DNA of 64,000 nt from Candidatus Bruticola sp. Its GTDB lineage: Bacteria > Vulcanimicrobiota > Xenobia > Xenobiales > Xenobiaceae. The notes below the pieces were generated by a model. The model saw only the letters and a program-made list of their open reading frames with translations, did not search any database and had not been told where the DNA came from. The stretch covers positions 91,452 to 155,451 of the forward strand of contig JBJEGD010000026.1 of assembly GCA_051874735.1 (NCBI GenBank), in the 5' to 3' direction. This document shows, piece after piece, positions 1-64,000 of the stretch. Position 1 is the first letter of the stretch. The number at the start of each line of letters is the position of its first letter. Both the position numbers and the translations under genes were made by a program.

Positions 1-1068
1 TTGCCTTTAGAAATAGAGGATGCTGAAGTTGAGCCTAATCCTGCCACAGAAGAACAGCTCGCTGCTGCTAAAATGCTGATGGATCGTGAATCCCGTCAGC
101 TTCTAGAACAGATTAAAAATGCTGGTTCAATATTTTTGAATAAGATTGAGTGTCCTGATCGCGATCTGTTAGAAAGACGTATCCACAACTTCAAAGATTT
201 AGGGCTCTTAAGTATGGATTACGCGGTACTCTGCCACCGAACTGGTCAGCAGATCCTGCGTGTTGCTGACAAAGCAACTATCGACGAAAGCTCCCAGAAG
301 GCTTTCAAGTGCTTTATTTGCGGTAGTCAAATTTCTGATGAACTCATTGAAGAAGTTCTCGCTTGTACGGAATGTGGCGTTACTATGCTCAGTGACCGTA
401 CTTGGCTGCTCATTTTAGTAAGAGGTATTTTAGCTGAACTCGGGATCCCCAGCAGTGCTATGAAGATCTACCGCAGCAAAGAGCTCCCAGTTCAAATATT
501 CCTTTCTATAAATGGGTTGCGTTATCTTTTAGTCCTTTGCACTGAACCCATCACCTTAGATCAGGCTTATCTTATTGGCGCGCATTTAGCTGCCTACAAA
601 CTGGACAGTGCTATTATTATTTCTACGGAAAAAATTACTACTCTTATGCGTTCTCACTTGGAGCAGACCAGCCCCCGGGCTAAATTTGAGTTCTTGGATA
701 AGATGGAAGATCTCAGTGCCCATTTGCAGCGTATAATTATCGATCAGCAGCGCGATTTCTTGAGCAAGCAGTTGGAAGATATGGTTTCTCTTACCAAGGT
801 AGATATCTCTCCGTTAGTTTTGCAGCGCATGCTCCCTATTCCTGAAAATTTAAAGGATGTAACTGTTAGAGATGAACCTGCTGCTTCAGTTCATGCTGAG
901 GTAAGTGTTAGCGAAGCTATTAAAGTCAGCAAGCCTTCTTTAGGAAAAGCGGCTCTGTCTATTGAGCCTAAATCAGCTTTAAATGCTGAAACAGTCGTGG
1001 AAATCATTGAAGAAAGCGGCGCTCTGGAGATTCCTTCCAAAGGTTCTAAAAAGGGCAAAAAACATTAA
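1..1068 (+). CDS. hypothetical protein, 5'-partial (frame is open from base 1); zinc-ribbon-like four-Cys motif
   Basis: The frame is open from the window edge to TAA at 1066-1068. It contains CFICGSQ...CTECG (CxxC..CxxC). I recognise no family. Confidence 0.55.
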   Translation: MPLEIEDAEVEPNPATEEQLAAAKMLMDRESRQLLEQIKNAGSIFLNKIECPDRDLLERRIHNFKDLGLLSMDYAVLCHRTGQQILRVADKATIDESSQKAFKCFICGSQISDELIEEVLACTECGVTMLSDRTWLLILVRGILAELGIPSSAMKIYRSKELPVQIFLSINGLRYLLVLCTEPITLDQAYLIGAHLAAYKLDSAIIISTEKITTLMRSHLEQTSPRAKFEFLDKMEDLSAHLQRIIIDQQRDFLSKQLEDMVSLTKVDISPLVLQRMLPIPENLKDVTVRDEPAASVHAEVSVSEAIKVSKPSLGKAALSIEPKSALNAETVVEIIEESGALEIPSKGSKKGKKH

Positions 1069-1214
1069 TTTAGCTGATTTTATAACTTTAGTATAAACTA
1101 GTGGTGGGGGACTGCAGGGGCTCTTCGTTTGCATAGCATCGGTGGGTCCCTGTGCTTTTTATGGTTCGGTTGAGTTCGTTCTTTAGCAAATAATTATTTT
1201 TAGAGGTGAACTTT

Positions 1215-4200
1215 ATGAAAGCAGTGATTATGGCCGGCGGTGAAGGCACTCGTTTGCGTCCCTTAACAGTGAGTAGACCCAAACCGATGGTTCCTGTATG
1301 CAACCGTCCAGTTATGGAATATACTATAGACCTTTTAAAACGCTATGGTATAGAGACCGTAGTTGTAACCCTTCACTACAAAGCTGAAGATATTATTTCC
1401 TACTTTGGAGATGGAACCGATTTCGGCCTAAAAATTGTTTATTCTATTGAAACTTCTCCTATGGGAACAGCGGGAAGCGTCAAGCAAATTCAAGACATAG
1501 TCGGAGACGATACTTTTTTAGTTATCAGCGGTGATGGACTTACCGATATAGATTTGGGGCGAGCTGTGGCTTTTCATAAAGAGAAAAGAGCTACAGCTAC
1601 TTTAGTGCTGATGCGTGTCAATAATCCCCTTGAGTATGGGGTGGTTATTACAGATAAAAACAATGCTATTGAGCGTTTTTTAGAAAAGCCTTCTTGGGGC
1701 GAAGTTTTTTCCGATCAAGTTAATACTGGCATCTATATTTTAGAACCAGAAATTTTCAATTTAATGGAGAAAGGTCAAAGTTACGATTTCTCTCGTGACA
1801 TCTTTCCCAAGCTTTTAGAACAGAAAAAAGGGCTGTATGGTTATGTCGCCTCAGGTTATTGGTGTGATATAGGCGATATAGACCATTATGCTGCGGCTCA
1901 TCGAGACATGTTTGATGGCAAAGTTCTCCAAGAAATGGTGGGAACCCAAAGAGCAGACGGGGTATGGATTGGAGAAGGCACAAAAATAGATCCTACGGCT
2001 ATTTTAGAAGCGCCTCTGATGATTGGGCGCAACTGCCGTATAGGAGCTCATACTTACGTATCATCTTACACTTGTATTGGTGATAACTGCATTATTGAAG
2101 AAGATGTCAATCTGCAAAGGGATATTATCTTTAATAACGTTTTCATTGGCGGTAAAAGCAACTGTGTCGGTGCCATTATTTGTCGGCAGTGCACTATAAA
2201 ACCGGGCGTTAGTTTAAATGACAGTTCTGTTATCGGTGAAAATGTTTTTATCGGTCGCGGAGCCTCTGTAAGAAGTCAGATTTCTATTTGGCCTGATAAG
2301 AATATTCCTGATGGTTTAACTATTTCTGAAAATTTAGTGTGGGGTAAAAAGAATTCTGAAACGCTTTTCGGACGTGACAGTATCATCGGGCTAGGCAATT
2401 TAGAAATTACTCCTGAATTCGCCATGAAGCTAGGGGCCGCTTTTGGAACTTTGCTTCCTAAAGAGTCTACAGTAACCGTTTCCCGAGATTCTCGCCCTGT
2501 CAGCCGTTTAATAAATAGGGCTATTATCAGCGGTCTGAGTTCAGTCGGTGTAAATACGCTCGATTTGCGTTTGCTGCCTGCAGCAGTGAGCCGGTATTTG
2601 GTTAGTCGGACTAAATCAGTAGGAGGGATTCATACGCGCGTTTACCGCGATGAATCGCGTTTAGTAGAGATTGAATTTTTTGATGAATTGGGCATCAATA
2701 TCGATAAAATTCGTCAACGTAAGGTTGAGAACTCCTTTATTCGCCAGGATTTCCGCCGTACCGATGTAGATGAAGTCGGTATTATCAGCTACATGGATGC
2801 TAGTATAGACAAATATATAGAAGGCTTTATAAGTTGCTTAGATACTAGGAGTATCAAAAATGCCAATTTTAAAGTAGTAATCGATTACTCGTATGGAACC
2901 GCTTGTCAAGTTCTTCCTTTTATTCTAAATAAATTAGGAGTAGAAACTGTTTCTATAAATGCTTATGTCGATTACGACAAGGCTAGAGAAGCGCAGGCTA
3001 AGAAAGATGATGCCCTGCGTCAGCTGTCAAATATTGTCAAGCCAGTTGGGGCAGATTTGGGCATCATTATGGATGCAGATGCCGAACGTATCTATTTAGT
3101 GGACGAAGAAGGCTCCCCCATTAAAGGGACTAATCTGCTAGCTTTGCTTGCTTTAATGGTATTTAGGCATAGCAAGGATGCTTTAGTAGCTGTGCCAATC
3201 AGCGTCCCGGGAATTATGGAAAAATTGGCTCAGCAGCAGCATGGCAAAATTATACGTACTAAAACTGACTATCGTTCAATTATGCACAGTGCTTTTGTCA
3301 GTGAAGGGCGCATTGCGTTAGCTGGAACTTCTTCTGGCGCTTTTGTTTTCCCTAAATTCTCTCCTGGTTTCGATGCCATGTTCCTTTTGGCCGAAATGCT
3401 GGAAATGATGGCTTTTGATAAGCGCAAACTGTCTGAAATAGCTAAAGTTATACCTCCTCACTATTCTCTTTCCGGTAGTGTCGAATGTAACTGGTCAGAG
3501 AAAGCCAAAGTTATGCGCCTTCTAGTAGAGCGTTACCGTGATGAAAAGTTGGAACTCCTCGATGGAGTGCGCATCGATTTTGATGATGATTCATCTGTAT
3601 TGATGGTGCCTCATCCTTCATTGGCTAGAATTAATGTCTGGACAGATGCTTCTTCTAAAGAAAGGGCTAAAGCATTAATGGAGAGGGCTCGTTTTGTGAT
3701 TCCTCAGTTAGCTAATGCTGACGAGAATGCACTGTTGAAAGAGCGCAAAGAAGACGACAATCATAATTTAATTAGTCCTACTACCATTATTCCTGAAGAG
3801 CGTGCTTTCCATTTTTGGGTACCCGGACGTTATTTAGGCGTTCAAGTGCGTAGTTTGCGCAGTTTTATCGACGTGCTGCACTATATTGAGACGGCTTCGT
3901 TGGAATATCATATGGAACGCAACGATTTCGCCAACTGGCTCAGAACTGAGTTAGGAAGATACTTAGTGGCTCTCGATTTAGAACAGATAAGTAAAGCTCG
4001 CTACAAAGGAGAAGAACTGCGCTGCCATATTTTGGAATGTTTTGGCGAAGCAGCTTCTTCTGAGTCTAGTAATTCTGTTGAGCACAATGATGATTTTGAG
4101 GAAACTCACTTCAAAATTAACGAAGATCATCATAGTCAAGAAGTTGGCGGTATCAGGTTTATGTCTGATCATGTTGTAAATGATATCCAGAAGGGACACG

Positions 4201-4445
4201 ATAAAGGAGCGGTTGCAGATGCTGCTGACAGCAACGATCCTAATTTAGGTTCAGCTATAGTGGTAGAAGAAGCTTCGAAAACTAATTTAGCTAGTAAACT
4301 AAATGATGAAGAGTTTACAACTCATAAAGGCGATTTATTGTCTGAAAATCAAGACAGCCGCTCTAAAGCTAGTCCTGGAGCTTTGGAGACTGACGGAGGT
4401 CTGAAACTCGATAATTCTTTGTCTGGAGCTAAGGCTGAGCAATAA
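1215..4445 (+). CDS. sugar-phosphate nucleotidyltransferase / left-handed beta-helix / phosphomannomutase-like fusion with an about 250-aa extra C-terminal region
   Basis: ATG at 1215 lies 8 nt after AGAGG; the track start at 1206 is GTG. The N-terminus has the VIMAGGEGTRLRPLT (GGxGTRLxPLT) motif. Hexapeptide-like repeats span aa ~250-370. The PGM/PMM metal loop GIIMDADAERIYLVDEEG is present. No TASHNP phosphoserine loop is visible (GGIHTRVYRD sits in its place). Confidence 0.85.
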   Translation: MKAVIMAGGEGTRLRPLTVSRPKPMVPVCNRPVMEYTIDLLKRYGIETVVVTLHYKAEDIISYFGDGTDFGLKIVYSIETSPMGTAGSVKQIQDIVGDDTFLVISGDGLTDIDLGRAVAFHKEKRATATLVLMRVNNPLEYGVVITDKNNAIERFLEKPSWGEVFSDQVNTGIYILEPEIFNLMEKGQSYDFSRDIFPKLLEQKKGLYGYVASGYWCDIGDIDHYAAAHRDMFDGKVLQEMVGTQRADGVWIGEGTKIDPTAILEAPLMIGRNCRIGAHTYVSSYTCIGDNCIIEEDVNLQRDIIFNNVFIGGKSNCVGAIICRQCTIKPGVSLNDSSVIGENVFIGRGASVRSQISIWPDKNIPDGLTISENLVWGKKNSETLFGRDSIIGLGNLEITPEFAMKLGAAFGTLLPKESTVTVSRDSRPVSRLINRAIISGLSSVGVNTLDLRLLPAAVSRYLVSRTKSVGGIHTRVYRDESRLVEIEFFDELGINIDKIRQRKVENSFIRQDFRRTDVDEVGIISYMDASIDKYIEGFISCLDTRSIKNANFKVVIDYSYGTACQVLPFILNKLGVETVSINAYVDYDKAREAQAKKDDALRQLSNIVKPVGADLGIIMDADAERIYLVDEEGSPIKGTNLLALLALMVFRHSKDALVAVPISVPGIMEKLAQQQHGKIIRTKTDYRSIMHSAFVSEGRIALAGTSSGAFVFPKFSPGFDAMFLLAEMLEMMAFDKRKLSEIAKVIPPHYSLSGSVECNWSEKAKVMRLLVERYRDEKLELLDGVRIDFDDDSSVLMVPHPSLARINVWTDASSKERAKALMERARFVIPQLANADENALLKERKEDDNHNLISPTTIIPEERAFHFWVPGRYLGVQVRSLRSFIDVLHYIETASLEYHMERNDFANWLRTELGRYLVALDLEQISKARYKGEELRCHILECFGEAASSESSNSVEHNDDFEETHFKINEDHHSQEVGGIRFMSDHVVNDIQKGHDKGAVADAADSNDPNLGSAIVVEEASKTNLASKLNDEEFTTHKGDLLSENQDSRSKASPGALETDGGLKLDNSLSGAKAEQ

Positions 4446-4485
4446 TAGATCAAAAACTGTTAGAGAAGATTAAATTCTCTATCTA

Positions 4486-4537
4486 AGCTCTTCTTAGAAT
4501 TTTGGTAAAAGTTCTAACCGAGAAGAGCTCTTTTTTT
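4486..4537 (+). terminator. rho-independent terminator
   Basis: agctcttct (4486-4494) pairs with agaagagct (4521-4529) and is followed by c+T7. Confidence 0.75.
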
Positions 4538-4608
4538 ATCCTAGGGGGGAAATTGTTTCTTATAAAAGAAGCGCTAAAAAATTAAATTTTGAGGCGGGAG
4601 TACAGTCT

Positions 4609-5403
4609 ATGTCCTTTTGGGATGATTTGAGAAGTGAAGTCAGAGATCGCTATACTACGGGAGATATAAGTGTAGGTTTATTCAGTACTATAACTAGTTT
4701 CGGGGTCATGCCTTTACCAGTAGTACAGCCTACATTTTATATGGGTAGATGCTATATCCTTTGTTTCGATTACATGGATTACGTAGAAAAACTTTTGGCT
4801 TGTCAGGCTAAGCAGGAAAACGTTTTTCAACTTCTGCTTTATATAAAAGAGACTGCAGCTACCTTGGGCCGATGCGTTCATCACGCTGTTGGTCCTATAG
4901 AAGAGATTCTTTCTGCCATAGATGATATTTTTGATGAACGTATGCGCAAACTGGAAGAAACTTTAGCTGAATCAATTATTGAAGAGGCTGAAGAAGAAGC
5001 TGCTGATGAGCTTGAAAATGAAAGCAATTCTGACGATTACGATGAATTCAAAAGAGAGCGCACTCTTATGGCAGCTAGTCTTCAGGAAAAGTTTGAAGCG
5101 GTTGATATATCCTACACTGTAGCTGTGGAATTGTCTATGCGTTTAGCGGCTATGTATGACTGTTGTACGCGCTATGTTCGAGATTTAAGGGAACTCAATT
5201 CGTCTGAAGTTTTAGGTGAAGTCGTTATTTTTATGCGTACTTTTATAGATGTGCAGCATATACTCGATACGCAGATGCGTCAGCTTCTTTTGGAAGATGT
5301 CTTTATGGAAAGAAGCAACTTATTCTCCACAGGTTTAATGCCTTGGATTAGTCATTCTGTAGGTGAATTAGTCCATCAAATTAACGGATTAGAACATGAA
5401 TAA
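4609..5403 (+). CDS. hypothetical protein with an acidic central segment
   Basis: 264-aa ORF with an upstream GGCGGGAG. It has an EEAEEEAADELENESNSDDYDE acidic tract. No family recognised. Confidence 0.6.
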   Translation: MSFWDDLRSEVRDRYTTGDISVGLFSTITSFGVMPLPVVQPTFYMGRCYILCFDYMDYVEKLLACQAKQENVFQLLLYIKETAATLGRCVHHAVGPIEEILSAIDDIFDERMRKLEETLAESIIEEAEEEAADELENESNSDDYDEFKRERTLMAASLQEKFEAVDISYTVAVELSMRLAAMYDCCTRYVRDLRELNSSEVLGEVVIFMRTFIDVQHILDTQMRQLLLEDVFMERSNLFSTGLMPWISHSVGELVHQINGLEHE

Positions 5404-5421
5404 AAATTGGAGATGTGAACA

Positions 5422-6198
5422 ATGGCTGCCAATATTGTTGCCTTATTAACTGATTTCGGTTCTCAAGATTCGTATGCGGCCATTGTTAAAGGGGTTATTT
5501 GGAAAATAAATGCTGACATTAAGTTAATAGATATTACTCATAATGTTCCTTTAGGAAAAATAAACAGGGCCGCTTTTCTGTTGGAATCGTGTATTAATTG
5601 GTTCCCGGAAGGTACCGTCTTTTTAGCTGTAGTTGATCCCGGAGTCGGCAGCCAGCGCAAAGCGATAGCTATTCGCGGTGAAAAATATTTTTATGTAGGC
5701 CCTGACAATGGCATTTTCACTTTAGCCCTCAAACGCGATCCCTTAAGGATGGCTGTAGAAATTGCAGTTGGAGCAGATAAAAATAAGGAAATAAGCAACA
5801 CTTTCCATGGTCGCGATCTGTTCGCTCCAGCTGCAGCCAGATTAGCTCAGGGAGAAGATGTGCGAATGTTGGGATCTGAACTGAAAGAACTAGTTAAACT
5901 GAATATATCAAAGAATCGTTTATCAGATCAAATCGGTCAAGGAAGTATTCTTTGCATAGACAGCTTCGGGAACTTAATCACTTCTTTGTGTAACCTCGAG
6001 GTGCGCAAAAAAGTAGTTGCTGCTGTTGTCAAGGGGCACAGATTTCCTATGTGCAGAACTTATTCAGAGGTAAAAGAGGGTGAGGGGCTAGCCTATTGGG
6101 GGTCTTCGGATTACTGTGAACTGGCTGTTAACAAAGGTTCAGCTGCCGACTTAACCCAGGCTCAGGAAGGAGACTTAGTTTCCTTTGAGCTTATCTAA
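5422..6198 (+). CDS. SAM hydroxide adenosyltransferase / SAM hydrolase family (DUF62, fluorinase-chlorinase-like fold)
   Basis: Motifs LTDFGSQDSY, VVDPGVGS, GPDNGIF and FHGRDLFAPAAA are typical of the family. GGAGA RBS. Confidence 0.85.
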   Translation: MAANIVALLTDFGSQDSYAAIVKGVIWKINADIKLIDITHNVPLGKINRAAFLLESCINWFPEGTVFLAVVDPGVGSQRKAIAIRGEKYFYVGPDNGIFTLALKRDPLRMAVEIAVGADKNKEISNTFHGRDLFAPAAARLAQGEDVRMLGSELKELVKLNISKNRLSDQIGQGSILCIDSFGNLITSLCNLEVRKKVVAAVVKGHRFPMCRTYSEVKEGEGLAYWGSSDYCELAVNKGSAADLTQAQEGDLVSFELI

Positions 6199-6224
6199 AA
6201 AATTGCTTAAAAAAAGTTAAGCAA
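6197..6224 (-). terminator. hairpin terminator for the small minus-strand ORF
   Basis: ttgcttaa (6203-6210) pairs with ttaagcaa (6217-6224). On the minus strand the stem is followed by a T6 run. Confidence 0.5.
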
Positions 6225-6273
6225 AGCAGACCTTGAAAAAACGTATTTTTATTTAAAGTTGGCAATAGTAGTT

Positions 6274-6507
6274 TTAGAAGATCTGATATTGATTGTGTAC
6301 TTCCACATTGGTGAAGCGTTCTAAATAGTTAATCACAGTTATTAAAGCTATAATAGCAAAAACAATCCAGAAAAAAGGACTTTTAAAAATTTTTGCCCAT
6401 ATTCCGGGTTCAGATATAGTTTCTAGATTGTTGTTATCTGTTTTGACTGATTCTTGGGGCTGTTCTGTCATGAATAAGGCCTCATTTTCTAGGGATAGAA
6501 CAGCCAA
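6274..6507 (-). CDS. small single-pass membrane protein (hypothetical)
   Basis: 77-aa ORF with one clear TM segment (FFWIVFAIIALITVINYL) and a dedicated downstream hairpin. The start is uncertain (Met1 or Met13). Confidence 0.4.
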   Translation of the reverse strand: MAVLSLENEALFMTEQPQESVKTDNNNLETISEPGIWAKIFKSPFFWIVFAIIALITVINYLERFTNVEVHNQYQIF

Positions 6508-6605
6508 AACCTTCGTGTTAAGATGACAATTTGCCTTTTTTGAAACAGCTTTGTAAAGCCGCTGATGTTATTTTTTTCAGCTGGTTGACAGATAGGGGAA
6601 TTAAT

Positions 6606-8087
6606 ATGAATGCTGCTTATATTGAACGTCAGAGTCGAGCACCTATTTATGAAGCTTTAGAGGAATATATTCAAGAAGCGAATGTTCCTTTTCATATGCC
6701 TGGACATAGTCTGGGTAGAGGAGCTGATCCTTATTTGCAAAGTTTAATGGGAGCTAAGGCCTTAGCAGCAGATATCACTCAAGTGCTAGATATGGATGAT
6801 ATCCATCGTCCCTACAGCTACACTAAAAAAGCTCAAGAATTGGCAGCTGAATGTTTTGGAGCTGACAAAACTTGGTTTTTAGTGAATGGCTCTACTTGCG
6901 GTAATCAAGCTATGCTTTTGGCCTCTTTAAAAACTGGTCAGGAGGTTATTATGCCTCGCTGCGCTCACCGATCTCTGCAAGCTGGATTAGTTTTTTCTGG
7001 TGCGGTACCTCGTTATGTCTCTTCTCCGTACGATAAAGAAGCTGGGGTTAGTTTAGCAGTTGAATGCTCTGATATGGAGTACTTACAGCACAAATACCCT
7101 AATGTGATAGCTTGGGCTGTTACTAGTGTCACTCCTTATGGGGCCTGTGCTGATATCAACACTATAAGTACTGCAGCTCATAATCATGGACTGCCTCTTT
7201 TAGTCGATGAAGCTTGGGGCCCCCACTTCGGTTTTCATCCCGATTTGCCCCAGTCTGCTATTTCCCTGGGAGCAGACTGCTCAGTGCAGAGTGCTCATAA
7301 ACTTTTAGCCGCTCTTTCTCAGGCTTCTATGCTCCACATAAAAGGCAAAAGGCTCAATTATGAACGTTTTAACTTGACTTTGCGTATGCTGCAGAGCACT
7401 AGCCCCAACTATTTGCTTTTAGCTTCGTTAGATATTGCGCGCCGTCAGTTGGCTTTGCATGGCTATCAGGATTGGCAGAGAGCTTTAGATTCTGCTGAGA
7501 GAATACGTCAATTTGTGCGTCATACTGAGGGACTACAGCTTATGGAACAGGGAGCGGCTTTTAACTACGATAAAACCAGAATTGTAATTTCTGCTCTAGA
7601 TTTGGGTATAGATGGAGTCGAGTTAGAAAGAACGCTGCGTTATCGTTTTAAAATTCAGCCGGAAATGTCCGATATGCGCCAAATCGTTTTAGTTATTACG
7701 CCCGGACATACTTCTAAGGACTTAGATAAACTTGAAGCAGCTCTTAAAGAAATTGCCGAAGCTCCTCACGGCTGGGTTTCTGCTGAAGGGGTTAAAGCGC
7801 CACTGCGCAGAGCTGCTTCTTTAGACTTTCCTGGTTTTCCTGAACAGTTAATGAGTCCTCGTCAATCTTATTTTAGCTCTTCTAAATATGTGCCTTGGGA
7901 GCAAGCTTTAGGAGAGGTTTGCGCTGAATTGATCACTCCTTATCCGCCTGGTATTCCCTTAATATGTCCCGGGGAAAGAATTGAGCGTCCCCATTGGGAG
8001 TACTTAAAGGCTCTTAACAAGGCTGGAGTACCTATTGATGGGTTGAGTGATCTTTCTATGCATCAAGTTAGAGTTATAGTTGGATAA
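6606..8087 (+). CDS. Orn/Lys/Arg decarboxylase-family PLP enzyme (YaaO-like)
   Basis: ATG at 6606 follows AGGGGA; the track start at 6531 is TTG. It has an FHMPGHS N-terminal motif, the SAHK PLP-lysine motif and the C-terminal PYPPGIP motif. Confidence 0.85.
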   Translation: MNAAYIERQSRAPIYEALEEYIQEANVPFHMPGHSLGRGADPYLQSLMGAKALAADITQVLDMDDIHRPYSYTKKAQELAAECFGADKTWFLVNGSTCGNQAMLLASLKTGQEVIMPRCAHRSLQAGLVFSGAVPRYVSSPYDKEAGVSLAVECSDMEYLQHKYPNVIAWAVTSVTPYGACADINTISTAAHNHGLPLLVDEAWGPHFGFHPDLPQSAISLGADCSVQSAHKLLAALSQASMLHIKGKRLNYERFNLTLRMLQSTSPNYLLLASLDIARRQLALHGYQDWQRALDSAERIRQFVRHTEGLQLMEQGAAFNYDKTRIVISALDLGIDGVELERTLRYRFKIQPEMSDMRQIVLVITPGHTSKDLDKLEAALKEIAEAPHGWVSAEGVKAPLRRAASLDFPGFPEQLMSPRQSYFSSSKYVPWEQALGEVCAELITPYPPGIPLICPGERIERPHWEYLKALNKAGVPIDGLSDLSMHQVRVIVG

Positions 8088-8180
8088 AACTTTAGATTCT
8101 TTCTTTTTGGAGGAACAAAACTGCGGTTAATTAAAATACATCCTCATTTTTGGAACAGATAAGAGGTTCTTCTCTGCATT

Positions 8181-10010
8181 ATGAATACAGACTCATCTGG
8201 ACAGTTAGTTATCGCGTCCGATAATCTTGAAGAGCTGATGTGCGTTTTTCCCGTAGATTGGTGTGAAGGATATGCCAGTTTAGGGCGTCCAGCTGATGAT
8301 TTAATTGAATTTGTCGCTGATTTAGGGCGCCTTCCTATGGCACGTTTCCAAGATGAAATATGTACTATTAGCGATTATCCGGTGAGCTACGGCGATCTGG
8401 ATTATATCGCTTCTTATGTTTCTTCTTTCGGTTCCGATAATAGAGCCGGTATAGATGCTACCTTGCATCGCATTTCCGCTATCCGCAATAGAAAGGGAAG
8501 AATTGTAGGTATTACCGCTAGAGTGGGCCGAGCTGTTTACGGAGATGCTGACATTATAAAAGATGTTGTTAAAAGCGGTCGGAGTATTCTGCTGTTAGGA
8601 CAACCTGGCGTTGGTAAAACTACGGTTTTACGTGAAATTTCGCGTGTATTGGCGGATGAATTGCACAAAAGAGTGGTTATTGTTGACACTTCTAACGAAA
8701 TTGCTGGTGATGGTGATATTCCTCATCCGGGAGTTGGAGCGGCTAGGCGTATGCAGGTGGCTGATCCGATAGAACAGCATAAAATTATGATTGAAGCTGT
8801 CGAGAATCATACTCCTCAAGTTGTTGTCATAGACGAAATTGGTACCGAGGCTGAAACTTATGCTGCTAGGACAATTGCTGAGCGTGGAGTTATGTTGGTA
8901 GCTACGGCTCACGGTACTAAACTGGAAAATTTAATTCAAAATCCTTCTTTATGTGATTTAGTAGGTGGCATAGAATCTGTAACTCTCTCTGATGAGATTG
9001 CCTTTAAAAAAGGTGGGGGACACAAAGCTATTTTAGAGCGCAAAGCTCCGCCAACTTTTGAGGTAGTTATAGAGCTCAGAGATCGTCATACTTTTGCTAT
9101 TCACAAAAATGTGGCTGACTCTGTTGATGCTATTTTACGTGGAGCAGAAATAGCTCCAATAGTTAGAATGAGACATAGTTCTGAGGCCAAAGATAATACA
9201 GAAGATACACCATCAGTAGTGACATTTAAGAAAAAAAAGAATAAAAGTTTAGAAACAATGGGAGCGCAGTTAGCTCCTCAGAATGGAATAGAACTCCAGG
9301 TAAATGGTTCTGCTGTGAATATAGACAAGCCGAACAGCGTTTCAGTTTTAGCTAAATACGGTTCTTTAATTCCTAAAAATAGTGCATCTTCCCACCGGAA
9401 ACAGGAAAAAATGGCTGAACTCGCTGATTCGAGCAGCCTTAATGAAAGGTTCGCCTACTTGCGCCGCGATCGCTACACAGATGAAGAGGGCAATATATTA
9501 CTGGCCCAAAAAGAGGAGCGCAAACCTTGTGTAGGAACGAAGCCTAAGGTCAATATTTATCCTATTGGAGTAAGTCGCAACCGTTTAGAAAAGTTAATTG
9601 GACTCTTGGAGCTGCCTGCTCAAGTTGTACCTAGTTGGAAGTCTGCTAGCGTTGTTTTAGCCTTAGAATCTAGCCAGGAGAGTGATCCTCATCTCTTTAA
9701 GGCTATCAAAAATGCCGGACTTAAGGTCTGTCGTTTGGCTGAGAATACTTGGCCTAAAATTAAGTCTTTTCTCGATAACTATTTTGAAGATACTATTTTA
9801 AGCCCCGCTGAGTTGGCCCAACTTGAAGTTATGGAAGCTATCGAAGAGGTGCAAAAAACTGGCCGTCCCTATAATTTGTTGCCTCAAGAGCGCTCTTTAC
9901 GTCGTCTGCAGGGGCAGCTGGCCTCTGAAGCTGGTATACAATCAATTATTTATGGTACAGAGCCAGAATGTTATCTGCGTTTGCAGATGCATAAAGTTCA
10001 TTCAGTTTAA
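8181..10010 (+). CDS. Ycf45/SpoIIIAA-like AAA ATPase with a C-terminal R3H-like domain
   Basis: Walker A GQPGVGKTT and Walker B VVVIDEIGT. The C-terminus LLPQERSLRRLQ...GTEPECYLRL resembles R3H, with Gln at the His position. Confidence 0.8.
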   Translation: MNTDSSGQLVIASDNLEELMCVFPVDWCEGYASLGRPADDLIEFVADLGRLPMARFQDEICTISDYPVSYGDLDYIASYVSSFGSDNRAGIDATLHRISAIRNRKGRIVGITARVGRAVYGDADIIKDVVKSGRSILLLGQPGVGKTTVLREISRVLADELHKRVVIVDTSNEIAGDGDIPHPGVGAARRMQVADPIEQHKIMIEAVENHTPQVVVIDEIGTEAETYAARTIAERGVMLVATAHGTKLENLIQNPSLCDLVGGIESVTLSDEIAFKKGGGHKAILERKAPPTFEVVIELRDRHTFAIHKNVADSVDAILRGAEIAPIVRMRHSSEAKDNTEDTPSVVTFKKKKNKSLETMGAQLAPQNGIELQVNGSAVNIDKPNSVSVLAKYGSLIPKNSASSHRKQEKMAELADSSSLNERFAYLRRDRYTDEEGNILLAQKEERKPCVGTKPKVNIYPIGVSRNRLEKLIGLLELPAQVVPSWKSASVVLALESSQESDPHLFKAIKNAGLKVCRLAENTWPKIKSFLDNYFEDTILSPAELAQLEVMEAIEEVQKTGRPYNLLPQERSLRRLQGQLASEAGIQSIIYGTEPECYLRLQMHKVHSV

Positions 10011-10025
10011 TTTTAGGGTATAAAT

Positions 10026-10739
10026 ATGGATACAGCTAGTAGAAAAGGACTATTTATTACCTTAGAGGGGCCTGAGGGCGGTGGTAAAACCTCACAGGCT
10101 AATGCTCTAGCAGAGAAGCTGCGCCGTTATGGCTTGACAGTTTCTGTTACTCGTGAGCCTGGGGGAACCCCATTGGGCGATAAAATTCGCCAGCTGCTTA
10201 TTGATCCGGCTAATAAAGAAATGAAGCCCTTAACTGAGCTGTTACTTTTTGAAGCTTCTCGAGCTCAGCATGTTCAGGAGTTTATTAAGCCTAAGCTTAA
10301 TTCGGGAGAAATCGTTATTTGTGATCGTTTTTACGACTCTACAGTAGCTTATCAAGGGGCAAGAAATTTGCCTTTAGATACTGTCCATTACTTAAATAAT
10401 TTGGTAGCCGCTCAATGCTGCCCTGATTTTACTATTCTCCTCGATCTCGACTATGAAGTAGGTCGCTCTCGCTTAATGAAGCGTTATCGGCAAAATAGCG
10501 GAGCTGTAGATCGCATTGAGCGTGAAGAACAAGCTTTTTTTGAACGGTTGCGTCAAAATTATTTAGAGTTAGCTAGAGGAGGCTTACAGAAGGACGGATT
10601 AAGAGATAATTCCCTCAATCGTTGGCATATTGTAGATGCTTCTGTAAGCTTTTCTGAAGTTGCTGAGCAAGTTTGGAAGGCTGTTTGGCCGGTAGTGAAG
10701 TCTTGTATGGATAAATTATCTGCTGCAAAGAGGAGTTAA
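10026..10739 (+). CDS. tmk: thymidylate (dTMP) kinase
   Basis: FITLEGPEGGGKTSQ P-loop, CDRFYDSTVAYQG, and a typical length of 237 aa. Confidence 0.9.
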   Translation: MDTASRKGLFITLEGPEGGGKTSQANALAEKLRRYGLTVSVTREPGGTPLGDKIRQLLIDPANKEMKPLTELLLFEASRAQHVQEFIKPKLNSGEIVICDRFYDSTVAYQGARNLPLDTVHYLNNLVAAQCCPDFTILLDLDYEVGRSRLMKRYRQNSGAVDRIEREEQAFFERLRQNYLELARGGLQKDGLRDNSLNRWHIVDASVSFSEVAEQVWKAVWPVVKSCMDKLSAAKRS

Positions 10740-10740
10740 G

Positions 10741-11745
10741 GTGAAAATAATTGGCAGCGAAGTTATACTGGAACGCTTGGGCATTTTGGCTTTTGAGACT
10801 AAATTAGCTCCTAGTTATCTTTTTATAGGTCCTAAAGGAGTTGGTAAATTTTTATGCGCTCGTTGGTTCGCTGCAGCTGTACTTTGCCCCAATAAGAATA
10901 AGCTGGGCCCTTGTGGGCAGTGTTCTGTTTGTAAGAGAATCGAATCGGGTAATCATCCTGATATTAATATTTTGGCTAGCAGCGGTCGTTCTACTATCGG
11001 TATTGATGACATTCGGGAAGGCATAGTTTCAATGCAGACCTGCTCTTTTGAAGGAGGTTATCGCTTTTGGATTATTGACGAAGCTCAGCGGTTAACTGAA
11101 GAAGGTCAAAATGCTTTATTAAAAACCCTTGAAGAGCCCCCGCCTTCATTAGTTATTGTTTTAGTAGCTCAACTTGGTGGTTCTCTTTTAAATACTGTTA
11201 TGTCTCGCTGCCGCCGGTTCGATTTTAAAACTTTGCCCATCGTCTCTCTTCAGCAGGAACTTATAGTTCGAGGGGCCTCTCCAGATAAAGCCTTGGCTGC
11301 AGCTAAAATAAGCGAAGGCTCTTTAGGCGGAGCTTTAGAAATTTTGAGTGACAGCGTGCTTTGGGATTACAGGGTAGCTCTGTTGGAAATTTTAGCTTCA
11401 TTAGCTTCTGAAGAGCCAAGTTTATGGAAGGCAATTAGCGCTTCAATCACCTTAGAAAAGTTTTGTGGCGGTTCTTCAGCTAAAGACAAAGATCTTCTGT
11501 TAAAAACCTTTTCTATGGCCTCGTCATTTTATCGAGATTTGCTTTTGCTAAAAGTTGGAGCTCCCAGGCATATGCTTGTTAACGAAGATTATTTAGCCAT
11601 TCTTGAACAAGTATCTGAAAGTAGCAATGCTGCTAGCTTTAGAAAGGCTTTAGAGAGTATTAACCAGGCTAAGTCTCAAGCATTTCACAATGTTAATGTA
11701 AGGCTTTTACTGCAAAATCTGTGTTTATCCTTACAGCCAATGTAA
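10741..11745 (+). CDS. holB: DNA polymerase III subunit delta prime
   Basis: GTG start 8 nt after AGGAG and 2 nt after the tmk stop. It has GPKGVGKF, the zinc module CGQCSVCKRIESGNHPD, and IIDEAQRLT. Confidence 0.85.
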   Translation: MKIIGSEVILERLGILAFETKLAPSYLFIGPKGVGKFLCARWFAAAVLCPNKNKLGPCGQCSVCKRIESGNHPDINILASSGRSTIGIDDIREGIVSMQTCSFEGGYRFWIIDEAQRLTEEGQNALLKTLEEPPPSLVIVLVAQLGGSLLNTVMSRCRRFDFKTLPIVSLQQELIVRGASPDKALAAAKISEGSLGGALEILSDSVLWDYRVALLEILASLASEEPSLWKAISASITLEKFCGGSSAKDKDLLLKTFSMASSFYRDLLLLKVGAPRHMLVNEDYLAILEQVSESSNAASFRKALESINQAKSQAFHNVNVRLLLQNLCLSLQPM

Positions 11746-11773
11746 TTTTTCTTATCTTAGTAATTTACAGAAA

Positions 11774-11806
11774 AGAGCCCGCTTCAAAAACTTTGAAGCG
11801 GGCTCT
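11774..11806. terminator. bidirectional hairpin between convergent holB and the amylase gene
   Basis: agagcccgcttcaaa pairs with tttgaagcgggctct, a perfect 15-bp stem, with T-rich runs on both strands. Confidence 0.75.
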
Positions 11807-11901
11807 AGTTTTGAAGTCGTTTTGTATCGCTCTCAGCTAAGGTCTCTCGGTTACCGAAAACTACACAACCTTAGCTGACAACTTTATAATGCAACATTCA
11901 A

Positions 11902-13596
11902 TTACTTTTTGAATTGAATATTCCCATAGTCCTTTTCAGGAACCAGAACTCTTCCCTGCTTGTCCGCAGTGCCAATATTGAGGCAGTTGTCTTTGACTGT
12001 GAACTTGTCGCCAGTCAGGACGTCTACCATAACATCGCCATTGTGGATAGGACTGCCCTCACGCAGAGGAATGTTGCGGGTCTGGTGATTGTAGGAGTTA
12101 TTCAAAACTGTAATGCACTCCTGGCCTTCGTAGCGACGGCAGAAAGCGTAAACTTGGTCATCCTGCCACATCTCTTTTTGCTCACCGAATTGGAGGGCCG
12201 GCATAGCCGCACGGGTGCTGGTTAACTTTTGGAGGTGCTCGGTAATATGCGGGTTAGCACCAAACTCCATATCGCGACGGTTATCAGGATCACCTCCGCC
12301 GACCATGGCAGTTTCATCGCCGTAGTAAATGGAAGGAATACCGCGGCAAGTCATGATGAGATCCATACCCAGCTTAAGCTTATCATGGCCGCGGCTGTTG
12401 TTGGTGTTGTTCATGAAACGCTCGAAGTCATGGTTGTCTAAGAGAGTGACCATCTTGCTAGCATCGGGGTACTTGCTGTCCTCTGCAAAGCGTCTGCCAA
12501 GCTCTCTAGCACTGCCGTCTTTACCGATAGTATCACGGATTGTGTAATACAAAGGCATATCGAAGCAGCTGTCCATGCCGTCACGCTGGTAACCAGACAC
12601 CACGTTGGGATCGCCATGTAAAGCTTCACCCAAAATCATGAAGTCGTCGCCCATTTCTTTCTTTACATCGGCGCAGAACTTCTGCCAGAACTGGTGATCG
12701 ACATGCTTAATGGCGTCTAAACGAATACCATCAGCTCCGGTCTCTTTAGCCCACCACAGAGTATTGTCTAACAAATATTTGTAAACTTCAGGGTTACTCT
12801 GGTCAAGGTCGGGAAGACCGCAGACATCGCCGTTTTCGAGCTGCCAAGGATCATTCCAGTTACGGATGCCGCCGTTGTGGTGGAACCAATCTTTTTTACT
12901 AGGATCATTCAGCCAAGAATGGTTGGGAGAAACGTGGTTGAGCACGGTGTCCAAAACAACCTTCATGCCTTTTTCGTGAGCCTTAGAAACTAACTCTTTG
13001 GCGTCATCCATGGTACCCTGATGCTCATCTACTTTGTAGTGGTCAGTAATCCAGTAGCCGTGATAACCGGTACCTTCGTAGTTGCCCATTCTAATGGTGT
13101 CGGCGTTGTCGTACATAGGGGCGACCCAAAGACAAGTGGCGCCCAAATCTTTGATATAGTCTAATTTGTTGATAACACCGCGGAGATCGCCGCCATGGTA
13201 AGCGGTTGGGTTGTTCTTATCAACATTGAAGTTATTGCTGGGATCACCGTCGCAGAAGCGGTCAGTGAGGGGAAAATAAATTACCTGGGGGCCCCATTTC
13301 TCTTGCCAAGAACTCAAAGAGTTTGTGGTAACGGCAGAAGCACTAGCTGTCTCTTCGGTCTTAGCCGCAGTTGAGCAGAAAAGAGACTTCGGAATGAGTC
13401 CGGCCGAAGAATCAGACTTAGATTTCGTAAGAGTATCGGTGGGGAGGGCAGATACGCTCTCGGCCTCAGCGGCCTTGGCGGCAGGAACTGAAACGTTAGA
13501 TATAGGCTGATTGAAAACTTTAAAGTTATCAGACACGCCGGAAATCATGATAAAGCCTCCAAAAATAATTATAGATGTAAAAACTCTCTTAAGCAC
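11902..13596 (-). CDS. GH13 alpha-amylase family glycosidase with an N-terminal hydrophobic anchor and a Ser/Ala-rich linker
   Basis: GH13 regions DTVLNHV, GADGIRLDAIKHV, GEALHG and LLDNHDFERF. GTG start at 13596. An alternative ATG at 13548 follows GGAGG, so the start is ambiguous. Confidence 0.9.
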   Translation of the reverse strand: MLKRVFTSIIIFGGFIMISGVSDNFKVFNQPISNVSVPAAKAAEAESVSALPTDTLTKSKSDSSAGLIPKSLFCSTAAKTEETASASAVTTNSLSSWQEKWGPQVIYFPLTDRFCDGDPSNNFNVDKNNPTAYHGGDLRGVINKLDYIKDLGATCLWVAPMYDNADTIRMGNYEGTGYHGYWITDHYKVDEHQGTMDDAKELVSKAHEKGMKVVLDTVLNHVSPNHSWLNDPSKKDWFHHNGGIRNWNDPWQLENGDVCGLPDLDQSNPEVYKYLLDNTLWWAKETGADGIRLDAIKHVDHQFWQKFCADVKKEMGDDFMILGEALHGDPNVVSGYQRDGMDSCFDMPLYYTIRDTIGKDGSARELGRRFAEDSKYPDASKMVTLLDNHDFERFMNNTNNSRGHDKLKLGMDLIMTCRGIPSIYYGDETAMVGGGDPDNRRDMEFGANPHITEHLQKLTSTRAAMPALQFGEQKEMWQDDQVYAFCRRYEGQECITVLNNSYNHQTRNIPLREGSPIHNGDVMVDVLTGDKFTVKDNCLNIGTADKQGRVLVPEKDYGNIQFKK

Positions 13597-13809
13597 TCCG
13601 CTTTAGGAACACCTAATCCCAAACATTTGCAAAGAAGCCACAGTCTGAAATTAATATGTTGTTTTCTTGCAACTTCATTAACTTAGATTATACCTAATTA
13701 TCAAAAAAAAATGTTACCAGGAATTTAATTAACACCTAGAAAAAAACTAATTGTGCAGAGTAGAGCTTCTTTGCGCCCAGGTATTCGCATGTTTTCAGGA
13801 GTAAAGATT

Positions 13810-15834
13810 ATGAAATTACAGCCGCGTGTTTTTTTTAATATGGGAGCCATAGTTTTAGGAATTGCTTGTTTAACTTTGCCGGCTGTGGCCAACAGTGGTA
13901 CCCCAGAAAAGTTTTCTTCCAAGCATAATGCTATCGTCCGCCAAGTTAAGGGCAACCTTACCATAGAAGGAGTGCCGACAATCCCTGATTCTCTGATTGA
14001 ACGCTTGGCTCAGTACTCTAATGTGCGTTCCGCAGTAGTGGGTGATTGGGATCCCCAGGCTAAGGGCCTCTTAGTTTTTACCCGTTTTGGTCAAACTTCT
14101 CAAGTTCATCGTGTAGCTCGTCCGGGTTCTTTTCGCGAGCAGATTACTTTCTTTGATGAGCCTGTCAACAGTATAGCCGTCAATCCTGACAGTAAACGTA
14201 ACGAAATGGTAATGCTGAAAGATGTAGGCGGCAACGAAAATTATCAAATATTCTTGTGGAATTTTAGTGATGGCCGTTCTAAAATGCTCACTAATGGTAA
14301 GGCCAGATATGGCTCTGTAGTATGGAATGATGAAGGTACTAAAATAGCCTACCAGTCTACTGAACGTGATGGCGCTAATTGGGATATTTGGATTATGGAT
14401 CCTAAACATCCTGAACAAGCTAAAATGGTTTACAGCCCTGGAGGGTATTGGGGGGTATTAGATTGGTCTAAACAAGGCGATCGTTTGCTTCTTTATAAAT
14501 ATATTTCTATTACAGAATCGTCTATGGTGGTTCTCGATTTAAATAGCGGCAAGACTATACCTATTGGCATAGATGACGCTTCTCAACCTCCTTTTGCTTT
14601 AGGAGAGGTCGCTAAATTTTCTACCGACGGTAAGGGAGTGTTCTTTACTACAGATAGTGGCAGCGAATTTCAGCGTTTAGCTTATCAAGATCTGTCTACT
14701 AAAAAAATAAGTTACATGGCGAGAGATATCCAGGCTGATGTGATTGATATACAAATCAGCAAAGATGGCAGCTTGTTGGCTTTTGTTACTAATGAGGATG
14801 GTTTTTACAAAATTTATGTTATGAACTTAAATAAGGGAAACTGTAAATATCGCCGTTTAACTACTATACCTGAAGGTGTGGTTTACGGAATGAAATTTTC
14901 CCCTGACCGTCGTTTGGCTGTTAGCATCGGATCTGGTAATAGGCCTTGTGATACTTATACTGTTAACTTAGATCGAAAAGATGAGTGCTTGCGTTGGACT
15001 TTTAGTGAGGCCGGCGGTTTAGACACTTCTTCTTTTGCTGAACCTAAACTTTTACATTACCCTACTTTCGATAATGACGGGGACAAAGCACGTCAAATTC
15101 CCGCTTTTGTTTACATGCCTAAAAAAGCTGCCTCAGAGCCCTGTCCTGTACTTATTCAAATCCACGGAGGGCCAGAGAGTCAATATCAGCCTTATTTCAG
15201 TTCGTTTATTCAGTATTTAGTCAATGAAAAAGGTATAGCTGTTATCGCTCCCAATGTTCGGGGCTCTCATGGTTATGGCAAAACTTATGTGTCTTTAGAT
15301 AACGGATACAAGAGAGAAGATTCTGTTAAAGATATCGGTGCTCTCATTGATTGGATAAAAAAACAGCCTCAGTTCAATGGAAAGATCGCTGTTATGGGAG
15401 GTTCGTACGGCGGTTATATGACTTTAGCTTCCATGACTCATTACAGTCAGGATTTGAGTTGCGGCATAGACAACGTAGGTATTAGCAATTTTGTGACTTT
15501 CTTAGAGAATACTAATCCTAATCGCCAAGACTTGCGTCGTGTTGAATATGGTGATGAGCGAGATCCGGAAATGAGAGCTTTTATGGAAAAAATTGCTCCG
15601 GCTAATAATGCTGCCAAGATAACTAAACCTCTTTATGTGGTACAGGGATACAACGATCCGCGCGTTCCTGTTACTGAAGCAGAACAAATGGTTCGAGAAA
15701 TACGTCAGGCTGGCGGTTTAGTTTGGTATTGCTGTGCCGCTGATGAAGGACACGGATTCGCCAAAAAGAACAATCGCGATTATTACTGGCAGTCTGCAGT
15801 GCTTTTCTTAGAGAAATATTTGTTAGGTAAATAA
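13810..15834 (+). CDS. S9 prolyl oligopeptidase-family serine peptidase with an N-terminal beta-propeller
   Basis: ATG at 13810 follows AGGAG and gives a signal peptide (MKLQPRVFF...PAVA). It has the nucleophile elbow GGSYGGYM, then QGYNDPRV and DEGHGF of the catalytic triad. Confidence 0.85.
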   Translation: MKLQPRVFFNMGAIVLGIACLTLPAVANSGTPEKFSSKHNAIVRQVKGNLTIEGVPTIPDSLIERLAQYSNVRSAVVGDWDPQAKGLLVFTRFGQTSQVHRVARPGSFREQITFFDEPVNSIAVNPDSKRNEMVMLKDVGGNENYQIFLWNFSDGRSKMLTNGKARYGSVVWNDEGTKIAYQSTERDGANWDIWIMDPKHPEQAKMVYSPGGYWGVLDWSKQGDRLLLYKYISITESSMVVLDLNSGKTIPIGIDDASQPPFALGEVAKFSTDGKGVFFTTDSGSEFQRLAYQDLSTKKISYMARDIQADVIDIQISKDGSLLAFVTNEDGFYKIYVMNLNKGNCKYRRLTTIPEGVVYGMKFSPDRRLAVSIGSGNRPCDTYTVNLDRKDECLRWTFSEAGGLDTSSFAEPKLLHYPTFDNDGDKARQIPAFVYMPKKAASEPCPVLIQIHGGPESQYQPYFSSFIQYLVNEKGIAVIAPNVRGSHGYGKTYVSLDNGYKREDSVKDIGALIDWIKKQPQFNGKIAVMGGSYGGYMTLASMTHYSQDLSCGIDNVGISNFVTFLENTNPNRQDLRRVEYGDERDPEMRAFMEKIAPANNAAKITKPLYVVQGYNDPRVPVTEAEQMVREIRQAGGLVWYCCAADEGHGFAKKNNRDYYWQSAVLFLEKYLLGK

Positions 15835-15855
15835 ATTAACTTTATTAGTTATCTT

Positions 15856-15903
15856 AAAAATAAAGAGCTTCTCTACTATAAAGTAGCAAAGCTCTTTATT
15901 TTT
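15856..15903. terminator. bidirectional hairpin terminator
   Basis: aaaaataaagagc pairs with gctctttattttt, with an inner ctact/agtag stem, between convergent genes. Confidence 0.75.
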
Positions 15904-15961
15904 ATGGCGCGTAGATGGTAACTTTATATTGTACTGAGGTAAAAAAGCTTATGGCTTAAAA

Positions 15962-16285
15962 CTAGGGAGTACCAGGAAAACTGTCAACGAATTTAACAGT
16001 GAAGTCGGGGAAAGAGTCGACAAATTGAATTTTATAATCGGGGAAAGAGTCGACAAGCTGCCATTTCCCCGGGCCATCAGGAAAACTTTTAACTACTTTA
16101 ACTTTCAGATCGGGAAAAGAATTGTCTACTTTAACCTTATAATCGGGGAAAGAATTAACTATCTGAATTCTGCCGTATATTCCGCTAACAGGAACTTTCG
16201 GTTTTGCTTGTACATTGGTGGCTGCGCAGGCAAAGAGTATAATTAGCGTCAGTAAAGCTGCAGACAAGGAGATCTGCTTTCTCAT
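15962..16285 (-). CDS. small secreted protein made of six tandem SFPD repeats of about 11 aa
   Basis: Strong AGGAGG RBS and signal peptide MRKQISLSAALLTLIILFACAATNVQA. It is followed by IQIVNSFPDYK / VKVDNSFPDLK / VKVVKSFPDGPGK / WQLVDSFPDYK / IQFVDSFPDFT / VKFVDSFPGTP. Confidence 0.7.
   Translation of the reverse strand: MRKQISLSAALLTLIILFACAATNVQAKPKVPVSGIYGRIQIVNSFPDYKVKVDNSFPDLKVKVVKSFPDGPGKWQLVDSFPDYKIQFVDSFPDFTVKFVDSFPGTP
15965..16168 (-). repeat. 33-bp periodic in-frame coding repeat (SFPD units)
   Basis: cggggaaagagtcgaca recurs 33 bp apart (16008 and 16041). Degenerate copies lie near 16110 and 16143. Confidence 0.8.
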
Positions 16286-16406
16286 ATTGCACCTCCTGAA
16301 AATAGTTTTATTGACCTTTGCACTGAATTATTTCAGAGTCTACATGTTAATATCGTCTTTTCGTCTATTTTCCTTTGCACAAGTTATATAATACCCAAAT
16401 TTAATA

Positions 16407-16456
16407 AAGCCACAGTTTTATTGTACTAAAAATAGTACCTGTATAAACTGTGGCTT
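16407..16456 (-). terminator. hairpin terminator after the EEP gene
   Basis: aagccacagttt pairs with aaactgtggctt, with an inner gtacta/tagtac stem. A T-rich tail follows on the minus strand. Confidence 0.7.
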
Positions 16457-16483
16457 CATTTCACTCTATATGCCAGTAAAACG

Positions 16484-17380
16484 TTAGCCTCTAATATTAA
16501 ATTCGGAAGTAATCATGAGATGGTCTGAGGCTGTGGAAGATACCCAGCGAGTGTCTGTAGTATCGGATTGCGTATAACGATGGACTTGAGAGCTCACCAA
16601 GCGGTTGGACATAGATTTCGGGAAAATCATGTGATCGAACTGCTCGGGAGCAAAACCATTACTCTTTTTGGGATTGGCGGGCCAAGTGTTGCGCTCTGCA
16701 TCGGGTTTGCCTGCTAAACTGTCGACCCATTCTTCGCGCCCTCCGCCTGGATTCAAGACTGCTTGGACGGAAGCGTCGTCAGTGTTGTCGTTGAAGTCGC
16801 CGGTAAGCACGAAGAGACGGCCGGGGAATTCTTTCATTTCCGCTTCAGCAATGTCGCGCATAGCGCGCCCTTCGCTCAGGCGTTTCGTATCGGCGCTCAC
16901 ATGACCGGGAGCAGAGGGTCTTCTAGATTTTGAATGGGTAGTATATAAGCTGAGATCGGCGCTCTGGTTGCCATCGACATCTATATCGACGCGGAGCAAG
17001 TCGCGGCTGAATTTAGTGTCGCCGCTGCCGTCGGCTAGAGGGAAGGTTACGTCTTTATGGGAGACAACCTCAGTAAAGGGATATTTAGAGATTACTGCTA
17101 CGTTTACGCCGCGTCCGTCGTTGCCGGGAACGTGAGCTACGTATTTATAATTTTTGCTAAGCCCGCGAGTTTCGAGGAATTCATCTAAGGTTTCTTTAGA
17201 TGTACACTCTTGTAAGGCTACTACGTCGGCGTCAGCTCTTCTAATATTTTCGGCCAAAGCGTCTAAAGAACGCTCGCTCTTCACTGGAGTGCGGCCACCG
17301 CCAGCCCTTTGCACGTCGCGATCAGCAAACATGTTTTTTACATTGTAAGTACCTATGGTTACAGACGTTTTGCCTATCAT
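16484..17380 (-). CDS. endonuclease/exonuclease/phosphatase (EEP) family protein
   Basis: It has an N-terminal YNVKNMF, VVALQE, a late GDFND and a C-terminal SDHLMI, the usual EEP catalytic blocks. GC content is markedly higher than its neighbours. Confidence 0.8.
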   Translation of the reverse strand: MIGKTSVTIGTYNVKNMFADRDVQRAGGGRTPVKSERSLDALAENIRRADADVVALQECTSKETLDEFLETRGLSKNYKYVAHVPGNDGRGVNVAVISKYPFTEVVSHKDVTFPLADGSGDTKFSRDLLRVDIDVDGNQSADLSLYTTHSKSRRPSAPGHVSADTKRLSEGRAMRDIAEAEMKEFPGRLFVLTGDFNDNTDDASVQAVLNPGGGREEWVDSLAGKPDAERNTWPANPKKSNGFAPEQFDHMIFPKSMSNRLVSSQVHRYTQSDTTDTRWVSSTASDHLMITSEFNIRG

Positions 17381-17464
17381 ATTATTTAAACCCCGCTGGA
17401 TAAACTTTCTTTATACCGCTGTACTTTTAATACAGAAGTAGAATTAAGAATATAAGTTCCTCCC

Positions 17465-17608
17465 GCCGCATCTTTTTTAAGAAAATGACGATCCAAAAGC
17501 ATTTGTCTACTTCTGTTGGCTGTAAACCAACACAAGCAGCTGATACTTGCGACTCACAACCAAAAATTTTCTTTAACGGCGGACTATAAAACTAGAAAAA
17601 GATGCGGC
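17465..17608. repeat. 13-bp perfect inverted repeat enclosing 118 nt
   Basis: gccgcatcttttt (17465-17477) and aaaaagatgcggc (17596-17608). An inner hairpin gttgg..ccaac lies at about 17514-17530. Confidence 0.8.
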
Positions 17609-17614
17609 AGTCCA

Positions 17615-17634
17615 GCTTAGGCGTCAGCCTAAGC
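17615..17634 (-). terminator. 8-bp stem, 4-nt loop hairpin downstream of the SGNH gene
   Basis: gcttaggc gtca gcctaagc. The T-run on the minus strand begins about 15 nt after the stem, so function as a terminator is uncertain. Confidence 0.45.
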
Positions 17635-17718
17635 AGCTTTCTGCACACTATTATAAAGATTATACGTATAATTAACTACAAACAAAACTTTTGTGTAAGT
17701 GATTTAATGTATTTTTTG

Positions 17719-18912
17719 TTAATTTTCTAATATATCATTTTTAATCAGAGCTTCTTCTACTATTTTAGCCATAAAACGATGGCCTTCTGGAGTGAAATGT
17801 ACAGAATCTGCAAAAAGGCGGTCGTATTGCTGAGGTGGCAGAGACGCAAAAATTTGTGGAGCATCTATTATCATTATGTTGTATTCGGCAGCTAGGCGGC
17901 GCAAAGCTTCATGATAAAGAGGTAACTGAGAGCTATTAGCTATATGGCGATTAGTAGGTTCTAGAAGGAGAACTAGTTGGAATCCGTCTTCTTGGCTCAG
18001 TTTATAAAAATTTTTTATATTTTCGATAAACTCAGATAAGGGCACACGTTCAGTGGCGTTAACATCGCCACTTCGGCGGCTGTACATACTGCGGCTGTGC
18101 AGGCGCAGACTAAGGCTGCGTACTAGGATACATATTCGGCTGCGATATATCCAGGAGCGCAGATAATGAATCCACTTGTTGTCCGTAATTACTGAACGGT
18201 CAGTGGAAAAAGCTTCATTGGCATCGTGATAGCCAAAGGCTTCTATAACCATATCGGGTTTGTAAGGGGCTATGTCCGATTTGTAGAGCATCAGTCCCTG
18301 CCATGAGGAATAACCGGAAATAGCTCCATCAATTACTTCTATGTGGCGATGGCCATTGGCTTGGGCTTGTCGTCTGTTTAAATTATTCTGCAGTACTTTT
18401 GGGTAACAGTGTTTGGGGGCATATTGATGGCGGAAGGCAGAAATAGCCTGAGAATCGCCTAAAACGGTAATACGGAAGGTATTGCTATTTTTATGGCGCG
18501 GGTGTTCCTGATCAAAAATGCCGCTTATAGAAGTCCGCGAAGTACCGACCATATTAGTTCTGCGTCCGCGTTCATTGGCTGTCGCTTCTGGATTAGCTTT
18601 CCAAAAGGTGAGGGGATCGGGAATAAATAATTTAGAGGGACTGTAGTAAGGCAAGTGAAGCATAGCTTCGAAAATAACAAAGAATAGAAATGTAACAAGC
18701 AGATTACGCTTGAACAGAGAAAGCCTTGCCCAGCCTGAATATTTTTGGGCCACTACTTGACTTAGTTTGCATAGTAGGGCAGCAATAGTAAAACCCAATA
18801 GAAGGCTGGCTATAATTTGATTATCTAGCAGTCTGGGAATATTGCCTATAAGATATTGAGAACTTAGGGCCGTTTCTCCGCCGCTTACTATGTAAAATGC
18901 AGTATCTTCCAT
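17719..18912 (-). CDS. membrane-anchored SGNH/GDSL-family hydrolase
   Basis: Two N-terminal TM segments, block I ITVLGDSQA and block V DSVHFTPEGH. Confidence 0.75.
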   Translation of the reverse strand: MEDTAFYIVSGGETALSSQYLIGNIPRLLDNQIIASLLLGFTIAALLCKLSQVVAQKYSGWARLSLFKRNLLVTFLFFVIFEAMLHLPYYSPSKLFIPDPLTFWKANPEATANERGRRTNMVGTSRTSISGIFDQEHPRHKNSNTFRITVLGDSQAISAFRHQYAPKHCYPKVLQNNLNRRQAQANGHRHIEVIDGAISGYSSWQGLMLYKSDIAPYKPDMVIEAFGYHDANEAFSTDRSVITDNKWIHYLRSWIYRSRICILVRSLSLRLHSRSMYSRRSGDVNATERVPLSEFIENIKNFYKLSQEDGFQLVLLLEPTNRHIANSSQLPLYHEALRRLAAEYNIMIIDAPQIFASLPPQQYDRLFADSVHFTPEGHRFMAKIVEEALIKNDILEN

Positions 18913-18957
18913 GTGCCGTTAACTAGTGACTGAGTGTTTTTTATGTTGTTAGAAAAC

Positions 18958-21507
18958 TTATAACTCCGATAGGGGAGTATGTAGCAGTCGGCTGTAATAA
19001 CTGATGATTTTTTTAGTCTGTTCTCGATTTTCATTTAAAAGTTCTATACGGAAGGAAACTACTCCGGATCTGCCCAGCATAGGTAGTAGTTTTTGCCTCT
19101 GTTTGGGAGTCTGATCGAAGATTGTATTGCGGCAGTAGCAGTCTGTGCGCACTAAATGTGAATATTGCATACGATCTATTATATAAAGATCTTTTTTCAG
19201 GCAAGGTTGGCCGCAGCTTTTAGAGTCTGAGCCTGAACTAAGCAAGTTGGCGTAAAGACAATGACGGGAGTGAAAAACTGGTAAATGTCTATATAGGGTA
19301 AATACTAAACGCTCTGTGGGTGACATAGATGGGGGATAATTGGAGGCTAATTTTTTTAGGCCACCGAGCAAAACTGTCAGCTTTTGTTCGTCTAGATCGT
19401 CGCATGGTGTCAAAGTGTCTAGGCCTAGTCTGAGTAAAGTATCAAAAGTTAAAGAATTAACTGCATTAAATGAAAAATCGCCGTGCAGAGCGGGAATTTT
19501 TTTGCCCTGGAGCCGCAAGTTTATACAATATTGCAGACTGCCTAAATTTCGCAGGAGCAAAGCCTCTGGATTAAATTTTAACAGCTTATCTAGAATTGAA
19601 ATTTCACCTTGTTTTTGAATGCGTGGAGCAGCTAAGCACAAGGGCAGAGCAGAAGAAGTAGAACGAATAGCTTGGATCATTAATTCAAGTTTTTCGGGGC
19701 GGAAAGCTTCCAATTCCAGAGAAGTGCATCCCATTTCTAGTGCTGTTTCTGTTTGTTCTAAGGTGCGGCACAGCACATTTAAGCAATTTTTAGTTTGAAT
19801 TGCTTGGCGTCCCTGCGGATCGGGTAGAATAAAAGAAGAACGGTTATCTGCTTGAGGTAGCGTATTTTTTTTCTGCTTCAGATACTCAATTATAGAAGCA
19901 GTCAAAGTGCGGCGCATTGGTTTTAATTCTGATAAAGGTAGGAACAGTCCCGGAGCCAAAGACTCTGCCTGGACATTTTCCAAATGCAAGGGGGTATTGC
20001 TGAGGTCTGCAAATTTTTCAGCTATGGAAGTTGCTGTTAAAGCGTTTTTTTGGGCTTTGCTTAATATATTGTGGCTGCATACTGTAAATTCTTGTTCTAT
20101 TCCACTTACTGAGGCTCTGATCTGTAAGGGGTTGTTTAAAGAACCGCTAATAGTCAAATTTAAAGACAGTCTGCCCCGGCGCGGTTCATGCATAGATTGA
20201 CTGATGCGTTTGACCGTCGCAGGGGAGCTAGTAACGTAAACTAAATCGCCAATATGTACTTTAGATAGATCGGGACCTGGTTTGCTGAAGCCTAGAATAG
20301 CTTCTCCTGCATGGGATGAACAAGAGAAAATCGGTCCCCCTTGTACTTCTTCTGCTGAATTTTTTTTAGCTAGATCGGAAAGAAATAGCACGCCCATGCC
20401 GTTTTGCAGTATTATGGGGGCTGCTTCTATAGATCGTCGATCGCGCTCGCATGATGACAATTTTACTCTTATTTTGTAGCCGTTTTTAGCTATTACAGTA
20501 CCTAGCAGTTGCCCTCTGTGTTTAGGATATCCTTTTTGGGTGAAAGTTTGATGATTTACTGAACTTAAGAAGCCAGGAGTAAATCCTCGGGAAAATGTAA
20601 CATTTAAATCACTTATGTTGCGGCGAAGTTCCAATATTTGGGCCTCTTCCGGATTGCGGAAGTTCCCTGCCGTATCAAAGTGAGCATCGACCCATGAGCG
20701 CATTGTTTTTACGGCCATGTAAACATAGGCAGCTCCCTTCAGTCTCCCTTCTATTTTAAGCGAACTTACCTGAGCTTTAATCAGCTCGTTTACTTTATTA
20801 AAACCTGCTAAATCACAGGGACTGAGCAAATGAGAGGGGGCAGAAAGTTTGATGAGACCAGAGCTAAAATCGAGTTTTTGTCCATGTGGCAGAGCTGCCC
20901 AACGAAAAGGTAGGCGGCAGGGCTGAGCACATTGTCCTCTATTAGCTGAACGTCCGCCCCAAGTTAAACTGGCTAAACATTGGCCGCTGAAGGAGACGCA
21001 TAAAGCTCCTAGGGCAAATACTTCTAATTCGCAGTCAGTATCTTTTTTTATAGAAGCTATATCGTTTGAACTAAGCTCTCTGGCGACAACAACCCTTTGA
21101 AATCCCAGATTTTTAGCTAAAGAAACTCCGCAGCTGTCGCTTATAGTCATTTGAGTGCTGGCATGGAGACGCACTGAAGGGGCCAGTTGACTAGCTAGTC
21201 GAGCCACTCCTAAATCTTGAACGATTAGGGCATCTACTTGGCATTTTTCAATTTCACGCAGAATATTTTCCAGTTTAGACAGCTCATCTTCAAATACTAG
21301 AGTGTTTAAAGTTATATAAGCTTTAGCTCCGGAATGGTGAATTTCATCTATAGTTTGTTGTAGTGTGGAAAGAGTAAAGTTTTGGGCTCTGGCTCTGGCA
21401 TTAAAACCTTCAGAAAGACCAAAATAAACTGCGTCTGCCCCAGCCTGTAAGGCTGCCTGCAAAACTTGATAATCGCCCACAGGGGCTAAAACTTCTGGCT
21501 TGAACAT
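18958..21507 (-). CDS. U32-family peptidase-like protein (long form, 849 aa)
   Basis: The N-terminus MFKPEVLAPVGDYQVLQAALQAGADAVYFGL and the E..SRELS-type core are typical of U32. It carries a long C-terminal extension. Confidence 0.85.
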   Translation of the reverse strand: MFKPEVLAPVGDYQVLQAALQAGADAVYFGLSEGFNARARAQNFTLSTLQQTIDEIHHSGAKAYITLNTLVFEDELSKLENILREIEKCQVDALIVQDLGVARLASQLAPSVRLHASTQMTISDSCGVSLAKNLGFQRVVVARELSSNDIASIKKDTDCELEVFALGALCVSFSGQCLASLTWGGRSANRGQCAQPCRLPFRWAALPHGQKLDFSSGLIKLSAPSHLLSPCDLAGFNKVNELIKAQVSSLKIEGRLKGAAYVYMAVKTMRSWVDAHFDTAGNFRNPEEAQILELRRNISDLNVTFSRGFTPGFLSSVNHQTFTQKGYPKHRGQLLGTVIAKNGYKIRVKLSSCERDRRSIEAAPIILQNGMGVLFLSDLAKKNSAEEVQGGPIFSCSSHAGEAILGFSKPGPDLSKVHIGDLVYVTSSPATVKRISQSMHEPRRGRLSLNLTISGSLNNPLQIRASVSGIEQEFTVCSHNILSKAQKNALTATSIAEKFADLSNTPLHLENVQAESLAPGLFLPLSELKPMRRTLTASIIEYLKQKKNTLPQADNRSSFILPDPQGRQAIQTKNCLNVLCRTLEQTETALEMGCTSLELEAFRPEKLELMIQAIRSTSSALPLCLAAPRIQKQGEISILDKLLKFNPEALLLRNLGSLQYCINLRLQGKKIPALHGDFSFNAVNSLTFDTLLRLGLDTLTPCDDLDEQKLTVLLGGLKKLASNYPPSMSPTERLVFTLYRHLPVFHSRHCLYANLLSSGSDSKSCGQPCLKKDLYIIDRMQYSHLVRTDCYCRNTIFDQTPKQRQKLLPMLGRSGVVSFRIELLNENREQTKKIISYYSRLLHTPLSEL

Positions 21508-21542
21508 AAAAATTTTTCCTAAAATTAATGCTGACGAAAATA

Positions 21543-22298
21543 TTAAAACTGAAAAGAATTAGGAGTGCCCTGCCAATTTATTAAAAATGCCTGTAAAGAG
21601 TCTGGATGGAAGTTCAAGGCCAAAGATAAGCACATGTTTGGTATAAAGAAAGAGCTCTTTAAGTACAAGCAGCTAGGGGAGGGAAGAGGGCCTGAGCGAA
21701 CGTTGACGGGGAGTTGGTGCAGAACTTCGAAGCTGTCAAGGCGAGTGCGCAAACCTGTCCCCCACATTTTTAAGCAAGCTTCTTTACGGGTCCATAAATA
21801 GGCAAATTCTTGTCTTTGCTTAAGCTCGTTGCGGTAAGCTGACAAGTGTTGCCATTCCTTTACGCTGAAAAAACGCTCAGCTAGAGCAAGCATCGGATGT
21901 GAAGGAATTTCTTCTAAATCGATGCCTAACTCTACCCTAGCAGCGGTATCGGAAGAGTCTGCTGCTGCTAAAACCGCCCAATTACCTGAATGGCTGAAGT
22001 TAAAAGGAATTCGCTTAGGAAATGAAAGTTGCGGTTTGCCTAATTCTGAAGCTGTAAAGACCAACTTGGCTGCTTCTTTATAAAGTTCAGCTGAGCCTTC
22101 AGTTAAACTTTTGTTCATTATTTGGGCTAAAAAAAAGCGCAGTCCTAAATGGGACAACACAAAGCGGCGCCTGAGATGGGGAAAAATCAGCTTATTGGCA
22201 CGCTGAAGCTCCTCTCGGCTGAGCAGAATATTGCAGCGTGATTCTAGCTCAGCCGGAAAACTGCATAAATTAAAGCAGATTATTTTTACCGTAGTCAA
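21543..22298 (-). CDS. 4'-phosphopantetheinyl transferase (Sfp type)
   Basis: FNFSHSGNWAVLA, GIDLEE and WTRKEACLKMWGTG motifs. TTG start 9 nt after the fabI stop. Confidence 0.8.
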   Translation of the reverse strand: MTTVKIICFNLCSFPAELESRCNILLSREELQRANKLIFPHLRRRFVLSHLGLRFFLAQIMNKSLTEGSAELYKEAAKLVFTASELGKPQLSFPKRIPFNFSHSGNWAVLAAADSSDTAARVELGIDLEEIPSHPMLALAERFFSVKEWQHLSAYRNELKQRQEFAYLWTRKEACLKMWGTGLRTRLDSFEVLHQLPVNVRSGPLPSPSCLYLKSSFFIPNMCLSLALNFHPDSLQAFLINWQGTPNSFQF

Positions 22299-22307
22299 AG
22301 AATTCGT

Positions 22308-23069
22308 TTACATTCCCACTATATTGTAGCCGCAGTCTACGTGCAGAACTTCACCCGTAATAGCCGAAGAGGCTTGGGACAGTAAGAATACAGCACTTTG
22401 ACCTACTTCAGAAGCACTAACGCAACGTTTTAAAGGAGAACGCTCGCTGGTAATATGGAGCATATCAGTAAAACCGTGTATGCCTCTGGCGGAAAGAGTT
22501 TTTATAGCTCCAGCTGAAATAGCATTAACTCTAATATTTTGTGGCCCTAAATCGGCAGCCAAATAGCGCACTGAAGATTCTAAAGCCGACTTAGCTACTC
22601 CCATAACATTGTAATTTTTTACAACTTTCTCTGCCCCAAAGTAACTTAAAGATACAATGCTGCCACCTTCTGTCATCAAAGGAGCTGCTCTGCGGGCTAA
22701 GGCTACTAGTGAGTAGACACTTGTTTCCATGGCTGTGATGAAACCGGCGCGTGAAGTATCAACAAAGCGCCCCATTAAATCTTCGCCTTTGGCAAAGGCT
22801 ACAGAGTGAACTACAAAATCGAGTTTGCCCCATTTACTTTCAATTTCTTGGAAAAGAGCGTCTAAACTATCCTCATTGTTGACGTCGCAGGGTAGGATAT
22901 AATCAGCTTTTAAACTTTCAGCTAAAGGACGCATGCGTTTCTCAATGGCAGCATTGAGATAAGTGAAACCTAACTCTGCTCCCTGTTTAGACGCTGCTTC
23001 GGCAATACCCCAAGCTATGGAATTGGCATTGGCTAAGCCTACTATTAAACCGCGTTTACCTTGCAGCAT
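22308..23069 (-). CDS. fabI: enoyl-ACP reductase (NADH)
   Basis: GKRGLIVGLANANSIAWGIA, SYFGAEKVVKNYNVMGVAKSALE (Tyr/Lys) and INAISAGAIKTLSA. AAGGAG RBS. Confidence 0.9.
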   Translation of the reverse strand: MLQGKRGLIVGLANANSIAWGIAEAASKQGAELGFTYLNAAIEKRMRPLAESLKADYILPCDVNNEDSLDALFQEIESKWGKLDFVVHSVAFAKGEDLMGRFVDTSRAGFITAMETSVYSLVALARRAAPLMTEGGSIVSLSYFGAEKVVKNYNVMGVAKSALESSVRYLAADLGPQNIRVNAISAGAIKTLSARGIHGFTDMLHITSERSPLKRCVSASEVGQSAVFLLSQASSAITGEVLHVDCGYNIVGM

Positions 23070-23196
23070 TTGTTCCTTCTCCTTAAATAAGTTTGGCTTA
23101 CAAATTGTAGCAAAATTTTTTCCTCACCCTTCAATTTTATAATTTGTCTATCCTTCAGATGGACGTTCCTTTTTAGGGTATAGGCCTTTTTCCATA

Positions 23197-23227
23197 ATAA
23201 AAAAAGAGCCCCCCTTCAGGGGAGCTC
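23197..23227 (-). terminator. rho-independent terminator of small-protein gene A
   Basis: gagcccccc ttca ggggagctc, followed on the minus strand by T9. Confidence 0.7.
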
Positions 23228-23253
23228 CCTATTAGTTAGCCGCTAACTACAGA

Positions 23254-23526
23254 CTAGCTGCGAATGTACTCATCCCACTTGCCAAACATCTTGTCCTGGG
23301 TTTTGGCGCGGTTCACAGTTACATCCTGCTGGATCTCGAAGATCTTAGTCTGGGTGTCCTGGAGGATTTTCCAGCGTTCCATCTGCTGCTTCTGAGCATC
23401 GGCCTGCATCTGGGTGTAAATAGTTTGCGCCTGCTGAAGGTCACTGGCAGTCATTTGAGCTGCGGACGCTGCGGCTGCGAAACCGCCACCACCTAAAAAG
23501 TTACTTATACCACCGAAAATACCCAT
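23254..23526 (-). CDS. 90-aa Gly-rich N-terminus / Gln-rich helical protein, paralogue A
   Basis: ATG at 23526 lies 8 nt after GGAGG; the track start at 23541 lies inside the RBS. Residues 17-90 are identical to paralogue B. Confidence 0.75.
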   Translation of the reverse strand: MGIFGGISNFLGGGGFAAAASAAQMTASDLQQAQTIYTQMQADAQKQQMERWKILQDTQTKIFEIQQDVTVNRAKTQDKMFGKWDEYIRS

Positions 23527-23730
23527 TGTACTTACCTCCATAAGGTAAAATTTTTTTTCTTGCCCCTAGTATCACGTGTACAATTAAAAAAGTAAAGACT
23601 TCTTATAGAAAAAATAATTTTTTTATATATTTGATAAAAATATTAAAACAATAGATAAATATCAGATTAAGAAGCAGAAACAGCTAAGTCCACGTCTTTG
23701 CTGATGCCTGGCAAATTTCATTTAAATATA

Positions 23731-23765
23731 AAATGTGCTCCCGTCCTAAGGGCGGGAGCACATTT
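23731..23765. terminator. strong hairpin terminator after paralogue B (T-runs on both strands)
   Basis: aaatgtgctcccg pairs with cgggagcacattt, a 13-bp stem. Confidence 0.75.
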
Positions 23766-23798
23766 TTTCAGTTATTCTTAAACGTTTGAAAGATCAAA

Positions 23799-24071
23799 CT
23801 AACTGCGGATGTACTCATCCCACTTGCCGAACATCTTGTCCTGGGTTTTAGCGCGGTTAACGGTCACATCTTGTTGAATTTCGAAAATCTTAGTCTGGGT
23901 GTCCTGGAGGATTTTCCAGCGTTCCATCTGCTGCTTCTGGGCGTCGGCCTGCATCTGGGTGTAAATAGTCTGGGCTTGCTGAAGATCACTGGCTGTCATT
24001 TGAGCTGCAGACGCTGCGGCAGCATAGCCTCCTCCGCTGAACATACTGGTTAAATTGCTTAGAATACTCAT
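23799..24071 (-). CDS. 90-aa Gly-rich N-terminus / Gln-rich helical protein, paralogue B
   Basis: The ATG lies 10 nt after GGAGG. It has its own terminator. Confidence 0.75.
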   Translation of the reverse strand: MSILSNLTSMFSGGGYAAAASAAQMTASDLQQAQTIYTQMQADAQKQQMERWKILQDTQTKIFEIQQDVTVNRAKTQDKMFGKWDEYIRS

Positions 24072-24204
24072 ATTTTATTTACCTCCATAGGAGAAAAAAA
24101 TTTATTTATTTGATAATATTATCAGCTTATTTTTATCTGTAGTAAATGGATATTTATTTAAGGATAATAAAGCAAAACTAATGAATTCATTAATATAAAC
24201 AAGC

Positions 24205-24247
24205 AAAGAAAAACTGCCCCCAAACTTCGTTAAGGAGAGAGGGCAGT
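24205..24247 (-). terminator. terminator of paralogue C
   Basis: actgccc pairs with gggcagt around a partly paired loop. On the minus strand the stem is followed by ttttcttt. Confidence 0.6.
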
Positions 24248-24328
24248 CTATCTTAGATTTATCCTATATGGTAGAGATAAATTTTACGCTTAAACCTAGA
24301 AGCGATTCTGTCAGTTAGTTCCTTTTGA

Positions 24329-24601
24329 CTAGCTGCGGATGTATTCATCCCATTTACTGAACATTTGGTCCTGGGTTTTAGCGCGGTTAACGGTAACATC
24401 TTGTTGAATTTCGAAAATCTTAGTCTGGGTGTCCTGAAGAATCTGCCAGCGTTCCATCTGCTGTTTCTGGGCGTCAGCCTGCATCTGGGTGTAAATAGTT
24501 TGGGCTTGCTGAAGGTCACTGGCTGTCATTTGAGCTGCAGACGCTGCGGAAGCATAGCCTCCTCCGCTGAACATACTGGTTAAATTGCTAAGAATACTCA
24601 T
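24329..24601 (-). CDS. 90-aa Gly-rich N-terminus / Gln-rich helical protein, paralogue C
   Basis: ATG at 24601 lies 8 nt after GGAGG. It has 4 amino-acid differences from B over the region I aligned (codons 2-75 counting back from the stop). Confidence 0.75.
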   Translation of the reverse strand: MSILSNLTSMFSGGGYASAASAAQMTASDLQQAQTIYTQMQADAQKQQMERWQILQDTQTKIFEIQQDVTVNRAKTQDQMFSKWDEYIRS

Positions 24602-24853
24602 AGTGTTTGCCTCCATTAATAAGAGTTTCAGAGCTTTCTCTTATTGAAATTATCAGGGCAACAAAATAGCGCGTAAATATAGAAAGAATAGAGTTAAATA
24701 AGGTACAAGTTAGAGATAATTAAAAAATTAAAAACAAATTTAAAAAGACTGTTTTTAGTATAAAATCTATAAAAATATTGTAAACAAGAGATTAAATTAA
24801 AGGTTAATAATTTAGTTAAAAAGAGCGTAATTTGAAACTAGTGACCATTATTT

Positions 24854-26269
24854 TCATACATCGTTATTTTTTATTTCAAAACAGGCTAAGCGTCCATCTT
24901 TGCTGATTATATAAAGGTTATTGCCGCCTATAACTAGAGGACAGAAGGGAACGAAAGGAAGCTGATATTCTTTTTTTATACGTCCAGTTTCAGCATCTAA
25001 AACCAGCAGAGCCTTTTGTTCAGTTGCTGCTAAAACATTGCCGTTCCAATATAAAGCTGGAGAGGCCGGCGTTCCCGGTATTTTGCAGCTCCAAAGCAGA
25101 CGGCCGCTTAGAGAAGACAGAGATATTATTCTGCTATCTTTTTTTACTACAAAACAGCGCGGTTTCTTGAAATCGAAACTGGGAGCGCCGATAAAATATC
25201 CTTCAGAATTAACTTGGTAAATGTTATTATTGGGCAGCGATGACTTCCAGATTAACTTAGCGTGCAAATAGTTTTTGCCACTATCTGTAGAATTTAATGC
25301 ATAGCAGAAAACGGTTCCGTCCATGGCTGTAAAATACAGTAAATCTTTGATGAGGCGAACGGGACTGCGGAATTCCATATTACTTTTGCCGATAGTTTGC
25401 TGATAGACTTTTTCTGTATTTTGCAGATCTACGATCCATAATTGGCCGTCTAAAGTAACGGCGCATAATAATTCCTTTTGGTAAGTGCATATAACTGTTG
25501 GGGTGCTAACAAAAAGTTTGTTTTGCAGGCTACCGCATTTGAGCAAATTCCAGTTGGGTTTTGCTCCTTGGTCGTCAACTTGGGTGATTATGCCGTCTCC
25601 GGATAAGCAGACGATACCGTTTTTGCTAAAACAAGGTGAACTATAGGCTAATCTGGGCAAAGAACCCAAATTCAGCCGCAGTAGCTGATTTTTAAAACGT
25701 CTGTATTCAGCTTTGCGTTTTGCGTTGGATAAAGCAGCAGCTATGCCTGTTTCTCCTGTATGTTCAGTTTTTTTCTTATTAAAATCAATCAGATGATCAT
25801 ATGGAAAAGGTAATATCCAAGAATTTACTTCCCCACTAATAGCTTTTAATCTCACAATAGAACAATCTTTAGTAGTCAAAGTGAGGGTATTGTCAGAAAA
25901 AAGAGGTGGAGCTGCTGCAGGGGCTGGTAACTGAAAGTTCCACAATAATAAGCCGCTAGCTGTATCGTAGGAAGATACACGTTTGGTAAACGCAGAGCCT
26001 ACGCAAAGCATCTGGTTATTTACTCGCATCCAGTTAGGAACTGCTTGAAAATTAGCTTCCCAAAGTGGCACAGAGGTTATATAAAATTTACCATAAGCAG
26101 AGTTAATGTTTGGCTTGTCTGCCTTATCACCTTCTGAACTTGCTGATGAAGTTTTAACTGCAGAATCAGGCTCATCTGTAATCGGTGCTGCTTGCAGAGG
26201 AATCTGACATAAGTATAGAGATGCCAGCAGCGGAAATATATGTAAATAACTAGGCTTGGTAAACATCAT
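24854..26269 (-). CDS. PQQ-like beta-propeller repeat protein (BamB-like), secreted
   Basis: Recurrent propeller-like motifs (SGLLLWNFQLP, LSGRLLWSCKIPG, VLDAETGRIKKEYQLP). Starting at Met20 gives a signal peptide (MMFTKPSYLHIFPLLASLYLCQIPLQA). The gene is divergent from bamA. The start is uncertain (26326 or 26269). Confidence 0.6.
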   Translation of the reverse strand: MMFTKPSYLHIFPLLASLYLCQIPLQAAPITDEPDSAVKTSSASSEGDKADKPNINSAYGKFYITSVPLWEANFQAVPNWMRVNNQMLCVGSAFTKRVSSYDTASGLLLWNFQLPAPAAAPPLFSDNTLTLTTKDCSIVRLKAISGEVNSWILPFPYDHLIDFNKKKTEHTGETGIAAALSNAKRKAEYRRFKNQLLRLNLGSLPRLAYSSPCFSKNGIVCLSGDGIITQVDDQGAKPNWNLLKCGSLQNKLFVSTPTVICTYQKELLCAVTLDGQLWIVDLQNTEKVYQQTIGKSNMEFRSPVRLIKDLLYFTAMDGTVFCYALNSTDSGKNYLHAKLIWKSSLPNNNIYQVNSEGYFIGAPSFDFKKPRCFVVKKDSRIISLSSLSGRLLWSCKIPGTPASPALYWNGNVLAATEQKALLVLDAETGRIKKEYQLPFVPFCPLVIGGNNLYIISKDGRLACFEIKNNDV

Positions 26270-26339
26270 CTGCTTGTTGGGTTCTTTCTGTTCCAGCCTG
26301 ATCCTTGCTGAAGGGCAATTTCGCATGTTAACTACTGTA

Positions 26340-26886
26340 GTAAATCAAGACGCAAACTGTATACTCTCTTGTGTTTGTTTTTGAATTTGCTTTAATTTTT
26401 TCTATGAAGGATAGGCCTAGAGGGTAGCGAAAAAGGGCGGGATTTTCTGCAGAGCTGTGCTTTTTAGGGGCTACTCTGCTGTATGCAGCTGCGTCCGCTG
26501 TTTTGAGACAGCAGAGGCAATTTACAAGGAAGCAGGTTCATTTGTCTATCTTCTGGCTGAGCAAGGGGAAGGGTTGTTTGCAGAAAAAATCTGCTTTAGG
26601 CGGGTGGTATAAGGGGGGACATTCACTGCAGAAACGCTGGCGGTGCCGCGACTAAATGCAAACAATGTGCGCGCAGATGATGCACCATAAAATGACAAAC
26701 GGCACAGGCTATAAGATATGGTTAGCGTGTGAAGCTACCCGCTAGTTTTTGTCTCCATTGCAGATACATTTGTTGCGATAGTTGAAAAATATTAAATATA
26801 GAGAATGTTAGTAGGTTTGTGCCTTCAGCGCCGTTAAGCTCCAGCTTGAGGCGGCAGCCGCACTTCGTTTTTATTGGAGGAATTAA
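26340..26886. other. long ORF-poor, relatively GC-rich region upstream of bamA
   Basis: About 550 nt without a credible ORF. Roughly 50% GC between about 26400 and 26720, whereas other spacers are strongly AT-rich. It contains several local hairpins (for example ctctgctgt 26472-26480 with acagcagag 26508-26516). Confidence 0.5.
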
Positions 26887-29800
26887 ATGAGGAATGCACT
26901 CGGACATGTCTTGTCAGCAGCAGTGCTTGTAGGTAGTTTTGGGGCTTCAGTTCCTGCCTTTGCAGATAGTCCATCCGGAAATGCTGCGGTCAATACTGCT
27001 GAGCCTTTACCGGCTGCAGTAAATATGGGATTCAGCTTGGAAGCCGATTCTGCGGCTGCTCCCTACGTACATGGTTCTCAGACATCCTCTTTAACTAGTC
27101 AGACTGACAGTTGCGAGTACGTTCAGCCGCATATAATTCAGTTGGTAGCGACTGATAAAGGAGACACTGAGCTGGTTGATTCTGCGGCGATTGCTAGCGG
27201 TGCGGCAAACAGTAGCTGTTCGACTAGTGAACTTAGCACTTCAGAGAAAGATGCTACAGTTTCAACGTCTTCGGCTGTTTCTGCAGATGAGAGCAAAACT
27301 ATAAAAACAAAAACTAAGAGCTCAACTTCCGAACTAAAAAAAAGTAAAGCTAGGCTAAATAAGAGCAGAGCTGCGCGGCGTAAGAATAAAGTTAATTCTA
27401 CCGCCTTGGGAAAGCATTCTAGCCCTGAAAAGGTTGAATCTGCTGTTGCTAATTCTGATAATGGTGCGGTGGCAATAGATAGCAGCGAACCCATAAAAAG
27501 TAAGACTGAGTTTTCCGCTGAACTGTCAGATAAAACGGATCATGTTCAGACTTCCTCCAGCAGTGAACCTGCTGTCGAGGCTAAAGCCGCTTCTTCTGTT
27601 GAGCAAGAGTCTGTGCCAGTATCTACGTACTCCGCCAGCAAAAACAACGGTGATAACGTTTCTTCCGCTCTTGAAGAGAATAGCGCTGCTGCAGAACAAA
27701 AAGTTGCTCCTGCCGCCGATGAAACAAAAAGCCAGGTGGCAGATGAGGGTACGAAAAAGGCTGCAGCTTCGATCTCTCCTATTTTTAGCGGTACGGTTGA
27801 GGCTATAACTGATTCATCTTTGCGTATTTTCGGTATAGGTGCCAATGGTGAACCGCTTAGCCTCGATTTTATTGTCGATGCTAATAGTCAGATGGCTGAG
27901 GGGATAAAAATAGGCGACAGTTTATCTGTTTATTATGAAGTTTCTGAAAGCGGTGGTTTCAGAGTAACTTCGGCTAGGTATCTATCAGGTGAAGCTCCCA
28001 AGAATGTTTTCCCCGGAGATATCCCTTCTGAACTGCTCGACAATAATGATGTAACTGCAAAAGACGAGACTGATACTACCAACGAAGCGGATATACCTAA
28101 GGTCGTCAGTATTGAGGTTGAGGGCAATAAAACCGTTTCTTCAGAGGAAATACTGCAGATTATTTCCACCCGTATCGGTGACCCTTTGTTAGAACCGCGT
28201 ATCCGCCGCGATATGCAGGCTATCTACGACAGTGGATATTACACTGATGTACGTTTAGATACACGCTACACTTCAGATGGCGTCCGTGTGATCTTCCGGG
28301 TTTTGGAAAATCCTGTAGTTGATGAAATAGCTATCGAGGGTAATAGCGTAGTCCCTAGCGAAAAGCTTCGCTCTCTTATGCAACTTGAAACGGGTAAAGT
28401 GCTCAATACTCGTACTTTGCAAAATGATCTACAATCAATCAACAAATATTACAACGAAGATTTAGGCTATACTATTAGTCCTTCCCACGTTACCAAACTC
28501 GATTTTAATAGCGGTAAACTTACGTTTACCTTAGTTGATGGCATTGTAGTTAAAGAAGTTAAGGTTGAGGGGGTTACCGTTTTCCCTCAAGACCAGATCG
28601 CTTCTATGATCACGCTCAAGCCGGGCGATCTGTTTAATCGTAATACTCTGCGCGATGATACAGAAAAAATTTCTGCTCTCTACGATGAAAAACAGTACAT
28701 ATTAGATACTATTAAACCTTCGGTTGATGTCGAAACTGGTGTAGTTACGGTCAGTGTTGTTGAAGCCGTACTTCAGGAAATTAAGCTGGCTTGGACTGGC
28801 ACTAGTGCTACTAAGCACCGTACCAAAGACGACACTGTGCTGCGCAATATCCGTACTAAGCCTGGCGAGGTGATGCGTCGCGATCGCATACAAAAAGATT
28901 TGGAACGTCTTAATAACTTAGGTCTTTTCAAAAAAGTAGAGCCTGAGGTCGAGCCGGGATCTGCGCCAGGTCAAGCCGTTTTAGTTTTAAATATTGAAGA
29001 ACAGAAAACTGGTTTAGCTACGGTCGGTGTCGGTTATGCTGGAGGCGGATCGGGAGCTGTTCGCCCTGGTATAACTGGAGCGATTTCTTATTCTGAGCGC
29101 AACTTATTCGGAGAAGGTAAGCAGTTTTCCATAAACTTGCAGCGAGGTGCTCAGATCGGTGCGTATAGTATTTCTTATTACGATCCAGCCATTAACTCTG
29201 CTCAAGATTCTATTGGCGTATCTGCTTACTATAACAGCGTAGACGACTTGGAACAGCAGGTGACCGGAGCTGATTATGGCACTTACGCTTATTACGATCA
29301 GGAAGTGTACGGCGCCACTGTTACTTACGGCCATCCTTTCTCCGATGACCTTCGCGGTTTTGTCACTTTGCGTCATGAAACTATAAATTTAACTATGTCT
29401 GGTAAATCTCTGTATGTACCAGTTGGCTTGGGTAAAGGTGATTTGAACGCTATTGGTTTGTCTACTTTATATGACACTCGCGATGACGTCTTCAGCCCTC
29501 ACAAAGGTAGTTATGCTAATGTGGCCCTTACTTTTGCTGGTTTTGGGGGAGACTATAGTTACAATAAATTTGTTGTAGAAGGACGCCACTATGTGCCCTT
29601 AACTAAGCGATCTACTTTGGCTTTGCGCGGTATGTACGGAACTGTGGGCAATGGGGCTCCCGCGTCTGAATATTTTTATGCTGGCGGTACTGACACTTTG
29701 CGTGGCTATCAAGATAACTCAATGTTCGGAAACAAAGTTGTCCTTCTGAATGCTGAATACCGTTTCCCCATTGGAAATATTAAGATGCTCAGCGGCGCTG

Positions 29801-29979
29801 TGTTTGTTGACGCCGGCAATGCCTGGATCTCCGGCTACAAGTCGAGTGAACTGTATACCGATGCTGGTGTTGGTCTGCGCATAGTATTTCCTAACCTCGG
29901 TTTGGGTGTTATTCGTATCGATTATGCTTTCGGCAAAGATGGATCCCGCTCCAGTATAGGTATAGGTCAGTCATTCTAG
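26887..29979 (+). CDS. bamA: outer membrane protein assembly factor BamA (Omp85) with an about 400-aa low-complexity N-terminal extension
   Basis: GGAGG RBS and a signal peptide. POTRA-like units begin IEVEGNKTV, IAIEGNSVV, VKVEGVTVF and IKLAWTG. The C-terminal barrel has RGY, VFVDAGNAW and a terminal GIGQSF (C-terminal Phe). Confidence 0.9.
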   Translation: MRNALGHVLSAAVLVGSFGASVPAFADSPSGNAAVNTAEPLPAAVNMGFSLEADSAAAPYVHGSQTSSLTSQTDSCEYVQPHIIQLVATDKGDTELVDSAAIASGAANSSCSTSELSTSEKDATVSTSSAVSADESKTIKTKTKSSTSELKKSKARLNKSRAARRKNKVNSTALGKHSSPEKVESAVANSDNGAVAIDSSEPIKSKTEFSAELSDKTDHVQTSSSSEPAVEAKAASSVEQESVPVSTYSASKNNGDNVSSALEENSAAAEQKVAPAADETKSQVADEGTKKAAASISPIFSGTVEAITDSSLRIFGIGANGEPLSLDFIVDANSQMAEGIKIGDSLSVYYEVSESGGFRVTSARYLSGEAPKNVFPGDIPSELLDNNDVTAKDETDTTNEADIPKVVSIEVEGNKTVSSEEILQIISTRIGDPLLEPRIRRDMQAIYDSGYYTDVRLDTRYTSDGVRVIFRVLENPVVDEIAIEGNSVVPSEKLRSLMQLETGKVLNTRTLQNDLQSINKYYNEDLGYTISPSHVTKLDFNSGKLTFTLVDGIVVKEVKVEGVTVFPQDQIASMITLKPGDLFNRNTLRDDTEKISALYDEKQYILDTIKPSVDVETGVVTVSVVEAVLQEIKLAWTGTSATKHRTKDDTVLRNIRTKPGEVMRRDRIQKDLERLNNLGLFKKVEPEVEPGSAPGQAVLVLNIEEQKTGLATVGVGYAGGGSGAVRPGITGAISYSERNLFGEGKQFSINLQRGAQIGAYSISYYDPAINSAQDSIGVSAYYNSVDDLEQQVTGADYGTYAYYDQEVYGATVTYGHPFSDDLRGFVTLRHETINLTMSGKSLYVPVGLGKGDLNAIGLSTLYDTRDDVFSPHKGSYANVALTFAGFGGDYSYNKFVVEGRHYVPLTKRSTLALRGMYGTVGNGAPASEYFYAGGTDTLRGYQDNSMFGNKVVLLNAEYRFPIGNIKMLSGAVFVDAGNAWISGYKSSELYTDAGVGLRIVFPNLGLGVIRIDYAFGKDGSRSSIGIGQSF

Positions 29980-30175
29980 TTGCTAGGGAGCTACGCTTAT
30001 AGAGCATTCGAAAAAGTTGAGCGGGTGGGCATCTCTAATAGTTGTAGCTCTCTTTTGGGGGGAATTTACGAAAACGTGAAATGCCGCGTTCTGCCGACAT
30101 TTTTTTTGGGTAAAAATGAGCGGCGCAGTTGCTATTTATAGTTTGTTGGAACCCTTAAAGGAGGTTCAAGTTTAA

Positions 30176-31171
30176 ATGTCTGAAGTCAATTTGAGTAAAT
30201 CTGCTGACAACACTGCAGATGAAGCTGTTAGTGAGTCAGCTACTCCTTCTGGCGGAAACAAGAAAATTGTTGGCGTAGTTGTTGCTGTAGCTGTTTTAAT
30301 AATTATCGGTATTGGAACTTGGATGTTCCTCAGTCCTAGCGGTATGATGTCTTCTCCTGCTAAAAAAGTAGGCTGTATAGACGCTTCAGCTATTTATGCT
30401 CTCGATGAGTTTAAAAACGCTGAAAAGCAGATCGCTGATTTTGCTGAAGCTAAAAACAAAGAATTTGAAAAAGCTGTCAGTGAAAAAAATGGAAAAGAAG
30501 GTTCTGAGACTGAGCTCCAGCTGCTTTATAACAAGCTTCAAGGTGAAGTTGAGGTTAACCGTAACAAAATTATTCTTCCTTTGAATAATCGTGTCTCTGC
30601 AGCTATCGCTTCCGTATCTGCTGGAAAAGGGCTTAATGTAGTCCTGGATAAGCGCGTAGTCGTATGTGGAGTTCCCGATATCACTGAAGATGTAAAAAAA
30701 CTTTTTCAACAAAAAGGCGAGCTGAAAGTTCCTTCTGAGGAAGATACTAGCGATTCTCCGGTGGCTTATTTCGATCAGGGAATAGTTCGCAAATTGAAAG
30801 TGTTCGGTGAAGTTGATATCCGCTTGAGTCAAGCCCGCGCTGACATGATGCGTGAGTATGAGAAAAAAGCTCCCAGTCTTTCAGCTTCAGAGCGTGAGGC
30901 CCTGCAGCGTGAGATGTCCGCTCGTTTTGAGGCTATTAGTCAGCAACAGTATGCTCCTCTCTATCAGAAGGTCAATAATTCTGTAAATAAAGTTGCCAAA
31001 GATTTAGGCATTTCGCTGGTACTGAACAAACAGACTGTGATGTACGGCGGGCGCAATATTACTGATGAAGTTATTGATACTTTTAATGCTAGTCTGAACA
31101 CAGATTCATCTTCTGCTGAAGCTGCAGACAGCAAAGCTGCAGACTCTAAGAATACTGAAGCTGCTAAGTAA
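30176..31171 (+). CDS. membrane-anchored protein with two Skp/OmpH-like halves
   Basis: AAGGAGG RBS and TM segment IVGVVVAVAVLIIIGIGTWMFL. There are two units, each ending with ...GLNVVLDKRVVVCGVPDITEDV or ...GISLVLNKQTVMYGGRNITDEVI, the typical OmpH C-terminal pattern. Confidence 0.65.
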   Translation: MSEVNLSKSADNTADEAVSESATPSGGNKKIVGVVVAVAVLIIIGIGTWMFLSPSGMMSSPAKKVGCIDASAIYALDEFKNAEKQIADFAEAKNKEFEKAVSEKNGKEGSETELQLLYNKLQGEVEVNRNKIILPLNNRVSAAIASVSAGKGLNVVLDKRVVVCGVPDITEDVKKLFQQKGELKVPSEEDTSDSPVAYFDQGIVRKLKVFGEVDIRLSQARADMMREYEKKAPSLSASEREALQREMSARFEAISQQQYAPLYQKVNNSVNKVAKDLGISLVLNKQTVMYGGRNITDEVIDTFNASLNTDSSSAEAADSKAADSKNTEAAK

Positions 31172-31184
31172 TTGAGGTGTTTTT

Positions 31185-32624
31185 ATGCAGTTTTTTTCTG
31201 TCCCTAAATTCAAAAGTACAGGCGTATGGCTGGGGGTCGGCAGCATTCTAGTCGGCGCCGCTGTGGCTGTTCAAGTAGGCTTAGCTGAGGTTGCCTGTGC
31301 TGAAGGGACTGAGCCGAAAAAATCTGCTGCTCTTGATAAGGCTGATGATAAGTTCACTGAGTTAGCTGTAGTTGACTTCGATAAGCTGTTGAAAGATCGT
31401 CCCGATTATGAGCGCATCAATCAACTCGATGAACAGATTCGTTTACTGCAACAGGAACTAGATTTTTTGCCTTTAGCTGACCACAGGCGTAAAGTAGATT
31501 CTGGACGTAAACGTATGGAACGCGAGGTTGAAAAGGCTCGCAATGAACTTCAAGCTGAGTCTGAGCGTATTGGACGGGAATTGAAAAATTTTCGCAATGC
31601 ACTTTCTTCTCAGCTTGAACGGGAAAGTAAAGCTCTCAATGAACATTACCAAAATGTTTTACGTCAGCGTATTGCCGCTCTGACTCCCAAAGCTCAGCCG
31701 CAGGTTCCTGAAGATGTTCGCAAGCGTATGGATAGTTTCCTTAGCGATTTGGCTGGAGTGCGTCAGCAGCGACTCTCTGCTAAGCGTTTAGAACTTGAGC
31801 GCCTTATGCAGAATAATTTGGAAAGTGCCAGAGCTTCCATGGATGAGCGCTTAGCAGCCTACGACAATTCTCTTATGGAAGAGAATCAAGCGCAGCGCGT
31901 TAATCTTCAGCTTCAGTTGCAAACGGCAGCTAATGCTGAAGAAGAGTCGTCCATTCAAGATAAGCTGAGTGCTTTGAGTGATGAAGAAACGGCTAAAAAA
32001 GCGGCCAAACGCGATGAACTTAGTGCTGAGTATCAAGCGCTTGAAGCTTCAGAGAGAGCTAATGTTAACTCAAAAATGAAAGCTTTTGAAGATTCTTTAG
32101 ATAAGGAAACTTCTGCTAAAGCGGCTGCTGAACGGGAACGTCTCTTAAAGACGGTGTCAGTTCCTTCTCCCCAGGCTAACAAAGCTGATATTGAGGCCCA
32201 GATCGAAAAGATTAAGGCGACTATCAACGCTGAAATGGAAGCGAAGAAGGCTTCCATGACGGCGGCCATGCAGCAAAAGGCTGAGGAAGCCCAGCGCAAT
32301 ATGGAAAAAAAGCAGGCTGAACTAGAAAAGCGTCTCATGGCCACTCAGAAGCAGCTTGAAGCGATGGTTAAAAATTCCCAAAATGATGTCAGCGATGAAA
32401 CTCGCAAAAAGATGGATGACATTAAGGCCAAGATAGAAGATCTGCAGAAACAGCGCACTGAATTGCACGATTCCATGGCGGCTGATCTGCGCAAGGTTAT
32501 CAGTAAGATAGCTGCAGAGCAGGAAGGGCAGCCTTCTGTAATAGGAACTTATGTAATGAATATTGACTGTTTGGATCTTACCGACAAGACTATGATCGCT
32601 TTGGAGAAAGAGGACCAGCATTAG
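31185..32624 (+). CDS. 479-aa coiled-coil protein with Skp/OmpH-like termini
   Basis: N-terminal hydrophobic segment. An OmpH-like start (LAVVDFDKLLKDRPDYERI) and end (VIGTYVMNIDCLDLTDKTM) are separated by about 380 aa of heptad-rich E/K/Q/A sequence. Confidence 0.55.
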   Translation: MQFFSVPKFKSTGVWLGVGSILVGAAVAVQVGLAEVACAEGTEPKKSAALDKADDKFTELAVVDFDKLLKDRPDYERINQLDEQIRLLQQELDFLPLADHRRKVDSGRKRMEREVEKARNELQAESERIGRELKNFRNALSSQLERESKALNEHYQNVLRQRIAALTPKAQPQVPEDVRKRMDSFLSDLAGVRQQRLSAKRLELERLMQNNLESARASMDERLAAYDNSLMEENQAQRVNLQLQLQTAANAEEESSIQDKLSALSDEETAKKAAKRDELSAEYQALEASERANVNSKMKAFEDSLDKETSAKAAAERERLLKTVSVPSPQANKADIEAQIEKIKATINAEMEAKKASMTAAMQQKAEEAQRNMEKKQAELEKRLMATQKQLEAMVKNSQNDVSDETRKKMDDIKAKIEDLQKQRTELHDSMAADLRKVISKIAAEQEGQPSVIGTYVMNIDCLDLTDKTMIALEKEDQH

Positions 32625-32633
32625 GAGGTCGCA

Positions 32634-33194
32634 GTGAAGAGAATTTTTTGGTGCGGAGCAGTTTGTGCGTTACTCACTGTCGGTGTTTTGTTGGCGTCAG
32701 GATGCAATACCCAGAATCAAAAAGCTATTATTCGCACTGGAACTATAAATAGCACTGTGGTGCTTCAGCAGGATGACAAGTATCAAGAATTATCGCGTCA
32801 GTACTTCGCTGAGCGCGTTAAAGCCAGTCAAGAAGTGCAGCGAATCGTCAAAGAAAATTCTGATGCCAACGGTGTTGTGAGTGATAAGTCTATTTATGAT
32901 AAGCTTATGAAAATTCAGAACGATGTAGAATCGAAGTGGCAGAAACGCACCGCCGACTATATAGATGCTAAAATGAAGAGTATGGAAGAAGCTGCTCAGA
33001 AGGTTGCAGTGGACAGCAAGCTCGATATCATTTTAATCGATTCCGATGATGTACCTACTGTAGAGTATGGCGGCCACGACGTTACAGCTAATGTTCTAGC
33101 TGCTATGCCCGGGTTCGCTGGCAAGTCTGAAGCTGAAAGTACTAGTGCTGAGACTGCAGCTGATTCTAAGCAGCCTGTGAATAACAGCAAATAG
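32634..33194 (+). CDS. Skp/OmpH-like lipoprotein
   Basis: GTG follows AGGAGG. Lipobox LLASGC. It has a coiled-coil middle and an LDIILIDSDDVPTVEYGGHDVTANVL end. Confidence 0.6.
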   Translation: MKRIFWCGAVCALLTVGVLLASGCNTQNQKAIIRTGTINSTVVLQQDDKYQELSRQYFAERVKASQEVQRIVKENSDANGVVSDKSIYDKLMKIQNDVESKWQKRTADYIDAKMKSMEEAAQKVAVDSKLDIILIDSDDVPTVEYGGHDVTANVLAAMPGFAGKSEAESTSAETAADSKQPVNNSK

Positions 33195-33214
33195 AAATGC
33201 GGAGGATAAACAGG

Positions 33215-33688
33215 TTGAAGCATTCAAAGTTTATTAACTGTTTGATTTTAACGGCTGTAGGCGCCGCTCTGCTGCTGTCAGGGGGAGGATGCGCTAAGCG
33301 TTCACTTAAAGTAGGGGTGGTTAATACTGAGAGAATTATCAGGGAAAATCCCAAGTACATGGAATTGAATGTGGTTTTGTCTGATGAGCGGAACAAGTTG
33401 TTCTCGCAAATTCCCAGTAATGTCAACAGCATGTCTGGAGCACAAAAGAAAGCTTTGCAGGAAAAATTAGCTAAAGAGGCTGCTGAGCGTTCCAGTAAAT
33501 TTGACAAGCTTTACAATGAAAGCATGAAAAGCCTGCGTGAAGATATAAAAAAACAGGCTTCAGAAGTTGCTAAAGATAAAAATATCGACTTAGTGGTAGT
33601 TAATACCATAAATTATCCAGTAGTGCTTTATACCAGCGGCGATAATGTCACTTTAGATATTCTTCTCAAAATGGACGGAGCAAAATAA
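33215..33688 (+). CDS. Skp/OmpH-family lipoprotein
   Basis: TTG at 33215 lies 9 nt after GGAGG; the track ATG at 33197 has no RBS. Lipobox LLLSGGGC. It has KVGVVNTERIIRENPKY ... KNIDLVVVNTINYPVVLYTSGDNVTLDIL, a classical OmpH pattern. Confidence 0.75.
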   Translation: MKHSKFINCLILTAVGAALLLSGGGCAKRSLKVGVVNTERIIRENPKYMELNVVLSDERNKLFSQIPSNVNSMSGAQKKALQEKLAKEAAERSSKFDKLYNESMKSLREDIKKQASEVAKDKNIDLVVVNTINYPVVLYTSGDNVTLDILLKMDGAK

Positions 33689-34402
33689 ATGGAACAGGGA
33701 CTCATACATACTAGCGCTTGTATTGATGTCTTCGCCTCTCTTGGAGAGGGATGCCGAGTCGGAGCTATGGCTGTTATTGAAAGTGGAGCCCAAATTGGCT
33801 GCGGAGCTGAAATCGGTCCTAAAGTTTATATCGGACGCAACGTTTCTATCGGTGAAAGAGCTGTTATAAAGTGCGGTGCTGTTATTATGGATGGCGTTGT
33901 TGTTGGCAGAGAAGCGGTAGTCGAGTCGGGGGCTGTTTTGGGAATGGATGGCTTTGGATATGTTTTTGACGGACAAAGCCATCGTAAAATTCAGCAAATA
34001 GGCAATGTTGTCATTGGGCAGGGAGCGAAAATTGGCGCTTGTTCCTGTATAGACAGGGCCGCTTCTGCTTCAACGGTCGTTGGCGATCATACTGAAATAG
34101 GTCATATGGTGATGGTCGGTCATAACAGCAAGATTGGCAGCGGGTGTCGCATTGGTGATCAGAGCGGTTTAACTGGTTCCTCTCTGGTCGGTAACGATTG
34201 TATCATCGGCTCTCAGTGTGGTATAGGTGTGCGTGTTGAACTTGGCGATGGCTGTGTGTTGCTAGATCGAGCCACGGCTATGCGCAAATATGAGCCTGGG
34301 CAGGTTCTGGCCGGACATCCAGGACGACCGGTGGCGGAGGTTCGCCGTGCAGAAGCGGCTTTTAATTTGCTGCCTAAACTTTTAAAAGATTATATTGAGT
34401 AG
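33689..34402 (+). CDS. lpxD: UDP-3-O-acylglucosamine N-acyltransferase, short form (LbH plus C-terminal helix only)
   Basis: It aligns without gaps to the E. coli LpxD catalytic region: IDRAASASTVVGDHTEIGHMVMVGHNSKIG...LTGSS versus [30 protein letters not shown]...MAGSL. The His of the HN motif is present. At 237 aa it has no room for the about 100-aa N-terminal domain, because the upstream gene ends at 33688. Confidence 0.75.
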   Translation: MEQGLIHTSACIDVFASLGEGCRVGAMAVIESGAQIGCGAEIGPKVYIGRNVSIGERAVIKCGAVIMDGVVVGREAVVESGAVLGMDGFGYVFDGQSHRKIQQIGNVVIGQGAKIGACSCIDRAASASTVVGDHTEIGHMVMVGHNSKIGSGCRIGDQSGLTGSSLVGNDCIIGSQCGIGVRVELGDGCVLLDRATAMRKYEPGQVLAGHPGRPVAEVRRAEAAFNLLPKLLKDYIE

Positions 34403-34406
34403 TTCG

Positions 34407-34448
34407 TACCGGTCTTGGGGGCGGTTTTCTAGTCGGGAAGACCGGTAG
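34407..34448 (+). terminator. hairpin after short lpxD (weak T tail)
   Basis: taccggtctt pairs with aagaccggta, a 10-bp stem with a 22-nt loop. Confidence 0.45.
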
Positions 34449-34613
34449 ATCTTGTTGTTAGGGCAGATTCGGAGCAACTCATTTCCATTTTATCAATATT
34501 TATGTCAAGGCGCCTCAATTAGTCTGCAGTTTTGAAATTTGCAGCAGCACAGTTTAGGGCGCTATTTTTCTGTGTAACGCAGAGAGCGATGAATCTGTCG
34601 GAGTTGGGTTTTT

Positions 34614-36458
34614 ATGAGAAAATATAATTTATGGGCCTTAATTTTGGCTTTTGTAGTCTTTTATTCCGCTGCTCTGTCATCTGCCTGGGCTGCTGATGTA
34701 ATGCTGGGAGGCCAGGTTATCTTTCGTATAAATGATGAGGATCAAGCAAAAAAAATATCCCAAAAAATTGAAGCTATGTTGCAGAGGGGGGCTTCTTCGT
34801 CTTCAATTAAAGTCGTACGTAAAGATATTGCTGTAGCCTCGGAGGGGCAAGATAAGCAAGATAAAGATGAAGGTAGCAAGGGAGGGGCTAAAGCGAAAAA
34901 ATCTGTTTATAAAATATTTTGGGGAAGTGAATTAGTCATTGAAGTGAATGACGAAATTGCCAAGCAGAATGCTTCTTCTCCAGAAGCTTTAGCTAATTTA
35001 TGGGCCTCCAATATGCGCAATGTCGTCGATATTGGCCTGTTGAATGTTGATGTTGCTAGAGTCGTTTTACCTATAGAGGCTGATAAGGTTATTTACGCTT
35101 CTGGTTTGGCAACCGGTCCTTTGAGTGCTGAAGAGACTTCAGGTATCGTTGATATTGATATCGATCAGGAAAACGGCCTTATTAAGATAAAAGGGCGCAG
35201 GGTTGGAAAGTCGTCTATCGTTATTAGCAAAGGGGTTGCCTCCGTTTCCGTTTTTGTGCAGGTGAAAGATTGGGCCGGCAAACTTCCTCAGACGGTTAAT
35301 GTTGAAGTAACTGGCAATCCTGCACAGATTGATGACGTTTCCCAGGCGGTTATGCTTTCCATAGCGGCTAATACTTTCGTTCAGCCAGGCTGCAGTGTTT
35401 ATGTTGATGATTCCAACTTTAAACCGATTCCGGTGAGTAAAGGCGACAGTATGCGCTTAAGCGTGCCTGTGGGTATAAATGCTTCGGAAGATTATTTTGC
35501 GCTTCGCGGCAATGTTAATGTTGTAGTTAGCAATATAGAAGCTCCTGTAGTTGAGCAGAATCTGCTTCTAGTCAGCAATCGGCCGGAGCGTGTCAGCACA
35601 GATGGAGTATTAATGAAGTATAACTTCAAGAGACGTGAGCCCAGTCGTCTTATGTTCTCCCATCTTAATGCTTCCGAAAAGAATCGTTATTTGTGGATAA
35701 ATTTAGCTAATTTAAATGACGAACCGATAAAGATTGTTATCAGTCGCACTTCTGCTGGACCTGAGCGCAGCGAAATTTATGTCGGCCAAACGGCTGCCAA
35801 GCGCTTTTTAGAAAATTTGGCCAGTCGTTCCGGCTATATCATTACTCTTCCGCCCAATTCTGCTTTAGAGCTCTGTTCTTATGTGATGCGTCCTGAAGCT
35901 TTGGTAAGTGGATTTATAAATTTCCAAATTTTGGAAGGTACTAGCGCGACCGTTGAAGTGCGCAGTTCATTAAATCCTAATGCTAACGATGGACGTCCTC
36001 TGCCAGAAATAGGGGCCCCTTTTAATCCTTTCAAAATACATCCTCACGGAGTTTTTGCTCAGCCTTATTTTGAAAATGAAGGTGAATTTGTTATAGGTGG
36101 CAGTCCTTTAACTTTTCGTTATGGTGAGAGTCCTTGGCTGATTGATTTTGAAACTGGGCTGCCCAACACTGGCAATTTCGGGGTTTTGTATAAATCTTTG
36201 GTAGAATTAAAAAATCCTACTAAGCGTACAAAAACTGTGGGACTTTACTTTACGCCTTTGTCCGGCCCTGGCGGTGCTAACTTCCTGATAGGCAATTCTG
36301 TTTATCAGGCAGTTTTCCGCAAAAAAGGTGATGAAGTACTTGTAGCTAAAATCGAACTCTCGCCAGAGTCTAGCAGTATAATTGAAATTGTCACTTTACC
36401 TGAGGCGACTTCCTGTTATCCTGCCCAGTATGAATTGCGTGAACTGGACGGGCGCTGA
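34614..36458 (+). CDS. secreted 614-aa protein of unknown function
   Basis: Signal peptide MRKYNLWALILAFVVFYSAALSSAWA. It has its own terminator. No family recognised. Confidence 0.7.
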   Translation: MRKYNLWALILAFVVFYSAALSSAWAADVMLGGQVIFRINDEDQAKKISQKIEAMLQRGASSSSIKVVRKDIAVASEGQDKQDKDEGSKGGAKAKKSVYKIFWGSELVIEVNDEIAKQNASSPEALANLWASNMRNVVDIGLLNVDVARVVLPIEADKVIYASGLATGPLSAEETSGIVDIDIDQENGLIKIKGRRVGKSSIVISKGVASVSVFVQVKDWAGKLPQTVNVEVTGNPAQIDDVSQAVMLSIAANTFVQPGCSVYVDDSNFKPIPVSKGDSMRLSVPVGINASEDYFALRGNVNVVVSNIEAPVVEQNLLLVSNRPERVSTDGVLMKYNFKRREPSRLMFSHLNASEKNRYLWINLANLNDEPIKIVISRTSAGPERSEIYVGQTAAKRFLENLASRSGYIITLPPNSALELCSYVMRPEALVSGFINFQILEGTSATVEVRSSLNPNANDGRPLPEIGAPFNPFKIHPHGVFAQPYFENEGEFVIGGSPLTFRYGESPWLIDFETGLPNTGNFGVLYKSLVELKNPTKRTKTVGLYFTPLSGPGGANFLIGNSVYQAVFRKKGDEVLVAKIELSPESSSIIEIVTLPEATSCYPAQYELRELDGR

Positions 36459-36493
36459 CATTTTATGAAGATTATATAAAAATAATATCTAAA

Positions 36494-36531
36494 GCCCGTT
36501 CTGCCGTTGAGGCGGCTCACGGGTTTTTTTT
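36494..36531 (+). terminator. rho-independent terminator
   Basis: gcccgt..(gccg/cggc inner stem)..acgggt followed by T8. Confidence 0.8.
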
Positions 36532-36660
36532 GATATAAATTATGGCGTCAGCATGCTTCTCTAGTGCGATGGAACGATAAATATGGAGGAATAGCGGAGA
36601 AAATATAAAAAAGCGCCGTAGCTTTTTTTCTTTATTTTTTATTAAATTCGGAGTATTTTC

Positions 36661-37500
36661 ATGTGCAGAGCGCAGCGTACTTTGGCGAAAGAAGTTTCCT
36701 TCGAAGGAGTAGGGATTCATACTGGGAGAGCGAGTCACCTAACTATTAAGCCGGCTCCTGTCGATCACGGTCTCGTTTTTCTTAGTTCTGGAGAGTATAT
36801 CCCTGCTACCTATGAGTACGTTATTTCTACAAAGCGCTCTACAACGATTGGTAAGGGACAGGTCGCGGTAAATACTATCGAGCATTTAATGGCCGCTTTT
36901 GGAGGTCTTTCTGTGGATAATGCTCTTATAGAGATAGAAGGGCCGGAAGTTCCTATTTTAGACGGTTCTGCTTTGCCTTTTTGTCAGGCTATGGAAGAAG
37001 CAGGTATAGTTAATATCAAAGGCAGTGAAGTAGAAGATTATTATCTGAGCGAGCCCATTTTTGCTGCAGAAGGGGACAGTTTAGTTTTGGCTATGCCCGA
37101 TTCCCAATATAATCTTGAAGGAGCTGTCAGCTACAACAGTCCTCAAGTAGGTATTCAGCGATATCGTTACTGCGGATATGACAACTTTGTGACTCATATA
37201 GCTCCTGCTCGTACTTTTGGTTTTTGGTCTGAGGTAAAAACTCTCTTAGAAAACGGATTAGGGCAAGGTGGCGATCTGTCTAATGCTTTAATTTATGATC
37301 GTCCTGGTTTTAATGCTGCAGAAAATCAGCGTTTTGTCAATGAACCGGTGCGTCACAAAATTTTAGATTTAGCTGGTGATATTTGTCTGTTAGGTCGTCC
37401 GCTGTGTGCTTTTGTTTTGGCCGTTCGGGCTGGTCATAAATTGCATGTAGAATTCGTTCGCAAAATCGCTGAGGAGATGAAAAAAAATGCTGAATACTAA
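36661..37500 (+). CDS. lpxC: UDP-3-O-acyl-GlcNAc deacetylase
   Basis: RTLAKEVSFEGVGIHTG, TIEHLMAA, EVPILDGSA and HKILDLAGD motifs. Confidence 0.9.
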   Translation: MCRAQRTLAKEVSFEGVGIHTGRASHLTIKPAPVDHGLVFLSSGEYIPATYEYVISTKRSTTIGKGQVAVNTIEHLMAAFGGLSVDNALIEIEGPEVPILDGSALPFCQAMEEAGIVNIKGSEVEDYYLSEPIFAAEGDSLVLAMPDSQYNLEGAVSYNSPQVGIQRYRYCGYDNFVTHIAPARTFGFWSEVKTLLENGLGQGGDLSNALIYDRPGFNAAENQRFVNEPVRHKILDLAGDICLLGRPLCAFVLAVRAGHKLHVEFVRKIAEEMKKNAEY

Positions 37501-37912
37501 AGATATATTGCACAGGATTAATTACAAAAGTCCTCTTTTTTTTGTTGATATTGTTAACGAGTTAGAGTTTCCTAAAATCTCTGGTTATAAAAATGTGACT
37601 ATGAGCGAGCCCCATTTCGCTGGACATTTCCCAGGCAAACCCATTATGCCTGGAGTACTACAAATGGAAGCTTTGGTACAGATTTGCCGACTTCTCTATA
37701 TAGGGAATGAAGAGGCTCCTATTAAAGTAAAAGAGCTCGATTTAGTTGGAGTTAAAAAATTTAAGTTTAGAACTCCTGTTGTTCCAGGAGATCGCCTCGA
37801 TCTTTATGCTGAAGAAATTGAGCGTAACAACGAAAATATAGTGCTATCTGTTAAAGCTTGCGTTGGAGATAATGTCGCTTGTGAAGGAATACTTTCTTTC
37901 AGTTGGCAATAA
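37487..37912 (+). CDS. fabZ: 3-hydroxyacyl-ACP dehydratase
   Basis: HFPGKPIMPGVLQMEAL motif. It overlaps lpxC by 14 nt. GAGGAG RBS. Confidence 0.9.
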   Translation: MLNTKDILHRINYKSPLFFVDIVNELEFPKISGYKNVTMSEPHFAGHFPGKPIMPGVLQMEALVQICRLLYIGNEEAPIKVKELDLVGVKKFKFRTPVVPGDRLDLYAEEIERNNENIVLSVKACVGDNVACEGILSFSWQ

Positions 37913-38028
37913 AAGGCGAACGCACGACCGTTTGCGGCTAGCTGTAGGAAATTTGCCATATACAGACGAAATTATAAACCGTTTTGTGTTCGCTTTTGCA
38001 TAGAGACAAAAATTGGAGGATAAGCATT

Positions 38029-38967
38029 ATGAAGCCGATTAAAGTTGGCGTGGTCGGCATTGGTAGTATGGGGAAAAACCATGCTCGAGTGTGCGCCGAA
38101 CTACCTCAAATTGAACTTACAGGCATGGTGGATCTCGATGAAGCCAGAGTCGCCCCTTTAGCTCAGCAGTACGGCACACAGTATTATAAAGATTATAAGA
38201 GTCTCTATGGCAAAATCGACGCTGTAGTTATTGTTGCACCTACACCGCTTCACTATCAAATCGCTCAAGATTTTTTGGAACAGGGCGTTCATGTCTTGGT
38301 AGAAAAGCCCATTACTGTAGAGGTAAGCGAGGCTAAACGGTTAGTGACTTCCGCTAAGGAAAAAAATCTTGTTCTGCAGGTAGGTCATTTGGAGCGTTTC
38401 AATCCAGCCGTAATAAAGCTTAAGCAGATGGTGAGCAAACCTGTGTTAATAGAATGCCACCGCCTTTCTGGGCCTACTACTCGCAGTCTCGATGTCGGTA
38501 TTATTTGGGATTTAATGATCCACGATTTTGATATACTTCTCAGTTTATATAAATCTCCAGTAGCCGAAATCCATGCTATGGGGACTTCTATCTATTCTAA
38601 ATTTGAAGATGTAGCTCACGTGCAAATGCGGTTTGAATGTGGGGCTGTAGCCAGTTTGGTAGCTAGTCGCAATTCCGGAGAAAGGAAGCGCAGTCTCAAA
38701 ATTACTGAAGATACCGGACGAGTTTTGTCTCTCGATTTTATTAACCAAACTTTAGTTATTTCTCGTCCTGGCCCCGATGGGCGTCCCCTAGATTTGGAGC
38801 CAGTTCACATCGAGAAAGAGGAACCTCTACGTTTGGAACTCAGCAATTTTGCAGATTGTGTGATTAATCACAAGGAACCTGTTGTATCCGGTGAGGATGG
38901 CAAGCGAGCTTTGGAATTAGCTGTTCACGTTTTGGAGAATATGCAAAAAATTACGCTTTCTAAGTAA
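38029..38967 (+). CDS. Gfo/Idh/MocA-family NAD(P)-dependent oxidoreductase (GnnA-like position)
   Basis: ATG at 38029 follows GGAGG. Rossmann N-terminus IKVGVVGIGSMGKNHA and an EKP motif (LVEKPIT). It lies between fabZ and lpxA. Confidence 0.85.
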   Translation: MKPIKVGVVGIGSMGKNHARVCAELPQIELTGMVDLDEARVAPLAQQYGTQYYKDYKSLYGKIDAVVIVAPTPLHYQIAQDFLEQGVHVLVEKPITVEVSEAKRLVTSAKEKNLVLQVGHLERFNPAVIKLKQMVSKPVLIECHRLSGPTTRSLDVGIIWDLMIHDFDILLSLYKSPVAEIHAMGTSIYSKFEDVAHVQMRFECGAVASLVASRNSGERKRSLKITEDTGRVLSLDFINQTLVISRPGPDGRPLDLEPVHIEKEEPLRLELSNFADCVINHKEPVVSGEDGKRALELAVHVLENMQKITLSK

Positions 38968-39017
38968 AGCAGCAATAAAAATTTTTCCGCTTAAAGTACA
39001 GAGAGGAGAGCCAAGAG

Positions 39018-39827
39018 GTGATTCATTCCAGCGCTATAGTACATCCCGGGGCACGCATCGGTGAGGGAGTAGAAATCGGACCTTTTTCTATTATCGGAGA
39101 AAATGTAGAAATTGGAGACGGAACTAAAATTATGTCTTCTGTCGTCATAGATGGATGGACAACTATAGGCAAAAATAACAAAATTTATCCGGGTGTATCT
39201 ATTGGTCTGGCACCTCAGGATTTCAGTTATAAAGGGCAGCGTTCATTTGTAACTATTGGTGATAATAATGAGTTCCGTGAATATGTGACTATTCATAGGG
39301 CTGCCGATGAAGATGGTATTACTTCTGTGGGTAGCGGCAATCTGCTTATGGCGAATGTACACATCGCTCATAACTGCCATATTGGTAGTCAAATTACTAT
39401 GGCTAATTATGCTGGTTTGGCTGGTCATACTGTAGTAGAAGATCAGGCGGTATTAGGTGGGCTTGTAGGTATCCATCAGCACACCCGCATCGGTCGTTTG
39501 TGTATGGTAGGCGGATGCTCCAAGATAAATAAAGATTTGCCGCCCTTCAGTATTGTCGATGGTAATCCTTGTCGTCTCTTTGGTATGAATTTCCGAGGCA
39601 TGCGGCGCCGTGACATTTCTAAGGAAAGTCGTTTAGCTGTTCATAAAGCTATCAATATTTTGGGCAGTTGTGGACTGACCTTAGACGCCGCTATAGAACG
39701 CATAGACAGTGAGTTGGAGCATACCCCTGAAATTGAACATTTCCTGACTTTCCTGCGCGGTGATTCTCATATGGGAGTTCTCAATAAAGCCGGCAACGTA
39801 GGGGCGAGAGCTCACAGTAACGCTTAA
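39018..39827 (+). CDS. lpxA: acyl-ACP:UDP-GlcNAc O-acyltransferase
   Basis: GTG follows AGAGG. It has an IHSSAIVHPGARIGEGVEIGPFSIIG hexapeptide start, a catalytic-region HIAHNCHIG and a C-terminal helical domain. Confidence 0.9.
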   Translation: MIHSSAIVHPGARIGEGVEIGPFSIIGENVEIGDGTKIMSSVVIDGWTTIGKNNKIYPGVSIGLAPQDFSYKGQRSFVTIGDNNEFREYVTIHRAADEDGITSVGSGNLLMANVHIAHNCHIGSQITMANYAGLAGHTVVEDQAVLGGLVGIHQHTRIGRLCMVGGCSKINKDLPPFSIVDGNPCRLFGMNFRGMRRRDISKESRLAVHKAINILGSCGLTLDAAIERIDSELEHTPEIEHFLTFLRGDSHMGVLNKAGNVGARAHSNA

Positions 39828-39838
39828 TTGGTGCAGCT

Positions 39839-42286
39839 TTGACTGAAAATAGTCAGCAACAATCATCTGCTTATCCTCAGTTGACGGTTGCGATAATCGC
39901 CATAGAGCCTTCTGCCGATCTTCATGGAAGCAATTTGGCTAGGGCTCTTTTGGCGATTAATCCGCATCTAAAACTGGTCGGCGTAGGCGGATCGCATATG
40001 GCCGCGTCGGGAGTCAGTCTGTGGTTAAGGACCACAGACATGGCAGTTATTGGTCCCGGCGGGGCTATTGCTCGTTTGCCTAAATATATATGTTACTATT
40101 TGTACGTGCGCAGGCATTTGCTTAAGGAACATCCTCACCTCAGCATTTTAATAGACTGCCCCGCCGTTAACATGCGTTATGCTGGTCTTTTGACTCGCTA
40201 TGGCTATCATTCTGTTTATTACTTTCCCCCTTCTGCCTGGACAACCAGCGAAGTGCGTCTTAGACAGATTTTTAGCCGCACAGATAGGGTAATTTGTACC
40301 TTCTTGAGCAATGCCGAAAATTATCGCCGTCTGGGTATGGATGTAGATTTCTTCGGCCATCCTCTTATCGATATGCCCGAGTTAGGAATTTCTGCAGAAG
40401 AAGCTAAAAACAAGTTGGGGCTGGTAGGCGAAAATATTTTGGCTTTACTTCCGGGCAGTCGTGCTTCAGAAATAAAGTATCTATTGCCGATTTTTTTAGA
40501 AATAGTTGCTAAGTTGCATCAAGAAATAGAAAATTTGCAGGTACTTGTACCTTGTGCAACTCAGGCGCTTCGCAGGCAAATAGTTGCCTATATGGGGGAT
40601 AGGTTCCCTTATGTGCGTGTTTTAAATGGGCAGTCTCGTTTAGCCCTTTTAGCTTGTCGAGCAGCGTTGATGAGCTCTGGCACAGCTAGCCTGGAAGCTG
40701 CGATATTAGGCGCCCCAATGGTTCTGTCTTATAAACTTTGTCCCTTCGATGCTGTTATAGGTAAGTTCCTGATTTGGAGTGGTTTATTAAAAATTGAGCA
40801 TATCGGGTTGCCCAGTTTGGTCGCTGGACATCGCATTGTTCCAGAGTTTGTTCAAGATGAAGTTTCACCTGAAAATATTATCCCTCATTTGCGCAATTTT
40901 ATGCGAGATACTCCTGAGCGGTGCCAAATAAAACAAGATCTTTTAGATATGAGGAAGTCCATGGGCGCTCCTGGAGTAATTACCAAGATAGCCTCTTCTT
41001 TATATAGTCGCATTGAGAGCAGTGCTGCTGAAAGGATGGCTGAACCTTTCGACATTGTTATAACATCTAATTCTCCTGGAGAGGTGTCCACGTGGGTGCG
41101 ACGCACTGTTGCTCAGTTGGAGGTTAAAAACAAAGGGCAGTTTAGAGTTATAGTAGCGTTAGTTCCATGTCCTTATGCTTCCGGAGCTGAAGCTGAAGTC
41201 GCCGCTTCTCTGCCAGGCGTTTCCATTGTTCTGACGCCTAGTCAGACTGTGCGTTTAATGTGCGGCATGTTCAACGATTTTGAGCTGCGTAAAAAGGGAG
41301 TAGTAGTATTTTTAGGCGGTGATCTTATTCACGCTAAAATTTTGGCTTGGCGTTTAAAATATCGCTCTATAGCCTATGCAGCTAGATACAACAGGCTAAT
41401 CTACTATTTTGATAAAGTCGCTGCTTCAGATATTTCACTGGCCTCTGAATTATTAGAAGCTGGAGTTAATGAAGTTGTTAATATAGGTAATTTAAGTATT
41501 GATGGGGTTATTTCTGAAGTTGATAGGGAAGCAGCTGATAAAGTATCCCGTAGAACTGGCTTGAAGATTGGCATTTTCCCAGGATCGCGTTTTCTGCATA
41601 CTAAGATCGCTCTAGGAGTGTTTTTGCGTGTAGCTGCTCTAATAAAAACGCGTCACCCTGAGGTTGAATTTGTCCTTTCTGTATCGCCTTTTCTTTCCCC
41701 AGCTCGGCTGGAATCGGCACTTTGTAATCCTTTTAGTTTGGGGCTTCCGGTAGCTAAGGGTAAATTGCTCAGTGCTGATCGCATTGCAGTTGAGTGTATG
41801 TATGAAGATGAACAGGCTGCAGGACGCAGTTTTGAAGTTGAAGTTTTGTGGGGCCATCCTTATCAAGCTATTGCAGAAATAGATATGGCACTTACCATTC
41901 CGGGAACGAATACTGGAGAGTTGGGGTGTTGCGGCAAACCTATGGTAGTAGGACTTTCTGCTGATGCTTCCCTGCCCAGAGGAGGTTTGGGCGGCTTATT
42001 TGAAAGGATGCCAGTTTTATCAAAACTTAAGAGTTATTTGCGCTTGCGTTCTTATGCGCGTCACGGTTTCGCTGCGATCCCTAACCGTATTGCTTCTAGA
42101 GCTATCGTTCCTGAAGTTTTAGTAAAAAAAGATACGTCTGTGCTGGCCCAGCCTATTTTAGAGTGGATTGAAACTCCTGAGAAGTACGCCCGTGTTTCCC
42201 AAGATTTAAAAGACACTATGAGAACGACAGAGGGAGCGGGCAAGCGCATGGCTGAGTTGATCCTGGGTTTGGTTGATTCTAAATAA
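39839..42286 (+). CDS. lpxB: lipid-A-disaccharide synthase fused to a second LpxB-related GT-B module
   Basis: TTG start. Residues about 15-395 look like LpxB (IEPSADLHG..., YYFPPSAW, FFGHPLID, LLPGSRASE, GTASLEAAILGAPMV). Residues about 400-815 form a second module (ITSNSPGEVS, IFPGSRFLH, PGTNTGELGCCGKPMVV). Confidence 0.8.
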   Translation: MTENSQQQSSAYPQLTVAIIAIEPSADLHGSNLARALLAINPHLKLVGVGGSHMAASGVSLWLRTTDMAVIGPGGAIARLPKYICYYLYVRRHLLKEHPHLSILIDCPAVNMRYAGLLTRYGYHSVYYFPPSAWTTSEVRLRQIFSRTDRVICTFLSNAENYRRLGMDVDFFGHPLIDMPELGISAEEAKNKLGLVGENILALLPGSRASEIKYLLPIFLEIVAKLHQEIENLQVLVPCATQALRRQIVAYMGDRFPYVRVLNGQSRLALLACRAALMSSGTASLEAAILGAPMVLSYKLCPFDAVIGKFLIWSGLLKIEHIGLPSLVAGHRIVPEFVQDEVSPENIIPHLRNFMRDTPERCQIKQDLLDMRKSMGAPGVITKIASSLYSRIESSAAERMAEPFDIVITSNSPGEVSTWVRRTVAQLEVKNKGQFRVIVALVPCPYASGAEAEVAASLPGVSIVLTPSQTVRLMCGMFNDFELRKKGVVVFLGGDLIHAKILAWRLKYRSIAYAARYNRLIYYFDKVAASDISLASELLEAGVNEVVNIGNLSIDGVISEVDREAADKVSRRTGLKIGIFPGSRFLHTKIALGVFLRVAALIKTRHPEVEFVLSVSPFLSPARLESALCNPFSLGLPVAKGKLLSADRIAVECMYEDEQAAGRSFEVEVLWGHPYQAIAEIDMALTIPGTNTGELGCCGKPMVVGLSADASLPRGGLGGLFERMPVLSKLKSYLRLRSYARHGFAAIPNRIASRAIVPEVLVKKDTSVLAQPILEWIETPEKYARVSQDLKDTMRTTEGAGKRMAELILGLVDSK

Positions 42287-42287
42287 T

Positions 42288-42941
42288 ATGAAAATTCCTA
42301 ATGAAAATTGCCAAAATATTGCTACTCCTTTTATTTTCAAGTGGCGAGGCTTGATTATGGCAGTAGTGACGGCTATCATACTGGCTGCTGCCAAGCCAAC
42401 TTTAGTTACCTGCTGCTGGGGAATTGGCTTTGTACTTTTAGGAGAGCTGTTGCGTTCATGGGCTTTGGGCTGGACTGGAGAACATACACGTAGTCAGGAA
42501 TTAATGGCGTCTTTTTTAGTTACTGGCGGTCCTTATAAATACATACGCAATCCACTGTACTTAGGCAATATTTTAAACGGATTTGGGGTTATGGTTGCTG
42601 CTTCTGGAGCTATGTCGTATTTGGGAACGGCTGCTTTGTGGGCTTTTGGTCTTCTATCTCTTTATATGGTTTATGCTTCATGTATAATCGCTGAAGAAGC
42701 TTTCTTGGCTATGCGTTTTGGTGATCTCTTCTTCCGCTACAGAGCAGTTACGCCGACCATTGTACCGCGTTGGGGAGATTATCTCGATTTTATAAGCAGT
42801 TTTTTCAATTTCTCTTCCTGTACAGATGTTCAATATGAAGGGAGAGGCTTCTTCTCTTGGCAATCTTTAAAATTTGAATATAGTACTTGGGGATGGATAA
42901 TTGCTGTTTGGTCTTGTTTATTTATAAAAGCTTTCATGTAA
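42288..42941 (+). CDS. ICMT/Ste14-like membrane methyltransferase family protein
   Basis: The ATG at 42288 begins immediately after the lpxB stop. The protein is multi-TM and has GPYKYIRNPLYLGNIL, the family signature. Confidence 0.7.
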   Translation: MKIPNENCQNIATPFIFKWRGLIMAVVTAIILAAAKPTLVTCCWGIGFVLLGELLRSWALGWTGEHTRSQELMASFLVTGGPYKYIRNPLYLGNILNGFGVMVAASGAMSYLGTAALWAFGLLSLYMVYASCIIAEEAFLAMRFGDLFFRYRAVTPTIVPRWGDYLDFISSFFNFSSCTDVQYEGRGFFSWQSLKFEYSTWGWIIAVWSCLFIKAFM

Positions 42942-42949
42942 AAACATTT

Positions 42950-42985
42950 AGTGCTTATCCCCTGCCTTAGGCTGGGATAAGCACT
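42950..42985. terminator. hairpin between convergent operons
   Basis: agtgcttatccc pairs with gggataagcact, a 12-bp stem with an inner gcc/ggc. T-runs are weak. Confidence 0.65.
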
Positions 42986-43026
42986 TGACCAGGCTATGTT
43001 ATATGCTGCTATTCTCTAGTTAATAG

Positions 43027-44202
43027 TTAAGGCCGCATGGAAATCTCGGTTAAAATTTGAGCCATGCGGGCTGCTCCTCCGGGAGGGCCTAGTCTCTCTT
43101 GGCCGATAGATCCGCGCCGTTGCCGATCAGCTTTGTCTTGCATTAGGCGACATAGAGTTTCGATTATATCGGGATCGTAATCTTCACAAACAATAAGAGC
43201 CTCACCGAGCAGCCCCTTTTGTCTGGCCCTATACCACTTTAAACGAGTCTCTCCGCCTGGTTCATAAGCAACAACAGGAATACCGTGACCAGCCGCTTGT
43301 TCATGTGCTGTGCCCGCCAATCCTAGAGCGACTTGACTGTATTTTAGTACATCAGCTAGATGGCCTTTGATAAGAAAGAACTGAACTTGATACTCCGCCT
43401 TGTTGTCTGCAAGTTTAAGTTCGCTCCAACCCGGATAAGGTGCTTCGTTCATAACAAAACCCGGACAGGCCTGTGCTAACTTTGAGGTATCAATAGATGG
43501 AGCTACGGCAATAAAGGCACAAATTTTCTTATTTAAGCGTTGAGACAGCTGGCAACTTATTTCTAAAAGGCGAGGCAGTACCCTGTAAGTAGCTTGTCTG
43601 CTGCCGGGAAAGAGAGCTAGGCCTATTTCTTTGCTGCTGTCTAGACTGAAGTCCAGTTCTTGAGGAACCAAACCATCCATCATAGCATTACCTACCCAGA
43701 TAGCTTTAACTCCTTTTTGACGCAGACTGGCAGCTGTAGGTTCATCTCGGACAATAGAGCGAACTTTGAAAGTTCTCAGAACCCAAGCTTCTAGAGCTGA
43801 GTAAGGATGATGATAGTCAGATTTAGCCGTGCCAATGAAGGTTATTGGGCGTATACCAGATAGGGCAGCTAGAATAACTGGCCAAAGATCGCCGACAGCG
43901 GCAATGTGATTGAAACGGTGACGATTTGAGCGCAGCCAAAACAGCTGTTTTAAAGTTAAATAGGCTAAGCCGCCGCCAAGATCTTTCCAAAAATTACGCC
44001 AATCTTCTTGAATAAGGCCGCCGCTGGGCATGTCGCTGACAGGGCCGTTTATGGGAGCTATTCCTTTGTACGCTGAGCCTTCTCCAACCAAAGGTAAAGC
44101 TTCTATATCGATTGATTTAGGCAGCTCCTTAATTATCTGGGCAGCTATGGAATCTTCACCGGCTCCGTTAGATACAAGTAAAAGGCGTTGAGGGGCGGGC
44201 AT
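43027..44202 (-). CDS. LpxB-related GT-B glycosyltransferase (lipid-A-disaccharide synthase-related type)
   Basis: ATG at 44202 follows AAGGAGAG. It has LLLVSNGAGEDSIAAQII, LFPGSRQAT and GLAGTAHEQAAGHGIPVV, the same architecture as the second module of the lpxB fusion. Confidence 0.7.
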   Translation of the reverse strand: MPAPQRLLLVSNGAGEDSIAAQIIKELPKSIDIEALPLVGEGSAYKGIAPINGPVSDMPSGGLIQEDWRNFWKDLGGGLAYLTLKQLFWLRSNRHRFNHIAAVGDLWPVILAALSGIRPITFIGTAKSDYHHPYSALEAWVLRTFKVRSIVRDEPTAASLRQKGVKAIWVGNAMMDGLVPQELDFSLDSSKEIGLALFPGSRQATYRVLPRLLEISCQLSQRLNKKICAFIAVAPSIDTSKLAQACPGFVMNEAPYPGWSELKLADNKAEYQVQFFLIKGHLADVLKYSQVALGLAGTAHEQAAGHGIPVVAYEPGGETRLKWYRARQKGLLGEALIVCEDYDPDIIETLCRLMQDKADRQRRGSIGQERLGPPGGAARMAQILTEISMRP

Positions 44203-44234
44203 AATCTCTCCTTTTAAGTTTTTTAGCAGCAAAT

Positions 44235-45080
44235 TTAAGCTAAACTTATCAACTTACAGTGACTTAGCTGTGGATTATCCATATTGTATTCAATTTCATT
44301 TATATGTTTGGCGAATGCACCAGTTTGTACAATAAAAGAACCATTAACTTGACAAGGTGAGTCCAGTTGGGTATGGGTATGGCCTCCTAAAATCCAGGTG
44401 CCTGGCGGCGTATTAACCGCCAATTGCTGATCTCGGTCAAAACCTATGTGACTGATGATAACTAAATTAGTTCTTAGACCTAATTTAGCTGAGCAGCGAT
44501 CAGCTATCTGAGGCAAAGTTGTCTCTGCTTTGAAAAAACGAAAACCAAATATTTTTTCCCATATGGCATTATGAGGGTATTGCACCGGCATGGCTGATAA
44601 AATCAGCAAGGCACAATTTGAGCTCCAAGAGCTGTTAAAAAGCGCCAGACCGGGAATCCAGCGCTCTGAGGATAGTTCTTGCCAGGCCGAGGAGTTACGC
44701 CAGTTAGCAGAACTGCAGTCTATTATTGGTATATCTTGAATTTGCTCGACAAATTCGCGCTGAGTTAAATGACCACTAAGACGTATATCAGACAAATTAG
44801 TACAGATAAGCGGAAAAGAACGCTGTCTAGCTCTTTTGTCTAGAATACGCCTTTGATAATTGAACTCTCGATTGCCCATAGCCATGGCTGCGCAGCCGAC
44901 AGAACTCATTTTATCTAAGTTTGGTTCAAAGTTTTTCCATACTGTGTTAGAACCGATTAGAGCGTCGCCGCTGTCAAAATAAAGGGCTTGACCTGCGGCT
45001 ATAGAGGCCTGGGCCTGGCTTTTGAGCCAAGCCAAAGCCTCGCTGCGTCCGTGCATATCGTTGGTATGATAAATAATCAT
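44235..45080 (-). CDS. UshA-type calcineurin-like metallophosphoesterase (N-domain only, 281 aa)
   Basis: Motifs YHTNDMHGR, DSGDALIGS, GNREF, ISHIG and GGHTH. Arg replaces the usual His of the GNHE motif. Confidence 0.8.
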   Translation of the reverse strand: MIIYHTNDMHGRSEALAWLKSQAQASIAAGQALYFDSGDALIGSNTVWKNFEPNLDKMSSVGCAAMAMGNREFNYQRRILDKRARQRSFPLICTNLSDIRLSGHLTQREFVEQIQDIPIIDCSSANWRNSSAWQELSSERWIPGLALFNSSWSSNCALLILSAMPVQYPHNAIWEKIFGFRFFKAETTLPQIADRCSAKLGLRTNLVIISHIGFDRDQQLAVNTPPGTWILGGHTHTQLDSPCQVNGSFIVQTGAFAKHINEIEYNMDNPQLSHCKLISLA

Positions 45081-45105
45081 GCAACTTAGAGATGACTTAT
45101 AACAA

Positions 45106-45678
45106 TCAATTTTTGCTTCGCTGGGAAACTTTTGAGCTTCTTTCCTGAGCTACTTCGGTATAGACTTGACGGTAGCGATCTATTCCTATATATCTACAAA
45201 TTACTATACCGTAACCTATTATCCAACCGACTCCAGCTAGAGAAGCACCACCCAAACATACCCCTAATATTAAACCAATGCATCCGAAAATTAAACTGTT
45301 TAGCATAGGCTTAGAATCTAGTGATATTGAGTAACCTAAAGAAAGCCCAATAATAGCTCCCACTAGTCCGTAGTAACTACCTTTGCCTATATCTGCAGCC
45401 GTGGTTGCAATAGCCAAACTCGCTTTAGCTGCCTGCACAAGTGAATATTCAGACTGGCCAGCATCGATAATGGAGTTCGCTCCCCACAAGAATCCCATCA
45501 TCAGTCCCATGCCGGCGAAGCAGAGGCAGTACAAAGTCCTCTGTTGTTTGGTAAGAAAAGTTACAGACTGTTCTGTATTACTAGTCTTATTCGCGGTAGA
45601 CGATGAATTTTTTTTATCTTGCTTAGCGTTTTTCTTTTCTTTTTTTTTGCTGTCTTTGAGAGACGCCGGATCACTCAT
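45106..45678 (-). CDS. membrane protein with a Lys-rich N-terminus and Gly-zipper TM segments
   Basis: It has KKKEKKNAKQDKKNSS followed by about 4 Gly/Ala-rich hydrophobic segments. It overlaps the upstream gene by 8 nt. Confidence 0.6.
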   Translation of the reverse strand: MSDPASLKDSKKKEKKNAKQDKKNSSSTANKTSNTEQSVTFLTKQQRTLYCLCFAGMGLMMGFLWGANSIIDAGQSEYSLVQAAKASLAIATTAADIGKGSYYGLVGAIIGLSLGYSISLDSKPMLNSLIFGCIGLILGVCLGGASLAGVGWIIGYGIVICRYIGIDRYRQVYTEVAQERSSKVSQRSKN

Positions 45679-46654
45679 GTTTTTTATCTTTGTCCTTCAG
45701 AGATAATTTTGCCAATTTTTTTATTTGCTCCCATTTTTTTAAAGGAAGCTGACGCATCGCAATTTGGCGCATCGATACTTTATGTGCTTGAACGGGATCG
45801 CCGGACCACACTGACTGACCGGCTGGAATATCTTTATCCACGCCCGATCTAGCTGCTACTGTGGCAAAATCGCCGATATGACGCCCTTCTTTTACCAAGC
45901 ATTGGCCGGCGGCTATGGATAATTTTCCAATATAAGCTCTCTCCTGCAGACAGTTTTGAGAAATAATTATAGCCATAGGCTCTATAATAGATTCTTTGTT
46001 AATGCAGGCTAAATTGTCTATGCGCACTCCTTGATGAATAAGTGCTTTCCTGCCTATAAAGCAGCGAGCACCTATTTCAATATCACTTCCCAAAGAAGCT
46101 TCATCTTCGATAATGGTTAGCGGCCCTACTAAACTTGAACCTTCCAATTTTACTTTTTTCCCTAAAGAAACTCCGGGCATCAATTTAGTGTCAGCTCCTA
46201 CAAAGCTGTCGCTATCTATGCTGACATGAGCTTGAATTTGGCAGTTATCGCCAATGGTTACTCCATCTGCTATAACGGCAAAGGGGCCTATATAGGCTGT
46301 AGGAGATATGTTGGCAGAATCGCTTATGCAAGCACTTTCGTGTATCCCCGGCTTAAAGCGAAAAGGAGGATAATACAAATCGAGGAGCTTAGCATAGGCT
46401 ACTCGAGAATTTTTCACTAATATAGCCGGAATATTTGTTTGTATTTTTTCGGGTATAATTACTGCAGCAAAGCCGAGGTGCACTGCTTCTTGTAGTGAAC
46501 TTTCGTCTTCAGCGAAAGTAATTGCCGAGTTTAGATTGTGACTTAAAGCTGCGTCCATACCTGTGACTTCTTTTATAACCAGAGAAGCACTTTCCGGTAT
46601 GTTCAGACGACCTTCAAGATAATCGGCCAGCTCTTTTAAGTTCTTTACCACCAT
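45671..46654 (-). CDS. LpxD-like acyltransferase paralogue (full-length architecture, catalytic His position is Lys)
   Basis: The N-terminus is like the LpxD uridine-binding domain (LKELADYLEGRL...ITFAEDESSLQEA...AVIIPE). It has LbH repeats. The region IDNLACINKESII aligns to E. coli IDNQCQIAHNVVI. Confidence 0.75.
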   Translation of the reverse strand: MVVKNLKELADYLEGRLNIPESASLVIKEVTGMDAALSHNLNSAITFAEDESSLQEAVHLGFAAVIIPEKIQTNIPAILVKNSRVAYAKLLDLYYPPFRFKPGIHESACISDSANISPTAYIGPFAVIADGVTIGDNCQIQAHVSIDSDSFVGADTKLMPGVSLGKKVKLEGSSLVGPLTIIEDEASLGSDIEIGARCFIGRKALIHQGVRIDNLACINKESIIEPMAIIISQNCLQERAYIGKLSIAAGQCLVKEGRHIGDFATVAARSGVDKDIPAGQSVWSGDPVQAHKVSMRQIAMRQLPLKKWEQIKKLAKLSLKDKDKKHE

Positions 46655-47964
46655 AATTCAGGATAATCACTCCAAGTTTCTGCCGGATCTATATCCGCTT
46701 CTTCTAATGTTAGACTGCGTACAGCCAAGGGAACGCACATGGTACGCCCGTTCAAAACTGATTCATAACCTAAACCTATCAAGTCTGCTCCCAAGAGATC
46801 GGTGTAGTTAGCCCTGACAATAAACTGGGGCACTCGGCAAATAGGGCGGCCGTGGTGCAGCAAGAAAGCTGTCTCGCATCGCCTAGCAAACTGTCCCTCT
46901 TTTTTCAGGTGACTAGGAAGAGGAGTCAACCTGTCCAATAAAATGCCAAAGTCTGTCTTAGCGCATAATTCGCCTAAAGAATAGTCTCCGCCTTTGAGAA
47001 TTAAATTAGAATGACCAGGTTTAGGTGGCTGTCCCCAAGGACGCACTGCCGAACCGTTAGGTACAACTCCGCAGGCTCTCGCTGTGCTTAAATCGTAAAT
47101 GCCGCCTACTAGTTCGCCTTGGCGTATTAGTGGTAGTGATGTTTTAGTAATTCCTTCACCGTCAAAAGGTACACTGCCAAAGCCTCTGGGTAAAGACGCA
47201 TCATCCGTTATATTTATGCAAGGGGACAGCCACGGAGAATTTTTGGGTAAAGATTTAAAAAGCGGTGCATCAGCATAAAGCATTTCTTTGGCGAAATCTT
47301 CGAGTAATTTACCGCAGGCGCTCGATGTAAATACGCCAGGAATCGTATTGCTATCTGGCCAGGCCATCTCTGTGGAATGTACGGAACGCCAGGTTAACCT
47401 GCAGAGCATTTCTGCAGGAGAATGCTGAGCAGAAGTACTGTAGATGGCGTCTCCCACAGGTATACCGTCGTTGGAGTTTAAAGTTAGCAGATGTAGAATG
47501 CGGCTGGCACAGCGCTCTCCGCTTCTAGTTGTGATTTTTAACGTATGCTGCAATAACCTGGCACTAAGAGAAAAACGCCTGTTGGGCAACAAAGAAGGAA
47601 GCATAAAATCAAGCCCTTGAATTAAGGCTTTAAAATGCATAATTGAATCTTCGAGTTGTTGCGAAGTTTCAGAGATGTTGGAAACTGAGGTAGGAGAAAT
47701 TAAGCCCTTTTGTGAGAATGAACCGCGCTTGCCGTTGGCCGCACTTTGGGCAGCTTTCTGTAGTAAATCGCTAATGGAAAATTCTCCCTCAGACCAAACA
47801 TAACCAAGACGTCCGTCTATATTTATTCTGAGCCCTAGTCCGGGTTTAAATATACGCTGATCAGGCTGAGCTAAGTTGACTTCTGTATAAACTTCTTCGG
47901 AAACTTCAGCATCTCTGGCCATACCGAGTGCTTTGACCAGCAGTTGATTTGCATAACTGGCCAT
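46645..47964 (-). CDS. TldD/PmbA-fold protein (PmbA-like, no HExxxH)
   Basis: The GSVPFDGEGITKTSLPLIRQGELVGGIYDL block is typical of the family. No HExxxH motif is present anywhere. Confidence 0.8.
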   Translation of the reverse strand: MASYANQLLVKALGMARDAEVSEEVYTEVNLAQPDQRIFKPGLGLRINIDGRLGYVWSEGEFSISDLLQKAAQSAANGKRGSFSQKGLISPTSVSNISETSQQLEDSIMHFKALIQGLDFMLPSLLPNRRFSLSARLLQHTLKITTRSGERCASRILHLLTLNSNDGIPVGDAIYSTSAQHSPAEMLCRLTWRSVHSTEMAWPDSNTIPGVFTSSACGKLLEDFAKEMLYADAPLFKSLPKNSPWLSPCINITDDASLPRGFGSVPFDGEGITKTSLPLIRQGELVGGIYDLSTARACGVVPNGSAVRPWGQPPKPGHSNLILKGGDYSLGELCAKTDFGILLDRLTPLPSHLKKEGQFARRCETAFLLHHGRPICRVPQFIVRANYTDLLGADLIGLGYESVLNGRTMCVPLAVRSLTLEEADIDPAETWSDYPELWW

Positions 47965-47966
47965 AG

Positions 47967-48614
47967 TTATTCTTTATTTCCCAAAATCAGTATATTATAG
48001 GGCAGTACTTCCATATCTGATAGAAGTTTTTGATAATTTGGTTCGCATATAGACGTGCTGTTTTCATTAGGAAGCTTAAGCAACCAAAGTTGCTCCACAG
48101 AGTCAACTTGACTAACTTCGGCGCCATTAATAGCTGCCCACTGTCTGGCTACTCTTCGGCTGTTTTGAGCATCCAGATATAAGAAGCAGTATTGTAGGTT
48201 CTGTTTTGTAACTATTTTTACGAAACTTTCTAATCCGGAAGCAGAGTCCTGAGCAGAAGCTCCCCGCAAATCTAGACATGGAGTTCCTTTAAATACAGAA
48301 GCTTGAGAATGAGTTAATTTTGTTAATAGATCTGATTTCAGATGTTTTGAACTTTGAGAATGATTTTGGGAGGCTTCAGGAAGAGTGCTGTAATTATTTA
48401 AAACAACCTCAGCTTGAGGATCTAAATAGCGTCTTAAGGTGCCCTGCAGTCCTTTAACTAGAAAGGCCGTTGGCAATCCGGGAGCAAAGCGCTCCAGACT
48501 GACATTTAATCTATTTAATTCTTTATCGAAACTAAAGCTTGTGAAACGTACCCCCTCATCATTAAAAGTTTTAGTCAATTTATTTAAAATTTCCTCAGGG
48601 GTATACTTATCCAT
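47967..48614 (-). CDS. hypothetical protein (first gene of the operon)
   Basis: 215-aa ORF with an AAAGGA RBS. It ends 2 nt before the next start. No family recognised. Confidence 0.6.
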   Translation of the reverse strand: MDKYTPEEILNKLTKTFNDEGVRFTSFSFDKELNRLNVSLERFAPGLPTAFLVKGLQGTLRRYLDPQAEVVLNNYSTLPEASQNHSQSSKHLKSDLLTKLTHSQASVFKGTPCLDLRGASAQDSASGLESFVKIVTKQNLQYCFLYLDAQNSRRVARQWAAINGAEVSQVDSVEQLWLLKLPNENSTSICEPNYQKLLSDMEVLPYNILILGNKE

Positions 48615-48699
48615 TTCATGTTTCCTTTATTAAATTTAGTTTTAGCTGCTGATTAAGTATGTTGGACTTAAACTTAACAGTATTAACATTATAAATAAG

Positions 48700-48754
48700 G
48701 CGCCGTTCAGTCTTGAATCTCTTCTTTCAAGGAGGAGATTAATCTGCACGGCGC
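48700..48754 (-). terminator. long imperfect hairpin after the Pro-rich/TPR gene
   Basis: gcgccgt pairs with acggcgc on the outside, with inner cag/ctg and gaatctc/gagatt pairs. A T-rich tail follows on the minus strand. Confidence 0.55.
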
Positions 48755-48827
48755 TTCTGAGTAATTATAATGATAAACACGAAAACGGCCGACAGCAACA
48801 ACGGCAATTTCGGCGGCGCAGGACTAT

Positions 48828-50597
48828 TTAGAAAACGGCTGTACCTGGATCTGTTTTAGCTTGCTGGTAAAAATCTTGCCAGAGTTTTTTCTCATTGTTC
48901 ATGCGTTCAACGCTGACATTTTTACTCTTAATTTTTGCGACTATGTCTTGCCGACTGCGTTCTACTTCTTTGAAACGACCTGGTTTCCAAGCGTACTCGT
49001 CAAGATTGTATATATCGCGGTTGCGGTACTCTCCCACTTTATAAAGGACAGCGTAATTTTTTTCCATGTAGTACAAAGTTTCAAACGAAAAAGGATTAAG
49101 TTTGTTAGCTTTTTCGAAACACTGAGCTGCATCGTAGAAATAACTCTCTACAGGACGGTTTTTATCCTGAGCTTTATCGCCTTTGCGTAAGCGCTCGTAT
49201 CGGTATATACCCGCCCTTAAGTAACTTTGCCCTTGATTAAATTTAAATGAGGAATAAGTCCAGAAGCCAAGAGCGACAGCTATGATTAAAGGTCCTATCA
49301 CCAGAGCGAAGATGCTAGCTGCTTTATATGTGGCGGTGGAGTCTCCTTTGTCTTTGGGGGCATTACCGGACACAATGCGCTCTCTGGCAGCATAAAAATC
49401 TTGTTCTATAGTTTCTTTAGTTTTGGAAGCTAAAGCCCTTATTTTAGCTTCGTATCGGTTAGAAGCCATGATTTTTGTGCATATATCGGAGGCCGCTTCT
49501 AAAAAACCAGAGTGACCGATCTCTTCAGCCATTAACAGCCAATCCTCAGGATCGCTGCTGGTAATTTCGTGAATAACTTCACCTGGGCGAATGGAATCAT
49601 CTAGTTCCAACGCTTTGGAAAAATGGACTGCTGCTCTTTCTGGTTCGCCTATGGCCATAGAACATAGGCCTAAGCCATAGTGAGCATCAATATTATTAGG
49701 GAAGCGTTTCAGACTATTCTGAATATCAAAGTGCAGCTCTGAGAATTTTCCTTTGTCGAAAAGCTCAAGCTGTTCTTCCGTAAAAATATTGGCGATTTTG
49801 CGGGAAGTTACTGGAATTTTAGGAGTTGTCGACTGAGAGTTTTGCTCAGCTTCGACCTTTACTACATTTTGGGATACCGAAGGAGTTGCGGGCGGTACCG
49901 TAGGCTGCGAAGATAGCTGTGCTGACCTTTCTGTTGGTATATTCGCAGAGGTTGGGGCTGTCTGAGGATATCCCGGCTGCATAGGTCTGGGCTGGGGCGG
50001 TCTGCCTCCCGGTGTACCTGCGAGCACGGGAGCAGACTGAGGGTATCCCGTCTGCATAGGTCTGGGCTGGGGCGGTCTGCCTCCCGGTGTACCTGCGAGC
50101 ACGGGAGCAGACTGAGGGTATCCCGTCTGCATAGGTCTGGGCTGAGGCGGTCTGCCTCCTGGTGTACCTGCGGGCATGGGAGCAGACTGAGGATATCCCG
50201 TATGCGTAGGTCTGGGCTGAGGCGGTCTTCCTCCTGGTGTACCTGCGGGCATAGGAGCAGACTGAGGATATCCCGTCTGCATAGGTCTGGGCTGAGGCGG
50301 TCTTCCTCCTGGTGTACCTGCAGGCATGGGAGCAGACTGAGGATATCCCGTCTGCATAGGTCTGGGCTGAGGTAGTCTTCCTCCTGGCGTATTTAAAGGC
50401 ATGGGAGCAGACTGAGGGTGTCCCGGATGCATGGGGCTAGGCTGGGGGGGACGGGGAGTATAGCTTTGCCTTGATGAATACGGTTGAGATGTACTGGGAA
50501 TTGCAGTTTGAGCACTGAAATTATCCGCAGGAGTACCCTGGCTATCCTGCTGGTCTTGTAGTGTTAAATTGCTGCGCGGAGGCATTTGCATGCTCAC
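48828..50597 (-). CDS. single-pass membrane protein with an N-terminal Pro/Gln-rich tandem repeat, a TPR-like segment, a TM segment and a C-terminal domain
   Basis: GTG start follows AAGGA. It has six or more units of PMQTGYPQSAPMPAGTPGGRPPQPR, a TPR-like AHYGLGLCSMAIGEPERAAVHFSKALELD and TM segment IFALVIGPLIIAVALGFWTY. Confidence 0.75.
   Translation of the reverse strand: MSMQMPPRSNLTLQDQQDSQGTPADNFSAQTAIPSTSQPYSSRQSYTPRPPQPSPMHPGHPQSAPMPLNTPGGRLPQPRPMQTGYPQSAPMPAGTPGGRPPQPRPMQTGYPQSAPMPAGTPGGRPPQPRPTHTGYPQSAPMPAGTPGGRPPQPRPMQTGYPQSAPVLAGTPGGRPPQPRPMQTGYPQSAPVLAGTPGGRPPQPRPMQPGYPQTAPTSANIPTERSAQLSSQPTVPPATPSVSQNVVKVEAEQNSQSTTPKIPVTSRKIANIFTEEQLELFDKGKFSELHFDIQNSLKRFPNNIDAHYGLGLCSMAIGEPERAAVHFSKALELDDSIRPGEVIHEITSSDPEDWLLMAEEIGHSGFLEAASDICTKIMASNRYEAKIRALASKTKETIEQDFYAARERIVSGNAPKDKGDSTATYKAASIFALVIGPLIIAVALGFWTYSSFKFNQGQSYLRAGIYRYERLRKGDKAQDKNRPVESYFYDAAQCFEKANKLNPFSFETLYYMEKNYAVLYKVGEYRNRDIYNLDEYAWKPGRFKEVERSRQDIVAKIKSKNVSVERMNNEKKLWQDFYQQAKTDPGTAVF
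49981..50430 (-). repeat. 75-bp head-to-tail coding tandem repeat, six copies plus degenerate flanks
   Basis: Units begin (a/g)taggtctgggct at 49981, 50056, 50131, 50206, 50281 and 50356. The first two units are identical by eye, and partial copies sit at both ends. Confidence 0.9.
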
Positions 50598-51026
50598 TTG
50601 AGTACATCCTTTTCGAAACTATTAAAAGACTGCGTCTCTGATATAGTCTTCACGCAGCAGCACGAAAGGTCTAGAGCGAAAACCTCTGATTAAAGCGTTT
50701 TTATAAACCGCTTTTTTATATAACAGAGTTACATCCTTCTTCGTTTTTATTGTGTTCGGTGTAGCTATCTATTGACGGAATATCAAGTTCACCGAATGCT
50801 GACTGCTGCATTAGACAAGCCTACTTATATTTGACGAAAATGGCTTATAACCTTTTATCTATCAACTTGCACAACAGTCAGCTTATTTAATTTGTTTCAT
50901 ATTTTTATTGTTAGCAACTAAAAAATATTAATAACAATTCAATGTCTTAAATGGCAAGGAAAAGAAAAGTTTGCCTGATATTATATAAAATTATGCAGTT
51001 TATTAAGGTTGCAGCGGAGGCATTAT

Positions 51027-51728
51027 ATGATTTCTCCTAGTGGCAGGCTTTTGTGTCTGTTAGCCGTTATGTCTGTTTTATATGGATGCGGAGAAAATAT
51101 TGAGAAAAAAAGCGGTACGGATACTGTGCCCACTGATAAGTCTGTTGCTTCATCCGTTGATCAGAATACAAATTTGAAAACAAAAGAAGAGACAACAGGC
51201 GGTGTGGTTGGCCGTTCTGTTAGCTCTGACAGCAAGGTAAAATCGTTTGAAGACGGGGCTGTAAAAGCAGATCAAGAAGCCGAGATAAAAGAAGATAGGC
51301 AGGGAGTTAATGCTATATCTCTCTCTGCTAAAGGAGATTCTCCTTGGAGTTTAACGGCCAACCGTATTGTTTACGATGATTCAACGAAAAAGGCCAGAGC
51401 TTCAAACATAACTTGGAACTTGCTTGATAAAAATGGAAAGTCTTCTCTAGAGCTTAAAGGTGACGCCGCTGTGGTAAATTTAGAGACGCAAGGGTTGGCC
51501 TTTGAAGGGCCTGTTCATGCCATTGGTCCCAAGGGAGAAAATATTACCTGCACTAAGCTTATTTGGGACAGTAAAACAAGGAAGCTGCGCGGATCTCATG
51601 GAGTTAAAGTTATCAGAGAAAGTTCTGTTATGACTGGAGATAATATGGTGGCGTCTCCCGATCTGAAACAAATTGAAGTTGAGGGTAATGTACGCATTCA
51701 CTTTAATTCAAGTTTGGAATCGAATTAG
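51027..51728 (+). CDS. LptC/LptA (OstA-fold) family lipoprotein
   Basis: ATG at 51027 lies 6 nt after GGAGG. Lipobox VLYGC. The C-terminal beta-jellyroll-like pattern (LELKGDAAVVNL...FEGPVHA...TGDNMVASPDLKQIEVEGNVRIHF) sits directly upstream of lptB. Confidence 0.6.
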   Translation: MISPSGRLLCLLAVMSVLYGCGENIEKKSGTDTVPTDKSVASSVDQNTNLKTKEETTGGVVGRSVSSDSKVKSFEDGAVKADQEAEIKEDRQGVNAISLSAKGDSPWSLTANRIVYDDSTKKARASNITWNLLDKNGKSSLELKGDAAVVNLETQGLAFEGPVHAIGPKGENITCTKLIWDSKTRKLRGSHGVKVIRESSVMTGDNMVASPDLKQIEVEGNVRIHFNSSLESN

Positions 51729-51752
51729 ATCGACAAGGCGAGAGGGCAAAGA

Positions 51753-52538
51753 ATGGCTATCAAGGCTGAAGGTCTAGTCAAAATATATAAAGACCGCCGT
51801 GTTGTAGACGGAGTTAATTTTGAAGTTGGTCCAGGAGAAGTGGTTGGCCTTTTGGGGGCTAACGGAGCTGGTAAAACTACAACTTTTTATATGGTAGTGG
51901 GGCTTATACGTCCTGATGGAGGAAAAATTTTTCTTAACGGTAGCGATGTTACCTCTTTGCCCATGCATATAAGAGCCAGGATGGGTATAGGGTATCTACC
52001 TCAAGAAGCTTCTGCATTTCGCAAACTTACTGTAGAAGATAATCTGCGCCTTTTATGGCAAATTAATGGAGTACCTCCTAAGGAACAGGCTGAGCGTTTA
52101 GAAAAGCTGCTGGATGAGTACCAGCTGCATAAAGTCCGCCACAGTCGAGCTATAGAACTTTCCGGAGGTGAACGTCGACGTCTAGAAATAGCCAGATCGT
52201 TGGCCATTAAACCTCAATACCTCCTTTTAGATGAACCTTTCTCTGGTGTCGATCCTATAGCGGTAGCTTCTATTCAAAAAATTATTCGCAGTGTAAAAGC
52301 TCAGGGGCTGGGAGTTTTAATTACTGACCACAATGTAAGAGAAACTTTAGCCATTACCGACAGAGCGTATATTATTCGTGAAGGCAGGATATTAGTATCT
52401 GGTAGCGCTGTGGAGCTGGCTAATAATTCTGATGCGCGCAAGTACTATTTGGGAGAAGCTTACCGGACCGGATTTGAAAATGAGCAGACAGCTGCAGAAG
52501 TGGATAAAGCCATAATAGAAGAGAAGGCTGGAAGGTAA
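51753..52538 (+). CDS. lptB: LPS export ABC transporter ATP-binding protein
   Basis: Walker A GANGAGKTTTFY, signature LSGGERRRLEIARSL, Walker B LLLDEPFSGVDP and ITDHNVRETL. Confidence 0.9.
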   Translation: MAIKAEGLVKIYKDRRVVDGVNFEVGPGEVVGLLGANGAGKTTTFYMVVGLIRPDGGKIFLNGSDVTSLPMHIRARMGIGYLPQEASAFRKLTVEDNLRLLWQINGVPPKEQAERLEKLLDEYQLHKVRHSRAIELSGGERRRLEIARSLAIKPQYLLLDEPFSGVDPIAVASIQKIIRSVKAQGLGVLITDHNVRETLAITDRAYIIREGRILVSGSAVELANNSDARKYYLGEAYRTGFENEQTAAEVDKAIIEEKAGR

Positions 52539-52647
52539 AAAGAATAAACAGCTAAGAGCATCTGCTGCTTAGTTAATCTTAACAAGTAGAACTCTGATTT
52601 ATAGTCGGCTGGAAAATCCGGATTAGAAGGCAAGTAGACAGGTATTT

Positions 52648-53778
52648 ATGAAAATTCTCGATCGTTACATAATGGCGGAGATGGCCAGTCCGTTTTTATT
52701 TGGGGTTTGCGCCTTTACTTTGCTATTTTTTTCTGCTGAAACACTGATGGGCGTTGCCAAGATGATTTTAGAGTCTCAGGCTGGTGTAGGCATGGTCATT
52801 AAGTATCTTTTTAATCGCTTGCCTTATGTGCTGATCATGACTTTCCCTATGTCTGCACTGCTTTCTGCTCTTATGGCGTATGGCCGTCTTTCCGGAGATA
52901 GTGAGGTTATTGCCCTGAAAGCCGGAGGCGTTGGATTCTTTCGCATATTTTTGCCAGGTTTTTTCTTCTGTTTTTTCATATCTATGATATCATTAGCTAT
53001 TAACCAGTATTGGGTTCCGCCGGCTACTAAACAGGCTTACAACATGGTTATGAAGCTGGAGGCTCCAGACCAAATTGAACGGGCTTTAATTACATCTCCG
53101 CGTTTGCTTTCTAATGGAGACGAACAACTTGTATATGCTCATGTACTTAATGTGGGTGAGCAAACTATGAAGGGCGTTTATGTTCACTTCTTCCGCAATA
53201 ATAATCGTTTGCGCGAAATGTATGCCAAAGAGGCGCGTTGGAATGCAAAACTTCAAGTTTGGGAAGTTTTAGATATTGAAGCTCGTGATTTTAATCCTGT
53301 TACTGGCGAAGAGCGGTATGCTGTAAAAGGACAAACTGGTTGGACCGCTCTAGATAAGGGCGACTCTCCAGCCAGTCCGGATTTATTGGCTCAGCGCAAA
53401 CTTCGTCCGGAAGAAATGACCGCTCAAGAGCTATCAGCTTATCTTAATTCTTTACCTCCTATAGAAAAAACTAATCCGGAGGAGTACCGCAAACGCAATA
53501 AATATAAGGTTATGTATCATCAGAAGATATCTTTACCTATGAGCTGTTTAGTGTTCGGGGCTTTTGCTATTCCCTTAGGGCTGCGTCCGCAGAGAACTAG
53601 CACCTCCATTGGTTTCGGCCTTTCGTTGTTTTTTATTCTGCTCTATTATGTCTTTATGACTATCGGTATGATGCTGGGAGAAAACGGCACTGCTGCTCCA
53701 TGGCTGGCAGCTTGGCTTCCTAACATCATTTTTGCTGTAGTAGGGGTAAGTTTTGTAGCCGACGCCTCAAGAAAATAA
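52648..53778 (+). CDS. LptF/LptG (YjgP/YjgQ) family permease
   Basis: MKILDRYI start, six predicted TM segments with a large periplasmic loop, and a typical length. Confidence 0.85.
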   Translation: MKILDRYIMAEMASPFLFGVCAFTLLFFSAETLMGVAKMILESQAGVGMVIKYLFNRLPYVLIMTFPMSALLSALMAYGRLSGDSEVIALKAGGVGFFRIFLPGFFFCFFISMISLAINQYWVPPATKQAYNMVMKLEAPDQIERALITSPRLLSNGDEQLVYAHVLNVGEQTMKGVYVHFFRNNNRLREMYAKEARWNAKLQVWEVLDIEARDFNPVTGEERYAVKGQTGWTALDKGDSPASPDLLAQRKLRPEEMTAQELSAYLNSLPPIEKTNPEEYRKRNKYKVMYHQKISLPMSCLVFGAFAIPLGLRPQRTSTSIGFGLSLFFILLYYVFMTIGMMLGENGTAAPWLAAWLPNIIFAVVGVSFVADASRK

Positions 53779-53971
53779 GCTTGTGATGTCCAATAGCTAA
53801 ACTGTAAAAAATTATAGAAATATTTTATGTAAAAACGTTATATATTATGTAGTAACGTACAGGTATTCAAAGCCATTATAGGTTCGTTATTTTGTTTCTT
53901 ATATGTGGGCGGGAGAGGCTTTATAGGTAGGAGCAGCGCAGACAGTGGACTTTTTTTCTTGGCAAACCGTC

Positions 53972-54949
53972 ATGAGAATTGCCTTCGTATATGCTTTAGT
54001 TTCGGCTGTAGCTGCTGGCATCGCCTATCTAGCCAATCAGTTGGGAAGGCATATAGGCAAGCGCAAGATGAGTATTCTTCATTTGCGTCCTCGCCATACT
54101 TCTATTTTAATAACCACAGTTACTGGCGTAGCTATAGCTCTTATAACTCTCACTGTATTTGCCTGCCTCTCAGAACCGGTGCGCAGTTTCCTTATTGGTT
54201 TGGAAAAGTTGCGTGCTGAAGAAACTAAGCTGAGACAGAGCGTTCTGTCTTTACAGAAAACATTAGCAGAAGGCAGCTTTGTTTGGCGTATAGATGAGCC
54301 TATTGTTCATATGACTATTCCTGGAGGTTTGCCCTATGAACGCACGCGTGCAGCTGTAACCAGCCTTTTGGCTGAAGCTAATGTGCGCACTATAATGCGG
54401 AATAACTCTATCGCCGCAGAAAAAGGTGATAAGCCGATCCCAGTAAGCGATGTCCTTATTGATTACGATCCTGAACAAGTGGAAGATATAATTAGTTCCA
54501 TATCTAGTGAGCAAGGTTTTATAGGCTTGAGAGTTTTGGCTTCGCAGAATAGTCTGTACGCTCATAAAGCTCCACTTCGTTTGGAATCTTGGAAAGTTCG
54601 TAAAGTTTTTTCTGAGGGTGAAATAGTTTCGAAAAGAGAAATGGACACTCAGCAGGCTGGTTTGGAATTTCTAAAATTTATTGAAGACACCAGGCAAAAA
54701 GCGATATCTAAGGGAATGCGTCCGATTGACGGTGAATTAGGAGGCGAACTTAACAATGATGACTTTGAGCGGCTGCAAAAAGATATAAGCCGGGAAAAAG
54801 GTAGATTCGAAGTGGTAGCTGTAGCTAATCGTGATCTTTACGAAACCAGTAGCCTGGATGTACGGGTGGAAGTGCATAGTTTGGAACTGCCATCCGATTC
54901 TAAGTCATCTAACGGATTTGATAGCAGCGGAGAGGAAGCTTATTATTGA
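53972..54949 (+). CDS. DUF3084-like membrane-anchored coiled-coil protein
   Basis: ATG at 53972. It has an N-terminal TM segment, then GRHIGKRKMSILHLRPRHTS, a second TM segment and a coiled coil. As I remember it, this pattern belongs to a cyanobacteria-associated family. Confidence 0.65.
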   Translation: MRIAFVYALVSAVAAGIAYLANQLGRHIGKRKMSILHLRPRHTSILITTVTGVAIALITLTVFACLSEPVRSFLIGLEKLRAEETKLRQSVLSLQKTLAEGSFVWRIDEPIVHMTIPGGLPYERTRAAVTSLLAEANVRTIMRNNSIAAEKGDKPIPVSDVLIDYDPEQVEDIISSISSEQGFIGLRVLASQNSLYAHKAPLRLESWKVRKVFSEGEIVSKREMDTQQAGLEFLKFIEDTRQKAISKGMRPIDGELGGELNNDDFERLQKDISREKGRFEVVAVANRDLYETSSLDVRVEVHSLELPSDSKSSNGFDSSGEEAYY

Positions 54950-55347
54950 TAGTCTTATCTGTAGATCCGGGCAGCAAAAAATGTGGAATAGCTGTTGTGT
55001 CTTCTCGTGATGGGGTACTTGAACATACAGTAGTGGCTGTAGGAGCACTGAGTGAATCTTGTGCCGAATTGGGTACCCGTTACCAGTTCGATCATATCAT
55101 TGTTGGTGGTAGTACTGGTTCGTCTAATACTGTATCGGTTTTAAAGCAGACATTAAAATGTAATGTCTCTGTGGTTAATGAAGCTCACTCCACAGAAAGG
55201 GCTAAGTTGCGCTATTTTGAAGATCATCCTCCTAAAGGGCTGTGGCGTTTGATACCTTTGAGCCTGCAGGTTCCTTCCGGACTTTACGACGACTACGCGG
55301 CTATAGTTCTAGCCGAAGATTTTATCGCTTCTAATGGCGCTGGTTGA
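54946..55347 (+). CDS. RNase H-fold nuclease (YqgF/RuvX-like resolvase-type)
   Basis: TTG start follows GGAGAGGA and overlaps the upstream stop by 4 nt. The N-terminus IVLSVDPGSKKCGIAVV is typical of the fold. Confidence 0.5.
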   Translation: MIVLSVDPGSKKCGIAVVSSRDGVLEHTVVAVGALSESCAELGTRYQFDHIIVGGSTGSSNTVSVLKQTLKCNVSVVNEAHSTERAKLRYFEDHPPKGLWRLIPLSLQVPSGLYDDYAAIVLAEDFIASNGAG

Positions 55348-55413
55348 TATCTTATTTTAGAACAAAAAACGAATTGAAACTTTTCGCTTGCGGAGAGGGC
55401 GGAGTTTTTTTTA

Positions 55414-57486
55414 GTGTACAGAGGTGCTAAAGTGCATTTTAAAGAGAAAAATACGGGGTACAGTTTCTCATTTGGTTCAAAGTTTGGCAGAAGAGTGGCG
55501 TTTTTTTGTTCTCTTTTAGCCTTAGGAGGGACAGCGCAGGCTCAATCTGTCAATCCTTCCATTGATAATACCGCTAGTCCAAATTTTTATCGTCAACAAT
55601 CGGCGGTTTACGAGAAATGTGATGAACTTTTGGCCTCTGCTGAACAGCCGGAAATACAGTTGCGTGTTAATAAGAAAAACACACCTGCCGCTGTGGGAAC
55701 CCCTGAATACAATTATCAGCTGGCTAAGAAGTATTACGATGAAAAAGTTTATTATAAAGCTATTAAATTCTTTACTCAGGCGGCCGAAGGCGGTCATATT
55801 GAAGCACAGAGTTTCTTAGGAAGATGCTATTATGAAGGCAGTGGGGTTGAACGCGATTACTATAAAGCTGCAGAATGGCTTTCTAAAGCTGCCGATCAAG
55901 ATGAACACCTTGCTCAGTACTACATGGGTATGTGCTACGAAAGTGGTTTAGGGGTAGAACAAAGTTTCGATTCTGCAGTTAGTTATTATGAGAGAGCGGC
56001 GTTCGGCGGTGTCCCTGAAGCTCAAAATGCTTTGGGGCGCTACTATTACTTTGGCCGGTGGGTAGATCGCGATTATCATCAGGCTGCTGAGTGGTTTTTG
56101 AGAGCTGCAAATCAGAAGCTTCCCAATGCCATGTATAATTTAGGGGTTTGCTACGATTTAGGGCAGGGAGTAGAAAAAGACCCGCAAAAAGCTGTCGATC
56201 TTTATTTTAGAGCAGCCAACGCTGGTGAGGCCAGTGCGCAGTGCAATTTGGGCATGTGCTATAGCTCCGGATCGGGCGTAGAGAAAAATTTAAATAAGGC
56301 TTTTTTATGGTATCAGCGAGCAGCCGCTAGTGGCAATATTAAGGCTCAAAATAATTTGGGAGTATGCTACAAAAACGGTGAAGGCGTGCAGCGTAATCCG
56401 CGCGAAGCTGCCCGCCTTTTTATAGCTGCTGCTGATCAAGGTTTGGCTGGAGCTCAATATAATGCTGGTTGGTCTTATTTAAATGGTTTCGGCGTCGGAC
56501 GCGATTACAAAAAGGCTTTTGAGTATTTCTCGAATGCTGCAGCTCAAAATTATCCTAAAGCTCAGCTTCAATTAGCTAACCTTTATTATAAAGGTTGCGG
56601 TACTGAACAAGATTATACTGAGGCTGTTCGGTGGTATACTATGGCTGCTAATCACGGTATACCCTCTGCTAAGTACTATTTAGCACGTTGCTATGCTCTA
56701 GGTCAGGGTGGGACCAAAGATTTAGGTAAGGCTGTTGAATTTTACACTGAAGCTGCTGAGGGAGGCGATGGGGAAGCGCAAACTCAGTTGGGACTCTGCT
56801 ACAGAAACGGCATTGTCGTATCCCAGGATTACGCTGAAGCTGCCAAATTGTTTGAGAAAGCTGCTGCCCAAAATATACCTGAAGCTCAGGCTTATTTGGG
56901 AGTAGCCTATCTTTTGGGAGAAGGTATTCAAGCCGATTATCAAGAGGCTTATAAACTTTTATCTAAAGCGGCTGACAGAGGAAATGCTTTAGCCGACTAT
57001 GCGTTGGGTTGCATGTTCTATGAAGGGTTGGGAGTGCAGAAAAACTTTAGTAGAAGCATAAGTCATTGGAACAATGTGGCTCGCAGCGGTTATGCAGAAG
57101 CACAAAATAATTTAGGATACTGCTACTATTACGGACGGGCAAGCGAACAGAACGAGCAAAAGGCCCTGAAGTGGTGGCGTCGGGCAGCTGATCAAGGCTG
57201 GGCTAATGCTGAAAATGCCTTAGGTGTGGCTTATTTTACTGGAATAGTAGTAAACGTAAATTATCCGATTGCTCAGGAGTGGTTTAAAAAAGCGGCAGAG
57301 CACGGCGATCCTGAGGGAGAGAAGAATTTCGCCATAATGCAGGGGGCCGATTTAGAGACGATGCCTACATTGACAGATCTTGTAAATCTGAAGTTCGATT
57401 ATAGGCCTGCTTCCGAAATCGAAAAGTTTATTAAGACATATGAGGAACGGGTGAAAACAACGGAACAGACTGGAGAATCAAGTTAA
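55414..57486 (+). CDS. secreted Sel1 (SLR) repeat protein, about 15 or more repeats
   Basis: Signal peptide. The recurrent pattern A..WY.KAA.QG...AQ..LG.CY..G.GV..D runs throughout. Confidence 0.85.
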   Translation: MYRGAKVHFKEKNTGYSFSFGSKFGRRVAFFCSLLALGGTAQAQSVNPSIDNTASPNFYRQQSAVYEKCDELLASAEQPEIQLRVNKKNTPAAVGTPEYNYQLAKKYYDEKVYYKAIKFFTQAAEGGHIEAQSFLGRCYYEGSGVERDYYKAAEWLSKAADQDEHLAQYYMGMCYESGLGVEQSFDSAVSYYERAAFGGVPEAQNALGRYYYFGRWVDRDYHQAAEWFLRAANQKLPNAMYNLGVCYDLGQGVEKDPQKAVDLYFRAANAGEASAQCNLGMCYSSGSGVEKNLNKAFLWYQRAAASGNIKAQNNLGVCYKNGEGVQRNPREAARLFIAAADQGLAGAQYNAGWSYLNGFGVGRDYKKAFEYFSNAAAQNYPKAQLQLANLYYKGCGTEQDYTEAVRWYTMAANHGIPSAKYYLARCYALGQGGTKDLGKAVEFYTEAAEGGDGEAQTQLGLCYRNGIVVSQDYAEAAKLFEKAAAQNIPEAQAYLGVAYLLGEGIQADYQEAYKLLSKAADRGNALADYALGCMFYEGLGVQKNFSRSISHWNNVARSGYAEAQNNLGYCYYYGRASEQNEQKALKWWRRAADQGWANAENALGVAYFTGIVVNVNYPIAQEWFKKAAEHGDPEGEKNFAIMQGADLETMPTLTDLVNLKFDYRPASEIEKFIKTYEERVKTTEQTGESS

Positions 57487-57491
57487 AATTC

Positions 57492-58064
57492 ATGGAACAC
57501 GACTTAAGTTTATCTGAATTTGAAAAGATGCGTTTAGGATTGGTTTACGATCCCTACGATGCCGATTTATTGCGCCGTCGTCAGCGTGCTCTCAGCTTAA
57601 CTGAGCGTTTCAATGCGCTATCTCCTTTCAGCAGCAAAGATAGAGAGTTGATAGCTGCTGAGCTGTTTTCATCTATAGGAACGGAAACGTGTATTATGCC
57701 TCACTTCCATTGTGATTACGGAGAAAACATATGTTTAGGAAGCCGGTGCTATATTAATTACAATTGTGTTATGCTGGACTGTGCACCGATTTCCATAGGT
57801 GACAGTGTACTGATAGGCCCCGGGTGTGGATTGTATACGGCTGCTCATCCTTTAGAAAGCGAGTTGCGCCTTCAGGGAATTGAAACTGCTAGAGGCATCA
57901 GTATCGGCAATGGTGTGTGGCTGGGAGGAAACGTCACAGTGCTGCCTGGGGTGTCTATTGGAGAGTATTCTGTAATCGGCGCCGGGAGTGTGGTTACTAA
58001 AGATATCCCGCCTCATAGTTTAGCTTACGGAAATCCGTGTCGGGTGGTGAAAAATATACCTTAG
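57492..58064 (+). CDS. maa: maltose/galactoside-type sugar O-acetyltransferase
   Basis: N-terminal EFEKMRLGLVYDPYDADLLRRRQRA, hexapeptide repeats and GNPCRVVKNI at the end. Confidence 0.85.
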   Translation: MEHDLSLSEFEKMRLGLVYDPYDADLLRRRQRALSLTERFNALSPFSSKDRELIAAELFSSIGTETCIMPHFHCDYGENICLGSRCYINYNCVMLDCAPISIGDSVLIGPGCGLYTAAHPLESELRLQGIETARGISIGNGVWLGGNVTVLPGVSIGEYSVIGAGSVVTKDIPPHSLAYGNPCRVVKNIP

Positions 58065-58102
58065 CCCGTCCTTACACTACATTTTGTATATATATTTACT
58101 AA

Positions 58103-58137
58103 AGCCGCATTGTGTAATATGCGGCTCAATTTTTTTG
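58103..58137 (+). terminator. rho-independent terminator
   Basis: agccgcat pairs with atgcggct, then caa+T7. Confidence 0.75.
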
Positions 58138-58158
58138 TTTGAGAGAATGTAATTTATT

Positions 58159-58869
58159 ATGCTGGTTGGTTCAATTACAAATGCTATTTCCGTTATTGTA
58201 GGATCCACCTTGGGATTGCTTTTTAGTAGAGGTATACCTAAACATTTTAATAAAACTATTATGGGCGGATTGGGATTATGTTTGCTATACATAGGTATAA
58301 GCGGTTTAAGTTCAGGTAAACAGCCTCTGCTTATTATTATGTCCGTAGTTTTGGGAACTTTGACAGGGGAGGCTTTGCGTTTAAATGCACGATTAGAAAA
58401 GCTAGGAACTTTAATCGGACGTAAATTTGCTAAAAGCAGCGGGGAAGGGCGCAATTTCTCTCAAGGATTCATATCCGCTTCTTTATTTTATTGTATAGGA
58501 TCGATGGCTTTTATGGGGGCCCTGCAGGACGGATTATGCGGCGATCATAAAATACTGTTCGCAAAATCGGCTATCGACGTTACTTCTTCTGTATTTTTTG
58601 CTTCTAGTATGGGAGCGGGAGTGGCTTTATCTGCCTTGCCTATTTTTCTGGTTGAGGGAGGAATCGCTGCCGGCGCAAGATTGGCAGCTCCATTTTTAAC
58701 CACTGCAGCTATCGGAGAATTAAATTGTGTAGGATCGGTAATAGTGATCGGTATAGGGTTAAATATGCTAGATATTACTAAGCTAAAGATGGCTAACTAC
58801 ATTCCCGCTGTGTTTTTTCCATTTGTACTGATGCCTATTTTCAATTATGTTTCTACTCTGTTCCAATAA
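58159..58869 (+). CDS. DUF554-family membrane protein
   Basis: MLVGSITNAISVIVGSTLGLLF start and a multi-TM, Gly-rich profile typical of the family. Confidence 0.8.
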   Translation: MLVGSITNAISVIVGSTLGLLFSRGIPKHFNKTIMGGLGLCLLYIGISGLSSGKQPLLIIMSVVLGTLTGEALRLNARLEKLGTLIGRKFAKSSGEGRNFSQGFISASLFYCIGSMAFMGALQDGLCGDHKILFAKSAIDVTSSVFFASSMGAGVALSALPIFLVEGGIAAGARLAAPFLTTAAIGELNCVGSVIVIGIGLNMLDITKLKMANYIPAVFFPFVLMPIFNYVSTLFQ

Positions 58870-59079
58870 AAAAGGGAAGGAACTAAAATCCTTTTTTTTT
58901 GATTAGTTTTCCTTCTTTAGGTTGACTTCTGACTGGACTGTGGTGATAATTGAAGCAAGGAATTAGAAGGGTTGGCGGAACTCAATCGAGTGTTGAAGCC
59001 AACTCGGAGGTGGCTGCGCTGCTTAGTGAGTCGCTGTAAGGGTGGCGTTGGCTTAAGTCTTCAGATGGTTGAGGGTCAG

Positions 59080-60177
59080 ATGATTTCACAGCAAGTTAAT
59101 AATGGTATTAGTATTCAGTCCCTGCAGAGTGGGCAGGTTTCTTTCCAGGGAAAAACTGGAGTAACTCAGGCTTTGTCCGGTATCAGCAAGGGGTTGGTAG
59201 GTGCAGAGTCTGCATCAGCTTCTACCGGATCTAATTCCAGCGCCAGTTTAGAGGCCACAAGTAGTGTATCTAACTTGCTTGGAGTGAATTCTTCCGATAC
59301 GGCTTCTTCTACTGACAACATAACTAGAGCTAATGAGAACAGGCAGGCTAACAGTTTTAATCCGTTAGATCCAGAAGGCAATGCCAATCGTGATATCGAC
59401 GGTAGTTTCAGCGGTATTTCCGACTATTCTAGAGATTGGTTAGAGAGCGTGTTCAGCGTCTATCGCGATGAAAACAGCGGCCAGTCAGTAGCGCTTCAGA
59501 ATTATTTAAACAGTTGCAACAGCGTTTTGAGCGATTTCGTGCCTACGAAGGTCGATCTGTTCTCCCAGCAGTATCAGAATTTGACTGGTATCAAACCTGG
59601 AAACGGCTTCGATCCTAGTGTTTCGTCGCAGAGTTGTCCTATGTGTGGAAGCTCCTTATCTAATTCTAAGCCCGGTTCGGTAGCCTACTTCCAGTCTACC
59701 GCTCCCACTTTTAGCAATGTAGAAATGTTTTTACCTCCTGCGGGTAGTTTCGGCTCTAAGAATATCGTGAATGGCGATTTGGATGTTTTTGGAGCTAATT
59801 CTATCGCTTATGAGGGGTTGGCTTCCCTCTATCAGAACAGTTTTACTAATATAAATAATCAAAGTGGCGGCGTATCAGAAAGCATTCCTGGTTTCGATGC
59901 ATCTGCTTATATGCAGCAGATTCAAGATATGTACGGTGAGGGGTATACCTCTATGGCCTCCGATTATATGGAGGCTTGCGGTTTGAGCAGTATTTCAACT
60001 GACGACATCAACGCTTATATGCAAGAGGTTCGAACTGCAGCTATGTCTACTAGTCAGCTGGTTGAGAAGTATAATGCTCAGATGACCGACGGTATACTTT
60101 CCGACTCTGAGCTGCAGGCCATGTATGAAAAGGCTGTTTCCGCCAACGGTGTCTTTGCTAGTTCGTTCTTAGCCTAG
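59080..60177 (+). CDS. Ser/Asn/Gln-rich hypothetical protein
   Basis: I chose the ATG at 59080, which lies 4 nt after GAGGG. The track start at 58972 is TTG with a basic, Cys-containing leader. There is no signal peptide and no recognised family. Confidence 0.55.
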   Translation: MISQQVNNGISIQSLQSGQVSFQGKTGVTQALSGISKGLVGAESASASTGSNSSASLEATSSVSNLLGVNSSDTASSTDNITRANENRQANSFNPLDPEGNANRDIDGSFSGISDYSRDWLESVFSVYRDENSGQSVALQNYLNSCNSVLSDFVPTKVDLFSQQYQNLTGIKPGNGFDPSVSSQSCPMCGSSLSNSKPGSVAYFQSTAPTFSNVEMFLPPAGSFGSKNIVNGDLDVFGANSIAYEGLASLYQNSFTNINNQSGGVSESIPGFDASAYMQQIQDMYGEGYTSMASDYMEACGLSSISTDDINAYMQEVRTAAMSTSQLVEKYNAQMTDGILSDSELQAMYEKAVSANGVFASSFLA

Positions 60178-60219
60178 TTTATTGTAATATTAACTCTGAG
60201 CATAGTTCAGATTCATGAT

Positions 60220-60271
60220 GGCCCGTCTAACCACTAGGCAGTATTCACCTACAAAAGACGGGCCGTTTTTT
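60220..60271 (+). terminator. rho-independent terminator
   Basis: ggcccgtct pairs with agacgggcc, then g+T6. Confidence 0.7.
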
Positions 60272-60286
60272 GTGCTCTGCCAAAAT

Positions 60287-60967
60287 TTATTGGTTGTTAT
60301 TGGGAGATTCAAATTTTAAGCAGCACATAAGGCGTCCGCAGGCTCCAGATACTTTACCCGGCGCAAGAGGCATCTTTTGATTTTTAGCCATTTTTATTGA
60401 GACTGAAGAAAAATCGCGCAGCCAGGATGAACAGCACAAACGACGACAGCATACCCCGCGTCCCCCTACTAAAATAGCCCTGTCTCGCGGACCTATCTGG
60501 CGCAATTCGACTCTTTTTTTTAATCGGGCTGCTAAATCATGGACTAAAACTCGGAAATCTATCCTTTGCTCTGCGTAAAATTCTATAATTATGCGAGTTC
60601 CGTCTAAGGTAATGTAAGCAGATAAAATATTCATAGGCAGATTGTGGTAAATAACTCTAGCTTTAATAATTTTTAAAGCCTGAGCTGCCTGCAGTTCTTG
60701 TTCTTTAGCTAAAACTATGTTTTCTTTGGAAGCTGCTCCAATTATGAGGCTGGGAGTGCTATGTTTATTTGTGTTGCTCAGTGTTTCTACTTTATTGGGC
60801 GAACTGTTAGCATAAACTGGCGGAGCAGCAGAAATTGTGCCTAGTTCTTTACCACGAGCACTTTCTGTGACAACTTTTTGATTTGGTTGGTAATCAGCCC
60901 CATCTATAGCTTCGAAAAAAGTCGGAGCTTTTATGGCAGGTAAAATAACTTCATAATATTTTTTCAT
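60287..60967 (-). CDS. ricT: PSP1-domain protein (YaaT/RicT-like)
   Basis: GGRGVCCRRLCCSSWLRDFSSVSIKMAKNQKMPLAPGKVSGACGRLMCCLKFE matches the conserved Cys-rich PSP1 core. Confidence 0.8.
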   Translation of the reverse strand: MKKYYEVILPAIKAPTFFEAIDGADYQPNQKVVTESARGKELGTISAAPPVYANSSPNKVETLSNTNKHSTPSLIIGAASKENIVLAKEQELQAAQALKIIKARVIYHNLPMNILSAYITLDGTRIIIEFYAEQRIDFRVLVHDLAARLKKRVELRQIGPRDRAILVGGRGVCCRRLCCSSWLRDFSSVSIKMAKNQKMPLAPGKVSGACGRLMCCLKFESPNNNQ

Positions 60968-61211
60968 AGTCAGAACTTTCGTTAAGCTTCTTATTAATTT
61001 CTGCTGTCAGCCGACAGGGGCGGTGACTAAAAATAATATATTCACTTTTTTAAGTTACAGCTAATTATATTATACAATTCTTCCGTTTTCGTGTTTCAGG
61101 TAGCCGCTGATAGTTAAAGTTTTTGCCTTAGGGCAGGGCCGCAGGGAGAGTAAGCTAGAACTATAAGCGCTGCTGAAAAATTGTTAGTATATTTGACGGA
61201 GGTTATATTTT

Positions 61212-63185
61212 ATGAGCAAGTATGCTACTTACGCTGCTATTGCTTTGGTTTTAGCTTTAGGAACTCCCTGCTTTTCTGCTCCCGATACTTCCAGTCGTGC
61301 GAAAAAAGTTGGCCAGATTAGCACTGATGCTTTTGTGCCCGATTCCAATATGTCCCGCAATCAAATTCCCGATCGTTACAAATGGAATTTGTCCGCTCTT
61401 TTTAAAAATGAGGCTGATTTTGAGGAGGCCTTAATAAAAACTAAAGAGGGAATAGAGTCTATAGCTTCTTATCGCGGTAAGCTGAGCAACAGCGATGCTC
61501 TATATAGCTGTATGCAAGCCTATTTCGATACGCGTCGTCTAGCCAATAGCGTAACTTTATATAGCAATTTGCGTTTAACTACCGATTTGCGCAACGCTCA
61601 GCTGCAGGATATGGATGCTAGAGCCCAGGCGGTGATGCGCAGTTTTATGGCTAATACAGCTTTTATTCGCGATGAACTTCTGAAAATAGATGATAAAGTA
61701 ATTAAACAGGCCGTAGCTGATCATGCTTCTATGCAGGAATTTCTTCCTTGGATTCAAGGAGTACGCCGTCGTCAGGCTCACATTCTTTCTCCTGAAGAAG
61801 AGCGCATTCTCTCCTTAGCTGGGGATAACCAACTGGCTGAAATTGACTTAAATGAACTTCCTTCTGATTTCGAAAAAGCTTTTCAATCGCTTTATTCCGA
61901 TATAAAGCTTCCGGTTATTCAAGATGAAAATGGCCAAGATGTACAGCTAACCTTTTCTAATTACGGTAAGTACAGAGCTAGTAAAGATCGCCGAGTTCGC
62001 CAGGATACTGTTGAAAAGTTCTTTGCCGCTCTCAATGATTATCGCAATACTTTTGCGTCTCTTATGTCCGGTCAGGTTCGCTTCTCATCCTTCTTGGCTC
62101 AGTCCCGCGGTTACGATTCTGCTTTGCAGGCTTACTTAGATAAAGATAACATCCCGGAGCAAGTTTACCGCAATGTTGTGGATACCGTCAAAAATAATAC
62201 AGAACCGCTGCATCGTTATATAGCACTGCGCAAGAAGGTTATGGGACTTCAGGACATACATCTTTACGATCTTTACACTCCCTTAGTTCCGACTGTGAGT
62301 CGCGATATCTCCTACGAAGAAGCCTGTCAGATTATTCCAAAAGCTTTGGCTCCTCTAGGTGAAGAGTATGTAAAATCGCTTACTTATGGTCTCGATTTGA
62401 AAAATGGTTGGGTTGACGTCTATCCTCATGCTGATAAAGACAGCGGGGCCAGCTGCGCCAGTATTTACGGCTGTCATCCTTTTGTAAAGCTCAACTACAT
62501 GAATTCTTTTAATGATATGTCTACGGTGGCCCATGAGTTCGGCCACGCTATGCACAGTAATCTTAACTACGCTAAGCAGAATTATAGTAATTCCGGATAC
62601 GTGCCATTTGTAGCGGAAGTAGCTTCTACTTGCAATGAAAAGTTCTTATCCGATTATCTTATAGCCAATGCTAAAGATGATGCTGAGCGTCTTTATTTGA
62701 TCAATGAAATGCTCGATGCTATCAGGTCTACAATTTATCGCCAGGCTTTGTTCGCCGATTTTGAAATGCGTATCCACGAAGCTAGTGAAAAAGGACAGAC
62801 TCTGACGGCTGACTTCCTCAATAAAACTTATGCTGATTTAATTCGGGAGTATTATGGGCCGGAGTTCACTATCGATGCTAATGACGGCATTGAGTGGGCT
62901 TACATTCCTCATCTTTATTACAAATTCTATGTATTCTCTTATGCTGCCGGTATGTCAAGTGGCATTGCTATTGCTGACAGGGTACATAATGAGGGGGCTC
63001 CTGCTCGCCAGGCTTACTTAGATATGCTCTCTAGTAGTTCTTCTACTCCTCCAGTTGAAATATTGAAGATAGCTGGTGTCGATCTCACTAAACCTGATGC
63101 TGTGAAATCAGCTGCCCAATTAATGGATAAACTTTTAGATGAGATGGAAGCTATTTTAATTAAGCAACATAAAATTGAAAAATAA
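61212..63185 (+). CDS. pepF: M3B oligoendopeptidase F family, secreted
   Basis: GGAGG RBS, signal peptide and zinc site HEFGHAMH with a downstream E (FVAEVAS). Confidence 0.9.
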   Translation: MSKYATYAAIALVLALGTPCFSAPDTSSRAKKVGQISTDAFVPDSNMSRNQIPDRYKWNLSALFKNEADFEEALIKTKEGIESIASYRGKLSNSDALYSCMQAYFDTRRLANSVTLYSNLRLTTDLRNAQLQDMDARAQAVMRSFMANTAFIRDELLKIDDKVIKQAVADHASMQEFLPWIQGVRRRQAHILSPEEERILSLAGDNQLAEIDLNELPSDFEKAFQSLYSDIKLPVIQDENGQDVQLTFSNYGKYRASKDRRVRQDTVEKFFAALNDYRNTFASLMSGQVRFSSFLAQSRGYDSALQAYLDKDNIPEQVYRNVVDTVKNNTEPLHRYIALRKKVMGLQDIHLYDLYTPLVPTVSRDISYEEACQIIPKALAPLGEEYVKSLTYGLDLKNGWVDVYPHADKDSGASCASIYGCHPFVKLNYMNSFNDMSTVAHEFGHAMHSNLNYAKQNYSNSGYVPFVAEVASTCNEKFLSDYLIANAKDDAERLYLINEMLDAIRSTIYRQALFADFEMRIHEASEKGQTLTADFLNKTYADLIREYYGPEFTIDANDGIEWAYIPHLYYKFYVFSYAAGMSSGIAIADRVHNEGAPARQAYLDMLSSSSSTPPVEILKIAGVDLTKPDAVKSAAQLMDKLLDEMEAILIKQHKIEK

Positions 63186-63210
63186 GTTTCTTTTTAGAAA
63201 TTTTTAAAGC

Positions 63211-63247
63211 ATAAACGGCTAGCTCGGCGGGCTAGCCGTTTATTTTG
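63211..63247. terminator. bidirectional hairpin terminator
   Basis: ataaacggctagc pairs with gctagccgtttat, a 13-bp stem, between convergent genes. Confidence 0.75.
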
Positions 63248-63311
63248 ATTTTAGGTAGAGCTGACCATCAGCAGAAAGAAGATCGAGCACCGTTGAGAGG
63301 CGACTTAAGAT

Positions 63312-64000
63312 TCATTTTGGCGAAGACGTCGCTCCGACTTTAAACTGATACAAACGATTGTTAAGTTCAAAACTTTTACTTTTAGGATTGTAGCTTTCGC
63401 GTCCGATTTCTCCCAAATTCGGAGCGTAGTAGGCTCTATAGGAACCGTCCGTCAGTTTACCCTTTTCTCTGCCGAAATAAGTTACGCGCAAGCAGTCGCT
63501 GTAAGAACCCGCTGCTGTGTTTACATCGTAAAGATCAGAATCTACTTGATACCACCGGTTTTCAAACATATATGGAGTATCCAAAGAGGAGAGAGGAGGA
63601 ATTTGTACTGTCAAGTTGATGCCTTCTTGACCTTTATACAAGCGCATGTAGGCCTGACTTTCAGCATCAATAAAATCTATGCCCTGCATTCCTTCTTTGT
63701 CGGGAGTAATGAGACGCTCAGGATCGTTGGGATCGGCCGCTGCATCATGACGTTTCCAATTGCACTTTACATGGGCGAAGGGGATGATATGCTCGTAGTT
63801 ATAGAAAATAAAGCATTGAGATATATTCTCTTTTTTTAAGTTTTCAGGAACTGCAGTCGTGAAAGTTTTTGAGGCGATATTGGGAGCTGCTAAGTATAAA
63901 CCTATGTCAGGCTTAGGCGGAGTTTTGTCTAAAGAAGGACGATTAGTTTTTTCGTAAGCAGCTAATACGGTACGCGGATAAAAATCTTTAGTTTGAGGAT
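63312..64000 (-). CDS. hypothetical protein, 5'-partial (frame is open to the window end)
   Basis: I translated the minus strand by hand from 64000 and found no stop in this frame (..PQTKDFYPRTVLAAYEKTNRPSLDKTPPKPDIGLYL...HVKCNWKRHDAAADPNDPERLITPDKEGMQGIDF..). The track entry 63312..63689 is therefore a truncated view of a longer gene. Confidence 0.6.
   Translation of the reverse strand, partial: PQTKDFYPRTVLAAYEKTNRPSLDKTPPKPDIGLYLAAPNIASKTFTTAVPENLKKENISQCFIFYNYEHIIPFAHVKCNWKRHDAAADPNDPERLITPDKEGMQGIDFIDAESQAYMRLYKGQEGINLTVQIPPLSSLDTPYMFENRWYQVDSDLYDVNTAAGSYSDCLRVTYFGREKGKLTDGSYRAYYAPNLGEIGRESYNPKSKSFELNNRLYQFKVGATSSPK

Follow-up and report, generated by a model that had tools for sequence, protein, structure and literature searches.

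Three short genes stand in tandem in a stretch of a Candidatus Bruticola contig, and each encodes a 90-aa protein of almost the same sequence. What does this protein do, and what keeps several copies of its gene in the genome? The window, here the whole stretch of 64,000 nucleotides that was analysed, comes from a member of the class Xenobia in the phylum Eremiobacterota (the name authority is Bruticola Ji et al. 2021, per Candidatus List No. 6). Xenobia are uncultured, and the samples behind their assemblies are of human and animal gut, rumen, sediment and bioreactors. No description of the protein, called S here together with its family (members of 78-90 aa), or of the flagella of Xenobia was found in a literature search that covered flagella in Eremiobacterota, Xenobia, UBP9 and Bruticola. 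A sequence-only reading of the window had proposed that the three genes encode an abundant structural or secreted helical protein under strict purifying selection and with a selected gene dosage.

The copies, named A, B and C, and their expression signals are these.

23203..23230, minus strand: intrinsic terminator of copy A, a 10-bp GC-rich stem followed by U7
23254..23526, minus strand: coding sequence of copy A, 90 aa, MGIFGG...KWDEYIRS (ORF list and translation; family HMM E 1.6e-46; GC3 0.63)
23535..23539, minus strand: RBS of copy A, GGAGG (sequence; repeat D4 ties it to the copy B site)
23569..23596, minus strand: promoter-like motif of copy A, TTTACT-N17-GATACT (motif scan)
23730..23766, minus strand: intrinsic terminator of copy B, a stem of about 16 bp with a U-run, z-score -8 (repeat I1)
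23799..24071, minus strand: coding sequence of copy B, 90 aa, MSILSN...KWDEYIRS (ORF list and translation)
24082..24086, minus strand: RBS of copy B, GGAGG (sequence; repeat D4)
24118..24146, minus strand: promoter-like motif of copy B, TTTACT-N17-GATAAT (motif scan)
24206..24254, minus strand: terminator-like hairpin of copy C, GACUGCCCUCUC...GGGGGCAGU followed by U5
24329..24601, minus strand: coding sequence of copy C, 90 aa, four residues unlike B (ORF list and translation; family HMM)
24610..24614, minus strand: RBS of copy C, GGAGG (sequence)
24649..24677, minus strand: promoter-like motif of copy C, TTTACG-N17-GATAAT (motif scan)

The genes are monocistronic. The spacing of about 540 bp that had been claimed for them is borne out by start-to-start distances of 545 and 530 nt, and a GGAGG RBS (8-10 nt upstream of the ATG) and a hairpin terminator were located for every copy. 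The length of 90 aa is counted from the second ATG; ORFs starting at 23541 and 24616 open within the RBS, which makes the 90-aa starts the likely ones, as read from the sequence. Copy B is 100% identical to a hypothetical protein of Candidatus Bruticola sp. (P0001). The repeated unit is the 275-nt coding sequence only, with 84-93% identity among the copies. The upstream spacers had been described as unrelated, which holds only in part, as TTTAC(T/G)-N17-GATA(A/C)T is common to all three. This motif lies inside the window and was overlooked in the sequence-only reading. Homologues in genomes with 64% GC have it upstream as well. No Rfam family was found in the window.

The motif was at one stage read as a sigma-28 (FliA-like) promoter of the form TTTAC-N15-(G/C)(C/G)TGATAA. 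That reading was dropped, and because of the geometry of the elements (-35 TTGAC or TTTAC, N17, -10 GATAAT) the motif is treated as sigma-70-like; the predicted promoters of S thus look like the housekeeping sigma-70 type rather than sigma-28. The conserved stretch around the -10 is longer than a sigma-70-like -10 element. The GC3 of S genes is 0.53-0.63, compared with 0.37 +/- 0.05 in 45 other ORFs of the window. Very high expression of S is predicted from the codon bias and from the near-consensus promoters. The claim of abundance gains indirect support from GC3, these promoters, the strong RBS and the separate terminators. Assemblies carry one to five copies of S, up to four of them in tandem, and the syntenic BamB-like/FabI site of the array holds one to three copies among relatives. 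Selection on the gene dosage of S is plausible.

The coding sequences were compared codon by codon. Over codons 17-90 copies A and B are separated by 21 synonymous differences and 0 non-synonymous ones, exactly as reported before, and a formal calculation (NG86) gives a dS of 0.81 and a dN of 0. With a synonymous-site fraction of 0.19, the neutral chance that all 21 of 21 differences are synonymous is approximately 8e-16. The first 16 residues do differ between A and B, and C departs from B at the four residues claimed (A18S, K53Q, K79Q, G82S). Independent cases of identical proteins with many synonymous changes are the tandem arrays in six further genomes (L025, L026, L027, L028, L029 and L043; dS 0.14-0.55), which brings to seven the genomes with a dN/dS of about 0 among paralogues. 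The A/B counts, the neutrality probability and the recurrence of the pattern confirm strict purifying selection. Between lineages in which FlhA is 82% and FliP 75% identical, the last 45 aa of S are 93% identical. Of the 23 consecutive sites from 57 to 79, which belong to the C-terminal half, 22 are at least 90% conserved, so that all faces of the helix are constrained. S is almost invariant across Xenobia.

In agreement with the earlier description, Cys and Sec-type signal peptides are both absent from the window proteins. Their predicted helical fold is also upheld, as the AF2 monomer is one long helix (residues 3-89) with good confidence only in the C-terminal half (pLDDT 52-59 in the N-terminal half). 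The best heptad register has merely 45% hydrophobic a/d positions; because no register gives a clean hydrophobic core, no oligomer state is claimed for a coiled coil. Sequence varies in the N-terminal segment, which has a mean length of 18 aa. Charged residues make up 1.3% of it, versus 28% elsewhere, and are absent from it in 105 of 118 S sequences.

The earlier failure to recognise a family was repeated by searches of Pfam, NCBIfam, PDB and PHROGs, none of which contains a match to S. Neither flagellin, needle proteins, HrpA nor EspA showed sequence or profile similarity to S above threshold. The T3SS needle family (SctF, PF09392) is not matched by the window proteins at E <= 10 or by 51 family members at E <= 0.1, and no needle protein of the PDB was retrieved by a profile search with S. 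Pfam gave no match of S to Flagellin_N or Flagellin_C (PF00669/PF00700), and an approximate sequence of B. subtilis Hag matched nothing by BLASTP in the loci fetched. Nor did Pfam match S to WXG100/ESAT-6 (PF06013); S reads W52-K-I and W84-D-E, without W-x-G.

Several candidates were rejected. The HrpA pilin profile (PF09589) gives 21.5 bits, below its cut-off of 25, with seven of 51 members matching at E <= 0.1, and its NCBIfam counterpart (NF053530) scores 13.4 against a cut-off of 34; the match covers the Ala/Gln-rich, low-complexity N-terminal part and is probably compositional. By sequence, solved structures returned only noise (CcdA, E 0.7; a viral envelope heptad, E 1.9). A double-glycine leader was considered for the window proteins, which contain GGG but neither the acidic residue nor the -7/-12 pattern; GG is absent altogether from most members of the family. 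A phage origin was dismissed, as there is no PHROGs match and no relative among IMG/VR contigs.

The genome of the window has a fourth copy of S (P0112) in a flagellar context (L005); it was assigned to this genome by the locus-tag prefix ACI376, which is common to P0112, P0001 and P0002. The gene order in Bruticola is flgC-fliE-fliF-fliG-fliH-fliI-fliJ-SLT-fliK-flgE-like-fliM-fliN-fliN-fliO-fliP-fliQ-fliR-flhB-flhA-hyp105-S-M-L. From the flgE-like gene on, the order is identical in lineages with FlhA merely 72-82% identical. At least one copy of S lies directly downstream of flhA in 24 of the 36 species-level assemblies with free-standing S, and six further assemblies of the 36 have the downstream M/L synteny on cut-off contigs. 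S is unlinked from the cluster in JBFWNU01, where FlhA is on the same 3.95-Mb contig. No FlgD or flagellin gene was seen within 10 kb on either side of the anchor genes of the cluster. Canonical flagellin, FlgK/L, FliD, FliS and MotAB are probably present in the lineage, which has FliG, FliK and a hook-like protein, and in that case S would not be "the" filament. The sequence-only reading was confined to the window, and the link to flagellar genes, the partner gene and the spread of the domain all lie outside it.

The partner gene, hyp105, is present at 34 loci, at every one of them directly upstream of S, and is confined to the Xenobia lineage. It encodes a protein of 85-130 aa with a pI of 4.2-4.7, and the AF2 model of it (pLDDT 84.5) is a helical hairpin with a tail that is acidic and disordered. 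By analogy of size, charge and fold class with type III export chaperones, hyp105 may be chaperone-like. M and L are two larger proteins encoded downstream of S and, in the flagellar locus, always after it. Both have long disordered N-termini and a C-terminal domain that is a divergent form of the one in S.

The size of S and its place at the end of the flagellar operon could suggest a secreted regulator of the FlgM kind that acts in the flagellar system as an anti-sigma factor or a checkpoint protein. L begins M..INTN.. followed by D-x-V-x-L-S, which resembles FlgM and flagellin by eye only, and ends in the S-like domain. We regard such a regulator as very improbable. S has no match to FlgM (PF04316) in Pfam or NCBIfam, and the L proteins have none at E <= 1. 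Furthermore, S is conserved above FlhA and is present in three to five codon-optimised, strongly promoted copies, an arrangement that to our knowledge is not normal for regulators.

We think it quite possible, though short of probable, that S is abundant, bound by a chaperone and exported without Sec as a late substrate of the flagellar-type export apparatus, and that it would probably self-assemble. That S is a very abundant exported protein of an undescribed kind is probable. What we infer beyond the gene structure, selection, conservation, synteny, partner gene and expression signals is export, a chaperone role and self-assembly. S, a small all-helical protein, would be produced in very large amounts and held in the cytoplasm by hyp105 as its dedicated small acidic helical-hairpin partner. 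It would then be passed to the flagellar-type type III apparatus (FlhA/FlhB/FliPQR) as the major late substrate and leave the cell without a Sec signal by means of an N-terminal segment that is uncharged and variable. After export the invariant C-terminal helix may pack on other copies of S, and on the related C-terminal domains of M and L, into a homo-oligomer or filament-like polymer. Copies A, B and C would be extra dosage copies, each transcribed independently. The straight AF2 helix, the lack of similarity to axial proteins, the sigma-70-like promoter and the absence of a clean heptad are points against export and assembly.

Conserved synteny inside one class can reflect inherited position rather than shared function. 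S could then be an abundant intracellular helical protein (associated with the ribosome, nucleoid, membrane or cytoskeleton, or a stress hydrophilin) that merely inherited its place after flhA. The array of the window lies among genes of fatty-acid and outer-membrane biogenesis (FabI, BamB-like, BamA, Skp, LpxD/C/A/B), a placement that is conserved in the gut clade, and hyp105-S modules occur away from flagellar genes at four loci (L026, L036, L068 and L116). The promoter has the geometry of sigma-70, the codon bias is that of highly expressed housekeeping genes, and constraint on all faces of the helix would also suit burial in a large intracellular complex. This explanation is unlikely, as it does not account for the dedicated hairpin partner, the charge-free variable N-terminus or the constant succession of M and L after S. 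It also leaves unexplained the S domains of proteins exported by Sec, PCAT, type V and type VI systems.

These domains come from a profile search in which the S domain, approximately 60 aa long, was found in 435 cluster representatives. Its end is at most five residues from the C-terminus in 117 of the best 150 of them. N-terminal partners confirmed by Pfam are RHS repeats with SLH (P0176), gp5/VgrG (P0161), TIR (P0218), trypsin with TIR and TPR (P0146), CHAT (P0153) and an autotransporter (P0247). In an Acidobacteriaceae locus (L083) a VgrG gene is followed by a 172-aa ORF and then by a protein with a PAAR-like N-terminus (identified by eye), a Gly/Ala linker and an S domain. In Blastocatellia (L092) the gene of an S-domain peptide with a double-glycine leader is flanked by those of a PCAT-type ABC exporter and an HlyD-family protein; a scan of 30 window ORFs found no ABC exporter. 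Several of the representatives have a Sec signal peptide or a PEP-CTERM tail, and in other phyla the domain occurs on cytoplasmic-looking TIR and CHAT proteins.

The placement at the extreme C-terminus behind PAAR, VgrG, RHS, Sec signals and autotransporter is that of polymorphic toxin domains, a framework reportedly set out by Zhang, Aravind and colleagues in 2012, and one relative shares its leader and exporter with the double-glycine peptides. S might on this evidence be a secreted toxin-like or inter-cellular effector peptide. Its domain would be a polymorphic-toxin-type C-terminal module that is made free-standing in Xenobia and is possibly still exported by the flagellar apparatus; hyp105 would be a chaperone or an immunity protein, and high dosage would offset a non-enzymatic, stoichiometric action. 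We consider this somewhat unlikely. Toxin domains are usually diversifying, whereas S is hyper-conserved across the class with a dN/dS of about 0. The C-terminal placement behind trafficking domains is a property of distant relatives and not of the free-standing Xenobia copies, including those of the window. The window copies and other satellite copies are monocistronic and have no adjoining immunity-like ORF, and the window ORF list contains no ORF of at least 40 aa between or beside A, B and C that would fit as an immunity gene. The RHS fusion protein has no same-strand gene downstream. An immunity role of hyp105 for the PAAR and RHS fusions was rejected, since no hyp105 homologue is found at those or the other non-Xenobia loci. 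The domain is too small and polar, with a net charge of about zero, to serve as an enzyme or a membrane pore, and a stoichiometric inhibitor would be poor type VI cargo. Finally, the N-termini of the TIR and CHAT proteins have no secretion signal, unlike the layout of a trafficking domain plus toxin.

The same spread over PAAR, VgrG, RHS, PCAT, Sec, autotransporter, TIR and CHAT proteins counts against the export and assembly of S as a type III substrate; we know of no type III axial protein spread in this way over other secretion routes. A fuller form of the export reading supposes that the flagellar-type apparatus of Xenobia secretes, and perhaps polymerises, a non-flagellin subunit of 78-90 aa that is a single helix unrelated to known axial, needle or pilus proteins. 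M and L would be minor co-assembling parts, hyp105 would represent a new class of chaperone, and the self-associating domain would have been captured independently, as cargo or as a terminal module, by type VI, PCAT, type V and Sec systems and by TIR/CHAT conflict proteins. In this full form the idea is doubtful. The "structural or secreted" label given earlier is compatible with these data and is sharpened by the tie to an export cluster, the chaperone-like partner and the domain on secreted or injected proteins elsewhere.

Conservation beyond that of FlhA, up to five codon-optimised copies and the lack of any curated family make S likely to be among the most abundant proteins of these cells. 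Should the flagellar apparatus export S, type III export would gain a novel sort of substrate together with a novel chaperone, and a use of the stripped-down flagellar cluster of Xenobia would be revealed. Its presence on type VI, RHS, PCAT-secreted, TIR and CHAT proteins suggests that the module of about 60 aa is an undescribed mobile domain of conflict and secretion systems.

Besides the polymorphic toxins and double-glycine peptides, three known systems resemble S closely. The WXG100 pairs of type VII secretion (ESAT-6/CFP-10) are, like hyp105 and S, two adjoining small helical proteins, of which the acidic one is encoded upstream and ends in a disordered tail, and they are multicopy, abundant and without a Sec signal. 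However, the conserved Trp residues of S are followed by K-I and D-E in place of the W-x-G motif, and no EssC/EccC-type gene was seen near any S locus.

The needle and pilus subunits of the T3SS (SctF: PrgI, MxiH, YscF; HrpA; EspA) share with S a length of about 80-90 aa, an all-helical structure, the absence of a Sec signal and a variable N-terminus combined with a strongly conserved C-terminal helix. The genes of these subunits also lie in a type III export cluster next to that of a small acidic helical partner (YscE/YscG, PscE/PscG, CesAB), and the S paralogue after flhA lies next to hyp105, a candidate chaperone. Apart from the missing sequence or profile match, the differences are that the S cluster is of the flagellar type and not an injectisome (FliG, FliE, FlgC, FliO, FliK), that S genes are multicopy and scattered, and that needle subunits and flagellin D0 are helix-turn-helix whereas S is predicted as a single straight helix in the AF2 monomer, with low confidence in the N-terminal half.

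Flagellins are at least 250 aa long with a D1 domain, whereas S has 78-90 aa and no D1, does not match the flagellin domains and has a promoter that is not clearly sigma-28. On the AF2 model a straight single-helix subunit could hardly build a propulsive supercoiled filament. Multigene flagellin families are nevertheless like S in having near-identical, separately transcribed and highly expressed copies beside the cluster and elsewhere, and FliS is a dedicated chaperone to which the chaperone-like hyp105 can be likened. FlgK, FlgL and FliD have only a terminal helical region in common with FliC, as M and L have with S, and the scattered sets of flagellin and pilin genes in other bacteria are a parallel to the extra S copies.

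The three tandem 90-aa genes of the window, copies A, B and C, encode members of a protein family referred to here as S. Their open reading frames (ORFs) are read as follows.

23254-23526, minus strand: copy A, 90-aa ORF
23799-24071, minus strand: copy B, 90-aa ORF
24329-24601, minus strand: copy C, 90-aa ORF

Translation of these genes probably starts at the second ATG, because the ATG of the 95-aa readings falls inside the GGAGG ribosome-binding site. In the window repeat analysis the 275-nt coding sequence alone is the repeat unit (84-93% identity, spacing 545 and 530 nt). As the sequence-only reading stated, each copy has its own GGAGG, 8-10 nt before the ATG, and its own hairpin and U-run terminator. 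The spacers, described there as unrelated, have in common a promoter-like motif, TTTAC(T/G)-N17-GATA(A/C)T, 5' of each copy. The geometry of this candidate promoter is sigma-70-like; a sigma-28 promoter was dropped because the -35 element does not fit. The 64-kb window contains four instances of the motif (1.55 expected), three of them at S genes; it is also found 5' of S homologues in 64% GC genomes. The fourth match, TTGACT-N17-GATAAT at 58922, is the only window fit to the searched pattern besides the three S genes. It precedes an orphan Ser/Asn/Gln/Gly-rich ORF (58922-60177, approximately 370-400 aa) with a charge-poor N-terminus (MVEGQMISQQVNNGISIQSLQSG...) and no match among PDB sequences.

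The GC3 of the S genes is 0.53-0.63, versus 0.37 +/- 0.05 for 45 other window ORFs, and the codons TTC, AAC, ACC, GAC, ATC and CGC are favoured. Such a strong shift in codon usage is typical of genes expressed at very high levels, and S is almost certainly very highly expressed.

Over codons 17-90, copies A and B differ by 21 synonymous and 0 non-synonymous changes; our recount agrees with the earlier manual one, and the formal calculation gives a dS of 0.81. The chance of this pattern under neutrality is approximately 8e-16. Between B and C dS is about 0.4, and the four residue differences reported previously are recovered as four amino-acid changes. In six other tandem arrays (L025, L026, L027, L028, L029 and L043) the last 60 codons contain 0 amino-acid changes at a dS of 0.14-0.55. 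The strict purifying selection first proposed from A and B is borne out by the 21:0 ratio, its probability and this repetition. Because the synonymous differences are scattered along the genes and the intergenic DNA has diverged past recognition, it is purifying selection that keeps the copies identical as proteins; neither recent duplication nor blanket gene conversion accounts for it.

Copies A and B are 100% identical to hypothetical proteins from a Candidatus Bruticola sp. MAG (class Xenobia, phylum Eremiobacterota). A word-indexed search returned 273 clusters of S homologues, mostly 77-79 aa; all named clusters are Xenobia, Eremiobacterota or unclassified MAGs, labels that are possibly wrong in places (some contigs that look like Xenobia carry a Burkholderiales or Bacillota label). 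The initial impression of no recognised family stands. The best Pfam match, HrpA_pilin, scores 21.5 bits (cut-off 25) and is matched by only 7 of 51 S family members; NCBIfam and PHROGs gave no match, PDB sequences gave noise only, and no relatives were found in IMG/VR viral contigs. The AF2 model from the 51-sequence alignment is one long helix, confident (pLDDT 82-88) for about residues 50-80 only. Within the C-terminal half, conservation reaches 90% or more at 22 of the 23 positions from 57 to 79, which places all faces of the helix under constraint. S has a variable N-terminal segment (mean 18 aa, range 7-39) that is rich in Ala, Met, Ser, Gln, Gly and Asn. Charged residues make up 1.3% of this segment versus 28% of the remainder, and in 105 of 118 sequences the segment is free of them altogether. 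We are confident that S is a real gene family under extreme constraint.

Identity between Bruticola (44% GC) and one 64% GC lineage
S, last 45 residues: 93%
FlhA: 82%
FliP: 75%
FlhB: 74%
hyp105 (encoded directly 5' of S): 45%
L (encoded after S): 30%

The window genome has a fourth S paralogue (P0112, 92 aa, same ACI376 locus-tag prefix). Its locus, L005, reads flgE-like-fliM-fliN-fliN-fliO-fliP-fliQ-fliR-flhB-flhA, then hyp105 (a 103-aa orphan), S, M (269 aa) and L (247 aa). Further upstream in the same clade are flgC-fliE-fliF-(IS605-type insertion)-fliG-fliH-fliI-fliJ-SLT-fliK; the insertion is a truncated IS605 OrfB/TnpB-like ORF (L095 3097-3618). The Xenobia operon (L095 1-10900; L117 1-10000; L119 1-12109) has an SLT lytic transglycosylase gene between fliJ and fliK and a single FlgE/F/G-like gene (271-273 aa) after fliK. 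It is without flgD, fliL, cheY, flhF and flhG at what we take to be their positions in a Bacillus-type fla operon. Neither a canonical flagellin nor FlgD turned up in the fetched loci (+/-10 kb of anchors, searched with a B. subtilis Hag sequence). Approximately 7 kb 3' of one flagellar/S locus, a 3.0-Mb Eremiobacterota contig encodes a protein of 991 aa that matches Tubulin_2 (PF13809) (L117 17301-20276).

Distant Xenobia lineages keep the flagellar-hyp105-S order with 1-3 S copies, often with a class III aminotransferase interposed 5' of hyp105. A GTDB scan with two conserved peptide patterns found free-standing S in 36 of 41 species-representative assemblies. Within +/-10 kb of anchor genes, an S copy lies directly 3' of flhA in 24 of these 36; six have M/L/Zn-ribbon/LolA-like synteny on a cut-off contig, three have hyp105-S without flagellar neighbours, and three, fragmentary, show neither context. 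In JBFWNU01, one of the hyp105-only assemblies, a single 3.95-Mb contig carries the unlinked S loci together with FlhA and the complete fliH-to-flhA operon. S is firmly linked, class-wide, to the 3' end of the flagellar-type type III export operon. It is improbable that S is an abundant intracellular protein whose gene order is merely inherited.

The hyp105 proteins are a lineage-restricted, acidic helical-hairpin family (85-130 aa) with the invariant motif G-L..(E)EM...FNRMY...W ... E.V..AARDG ... ENN(E/K)K and no match in family libraries. They are encoded directly 5' of S in all 34 loci where they occur (e.g. L005 9492-9803, L008 9600-9923), and hyp105 is clearly an obligate neighbour of S. 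M and L, of 129-295 and 215-533 aa respectively, are orphan protein types encoded after S in the flagellar locus.

L005 10344-11153 and 11573-12316: M/L genes
L008 10762-11232 and 11399-12202: M/L genes
L025 10764-12164: M/L gene
L027 10349-11950: M/L gene

Their N-terminal parts are long, low-complexity, Pro/Gly/Ser-rich and disordered, and their C-terminal domains are divergent and S-like. A resemblance of the start of L to FlgM or flagellin (M..INTN.., then D-x-V-x-L-S) is visible by eye alone, with no profile match to support it. That S itself is a FlgM-like regulator is highly improbable.

The window array is flanked by a BamB-like beta-propeller gene (24854-26326) on one side and by fabI, a phosphopantetheinyl transferase gene and a U32 peptidase gene on the other. 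The gut-associated clade has kept this position, with the copy number ranging from 1 to 3. Beyond the BamB-like gene, at 26887-42286, are BamA (1030 aa), three OmpH/Skp-like genes, LpxD-like, LpxC, FabZ, LpxA and LpxB (815 aa, with a long additional C-terminal part). This outer-membrane and lipid A biogenesis block indicates that this Xenobia lineage is diderm with LPS. Elsewhere, 8181-10010 encodes a 609-aa protein with a SpoIIIAA-like AAA ATPase region and a C-terminal phosphotyrosine-phosphatase-like domain. Bacterial genes of the baeRF family (eRF1-like) are found beside lone S copies in two settings that are unrelated to each other (L009 8695-9897, L011 4101-5300, L001 14839-15987), which may be coincidence.

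Searched against 1.84 billion representatives, the S domain profile matched 435 clusters. Among the best 150, 39 are at most 100 aa, and in 117 no more than 5 residues follow the domain. The Pfam-confirmed fusion partners are RHS repeats with SLH, gp5/VgrG, TIR, trypsin with TIR and TPR, CHAT and an autotransporter; Sec signal peptides, PEP-CTERM tails and double-glycine leaders were read from the sequences. By approximate count by eye, the C-terminal 44 or so residues in these non-Xenobia contexts are still about 64-70% identical to Xenobia proteins. A domain of unknown function (approximately 95 aa, M..V.V.(I/L)SGP.(F/Y)...A...A..L...S(I/V)..L ...) recurs at the N-terminus of 22 of the top 150 representatives, among them one from an Acidobacteriota genome (P0125-P0127, P0131, P0135, P0139, P0141, P0148 and others; L077 9596-10195). 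An Acidobacteriaceae locus encodes VgrG, a 172-aa ORF and a PAAR-Gly/Ala linker-S domain protein (PAAR-like by eye), and in a Blastocatellia locus a double-glycine-leader S-domain peptide is flanked by a PCAT-type ABC exporter and an HlyD-family protein. Both are full secretion contexts. No hyp105 was found in these non-Xenobia loci. The S domain is clearly mobile and used by exported and injected proteins of other phyla.

Its presence on PAAR, VgrG, RHS and PCAT-secreted proteins would suit a toxin-like or effector role for S, but conservation is extreme, the domain is polar and non-enzymatic and immunity genes are absent (the RHS-S fusion is followed by no gene on its own strand), and we consider this role rather unlikely. 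It shares a core with the flagellar-export model: in both, S would exit the cell through the flagellar apparatus.

The flagellar-export model, which we favour tentatively, appears the most economical mechanism fitting the Xenobia data. S would leave through the flagellar export gate as a late, Sec-independent substrate, with hyp105 keeping it in solution and delivering it. Its charge-free N-terminus would serve as the export signal, and its invariant helix as a surface for association with itself and with M and L. S is not a member of the needle, pilus or flagellin families, since every membership feature that a profile can test failed, but the proposed mechanism would work like that of needle and pilus subunits and of flagellins with their chaperones.

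What the first reader, a model, noticed from the sequence alone, without database searches (positions are those of the whole stretch)
30176..33688. Expanded Skp/OmpH array: four consecutive genes carrying about five OmpH-like units, with three different anchoring modes
Seen: four tightly spaced genes lie directly after bamA, with spacers of 13, 9 and 2-20 nt. One is a TM-anchored protein with two OmpH-like halves, one is a 479-aa coiled-coil form, and two are lipoproteins (lipoboxes LLASGC and LSGGGC). Established: most Proteobacteria have a single soluble Skp between bamA and lpxD. Inference: this is a diversified, membrane-tethered periplasmic chaperone set, or structural spacer proteins derived from Skp.
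Basis: partly seen in the sequence, partly recalled or inferred. Interest (0 to 1): 0.5.

Follow-up and report, generated by a model that had tools for sequence, protein, structure and literature searches.

The report
Four-gene Skp chaperone array after bamA
Right after the outer-membrane assembly gene bamA, this uncultured gut bacterium (Candidatus Bruticola, phylum Vulcanimicrobiota/Eremiobacterota) carries four Skp-type chaperone genes, including a membrane-anchored double Skp and a Skp with arms about four times the usual length. This elaborates a multi-Skp layout already known in related two-membrane bacteria.

Summary
Window 30176-33688 carries four co-oriented genes between bamA and lpxD, with spacers of 13, 9 and 2 (or 20) nt.

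- **G1 (331 aa):** an N-terminal transmembrane anchor plus two Skp/OmpH units. Pfam OmpH scores 72.6 bits, and the AlphaFold model matches solved Skp structures.
- **G3 and G4:** short Skp lipoproteins whose lipobox Cys is invariant in 19 of 19 sequences (window plus 18 orthologs). G4 is basic and canonical; G3 is acidic.

All 18 complete Xenobia loci keep the array. The right baseline is diderm Terrabacteria, where up to three skp genes follow bamA (Antunes 2016). A probable Negativicutes locus has the same three paralogue types in the same order, so this is an elaboration, not a new system.

New here are the long-hairpin Skp family and natural single-chain fusions of G1 and G2 lying directly after bamA. 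The fusions suggest that the two proteins assemble into one three-module complex. Function is inferred, not shown.

The parts
26887..29979 (+). bamA (1030 aa): about 400-aa N-terminal extension without a recognised domain, then POTRA repeats and the Omp85 barrel. Genomic anchor of the array.
   Evidence: Pfam Omp85 156.7 bits and POTRA 143 bits. NCBIfam TIGR03303 BamA 330.9 bits, above its cut-off.
30176..31171 (+). G1: inner-membrane-anchored tandem Skp (331 aa).
   Evidence: Pfam OmpH 72.6 bits in 2 stretches. AlphaFold pLDDT 84, pTM 0.66. The top 8 Foldseek PDB hits are all Skp/OmpH. NCBI names the identical protein 'OmpH family outer membrane protein'.
30260..30331 (+). G1 residues 29-52: signal-anchor transmembrane helix after a 28-residue hydrophilic tail ending in KK.
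   Evidence: Kyte-Doolittle 19-residue maximum 2.76 at residue 34. AlphaFold helix 29-52. The hydrophobic segment is kept in orthologs; L015 and L020 have a lipobox instead.
30368..30709 (+). G1 unit A (residues 65-178): strand, helical hairpin 77-104/110-151, strand, helix.
   Evidence: AlphaFold secondary structure. hhalign of unit A against unit B gives 98.1%, E 6.7e-14, and against G3 gives 90.6%.
30761..31138 (+). G1 unit B (residues 196-321): strand, hairpin 208-234/237-277, two strands, helix.
   Evidence: Best Pfam OmpH stretch 221-301. AlphaFold. hhalign against G4 95.7% and against G3 95.2%.
31185..32624 (+). G2: secreted long-hairpin Skp (479 aa).
31185..31301 (+). G2 residues 1-39: type-I signal peptide with a predicted cut after ACA. 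Not a lipobox.
   Evidence: Sequence shown. Ala at -1 in 16 of 19 orthologs, Cys38 in only 8 of 19. Ortholog alignment.
31356..31406 (+). G2 N-terminal body segment (residues 58-74, ELAVVDFDKLL...).
   Evidence: Conservation peak at residues 60-85. V63 and D64 are invariant and F65 nearly invariant. Matches the start of the OmpH profile in end-joined constructs.
31407..32519 (+). G2 residues 75-445: one antiparallel helical hairpin, arms 75-246 and 251-445.
   Evidence: AlphaFold helices 75-166, 176-246, 251-321, 331-398 and 404-445. The conservation profile is mirror-symmetric about residue 250.5, r=0.76, reached by 0 of 500 shuffles. Shorter relatives lack about 67 and 73 positions on the two arms.
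31683..31709 (+). G2 hinge, N-arm side (residues 167-175, Pro-rich).
   Evidence: AlphaFold helix break. Conservation trough. Insertions here in P0069 and P0125.
31884..31955 (+). G2 hairpin tip motif (residues 234-257, NQxxRVNLQLQLQT...EEE): the most conserved stretch of the family.
   Evidence: Highest smoothed information content, 2.9 bits at residue 240. The motif is kept in 300- to 350-aa relatives.
32148..32174 (+). G2 hinge, C-arm side (residues 322-330, Pro-rich), paired with 167-175.
   Evidence: AlphaFold break. Conservation trough. Paired insertions in P0069 and P0125.
32520..32621 (+). G2 C-terminal body segment (residues 446-479, PSVIGTYVMNIDCLDLTDKTMIAL).
   Evidence: V452, G454, D464 and T466 invariant. 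hhalign against the C-terminus of G1 unit A gives 64%, E 6e-5. The AlphaFold confidence is low here, pLDDT 44-58.
32634..33194 (+). G3: acidic Skp lipoprotein (186 aa, mature pI 5.0). Lipobox LLASGC at 32688-32705.
   Evidence: Pfam OmpH 19.7 bits, below the cut-off. hhalign against G4 99.4%, E 1.9e-21. Cys24 in 19 of 19 sequences. pI.
33197..33688 (+). G4: basic, canonical-length Skp lipoprotein (163 aa, or 157 aa from TTG 33215; mature pI 9.3). Lipobox LSGGGC at 33275-33292.
   Evidence: Pfam OmpH 35.0 bits, above the 32.4 cut-off. Cys32 in 19 of 19 sequences. Start-codon context. NCBI gives 157 aa, 'OmpH family'. pI.
33689..34402 (+). lpxD (237 aa, short form): downstream boundary of the array.
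   Evidence: NCBIfam PRK00892 207 bits. TIGR01853 is matched only over profile positions 94-323.

Best explanation
**Shown**

The four genes are Skp/OmpH-family periplasmic proteins. They form a lineage-specific elaboration of the three-paralogue skp set that follows bamA in diderm Terrabacteria.
- G1 is an N-in/C-out inner-membrane protein carrying two Skp units that arose by internal duplication.
- G2 is a secreted Skp whose helical hairpin is lengthened to about 170 residues per arm, with a Pro-rich hinge on both arms and a conserved tip motif.
- G3 (acidic) and G4 (basic, canonical size) are lipid-anchored single Skp units.

**Inferred**

The proteins act as ATP-independent holdases that receive unfolded outer-membrane proteins leaving the Sec translocon and pass them to BamA. 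They would work from fixed membrane stations instead of as one freely diffusing trimer.

The favoured sub-hypothesis (about 0.45) is that G1 and G2 assemble through their body modules into one three-module, Skp-trimer-like complex on the inner membrane. Its single long arm (about 24 nm if straight, about half that if folded at the hinge) would project its conserved tip toward the outer membrane or BamA.
For: **Family membership**
- Pfam OmpH is above threshold for G1 (72.6 bits, two stretches) and G4 (35.0 bits).
- hhalign on ortholog alignments: G3 against G4 99.4%, G1b against G4 95.7%, G1a against G1b 98.1%.
- The G1 AlphaFold model (pLDDT 84) has Skp topology twice. Its top 8 PDB hits are Skp/OmpH at probability 0.90-1.00, E 8e-3 to 0.36.

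**G2 is a Skp**
- OmpH is the family most often hit among 20 G2 orthologs (16 of 20, best E 1.7e-5).
- A G2-family profile hits P0153 over its full length at E 5.5e-20 in 1.84 billion proteins. P0153 passes Pfam OmpH at 45.8 bits and NCBI names it OmpH family. P0173 also passes, at 36.5 bits.

**Long hairpin**
- AlphaFold helices.
- Mirror symmetry of conservation about residue 250.5, r=0.76, reached by 0 of 500 shuffles.
- Matched deletions on both arms in 310-aa relatives, and matched insertions at both hinges.

**Conserved tip:**

**Anchors:**

**Conservation:** all four genes are present in 18 of 18 complete Xenobia loci.

**G1-G2 co-assembly**
- Four distinct 638-652-aa proteins fuse a transmembrane helix, G1 unit A without its hairpin, G1 unit B and a G2-like unit.
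- One of them lies directly after bamA with no other skp gene following.

**Precedents:** up to three skp genes follow bamA in Negativicutes and Halanaerobiales (PMC5007114; PMC5491611). Skp paralogues have diverged functions in Bacteroidota (PMC10994853).
Against: - No functional, localisation or oligomer data exist for any of these proteins.
- The G2 body domain is modelled at low confidence (pLDDT 44-58).
- Direct hhalign of G2 against the other units reaches only 55-64%.
- A PDB sequence-profile search with G2 finds no Skp.
- End-joined 'mini-G2' constructs stay below the Pfam threshold (24.6-28.1 bits). One of four internal-coil controls also gives a weak OmpH hit at 17.1 bits.
- G1, G2 and G3 are acidic (pI 5.0-5.4), unlike basic canonical Skp.
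- Gene fusion suggests physical association but does not prove it. No multimer prediction could be run.
- Whether the lipoproteins sit in the inner or the outer membrane is unknown.
Confidence: 0.6

Rival explanations
1. **Independent chaperones.** Each of the four proteins forms its own homo-oligomer and serves a different client class or compartment. There is no G1-G2 complex, and the fusions seen elsewhere only reflect co-expression.
For: - Canonical Skp is a homotrimer (1SG2 and 1U2M, hit).
- In Bacteroidota, SkpA and SkpB are not interchangeable (PMC10994853).
- All four V. parvula Skp proteins are detected separately (PMC5491611).
- The anchoring of the G1-type protein varies between lineages: transmembrane helix, lipoprotein or soluble. 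This argues against a rigid shared architecture.
Against: - A tandem two-unit protein cannot close a three-fold Skp body without a third unit or a different oligomer.
- Four separate fusion clusters keep exactly three body modules in one chain.
- The G1-type then G2-type gene order is conserved in three distant lineages.
Confidence: 0.3
2. **Structural spacer or tether.** G2, possibly with G1, is not a chaperone. [quoted passage not shown] Its long coiled coil would set or bridge the distance between inner and outer membrane, and its tip would bind a fixed partner.
For: - The hairpin tip is the most conserved part of the family. That fits a specific docking site better than promiscuous client binding.
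- If extended, the arm length is of the order of a periplasm width. The helix lengths come; the periplasm width is my own knowledge.
- There is a precedent. In the T9SS extended translocon the Skp scaffold is 'repurposed as a structural element', and the SkpA trimer stably encloses the SprA N-terminus (PMC10994853).
- BamA here has a roughly 400-aa extra N-terminus that could be such a partner.
Against: - G2 has no membrane anchor or recognisable wall-binding domain of its own.
- The hinge may fold the arm in half.
- Hairpin length varies from about 300 to about 505 aa total protein length between lineages, without any known matching variation in the envelope.
- Nothing was tested directly.
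Confidence: 0.2
3. **Unrelated coiled coil.** G2 is an unrelated coiled-coil protein that happens to sit inside the skp array, and only G1, G3 and G4 are OmpH-like.
For: - Pfam OmpH on the window protein gives only E=0.55.
- NCBI annotates it as a hypothetical protein.
- Foldseek and PDB profile searches return only generic coiled coils or apolipoproteins.
Against: - The transitive link through P0153 and P0173, which pass the OmpH threshold.
- Conserved N- and C-terminal body motifs shared with short Skps.
- The same middle position in skp arrays of three lineages.
- Fusion to G1 units.
Confidence: 0.05

Closest known systems
Escherichia coli Skp (OmpH family, PF03938; PDB 1SG2, 1U2M)
   Same: - It has the same gene position, between bamA and lpxD.
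- It has the same strand / helical-hairpin / strands / helix topology, modelled with confidence for both G1 units.
- G4 has a similar size and a basic pI.
- It is exported through a Sec-type signal.
   Different: - E. coli has one soluble copy. This locus has four genes and five units.
- None of the E. coli features of a transmembrane anchor, lipid anchors, tandem units or a roughly fourfold longer hinged hairpin with a conserved tip is present.
- Three of the four proteins here are acidic.
The skp triplet of the outer-membrane gene cluster of diderm Firmicutes (Negativicutes and Halanaerobiales; Antunes 2016, PMC5007114; Veillonella parvula vpar_0528-30, PMC5491611)
   Same: - Several skp genes lie directly after bamA and before the lpx genes.
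- A probable Negativicutes locus (L022) has a G1-type (157 aa), a long G2-type lipoprotein (309 aa) and a G4-type lipoprotein (140 aa) in the same order.
   Different: - The Xenobia locus has four genes.
- The G1-type is doubled within one gene and anchored by a transmembrane helix.
- The G2-type is about 170 aa longer and is soluble, not lipidated.
- The G4-type is duplicated into an acidic and a basic copy.
- tamB is not adjacent.
- The papers I read call the copies Skp homologues and do not distinguish types.
SkpA and SkpB of Bacteroidota (Flavobacterium johnsoniae; PDB 8GL8; PMC10994853)
   Same: - They are Skp paralogues encoded at the bamA locus with diverged roles.
- SkpA is the best structural match of both the G1 and G2 models.
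- They show that a Skp can be a fixed part of an outer-membrane machine.
   Different: - They have ordinary length.
- They form a homotrimer.
- No tandem or long-hairpin form is described.
- They belong to a different phylum and machine (the type 9 secretion system).
PpiD and YfgM (inner-membrane-anchored periplasmic chaperones of E. coli)
   Same: This is a functional analogy for G1 only: a periplasmic chaperone domain held at the inner membrane by one N-terminal helix (PpiD is described as inner-membrane-anchored in PMC2956729).
   Different: The folds are unrelated (parvulin and TPR). No homology is claimed.
Braun's lipoprotein Lpp (own knowledge: a trimeric coiled coil whose length sets periplasm width in E. 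coli)
   Same: This is a functional analogy for the spacer rival: a long periplasmic coiled coil of defined length.
   Different: - Lpp is a parallel trimer that is lipidated and linked to peptidoglycan.
- G2 is an antiparallel hairpin on a Skp body with no anchor.
- Terrabacteria tether the outer membrane with OmpM/SlpA instead (PMC13067283).
Prefoldin (archaeal and eukaryotic 'jellyfish' holdase)
   Different: - It is cytosolic and a hexamer.
- It is a convergent architecture, not homologous.

Membership tests
Skp/OmpH (Pfam PF03938) | Sequence match to the family profile at or above the gathering score (32.4 bits) | tested here: inconclusive
   Met by G1 (72.6 bits, 2 stretches) and G4 (35.0 bits). 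Not met by G3 (19.7 bits) or G2 (10.9 bits) taken alone. G3 is rescued by hhalign, 99.4% to G4. G2 is rescued only transitively, through P0153 (45.8 bits) and P0173 (36.5 bits), which its family profile hits at E 5.5e-20 and 1e-13.
Skp/OmpH (Pfam PF03938) | Fold: N-terminal strand, long helical hairpin, C-terminal strands and helix, which together form the body plus a tentacle | tested here: met
Skp/OmpH (Pfam PF03938) | Export to the periplasm | tested here: met
   Sequence level only. G1 has a signal anchor, G2 a signal peptide with a conserved AxA site, and G3 and G4 have lipoboxes with an invariant Cys. No dedicated signal-peptide predictor was available.
Skp/OmpH (Pfam PF03938) | Homotrimer with a central beta-barrel body | not testable with these tools
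   Only monomer prediction was available. The tandem G1 and the three-module fusions suggest a pseudo-trimer and not a homotrimer.
Skp/OmpH (Pfam PF03938) | ATP-independent holdase activity on unfolded outer-membrane proteins | not testable with these tools
   This needs biochemistry.
Skp/OmpH (Pfam PF03938) | Gene located between bamA and lpxD (typical, not strictly defining) | tested here: met
   The order is bamA 26887-29979, G1-G4, lpxD 33689-34402.
Multi-skp outer-membrane cluster of diderm Terrabacteria (TamB/BamA/Skp x up to 3, then lpx genes) | Several skp genes immediately downstream of a single bamA, followed by lipid A genes | tested here: met
   Four skp genes are followed by lpxD, lpxC, lpxA and lpxB. 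The same layout occurs in 18 Xenobia loci. Three-gene versions occur in L022 and L024. The literature baseline is PMC5007114.
Multi-skp outer-membrane cluster of diderm Terrabacteria (TamB/BamA/Skp x up to 3, then lpx genes) | tamB adjacent to bamA | tested here: not met
   No TamB/DUF490 match was found among the 28 ORFs of at least 150 aa that were scanned; 17 others, all more than 10 kb from bamA, were not scanned. L022 does have tamB upstream.
Long-hairpin Skp subfamily (defined here from the G2 profile) | Skp body motifs at both ends, a hairpin with far more than 45 residues per arm, and the tip motif (N/D)LxLxL(K/Q)T...EE | tested here: met
   G2 has all three features. There are 58 representatives at E<=1e-30, plus a tier of 300- to 350-aa proteins that share the tip and body motifs.

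The most novel reading that the evidence does not exclude
G1 and G2 form a heteromeric, inner-membrane-anchored Skp-like complex: three body modules, two from G1 and one from G2. Its single hinged arm of about 24 nm spans the periplasm, and its conserved tip docks on BamA or the outer membrane. This would be a physical trans-envelope bridge that delivers outer-membrane proteins, ancestral to diderm Terrabacteria, which are reported to lack BamB-E-type lipoprotein partners. The long-hairpin Skp would then be a previously unrecognised core component of outer-membrane biogenesis in that half of the bacterial tree.
Probability: 0.2. Interest if true: 0.8.

Novelty: new variant of a known kind. Interest (0 to 1): 0.5.

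Why it matters
Most of what is known about how unfolded outer-membrane proteins cross the periplasm comes from E. coli and its single soluble Skp. Diderm Terrabacteria are reported to run BamA without the known lipoprotein partners, and what assists it there is an open question (PMC13067283).

This locus, with the related loci found here, shows that their several 'Skp copies' are three distinct, conserved types. One type has a very long hinged hairpin with a conserved tip, and in some lineages it is fused to the membrane-anchored type.

That yields a concrete, testable hypothesis of a tethered and possibly periplasm-spanning Skp assembly. It also gives a defined target, the roughly 310-aa long Skp found in a probable Negativicutes locus. 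It can be tested if a genetically tractable diderm Firmicute such as Veillonella parvula carries it; this was not checked.

If the proteins prove to be ordinary redundant chaperones, the finding is only a lineage-specific gene-family expansion.

Tried and rejected
- **Foldseek of the G2 model against PDB.** It returned only long antiparallel coiled coils (Rad50, MukB elbow, chemoreceptors), none at E<=1e-3. This fits a hairpin shape but says nothing about family.
- **PDB sequence-profile search with the G2 alignment.** Only apolipoprotein-type noise came back. G4 alone gave weak full-length OmpH hits at E 0.15.
- **Direct hhalign of G2 or its ends against G1a, G1b, G3 and G4.** It reached at most 64%, too weak alone.
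- **End-joined 'mini-G2' constructs.** OmpH was the top family but below threshold. Among four internal-coil controls, three gave no OmpH hit and one gave 17.1 bits, so this counts only as supporting evidence.
- **afdb50 fold library.** It was unavailable, so the spread of tandem Skp proteins among named organisms could not be surveyed.
- **Naming the organisms of L021 and L022.** Exact protein look-up returned no names. 'Probable Negativicutes' for L022 rests on tamB/bamA/SonA-like synteny (PMC13018214).
- **Promoter and terminator scan of 26300-37000.** Counts equalled the shuffled expectation, so no operon boundaries are claimed.
- **tRNA and Rfam scans of the window.** Nothing was found.
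- **Word-indexed homolog search with G4.** Only close relatives came back, which did not help to widen the profile.
- **Lipoprotein reading of G2 (VAC at residues 36-38).** Rejected because the Cys is not conserved.
- **Literature searches for long or tandem Skp.** Nothing was found in the held library, which is not proof of absence.

Full report
**Source and context**

The window comes from Candidatus Bruticola sp. G1 and G2 are 100% identical to NCBI MAG proteins of that genus. The genus belongs to phylum Vulcanimicrobiota (Eremiobacterota), class Xenobia, kingdom Bacillati.

Genes around the finding form an outer-membrane and lipid A cluster:
- a BamB-like PQQ propeller on the minus strand, divergent from bamA
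- bamA
- the four genes of the finding
- a short lpxD
- a conserved 614-aa secreted protein of unknown family
- lpxC
- a Gfo/Idh/MocA oxidoreductase
- lpxA
- an 815-aa lpxB fusion

No tRNA or Rfam family is present in the window.

**Observation**

| Gene | Coordinates | Length | Export or anchor | Pfam OmpH (cut-off 32.4 bits) | Mature pI |
|---|---|---|---|---|---|
| G1 | 30176-31171 | 331 aa | transmembrane signal anchor | 72.6 bits, 2 stretches | 5.4 |
| G2 | 31185-32624 | 479 aa | cleavable signal peptide, soluble | 10.9 bits (E=0.55) | 5.4 |
| G3 | 32634-33194 | 186 aa | lipoprotein | 19.7 bits | 5.0 |
| G4 | 33197-33688 | 163 aa | lipoprotein | 35.0 bits | 9.3 |

- G1, G2 and G3 have good Shine-Dalgarno sequences. 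For G4 the TTG at 33215 has the better one and is the NCBI start, which gives 157 aa and a 20-nt spacer.
- lpxD starts at the base after the G4 stop.
- bamA ends 196 nt before G1.
- A promoter and terminator scan gave no more sites than shuffled sequence, so I make no claim about transcription units.

**G1**

- Pfam OmpH scores 72.6 bits in two stretches.
- On alignments of 20 sequences (window plus 19 orthologs), the two halves match each other at 98.1% (E 6.7e-14). They match G3 and G4 at 90-96%.
- The AlphaFold model built on 38 sequences has pLDDT 84 and pTM 0.66. It shows a helix at residues 29-52 and then the Skp topology twice, at residues 65-178 and 196-321.
- Its eight best PDB matches are all Skp/OmpH: SkpA of the T9SS translocon (8GL8), E. 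coli Skp (1SG2, 1U2M) and Caulobacter CC_1914 (4KQT).
- A 28-residue hydrophilic tail ending in KK precedes the hydrophobic helix, and no AxA site follows. I therefore read it as an uncleaved signal anchor, N-in and C-out. This is an inference.
- In two distant Xenobia loci (L015, L020) and one other Eremiobacterota locus (L024), the G1-type protein has a lipobox instead.

**G3 and G4**

- G4 passes the Pfam threshold (35.0 bits). G3 does not (19.7 bits), but it matches G4 at 99.4%, E 1.9e-21.
- The lipobox Cys is present in all 19 aligned sequences of each (window plus 18 orthologs). A PROSITE-style lipobox pattern is met in 15 of 19 for G3 and 17 of 19 for G4.
- Mature G4 is basic (pI 9.3), like canonical Skp. 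G3, G1 and G2 are acidic (5.0-5.4).

**G2: family**

On the window protein alone, Pfam gives only E=0.55 for OmpH, and NCBI calls the protein hypothetical. The evidence that it is a Skp comes from six sources.

1. OmpH is the family matched by the most members of a 20-sequence ortholog alignment (16 of 20, best E 1.7e-5).
2. A profile of that alignment was searched against 1.84 billion representative proteins. It finds 212 relatives, 58 of them at E<=1e-30 and mostly 430-505 aa.
   - One relative, P0153 (505 aa, E 5.5e-20, aligned end to end), passes Pfam OmpH at 45.8 bits. NCBI names it 'OmpH family outer membrane protein' in an Eremiobacterota MAG.
   - P0173 (309 aa) passes at 36.5 bits.
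4. The conserved termini resemble the body segments of short Skps. They are ELAVVDFDKLL at the N-terminus and VIGxYxxNxDxxDLTD at the C-terminus.
5. Constructs that join the two ends give OmpH as the top family across almost the whole profile, at 24.6-28.1 bits, which is below threshold. Of four control constructs made from internal coil, three give no OmpH hit and one gives 17.1 bits.
6. G2-type genes occupy the same middle position in skp arrays of three lineages.

Direct hhalign to the other units is weak, at 55-64%. A PDB profile search is negative. I put the probability that G2 is a true Skp homologue at about 0.9.

**G2: shape**

AlphaFold (pLDDT 76, pTM 0.38) predicts helices at 75-166, 176-246, 251-321, 331-398 and 404-445. 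Three observations independent of the model support a single antiparallel hairpin that turns at about residue 249.

- Across 54 diverse family members, the per-residue conservation profile is mirror-symmetric about residue 250.5. The correlation is r=0.76 over 173 residue pairs. None of 500 block-shuffled profiles reaches it (shuffle maximum 0.49 +/- 0.09).
- The roughly 310-aa relatives keep the two body ends and the distal hairpin, and lack about 67 and about 73 profile positions on the two arms.
- The Pro-rich breaks at 167-175 and 322-330 lie equally far from the turn and are conservation troughs. They carry paired insertions in P0069 and large paired Pro-rich insertions in P0125.

At 0.15 nm per residue, the proximal segment (92 residues) and the distal segment (71 residues) add up to about 24 nm if straight, or about half that if folded at the hinge. 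From my own knowledge, the E. coli Skp tentacle is about 6 nm.

The turn region, NQxxRVNLQLQLQT...EEE at residues 234-257, is the most conserved stretch of the whole family. It is recognisable in the 300- to 350-aa forms.

G2 has a signal peptide with a conserved small-x-small cleavage site. Cys38 is not conserved (8 of 19), so I read G2 as soluble.

**Comparison with related loci**

- All 18 Xenobia/UBP9 loci that extend far enough carry bamA, G1, G2, G3, G4, a short lpxD, the 614-aa protein and lpxC. G2 identity falls as low as 30%.
- Another Eremiobacterota MAG (L024) has three genes: a tandem G1-type lipoprotein (286 aa), a G2-type (505 aa) and a soluble G4-type (144 aa), followed by a full-length lpxD.
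- A locus with tamB, a sigma factor, bamA and a 414-aa protein in the SonA position (L022) is probably from the Negativicutes, by synteny with PMC13018214. It has a single-unit G1-type (157 aa, E 7e-23 to G1a), a long G2-type lipoprotein (309 aa) and a G4-type lipoprotein (140 aa), followed by lpxD.
- This agrees with published statements that up to three Skp homologues follow BamA in Negativicutes and Halanaerobiales, and that V. parvula has three there plus one elsewhere (PMC5007114; PMC5491611).
- The Xenobia array therefore derives from a three-type ancestral set. The changes are an internal duplication of the G1-type, a duplication of the G4-type into G3 and G4, and further lengthening of the G2-type.
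- The papers I could read treat the copies simply as Skp. I found no description of the long or tandem forms.

**Fusions**

- Four distinct representatives of 638-652 aa (P0152, P0162, P0165, P0192) share one architecture. It is a transmembrane helix, the C-terminal body part of G1 unit A without its hairpin, a full G1 unit B, and a G2-type long unit.
- P0192 lies directly after bamA in its contig, and no further skp gene follows.
- These proteins hold three Skp body modules in one chain, joined by linkers of about 20 residues. A Skp trimer is built from three such modules.
- This is the basis for the hypothesis that G1 (two modules) and G2 (one module) assemble into a pseudo-trimer on the inner membrane. 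It is an inference from gene fusion.

**Mechanism**

I commit to a Skp-type, ATP-independent holdase function for the set, with specialisation by location.
- G1, probably with G2, acts at the inner membrane next to Sec.
- G3 and G4 act on a membrane through their lipid anchors. Which membrane is unknown.
- G4 is the canonical basic form.

The rivals are independent homo-oligomeric chaperones, and a structural strut role for G2. The strut reading has a precedent in SkpA, which was repurposed as a fixed element that encloses the SprA N-terminus in the T9SS translocon (PMC10994853). The conserved tip argues for a specific partner under either reading. The extra BamA N-terminus of about 400 residues is one candidate. 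That suggestion is pure speculation.

**Novelty and score**

Multi-skp arrays after bamA are known, so this is a new variant of a known kind. Three things appear to be undescribed:
- the recognition of three conserved Skp types
- the long-hairpin subfamily with its conserved tip and hinge
- the G1-G2 fusions

Interest is 0.5. The finding is solid and gives a testable idea about outer-membrane biogenesis in Terrabacteria, but it includes no functional evidence and no departure from the Skp family.

Noticed in passing
window 26887-28100 (BamA residues 1-~400): BamA carries an N-terminal extension of about 400 residues, rich in Ser, Ala, Glu and Lys, with no Pfam domain before the first POTRA repeat at about residue 408. 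Full-length matches occur only in the gut Bruticola-like loci (L001-L009, L013, L017). In other Xenobia the BamA match starts at residue 200-300.
   Followed up: partly
window 33689-34402: LpxD is only 237 aa and matches profile positions 94-323 of TIGR01853, so it lacks the N-terminal PF04613 domain. The short form recurs in all Xenobia loci, whereas L022 and L024 have 339- and 359-aa LpxD proteins with that domain.
   Followed up: partly
window 34614-36458: A 614-aa protein with a signal peptide lies between lpxD and lpxC. It has no significant Pfam match (best E 0.0015, below threshold) and no NCBIfam match, and is conserved at 40-91% identity in the 16 Xenobia loci that extend far enough (of 18). 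It is an unknown member of the outer-membrane cluster.
   Followed up: no
window 39839-42286: The lpxB gene encodes 815 aa, and only residues 17-358 match LpxB. The C-terminal 450 residues or so have no family match.
   Followed up: no
window 24854-26326 (minus strand): A secreted PQQ/BamB-like beta-propeller (PF13360, 71.6 bits) is encoded divergently from bamA. This is notable because Terrabacteria are said to lack Bam accessory lipoproteins. It does not have a canonical lipobox.
   Followed up: no
L017-L020, P0029: Loci with the same Xenobia synteny and 54-76% BamA identity carry MAG names such as Burkholderiales, Riflebacteria and Candidatus Nitrosotenuis. These are probably mislabelled bins.
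   Followed up: no
L021 8001-9950; proteins P0152, P0162, P0165, P0192: In an unnamed lineage, a single 638-652-aa gene after bamA fuses a G1-like part and a G2-like part, and is followed by RNase Y instead of lpxD. The organism could not be identified.
   Followed up: partly
window 31710-32147 (G2 residues 176-321): The two distal helices (176-246 and 251-321) resemble each other in hhalign in the same register (93.6%). Whether this reflects an internal repeat or only shared coiled-coil composition was not resolved.
   Followed up: no
protein P0125 (644 aa, G2 family): This member has Pro-rich insertions of about 70 residues at both hinge positions of the hairpin, so the hinge can become a long flexible linker in some lineages.
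   Followed up: partly

What the first reader, a model, noticed from the sequence alone, without database searches (positions are those of the whole stretch)
34614..36458. Orphan 614-aa secreted protein inserted between lpxD and lpxC
Seen: a large ORF with a clean signal peptide, a GGAG RBS and its own strong terminator (36494-36531) interrupts the otherwise classical bamA-skp-lpxD-lpxC-fabZ-lpxA-lpxB order. I recognise no family motif. The N-terminal third has short beta-rich segments, and the C-terminal 300 aa is a distinct globular region. Inference: the position suggests an envelope or OM-biogenesis role, possibly lineage-specific.
Basis: inference. Interest (0 to 1): 0.52.

Follow-up and report, generated by a model that had tools for sequence, protein, structure and literature searches.

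The report
Conserved exported protein in lipid-A operon
This is a real, exported 614-residue protein of unknown function. It is not an orphan: it belongs to a large uncharacterised family of double-membraned Terrabacteria, and throughout its own lineage it sits between the lipid A genes lpxD and lpxC, which suggests an unstudied role in building the outer membrane.

Summary
ORF 34614-36458 (+) is real, with a GGAG ribosome-binding site, a Sec signal peptide and its own terminator at 36494-36531.

"Orphan" and "inserted" do not hold. The protein has at least 114 close homologs, and a profile search finds 1,428 representative clusters. Named members come from Vulcanimicrobiota (Eremiobacterota), Armatimonadota and Abditibacteriota. 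The best match (91% identity) is from Candidatus Bruticola, class Xenobia.

In 10 of 10 independent relative loci, down to 31% identity, the gene lies between lpxD and lpxC. It usually overlaps both neighbours. Armatimonadota homologs and a Vulcanimicrobiota paralog are not linked to lpx genes.

Function is unknown. My best inference, at low confidence, is a periplasmic binder or processor of an envelope glycan that assists outer-membrane or LPS assembly. It is moderately interesting as an unstudied, lineage-fixed member of a core envelope operon.

The parts
34407..34447 (+). Hairpin just after the lpxD-like stop codon, with a weak U-tract. It may be a partial terminator or attenuator in front of the gene.
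   Evidence: RNA fold. The consensus scan flags its inner part at 34432-34446.
34600..34603 (+). GGAG ribosome-binding site, 10 nt upstream of the ATG.
   Evidence: Read directly from the sequence.
34614..36458 (+). Coding sequence of the 614-aa exported protein. The mature form is about 64 kDa with pI 5.5.
34614..34691 (+). Sec (SPase I) signal peptide, aa 1-26, with cleavage after AWA.
   Evidence: It is the only hydrophobic segment. A hydrophobic N-terminus is present in 52/57 orthologs and none has a lipobox.
34692..35033 (+). Domain D1, alpha/beta, aa 27-140. W103 and W130 are invariant among orthologs.
   Evidence: AF2 model and alignment A1.
34833..34895 (+). Low-complexity Lys/Asp/Gly-rich insertion in D1, aa 74-94. 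It is disordered and occurs only in the closest relatives.
   Evidence: pLDDT below 50 for residues 78-85. The region is gapped in most of A1 and shows 6% identity.
35040..35273 (+). Domain D2, an Ig-like beta-sandwich of Big_2 / pilus-N type, aa 143-220.
35292..35534 (+). Domain D3, a small beta-alpha-beta-beta-beta domain, aa 227-307.
   Evidence: AF2 model.
35562..36455 (+). Domain D4, a C-terminal double beta-sandwich (D4a 317-452, D4b 485-614) with one helix at 387-404. It is the most conserved part and is distantly DUF3370-like.
36018..36056 (+). Clade-specific hyper-conserved loop PFNPFKIHPHGVF, aa 469-481, lying between D4a and D4b.
   Evidence: Invariant in A1. The relaxed form PFxPFx[IV]HPxG is present in all lpx-linked members checked. 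pLDDT is low.
36132..36182 (+). Hyper-conserved loop PWLIDFETGLPNTGNFG, aa 507-523. The GN[FY]G core is conserved across the whole superfamily and is the stretch that matches DUF3370.
36494..36531 (+). Intrinsic terminator of the gene.
   Evidence: dG -21.5 kcal/mol, z -3.95.
33689..34402 (+). Upstream neighbour: an LpxD-like hexapeptide acyltransferase, short form of 237 aa.
   Evidence: NF002060 scores 207 bits, equal to its cut-off, and aligns to profile positions 103-332 of 345.
36661..37500 (+). Downstream neighbour: LpxC.
   Evidence: PF03331 at 280.7 bits and TIGR00325 at 224.8 bits, above its cut-off.

Best explanation
Shown: the gene encodes a genuine Sec-exported soluble protein of about 64 kDa with four domains (alpha/beta D1, Ig-like D2, alpha/beta D3, C-terminal double beta-sandwich D4). 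It belongs to a large uncharacterised family of roughly 600-aa proteins found in Vulcanimicrobiota (Eremiobacterota), Armatimonadota and Abditibacteriota. Within its own clade (class Xenobia and related unnamed lineages) it is a fixed member of the bamA - skp x3-4 - lpxD - X - lpxC - fabZ - (gnnA-like or DegT) - lpxA (- lpxB) operon. It is normally translationally coupled to lpxD and lpxC.

Inferred: after export to the periplasm, the protein uses the conserved aromatic and polar loops at the cleft between the two halves of D4 to bind an envelope glycan. The residues involved are SNRPE 321-325, R345/H350/N352, PFNPFxIHPxG 469-479, PWLID 507-511, PNTGNFG 517-523 and PEASxYP 596-603. The most plausible ligand is nascent LPS or lipid A-core, or else peptidoglycan. 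The three N-terminal domains would then act as a spacer or docking module. On this reading it is a non-catalytic accessory factor of outer-membrane or LPS assembly, made in step with BamA, Skp and the lipid A enzymes. The identity and context statements are firm. The mechanism is a low-confidence inference.
For: Real gene and family:
- 114 homologs at 31-91% identity.
- 1,428 representative clusters with E <= 1e-3, 513 with E <= 1e-30, most aligned over their full length.
- Named members: Ca. Bruticola, Xenobia, Eremiobacterota and Vulcanimicrobiota; Fimbriimonadales and Chthonomonas; Abditibacteriota.

Export:
- Signal peptide, no other hydrophobic segment and no lipobox.

Operon fixation:
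- lpxD-X-lpxC in L001, L002/L003, L004, L087, L088, L089, L092 and L093, with overlapping or abutting reading frames.

Envelope type:
- The phylum is diderm with an LPS outer membrane (PMC9758169).

Binding-type fold:

Functional site:
- D4 is the most conserved region (50-52%, and 72% for the loop, against 32-38% for D1-D3).
- The invariant residues are aromatic or polar and sit in loops that AF2 leaves at low confidence. That pattern is typical of ligand-ordered sites.
Against: - No experimental data exist for any family member. Literature searches for DUF3370 and PF11850 returned nothing.
- Outside this clade the family is not lpx-linked. That covers 47 Armatimonadota loci, the paralogs at L085, L086 and L091, and P0134 at L090. 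The ancestral function need not concern lipid A.
- The density of invariant polar residues (E325, R345, H350, H476, D511, N521, Y602) would suit an enzyme equally well.
- I could not inspect model coordinates, so clustering of these residues in a cleft is inferred from strand topology only.
- In this window the gene is separated from its neighbours by 211 and 202 nt and has its own terminator. Here it may be regulated apart from the lpx genes.
Confidence: 0.4

Rival explanations
1. It is a periplasmic enzyme. The conserved polar constellation in D4 would form an active site in a jelly-roll scaffold, and the enzyme would modify or trim LPS/lipid A or peptidoglycan. Candidate activities are a deacylase, phosphatase, glycosidase or beta-elimination lyase.
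For: - Conservation is extreme in short loop motifs, with invariant E325, R345, H350, N352, H476, D511, N518, N521 and Y602 among orthologs.
- N322, E325, R345, H350, N366, N521 and Y602 persist across the superfamily at 20-30% identity.
- The residue before N322 is Ser or Cys throughout (pattern LWY[CS]NxPE).
- The HPH motif in the closest clade is metal-site-like.
- The gene is co-operonic with lipid A enzymes.
Against: - No match to any catalytic family in Pfam, NCBIfam or PDB sequences.
- The second His of HPH is replaced by K or R in other lpx-linked members.
- D330 is not conserved in the superfamily, so no Ser-His-Asp triad holds family-wide.
Confidence: 0.25
2. It is a protein-protein accessory or scaffold of the outer-membrane assembly machinery. 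Examples are a lineage-specific partner of BamA/Skp, or a tether between outer membrane and peptidoglycan, standing in for the BamCDE/LptE-type lipoproteins that Terrabacteria diderms lack.
For: - It lies in the same operon as bamA and several skp/ompH genes.
- Diderm Terrabacteria are reported to lack BamBCDE homologs (PMC5007114).
- The multi-domain Ig-containing architecture suits a periplasm-spanning scaffold.
- The family is confined to Terrabacteria diderm phyla.
Against: - It has no lipobox or membrane anchor.
- A BamB-like propeller is already encoded next to bamA.
- Armatimonadota homologs are not near bamA as a rule.
Confidence: 0.15
3. It is a passenger gene: an exported protein with a function unrelated to lipid A or the outer membrane, for example a nutrient- or surface-binding protein. 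Its operon position would be a frozen historical accident.
For: - Family members in Armatimonadota, the Vulcanimicrobiota paralog (subgroup C) and P0134 sit in unrelated contexts. These include a TPR protein, glycogen phosphorylase, DUF6438 and DUF885.
- In this window the gene has its own terminator and long intergenic spacers.
Against: - The exact slot is retained in 10/10 loci down to 31% identity.
- Overlapping reading frames with both neighbours across deep divergence argue for selection on co-expression.
Confidence: 0.17
4. It is a recent insertion or a true orphan: a horizontally acquired or de novo ORF that interrupts the operon in this genome only.
For: Only the local picture supports this: own RBS, own terminator, 200-nt spacers and no family name.
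Against: - Homologs sit at the same position in all relatives examined.
- Composition is uniform.
- The family is very large.
- There are no phage or defence-system matches.
Confidence: 0.02

Closest known systems
Pfam DUF3370 (PF11850), protein of unknown function
   Same: The start of D4 (SNRPE region) and the GN[FY]G loop align collinearly to profile positions about 10-47 and 295-332 of 422. Of the orthologs, 29/57 hit at E <= 0.01, as do 10/34 superfamily members; the best E-value is 2.4e-8.
   Different: Every score inspected individually is below the 25-bit gathering cut-off (17.9 bits here, 18.4-24.7 in the nine relatives scanned singly). Only short stretches align. This protein has three additional N-terminal domains. 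DUF3370 itself has no known function, and no paper mentions it.
Uncharacterised ~600-aa 'Ig-like domain-containing protein' family of Armatimonadota and Abditibacteriota (e.g. MBQ7525983.1; Fimbriimonadales loci L005-L084)
   Same: Same four-domain architecture, aligned over the full length. Shared features are the signal peptide and the invariant motifs SNxPE, R..H.N, SG, GN[FY]G and P..S.YP.
   Different: Identity is only 20-30%. These proteins lack the PFxPFxIHPxG and PWLID loops, are not adjacent to lpx genes, and are often followed by a cytoplasmic TPR protein.
Big_2 / bacterial Ig-like domains of S-layer and surface proteins (SbsC, Sap, LigA, intimin D00-D0)
   Different: Only one roughly 80-residue domain matches. 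There is no SLH, autotransporter or secretin module, and the rest of the protein is unrelated.
Ligand-binding beta-jelly-roll modules (SIDT2 ectodomain, botulinum HA70, ColG collagen-binding/PPC domain, CBM6/CBM35, Cry toxin domain III)
   Different: Sequence identity is 6-13% and only about a third of D4 is covered, so this is a generic fold-level resemblance. None of these modules is known from lipid A operons.
Lineage-specific hypothetical genes in the outer-membrane gene cluster of diderm Firmicutes (Antunes et al. 2016, PMC5007114)
   Same: The concept matches: conserved unknown genes embedded among bamA, skp and lpx genes in Terrabacteria diderms.
   Different: No homolog of this family was found attributed reliably to Firmicutes. 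The two 'Firmicutes bacterium' labels are on unclassified MAGs. The paper describes no gene between lpxD and lpxC.

Membership tests
Pfam DUF3370 (PF11850) | Whole-protein score at or above the gathering cut-off of 25 bits | tested here: not met
   17.9 bits, E = 0.0015. The nine relatives scored individually reach 18.4-24.7 bits, all below the cut-off.
Pfam DUF3370 (PF11850) | Alignment across most of the 422-position profile | tested here: not met
   Only profile positions 299-331 align here. In relatives only positions about 10-47 or 294-332 align.
Uncharacterised Vulcanimicrobiota/Armatimonadota/Abditibacteriota ~600-aa exported protein family (defined here) | Full-length collinear alignment of D1-D4 with family members | tested here: met
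   The profile search aligns most hits over profile positions about 5-580 of 582. See also alignments A1 and A2.
Uncharacterised Vulcanimicrobiota/Armatimonadota/Abditibacteriota ~600-aa exported protein family (defined here) | Invariant motifs SNxPE, R..[HS]H.N, SG, GN[FY]G and P..S.YP | tested here: met
   All are present in the window protein: S321-E325, R345-N352, S432-G433, G520-G523, P596-P603.
Uncharacterised Vulcanimicrobiota/Armatimonadota/Abditibacteriota ~600-aa exported protein family (defined here) | N-terminal Sec signal peptide and no lipobox | tested here: met
   A hydrophobic N-terminus is present in 52/57, 33/34 and 13/14 members of A1, A2 and A3.
lpx-linked ortholog clade of that family | Position between lpxD and lpxC, downstream of bamA and the skp genes | tested here: met
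   The window and 10/10 relatives' loci.
lpx-linked ortholog clade of that family | Loop motifs PFxPFx[IV]HPxG and PW/YL[IL]D | tested here: met
   Residues 469-479 and 507-511. Shared by all lpx-linked members compared and absent from unlinked ones.
Big_2 bacterial Ig-like domain (PF02368) | Pfam sequence match in domain D2 | tested here: not met
   The window protein has no Big_2 hit. Two distant family members do, at 7.6e-8.
Big_2 bacterial Ig-like domain (PF02368) | Ig-like beta-sandwich fold | tested here: met
Raetz-pathway lipid A enzymes (LpxA/C/D/B/H/K) | Cytoplasmic or inner-leaflet location and a match to an Lpx family model | tested here: not met
   The protein carries an export signal and has no Lpx hit in Pfam or NCBIfam.
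Lpt beta-jellyroll proteins (LptA / LptC / LptD N-terminal domain, OstA) | OstA-type sequence or fold match | tested here: not met
BAM accessory lipoproteins (BamB-E) | Lipobox plus a BamB/C/D/E family match | tested here: not met
   No lipobox and no such Pfam or NCBIfam hit.
S-layer proteins (SbsC / Sap / EA1 type) | Cell-wall anchoring module (SLH or equivalent) plus an array of assembly domains | tested here: not met
   The resemblance is limited to one Ig-like domain, and there is no SLH hit.
Any glycan-binding module (CBM-like) | Demonstrated binding of a carbohydrate ligand | not testable with these tools
   Only a weak fold resemblance is available. Biochemistry is needed.

The most novel reading that the evidence does not exclude
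The protein is a previously unrecognised periplasmic component of outer-membrane or LPS biogenesis, specific to Terrabacteria diderms (Vulcanimicrobiota and their allies). It would either handle lipid A/LPS on the periplasmic side or partner BamA/Skp, filling a role that Proteobacteria assign to unrelated lipoproteins. Its DUF3370-like double jelly-roll would be a new ligand-binding or catalytic module.
Probability: 0.25. Interest if true: 0.7.

Novelty: new variant of a known kind. Interest (0 to 1): 0.42.

Why it matters
Outer-membrane biogenesis is understood almost entirely from Proteobacteria. Terrabacteria diderms lack most of the accessory lipoproteins of the BAM and Lpt machines, and what replaces them is unknown.

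This exported protein is hard-wired between lpxD and lpxC, next to bamA and skp, across a whole lineage, which makes it a concrete candidate for such a lineage-specific factor. It would also give a first functional foothold for the DUF3370-like fold.

If the protein turns out to be a passenger, the finding is just one more conserved hypothetical protein.

Tried and rejected
1. Foreign insertion: composition is flat, GC 0.42-0.46. There are no PHROGs or PADLOC hits. Rejected.
2. Regulatory RNA in the two 200-nt spacers: no Rfam hit at E <= 1.
3. PDB by sequence, with the single protein and with the profile: nothing meaningful.
6. The TPR gene downstream in 35/47 Armatimonadota loci as a BamD-like lipoprotein: it has no signal peptide or lipobox and no counterpart in the window. 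Rejected.
7. The strict HPH motif as a marker of lpx linkage, or as a metal site: P0120 and P0132 lack the second His yet are lpx-linked. Only the relaxed motif holds, and it may simply be a clade marker.
8. A family-wide Ser/Cys-His-Asp triad: D330 is not conserved. Rejected.
9. Internal duplication of D4a and D4b, or of D1 and D3: hhalign probability at most 3%.
10. Paralog in the window: none.
11. The search for related loci with the very divergent alignment A2 failed for lack of a conserved stretch.
12. The word-indexed searches with A2 and with P0134 returned few hits.
13. Cluster look-ups gave few taxon names, so the intermediate lpx-linked clade remains taxonomically unlabelled.
14. Literature: nothing on DUF3370 or PF11850, and no description of a gene between lpxD and lpxC in Terrabacteria clusters.
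Full report
OBSERVATION

The ORF at 34614-36458 (+) is present exactly as described: 614 aa with an ATG start. A GGAG lies at 34600-34603, 10 nt upstream. The N-terminus, MRKYNLWALILAFVVFYSAALSSAWA|AD, is a textbook SPase I signal peptide. It is the only hydrophobic stretch in the protein and there is no lipobox. The hairpin plus U-run at 36494-36531 folds at -21.5 kcal/mol, with z = -3.95 and 0 of 200 shuffles folding as well. A second hairpin sits just after the upstream stop codon, at 34407-34447.

The neighbours are an LpxD-like acyltransferase (33689-34402) and LpxC (36661-37500). Upstream lie BamA and four OmpH/Skp-like genes. Downstream lie fabZ, a GFO/IDH/MocA gene, lpxA and lpxB. No curated family passes its threshold. 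The only hit is Pfam DUF3370 at 17.9 bits against a cut-off of 25. NCBIfam, PADLOC and PHROGs give nothing.

NOT AN ORPHAN

The word-indexed search found 114 homologs at 31-91% identity over the full length. The best (91%) is from Candidatus Bruticola sp. Others are labelled Xenobia, Eremiobacterota or Vulcanimicrobiota. Ca. Bruticola belongs to Vulcanimicrobiota, class Xenobia.

An exhaustive profile search of 1.84 billion representatives found 1,428 clusters with E <= 1e-3 and 513 with E <= 1e-30. Most are about 600 aa and align end to end. One distant subgroup maps to 80 genome loci, nearly all titled Armatimonadota, mostly Fimbriimonadales or Chthonomonas; a few titles name other taxa. Another subgroup belongs to Abditibacteriota, where NCBI calls it 'Ig-like domain-containing protein'. 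A third is a paralog within Vulcanimicrobiota: MAG ACLFQV carries both P0132 and P0274.

Superfamily-wide invariants are SNxPE, R..H.N, SG, GN[FY]G and P..S.YP. DUF3370 is hit sub-threshold by 29/57 orthologs and 10/34 distant members. The matched stretches are collinear, at the start of D4 and at the GN[FY]G loop. That makes a distant relationship between D4 and DUF3370 likely, but formal membership is not met.

NOT AN INSERTION

In every locus of the >=400-bit clade that I could fetch, the gene lies between the lpxD-like gene and lpxC, downstream of bamA and three or four skp-like genes. These loci are L001, L002/L003, L004, L087, L088, L089, L092 and L093, spanning 50% down to 31% identity to the window protein. 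The reading frames typically overlap or abut by 1-20 nt. Base composition across the window region is uniform.

The linkage is specific to this clade:
- Forty-seven full-flank Armatimonadota loci have no lpx genes within 8 kb. Their commonest neighbour is a cytoplasmic TPR protein.
- The Vulcanimicrobiota paralog sits next to DUF6438.
- P0134 sits in an unrelated context.

The window genome is unusual within the clade. It has 211-nt and 202-nt spacers and a dedicated terminator around the gene.

ANATOMY

AlphaFold2 with the 57-sequence alignment gives mean pLDDT 88.9 and pTM 0.72. The model contains:
- Signal peptide, residues 1-26.
- D1, alpha/beta, residues 27-140. It carries a disordered Lys/Asp/Gly-rich insertion at 74-94 that only the closest relatives have.
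- D2, an Ig-like sandwich, residues 143-220.
- D3, a beta-alpha-beta-beta-beta domain, residues 227-307.
- D4, residues 317-614: two beta-sandwich halves joined by a long loop, with one helix at 387-404.

CONSERVATION

Among orthologs, D4 is the most conserved region. D4a is 52% identical and D4b 50%, against 32-38% for D1-D3. The peak is the D4a-D4b linker loop (residues 453-484, 72%) and the loop at 504-524. These loops carry PFNPFKIHPHGVF and PWLIDFETGLPNTGNFG, which are invariant across the 57 sequences, yet AF2 models them at pLDDT below 50.

At superfamily level the linker loop is the least conserved part, at 17%. The strict HPH form occurs in 116 of the proteins held. I first took it as a marker of lpx linkage, but P0120 and P0132 lack the second His and are still lpx-linked. 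The relaxed form PFxPFx[IV]HPxG fits all linked members and none of the unlinked ones. This may simply reflect common descent.

MECHANISM

What is shown: the protein is exported and soluble, has four domains, and in this clade is co-expressed with BamA, Skp and the lipid A enzymes. The organisms are diderm with LPS (PMC9758169).

What is inferred: the conserved aromatic and polar loops between the two jelly-roll halves form a ligand site. Because the nearest folds are binding modules and no catalytic family matches, I favour a non-catalytic binder of an envelope glycan (LPS/lipid A-core or peptidoglycan) that assists outer-membrane assembly. My confidence in the full statement is about 0.4, and most of that rests on the identity and context part.

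The rivals are:
- A periplasmic enzyme acting on LPS or peptidoglycan (0.25). The number of invariant polar residues fits this equally well.
- A protein-protein accessory of BAM/Skp, or an outer-membrane tether (0.15).
- A functionally unrelated passenger (0.17). The unlinked contexts elsewhere in the family support it, but overlapping frames retained across deep divergence argue against it.
- A recent insertion or orphan (0.02), which is refuted.

COMPARISON AND NOVELTY

The closest named entity is DUF3370, which is itself uncharacterised and absent from the searchable literature. The protein does not qualify as a member of it. The closest real relatives are unnamed hypothetical or 'Ig-like domain-containing' proteins.

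The published description of outer-membrane gene clusters in diderm Firmicutes notes hypothetical genes and the absence of BamBCDE, but nothing corresponding to this gene. I rate it a new variant of a known kind: a lineage-specific accessory gene in the well-known bamA-skp-lpx cluster, built from common beta-sandwich modules plus a poorly charted DUF3370-like domain.

Interest is moderate (0.42). A specialist would note it as a candidate Terrabacteria-specific envelope factor, but there is no functional evidence yet.

Noticed in passing
window 33689-34402 (+) and 45671-46654 (-): The lpxD-like gene next to the finding is a short form of 237 aa. It aligns only to positions 103-332 of the 345-position LpxD model, so it lacks the N-terminal UDP-binding domain. 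A second LpxD-like gene of 327 aa that does carry an N-terminal LpxD-domain match lies 9 kb downstream on the other strand. Short lpxD forms also occur in relatives (L002, L004, L088, L089), while L087 and L092 have full-length ones.
   Followed up: partly
window 37984-38967 (+); L092 11376-12473: A GFO/IDH/MocA oxidoreductase sits between fabZ and lpxA in the window and in eight of the relatives' loci (in L093 it follows a longer lpxC gene and no separate fabZ was called). Its best match is UDP-GlcNAc 3-dehydrogenase (275 bits, below the cut-off of 450). In L092 a DegT-family aminotransferase occupies that slot instead. Together these resemble GnnA/GnnB and hint at a 2,3-diamino-glucose lipid A backbone.
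   Followed up: partly
window 42273-42941 (+): A PEMT/ICMT-type membrane methyltransferase lies right after lpxB. It has weak similarity to Leptospira LmtA, the lipid A 1-phosphate methyltransferase (42.7 bits against a cut-off of 325). A gene of this type occupies the same position in L001, L004, L088 and L089.
   Followed up: partly
window 39839-42286 (+): lpxB is an 815-aa fusion. Only residues about 15-383 match LpxB. In relatives the two halves are separate genes (L001, L004, L088, L089), while L002 has a single 734-aa product.
   Followed up: partly
window 26887-29979 (+): BamA is 1,030 aa, against 770-915 aa in relatives. The extra length is an N-terminal low-complexity extension of roughly 390 residues, rich in Ser, Ala, Glu and Lys, ahead of the POTRA domains.
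   Followed up: no
window 24854-26326 (-): A PQQ-type beta-propeller with weak BamB similarity is encoded divergently upstream of bamA. A PQQ_2 gene is also found upstream of bamA in L001 and L002.
   Followed up: no
window 30176-33688 (+): Four consecutive OmpH/Skp-like genes lie between bamA and lpxD. One is a 479-aa coiled-coil-rich form with no clear Pfam hit. The set is conserved in relatives, with three or four copies.
   Followed up: no
window 34833-34895 (aa 74-94 of the protein): A Lys/Asp/Gly-rich low-complexity insertion in domain D1 is present only in the closest relatives and is predicted to be disordered.
   Followed up: partly
L008 9917-10807 and 34 other Armatimonadota loci: In 35 of 47 Armatimonadota loci the family gene is followed, on the same strand, by a TPR protein of about 290 aa without a signal peptide. 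Some genomes carry two family copies (L010 and L013; L016 and L019).
   Followed up: partly
L085 10167-11069; L091 9872-10705; L086 14102-15016: The Vulcanimicrobiota paralog (subgroup C) is followed by a DUF6438 protein. In L086 the pair is split by a Y1 transposase gene and an ankyrin-repeat gene.
   Followed up: no
L024, L027, L056, L061, L081: Several genome records carrying Fimbriimonadaceae-type family genes are titled as Methanoregulaceae archaeon, uncultured archaeon, Methyloversatilis, Synechococcus or Archangium. These are probably mis-binned or mislabelled MAG contigs. L024 mirrors L023, which is labelled Fimbriimonadaceae.
   Followed up: no
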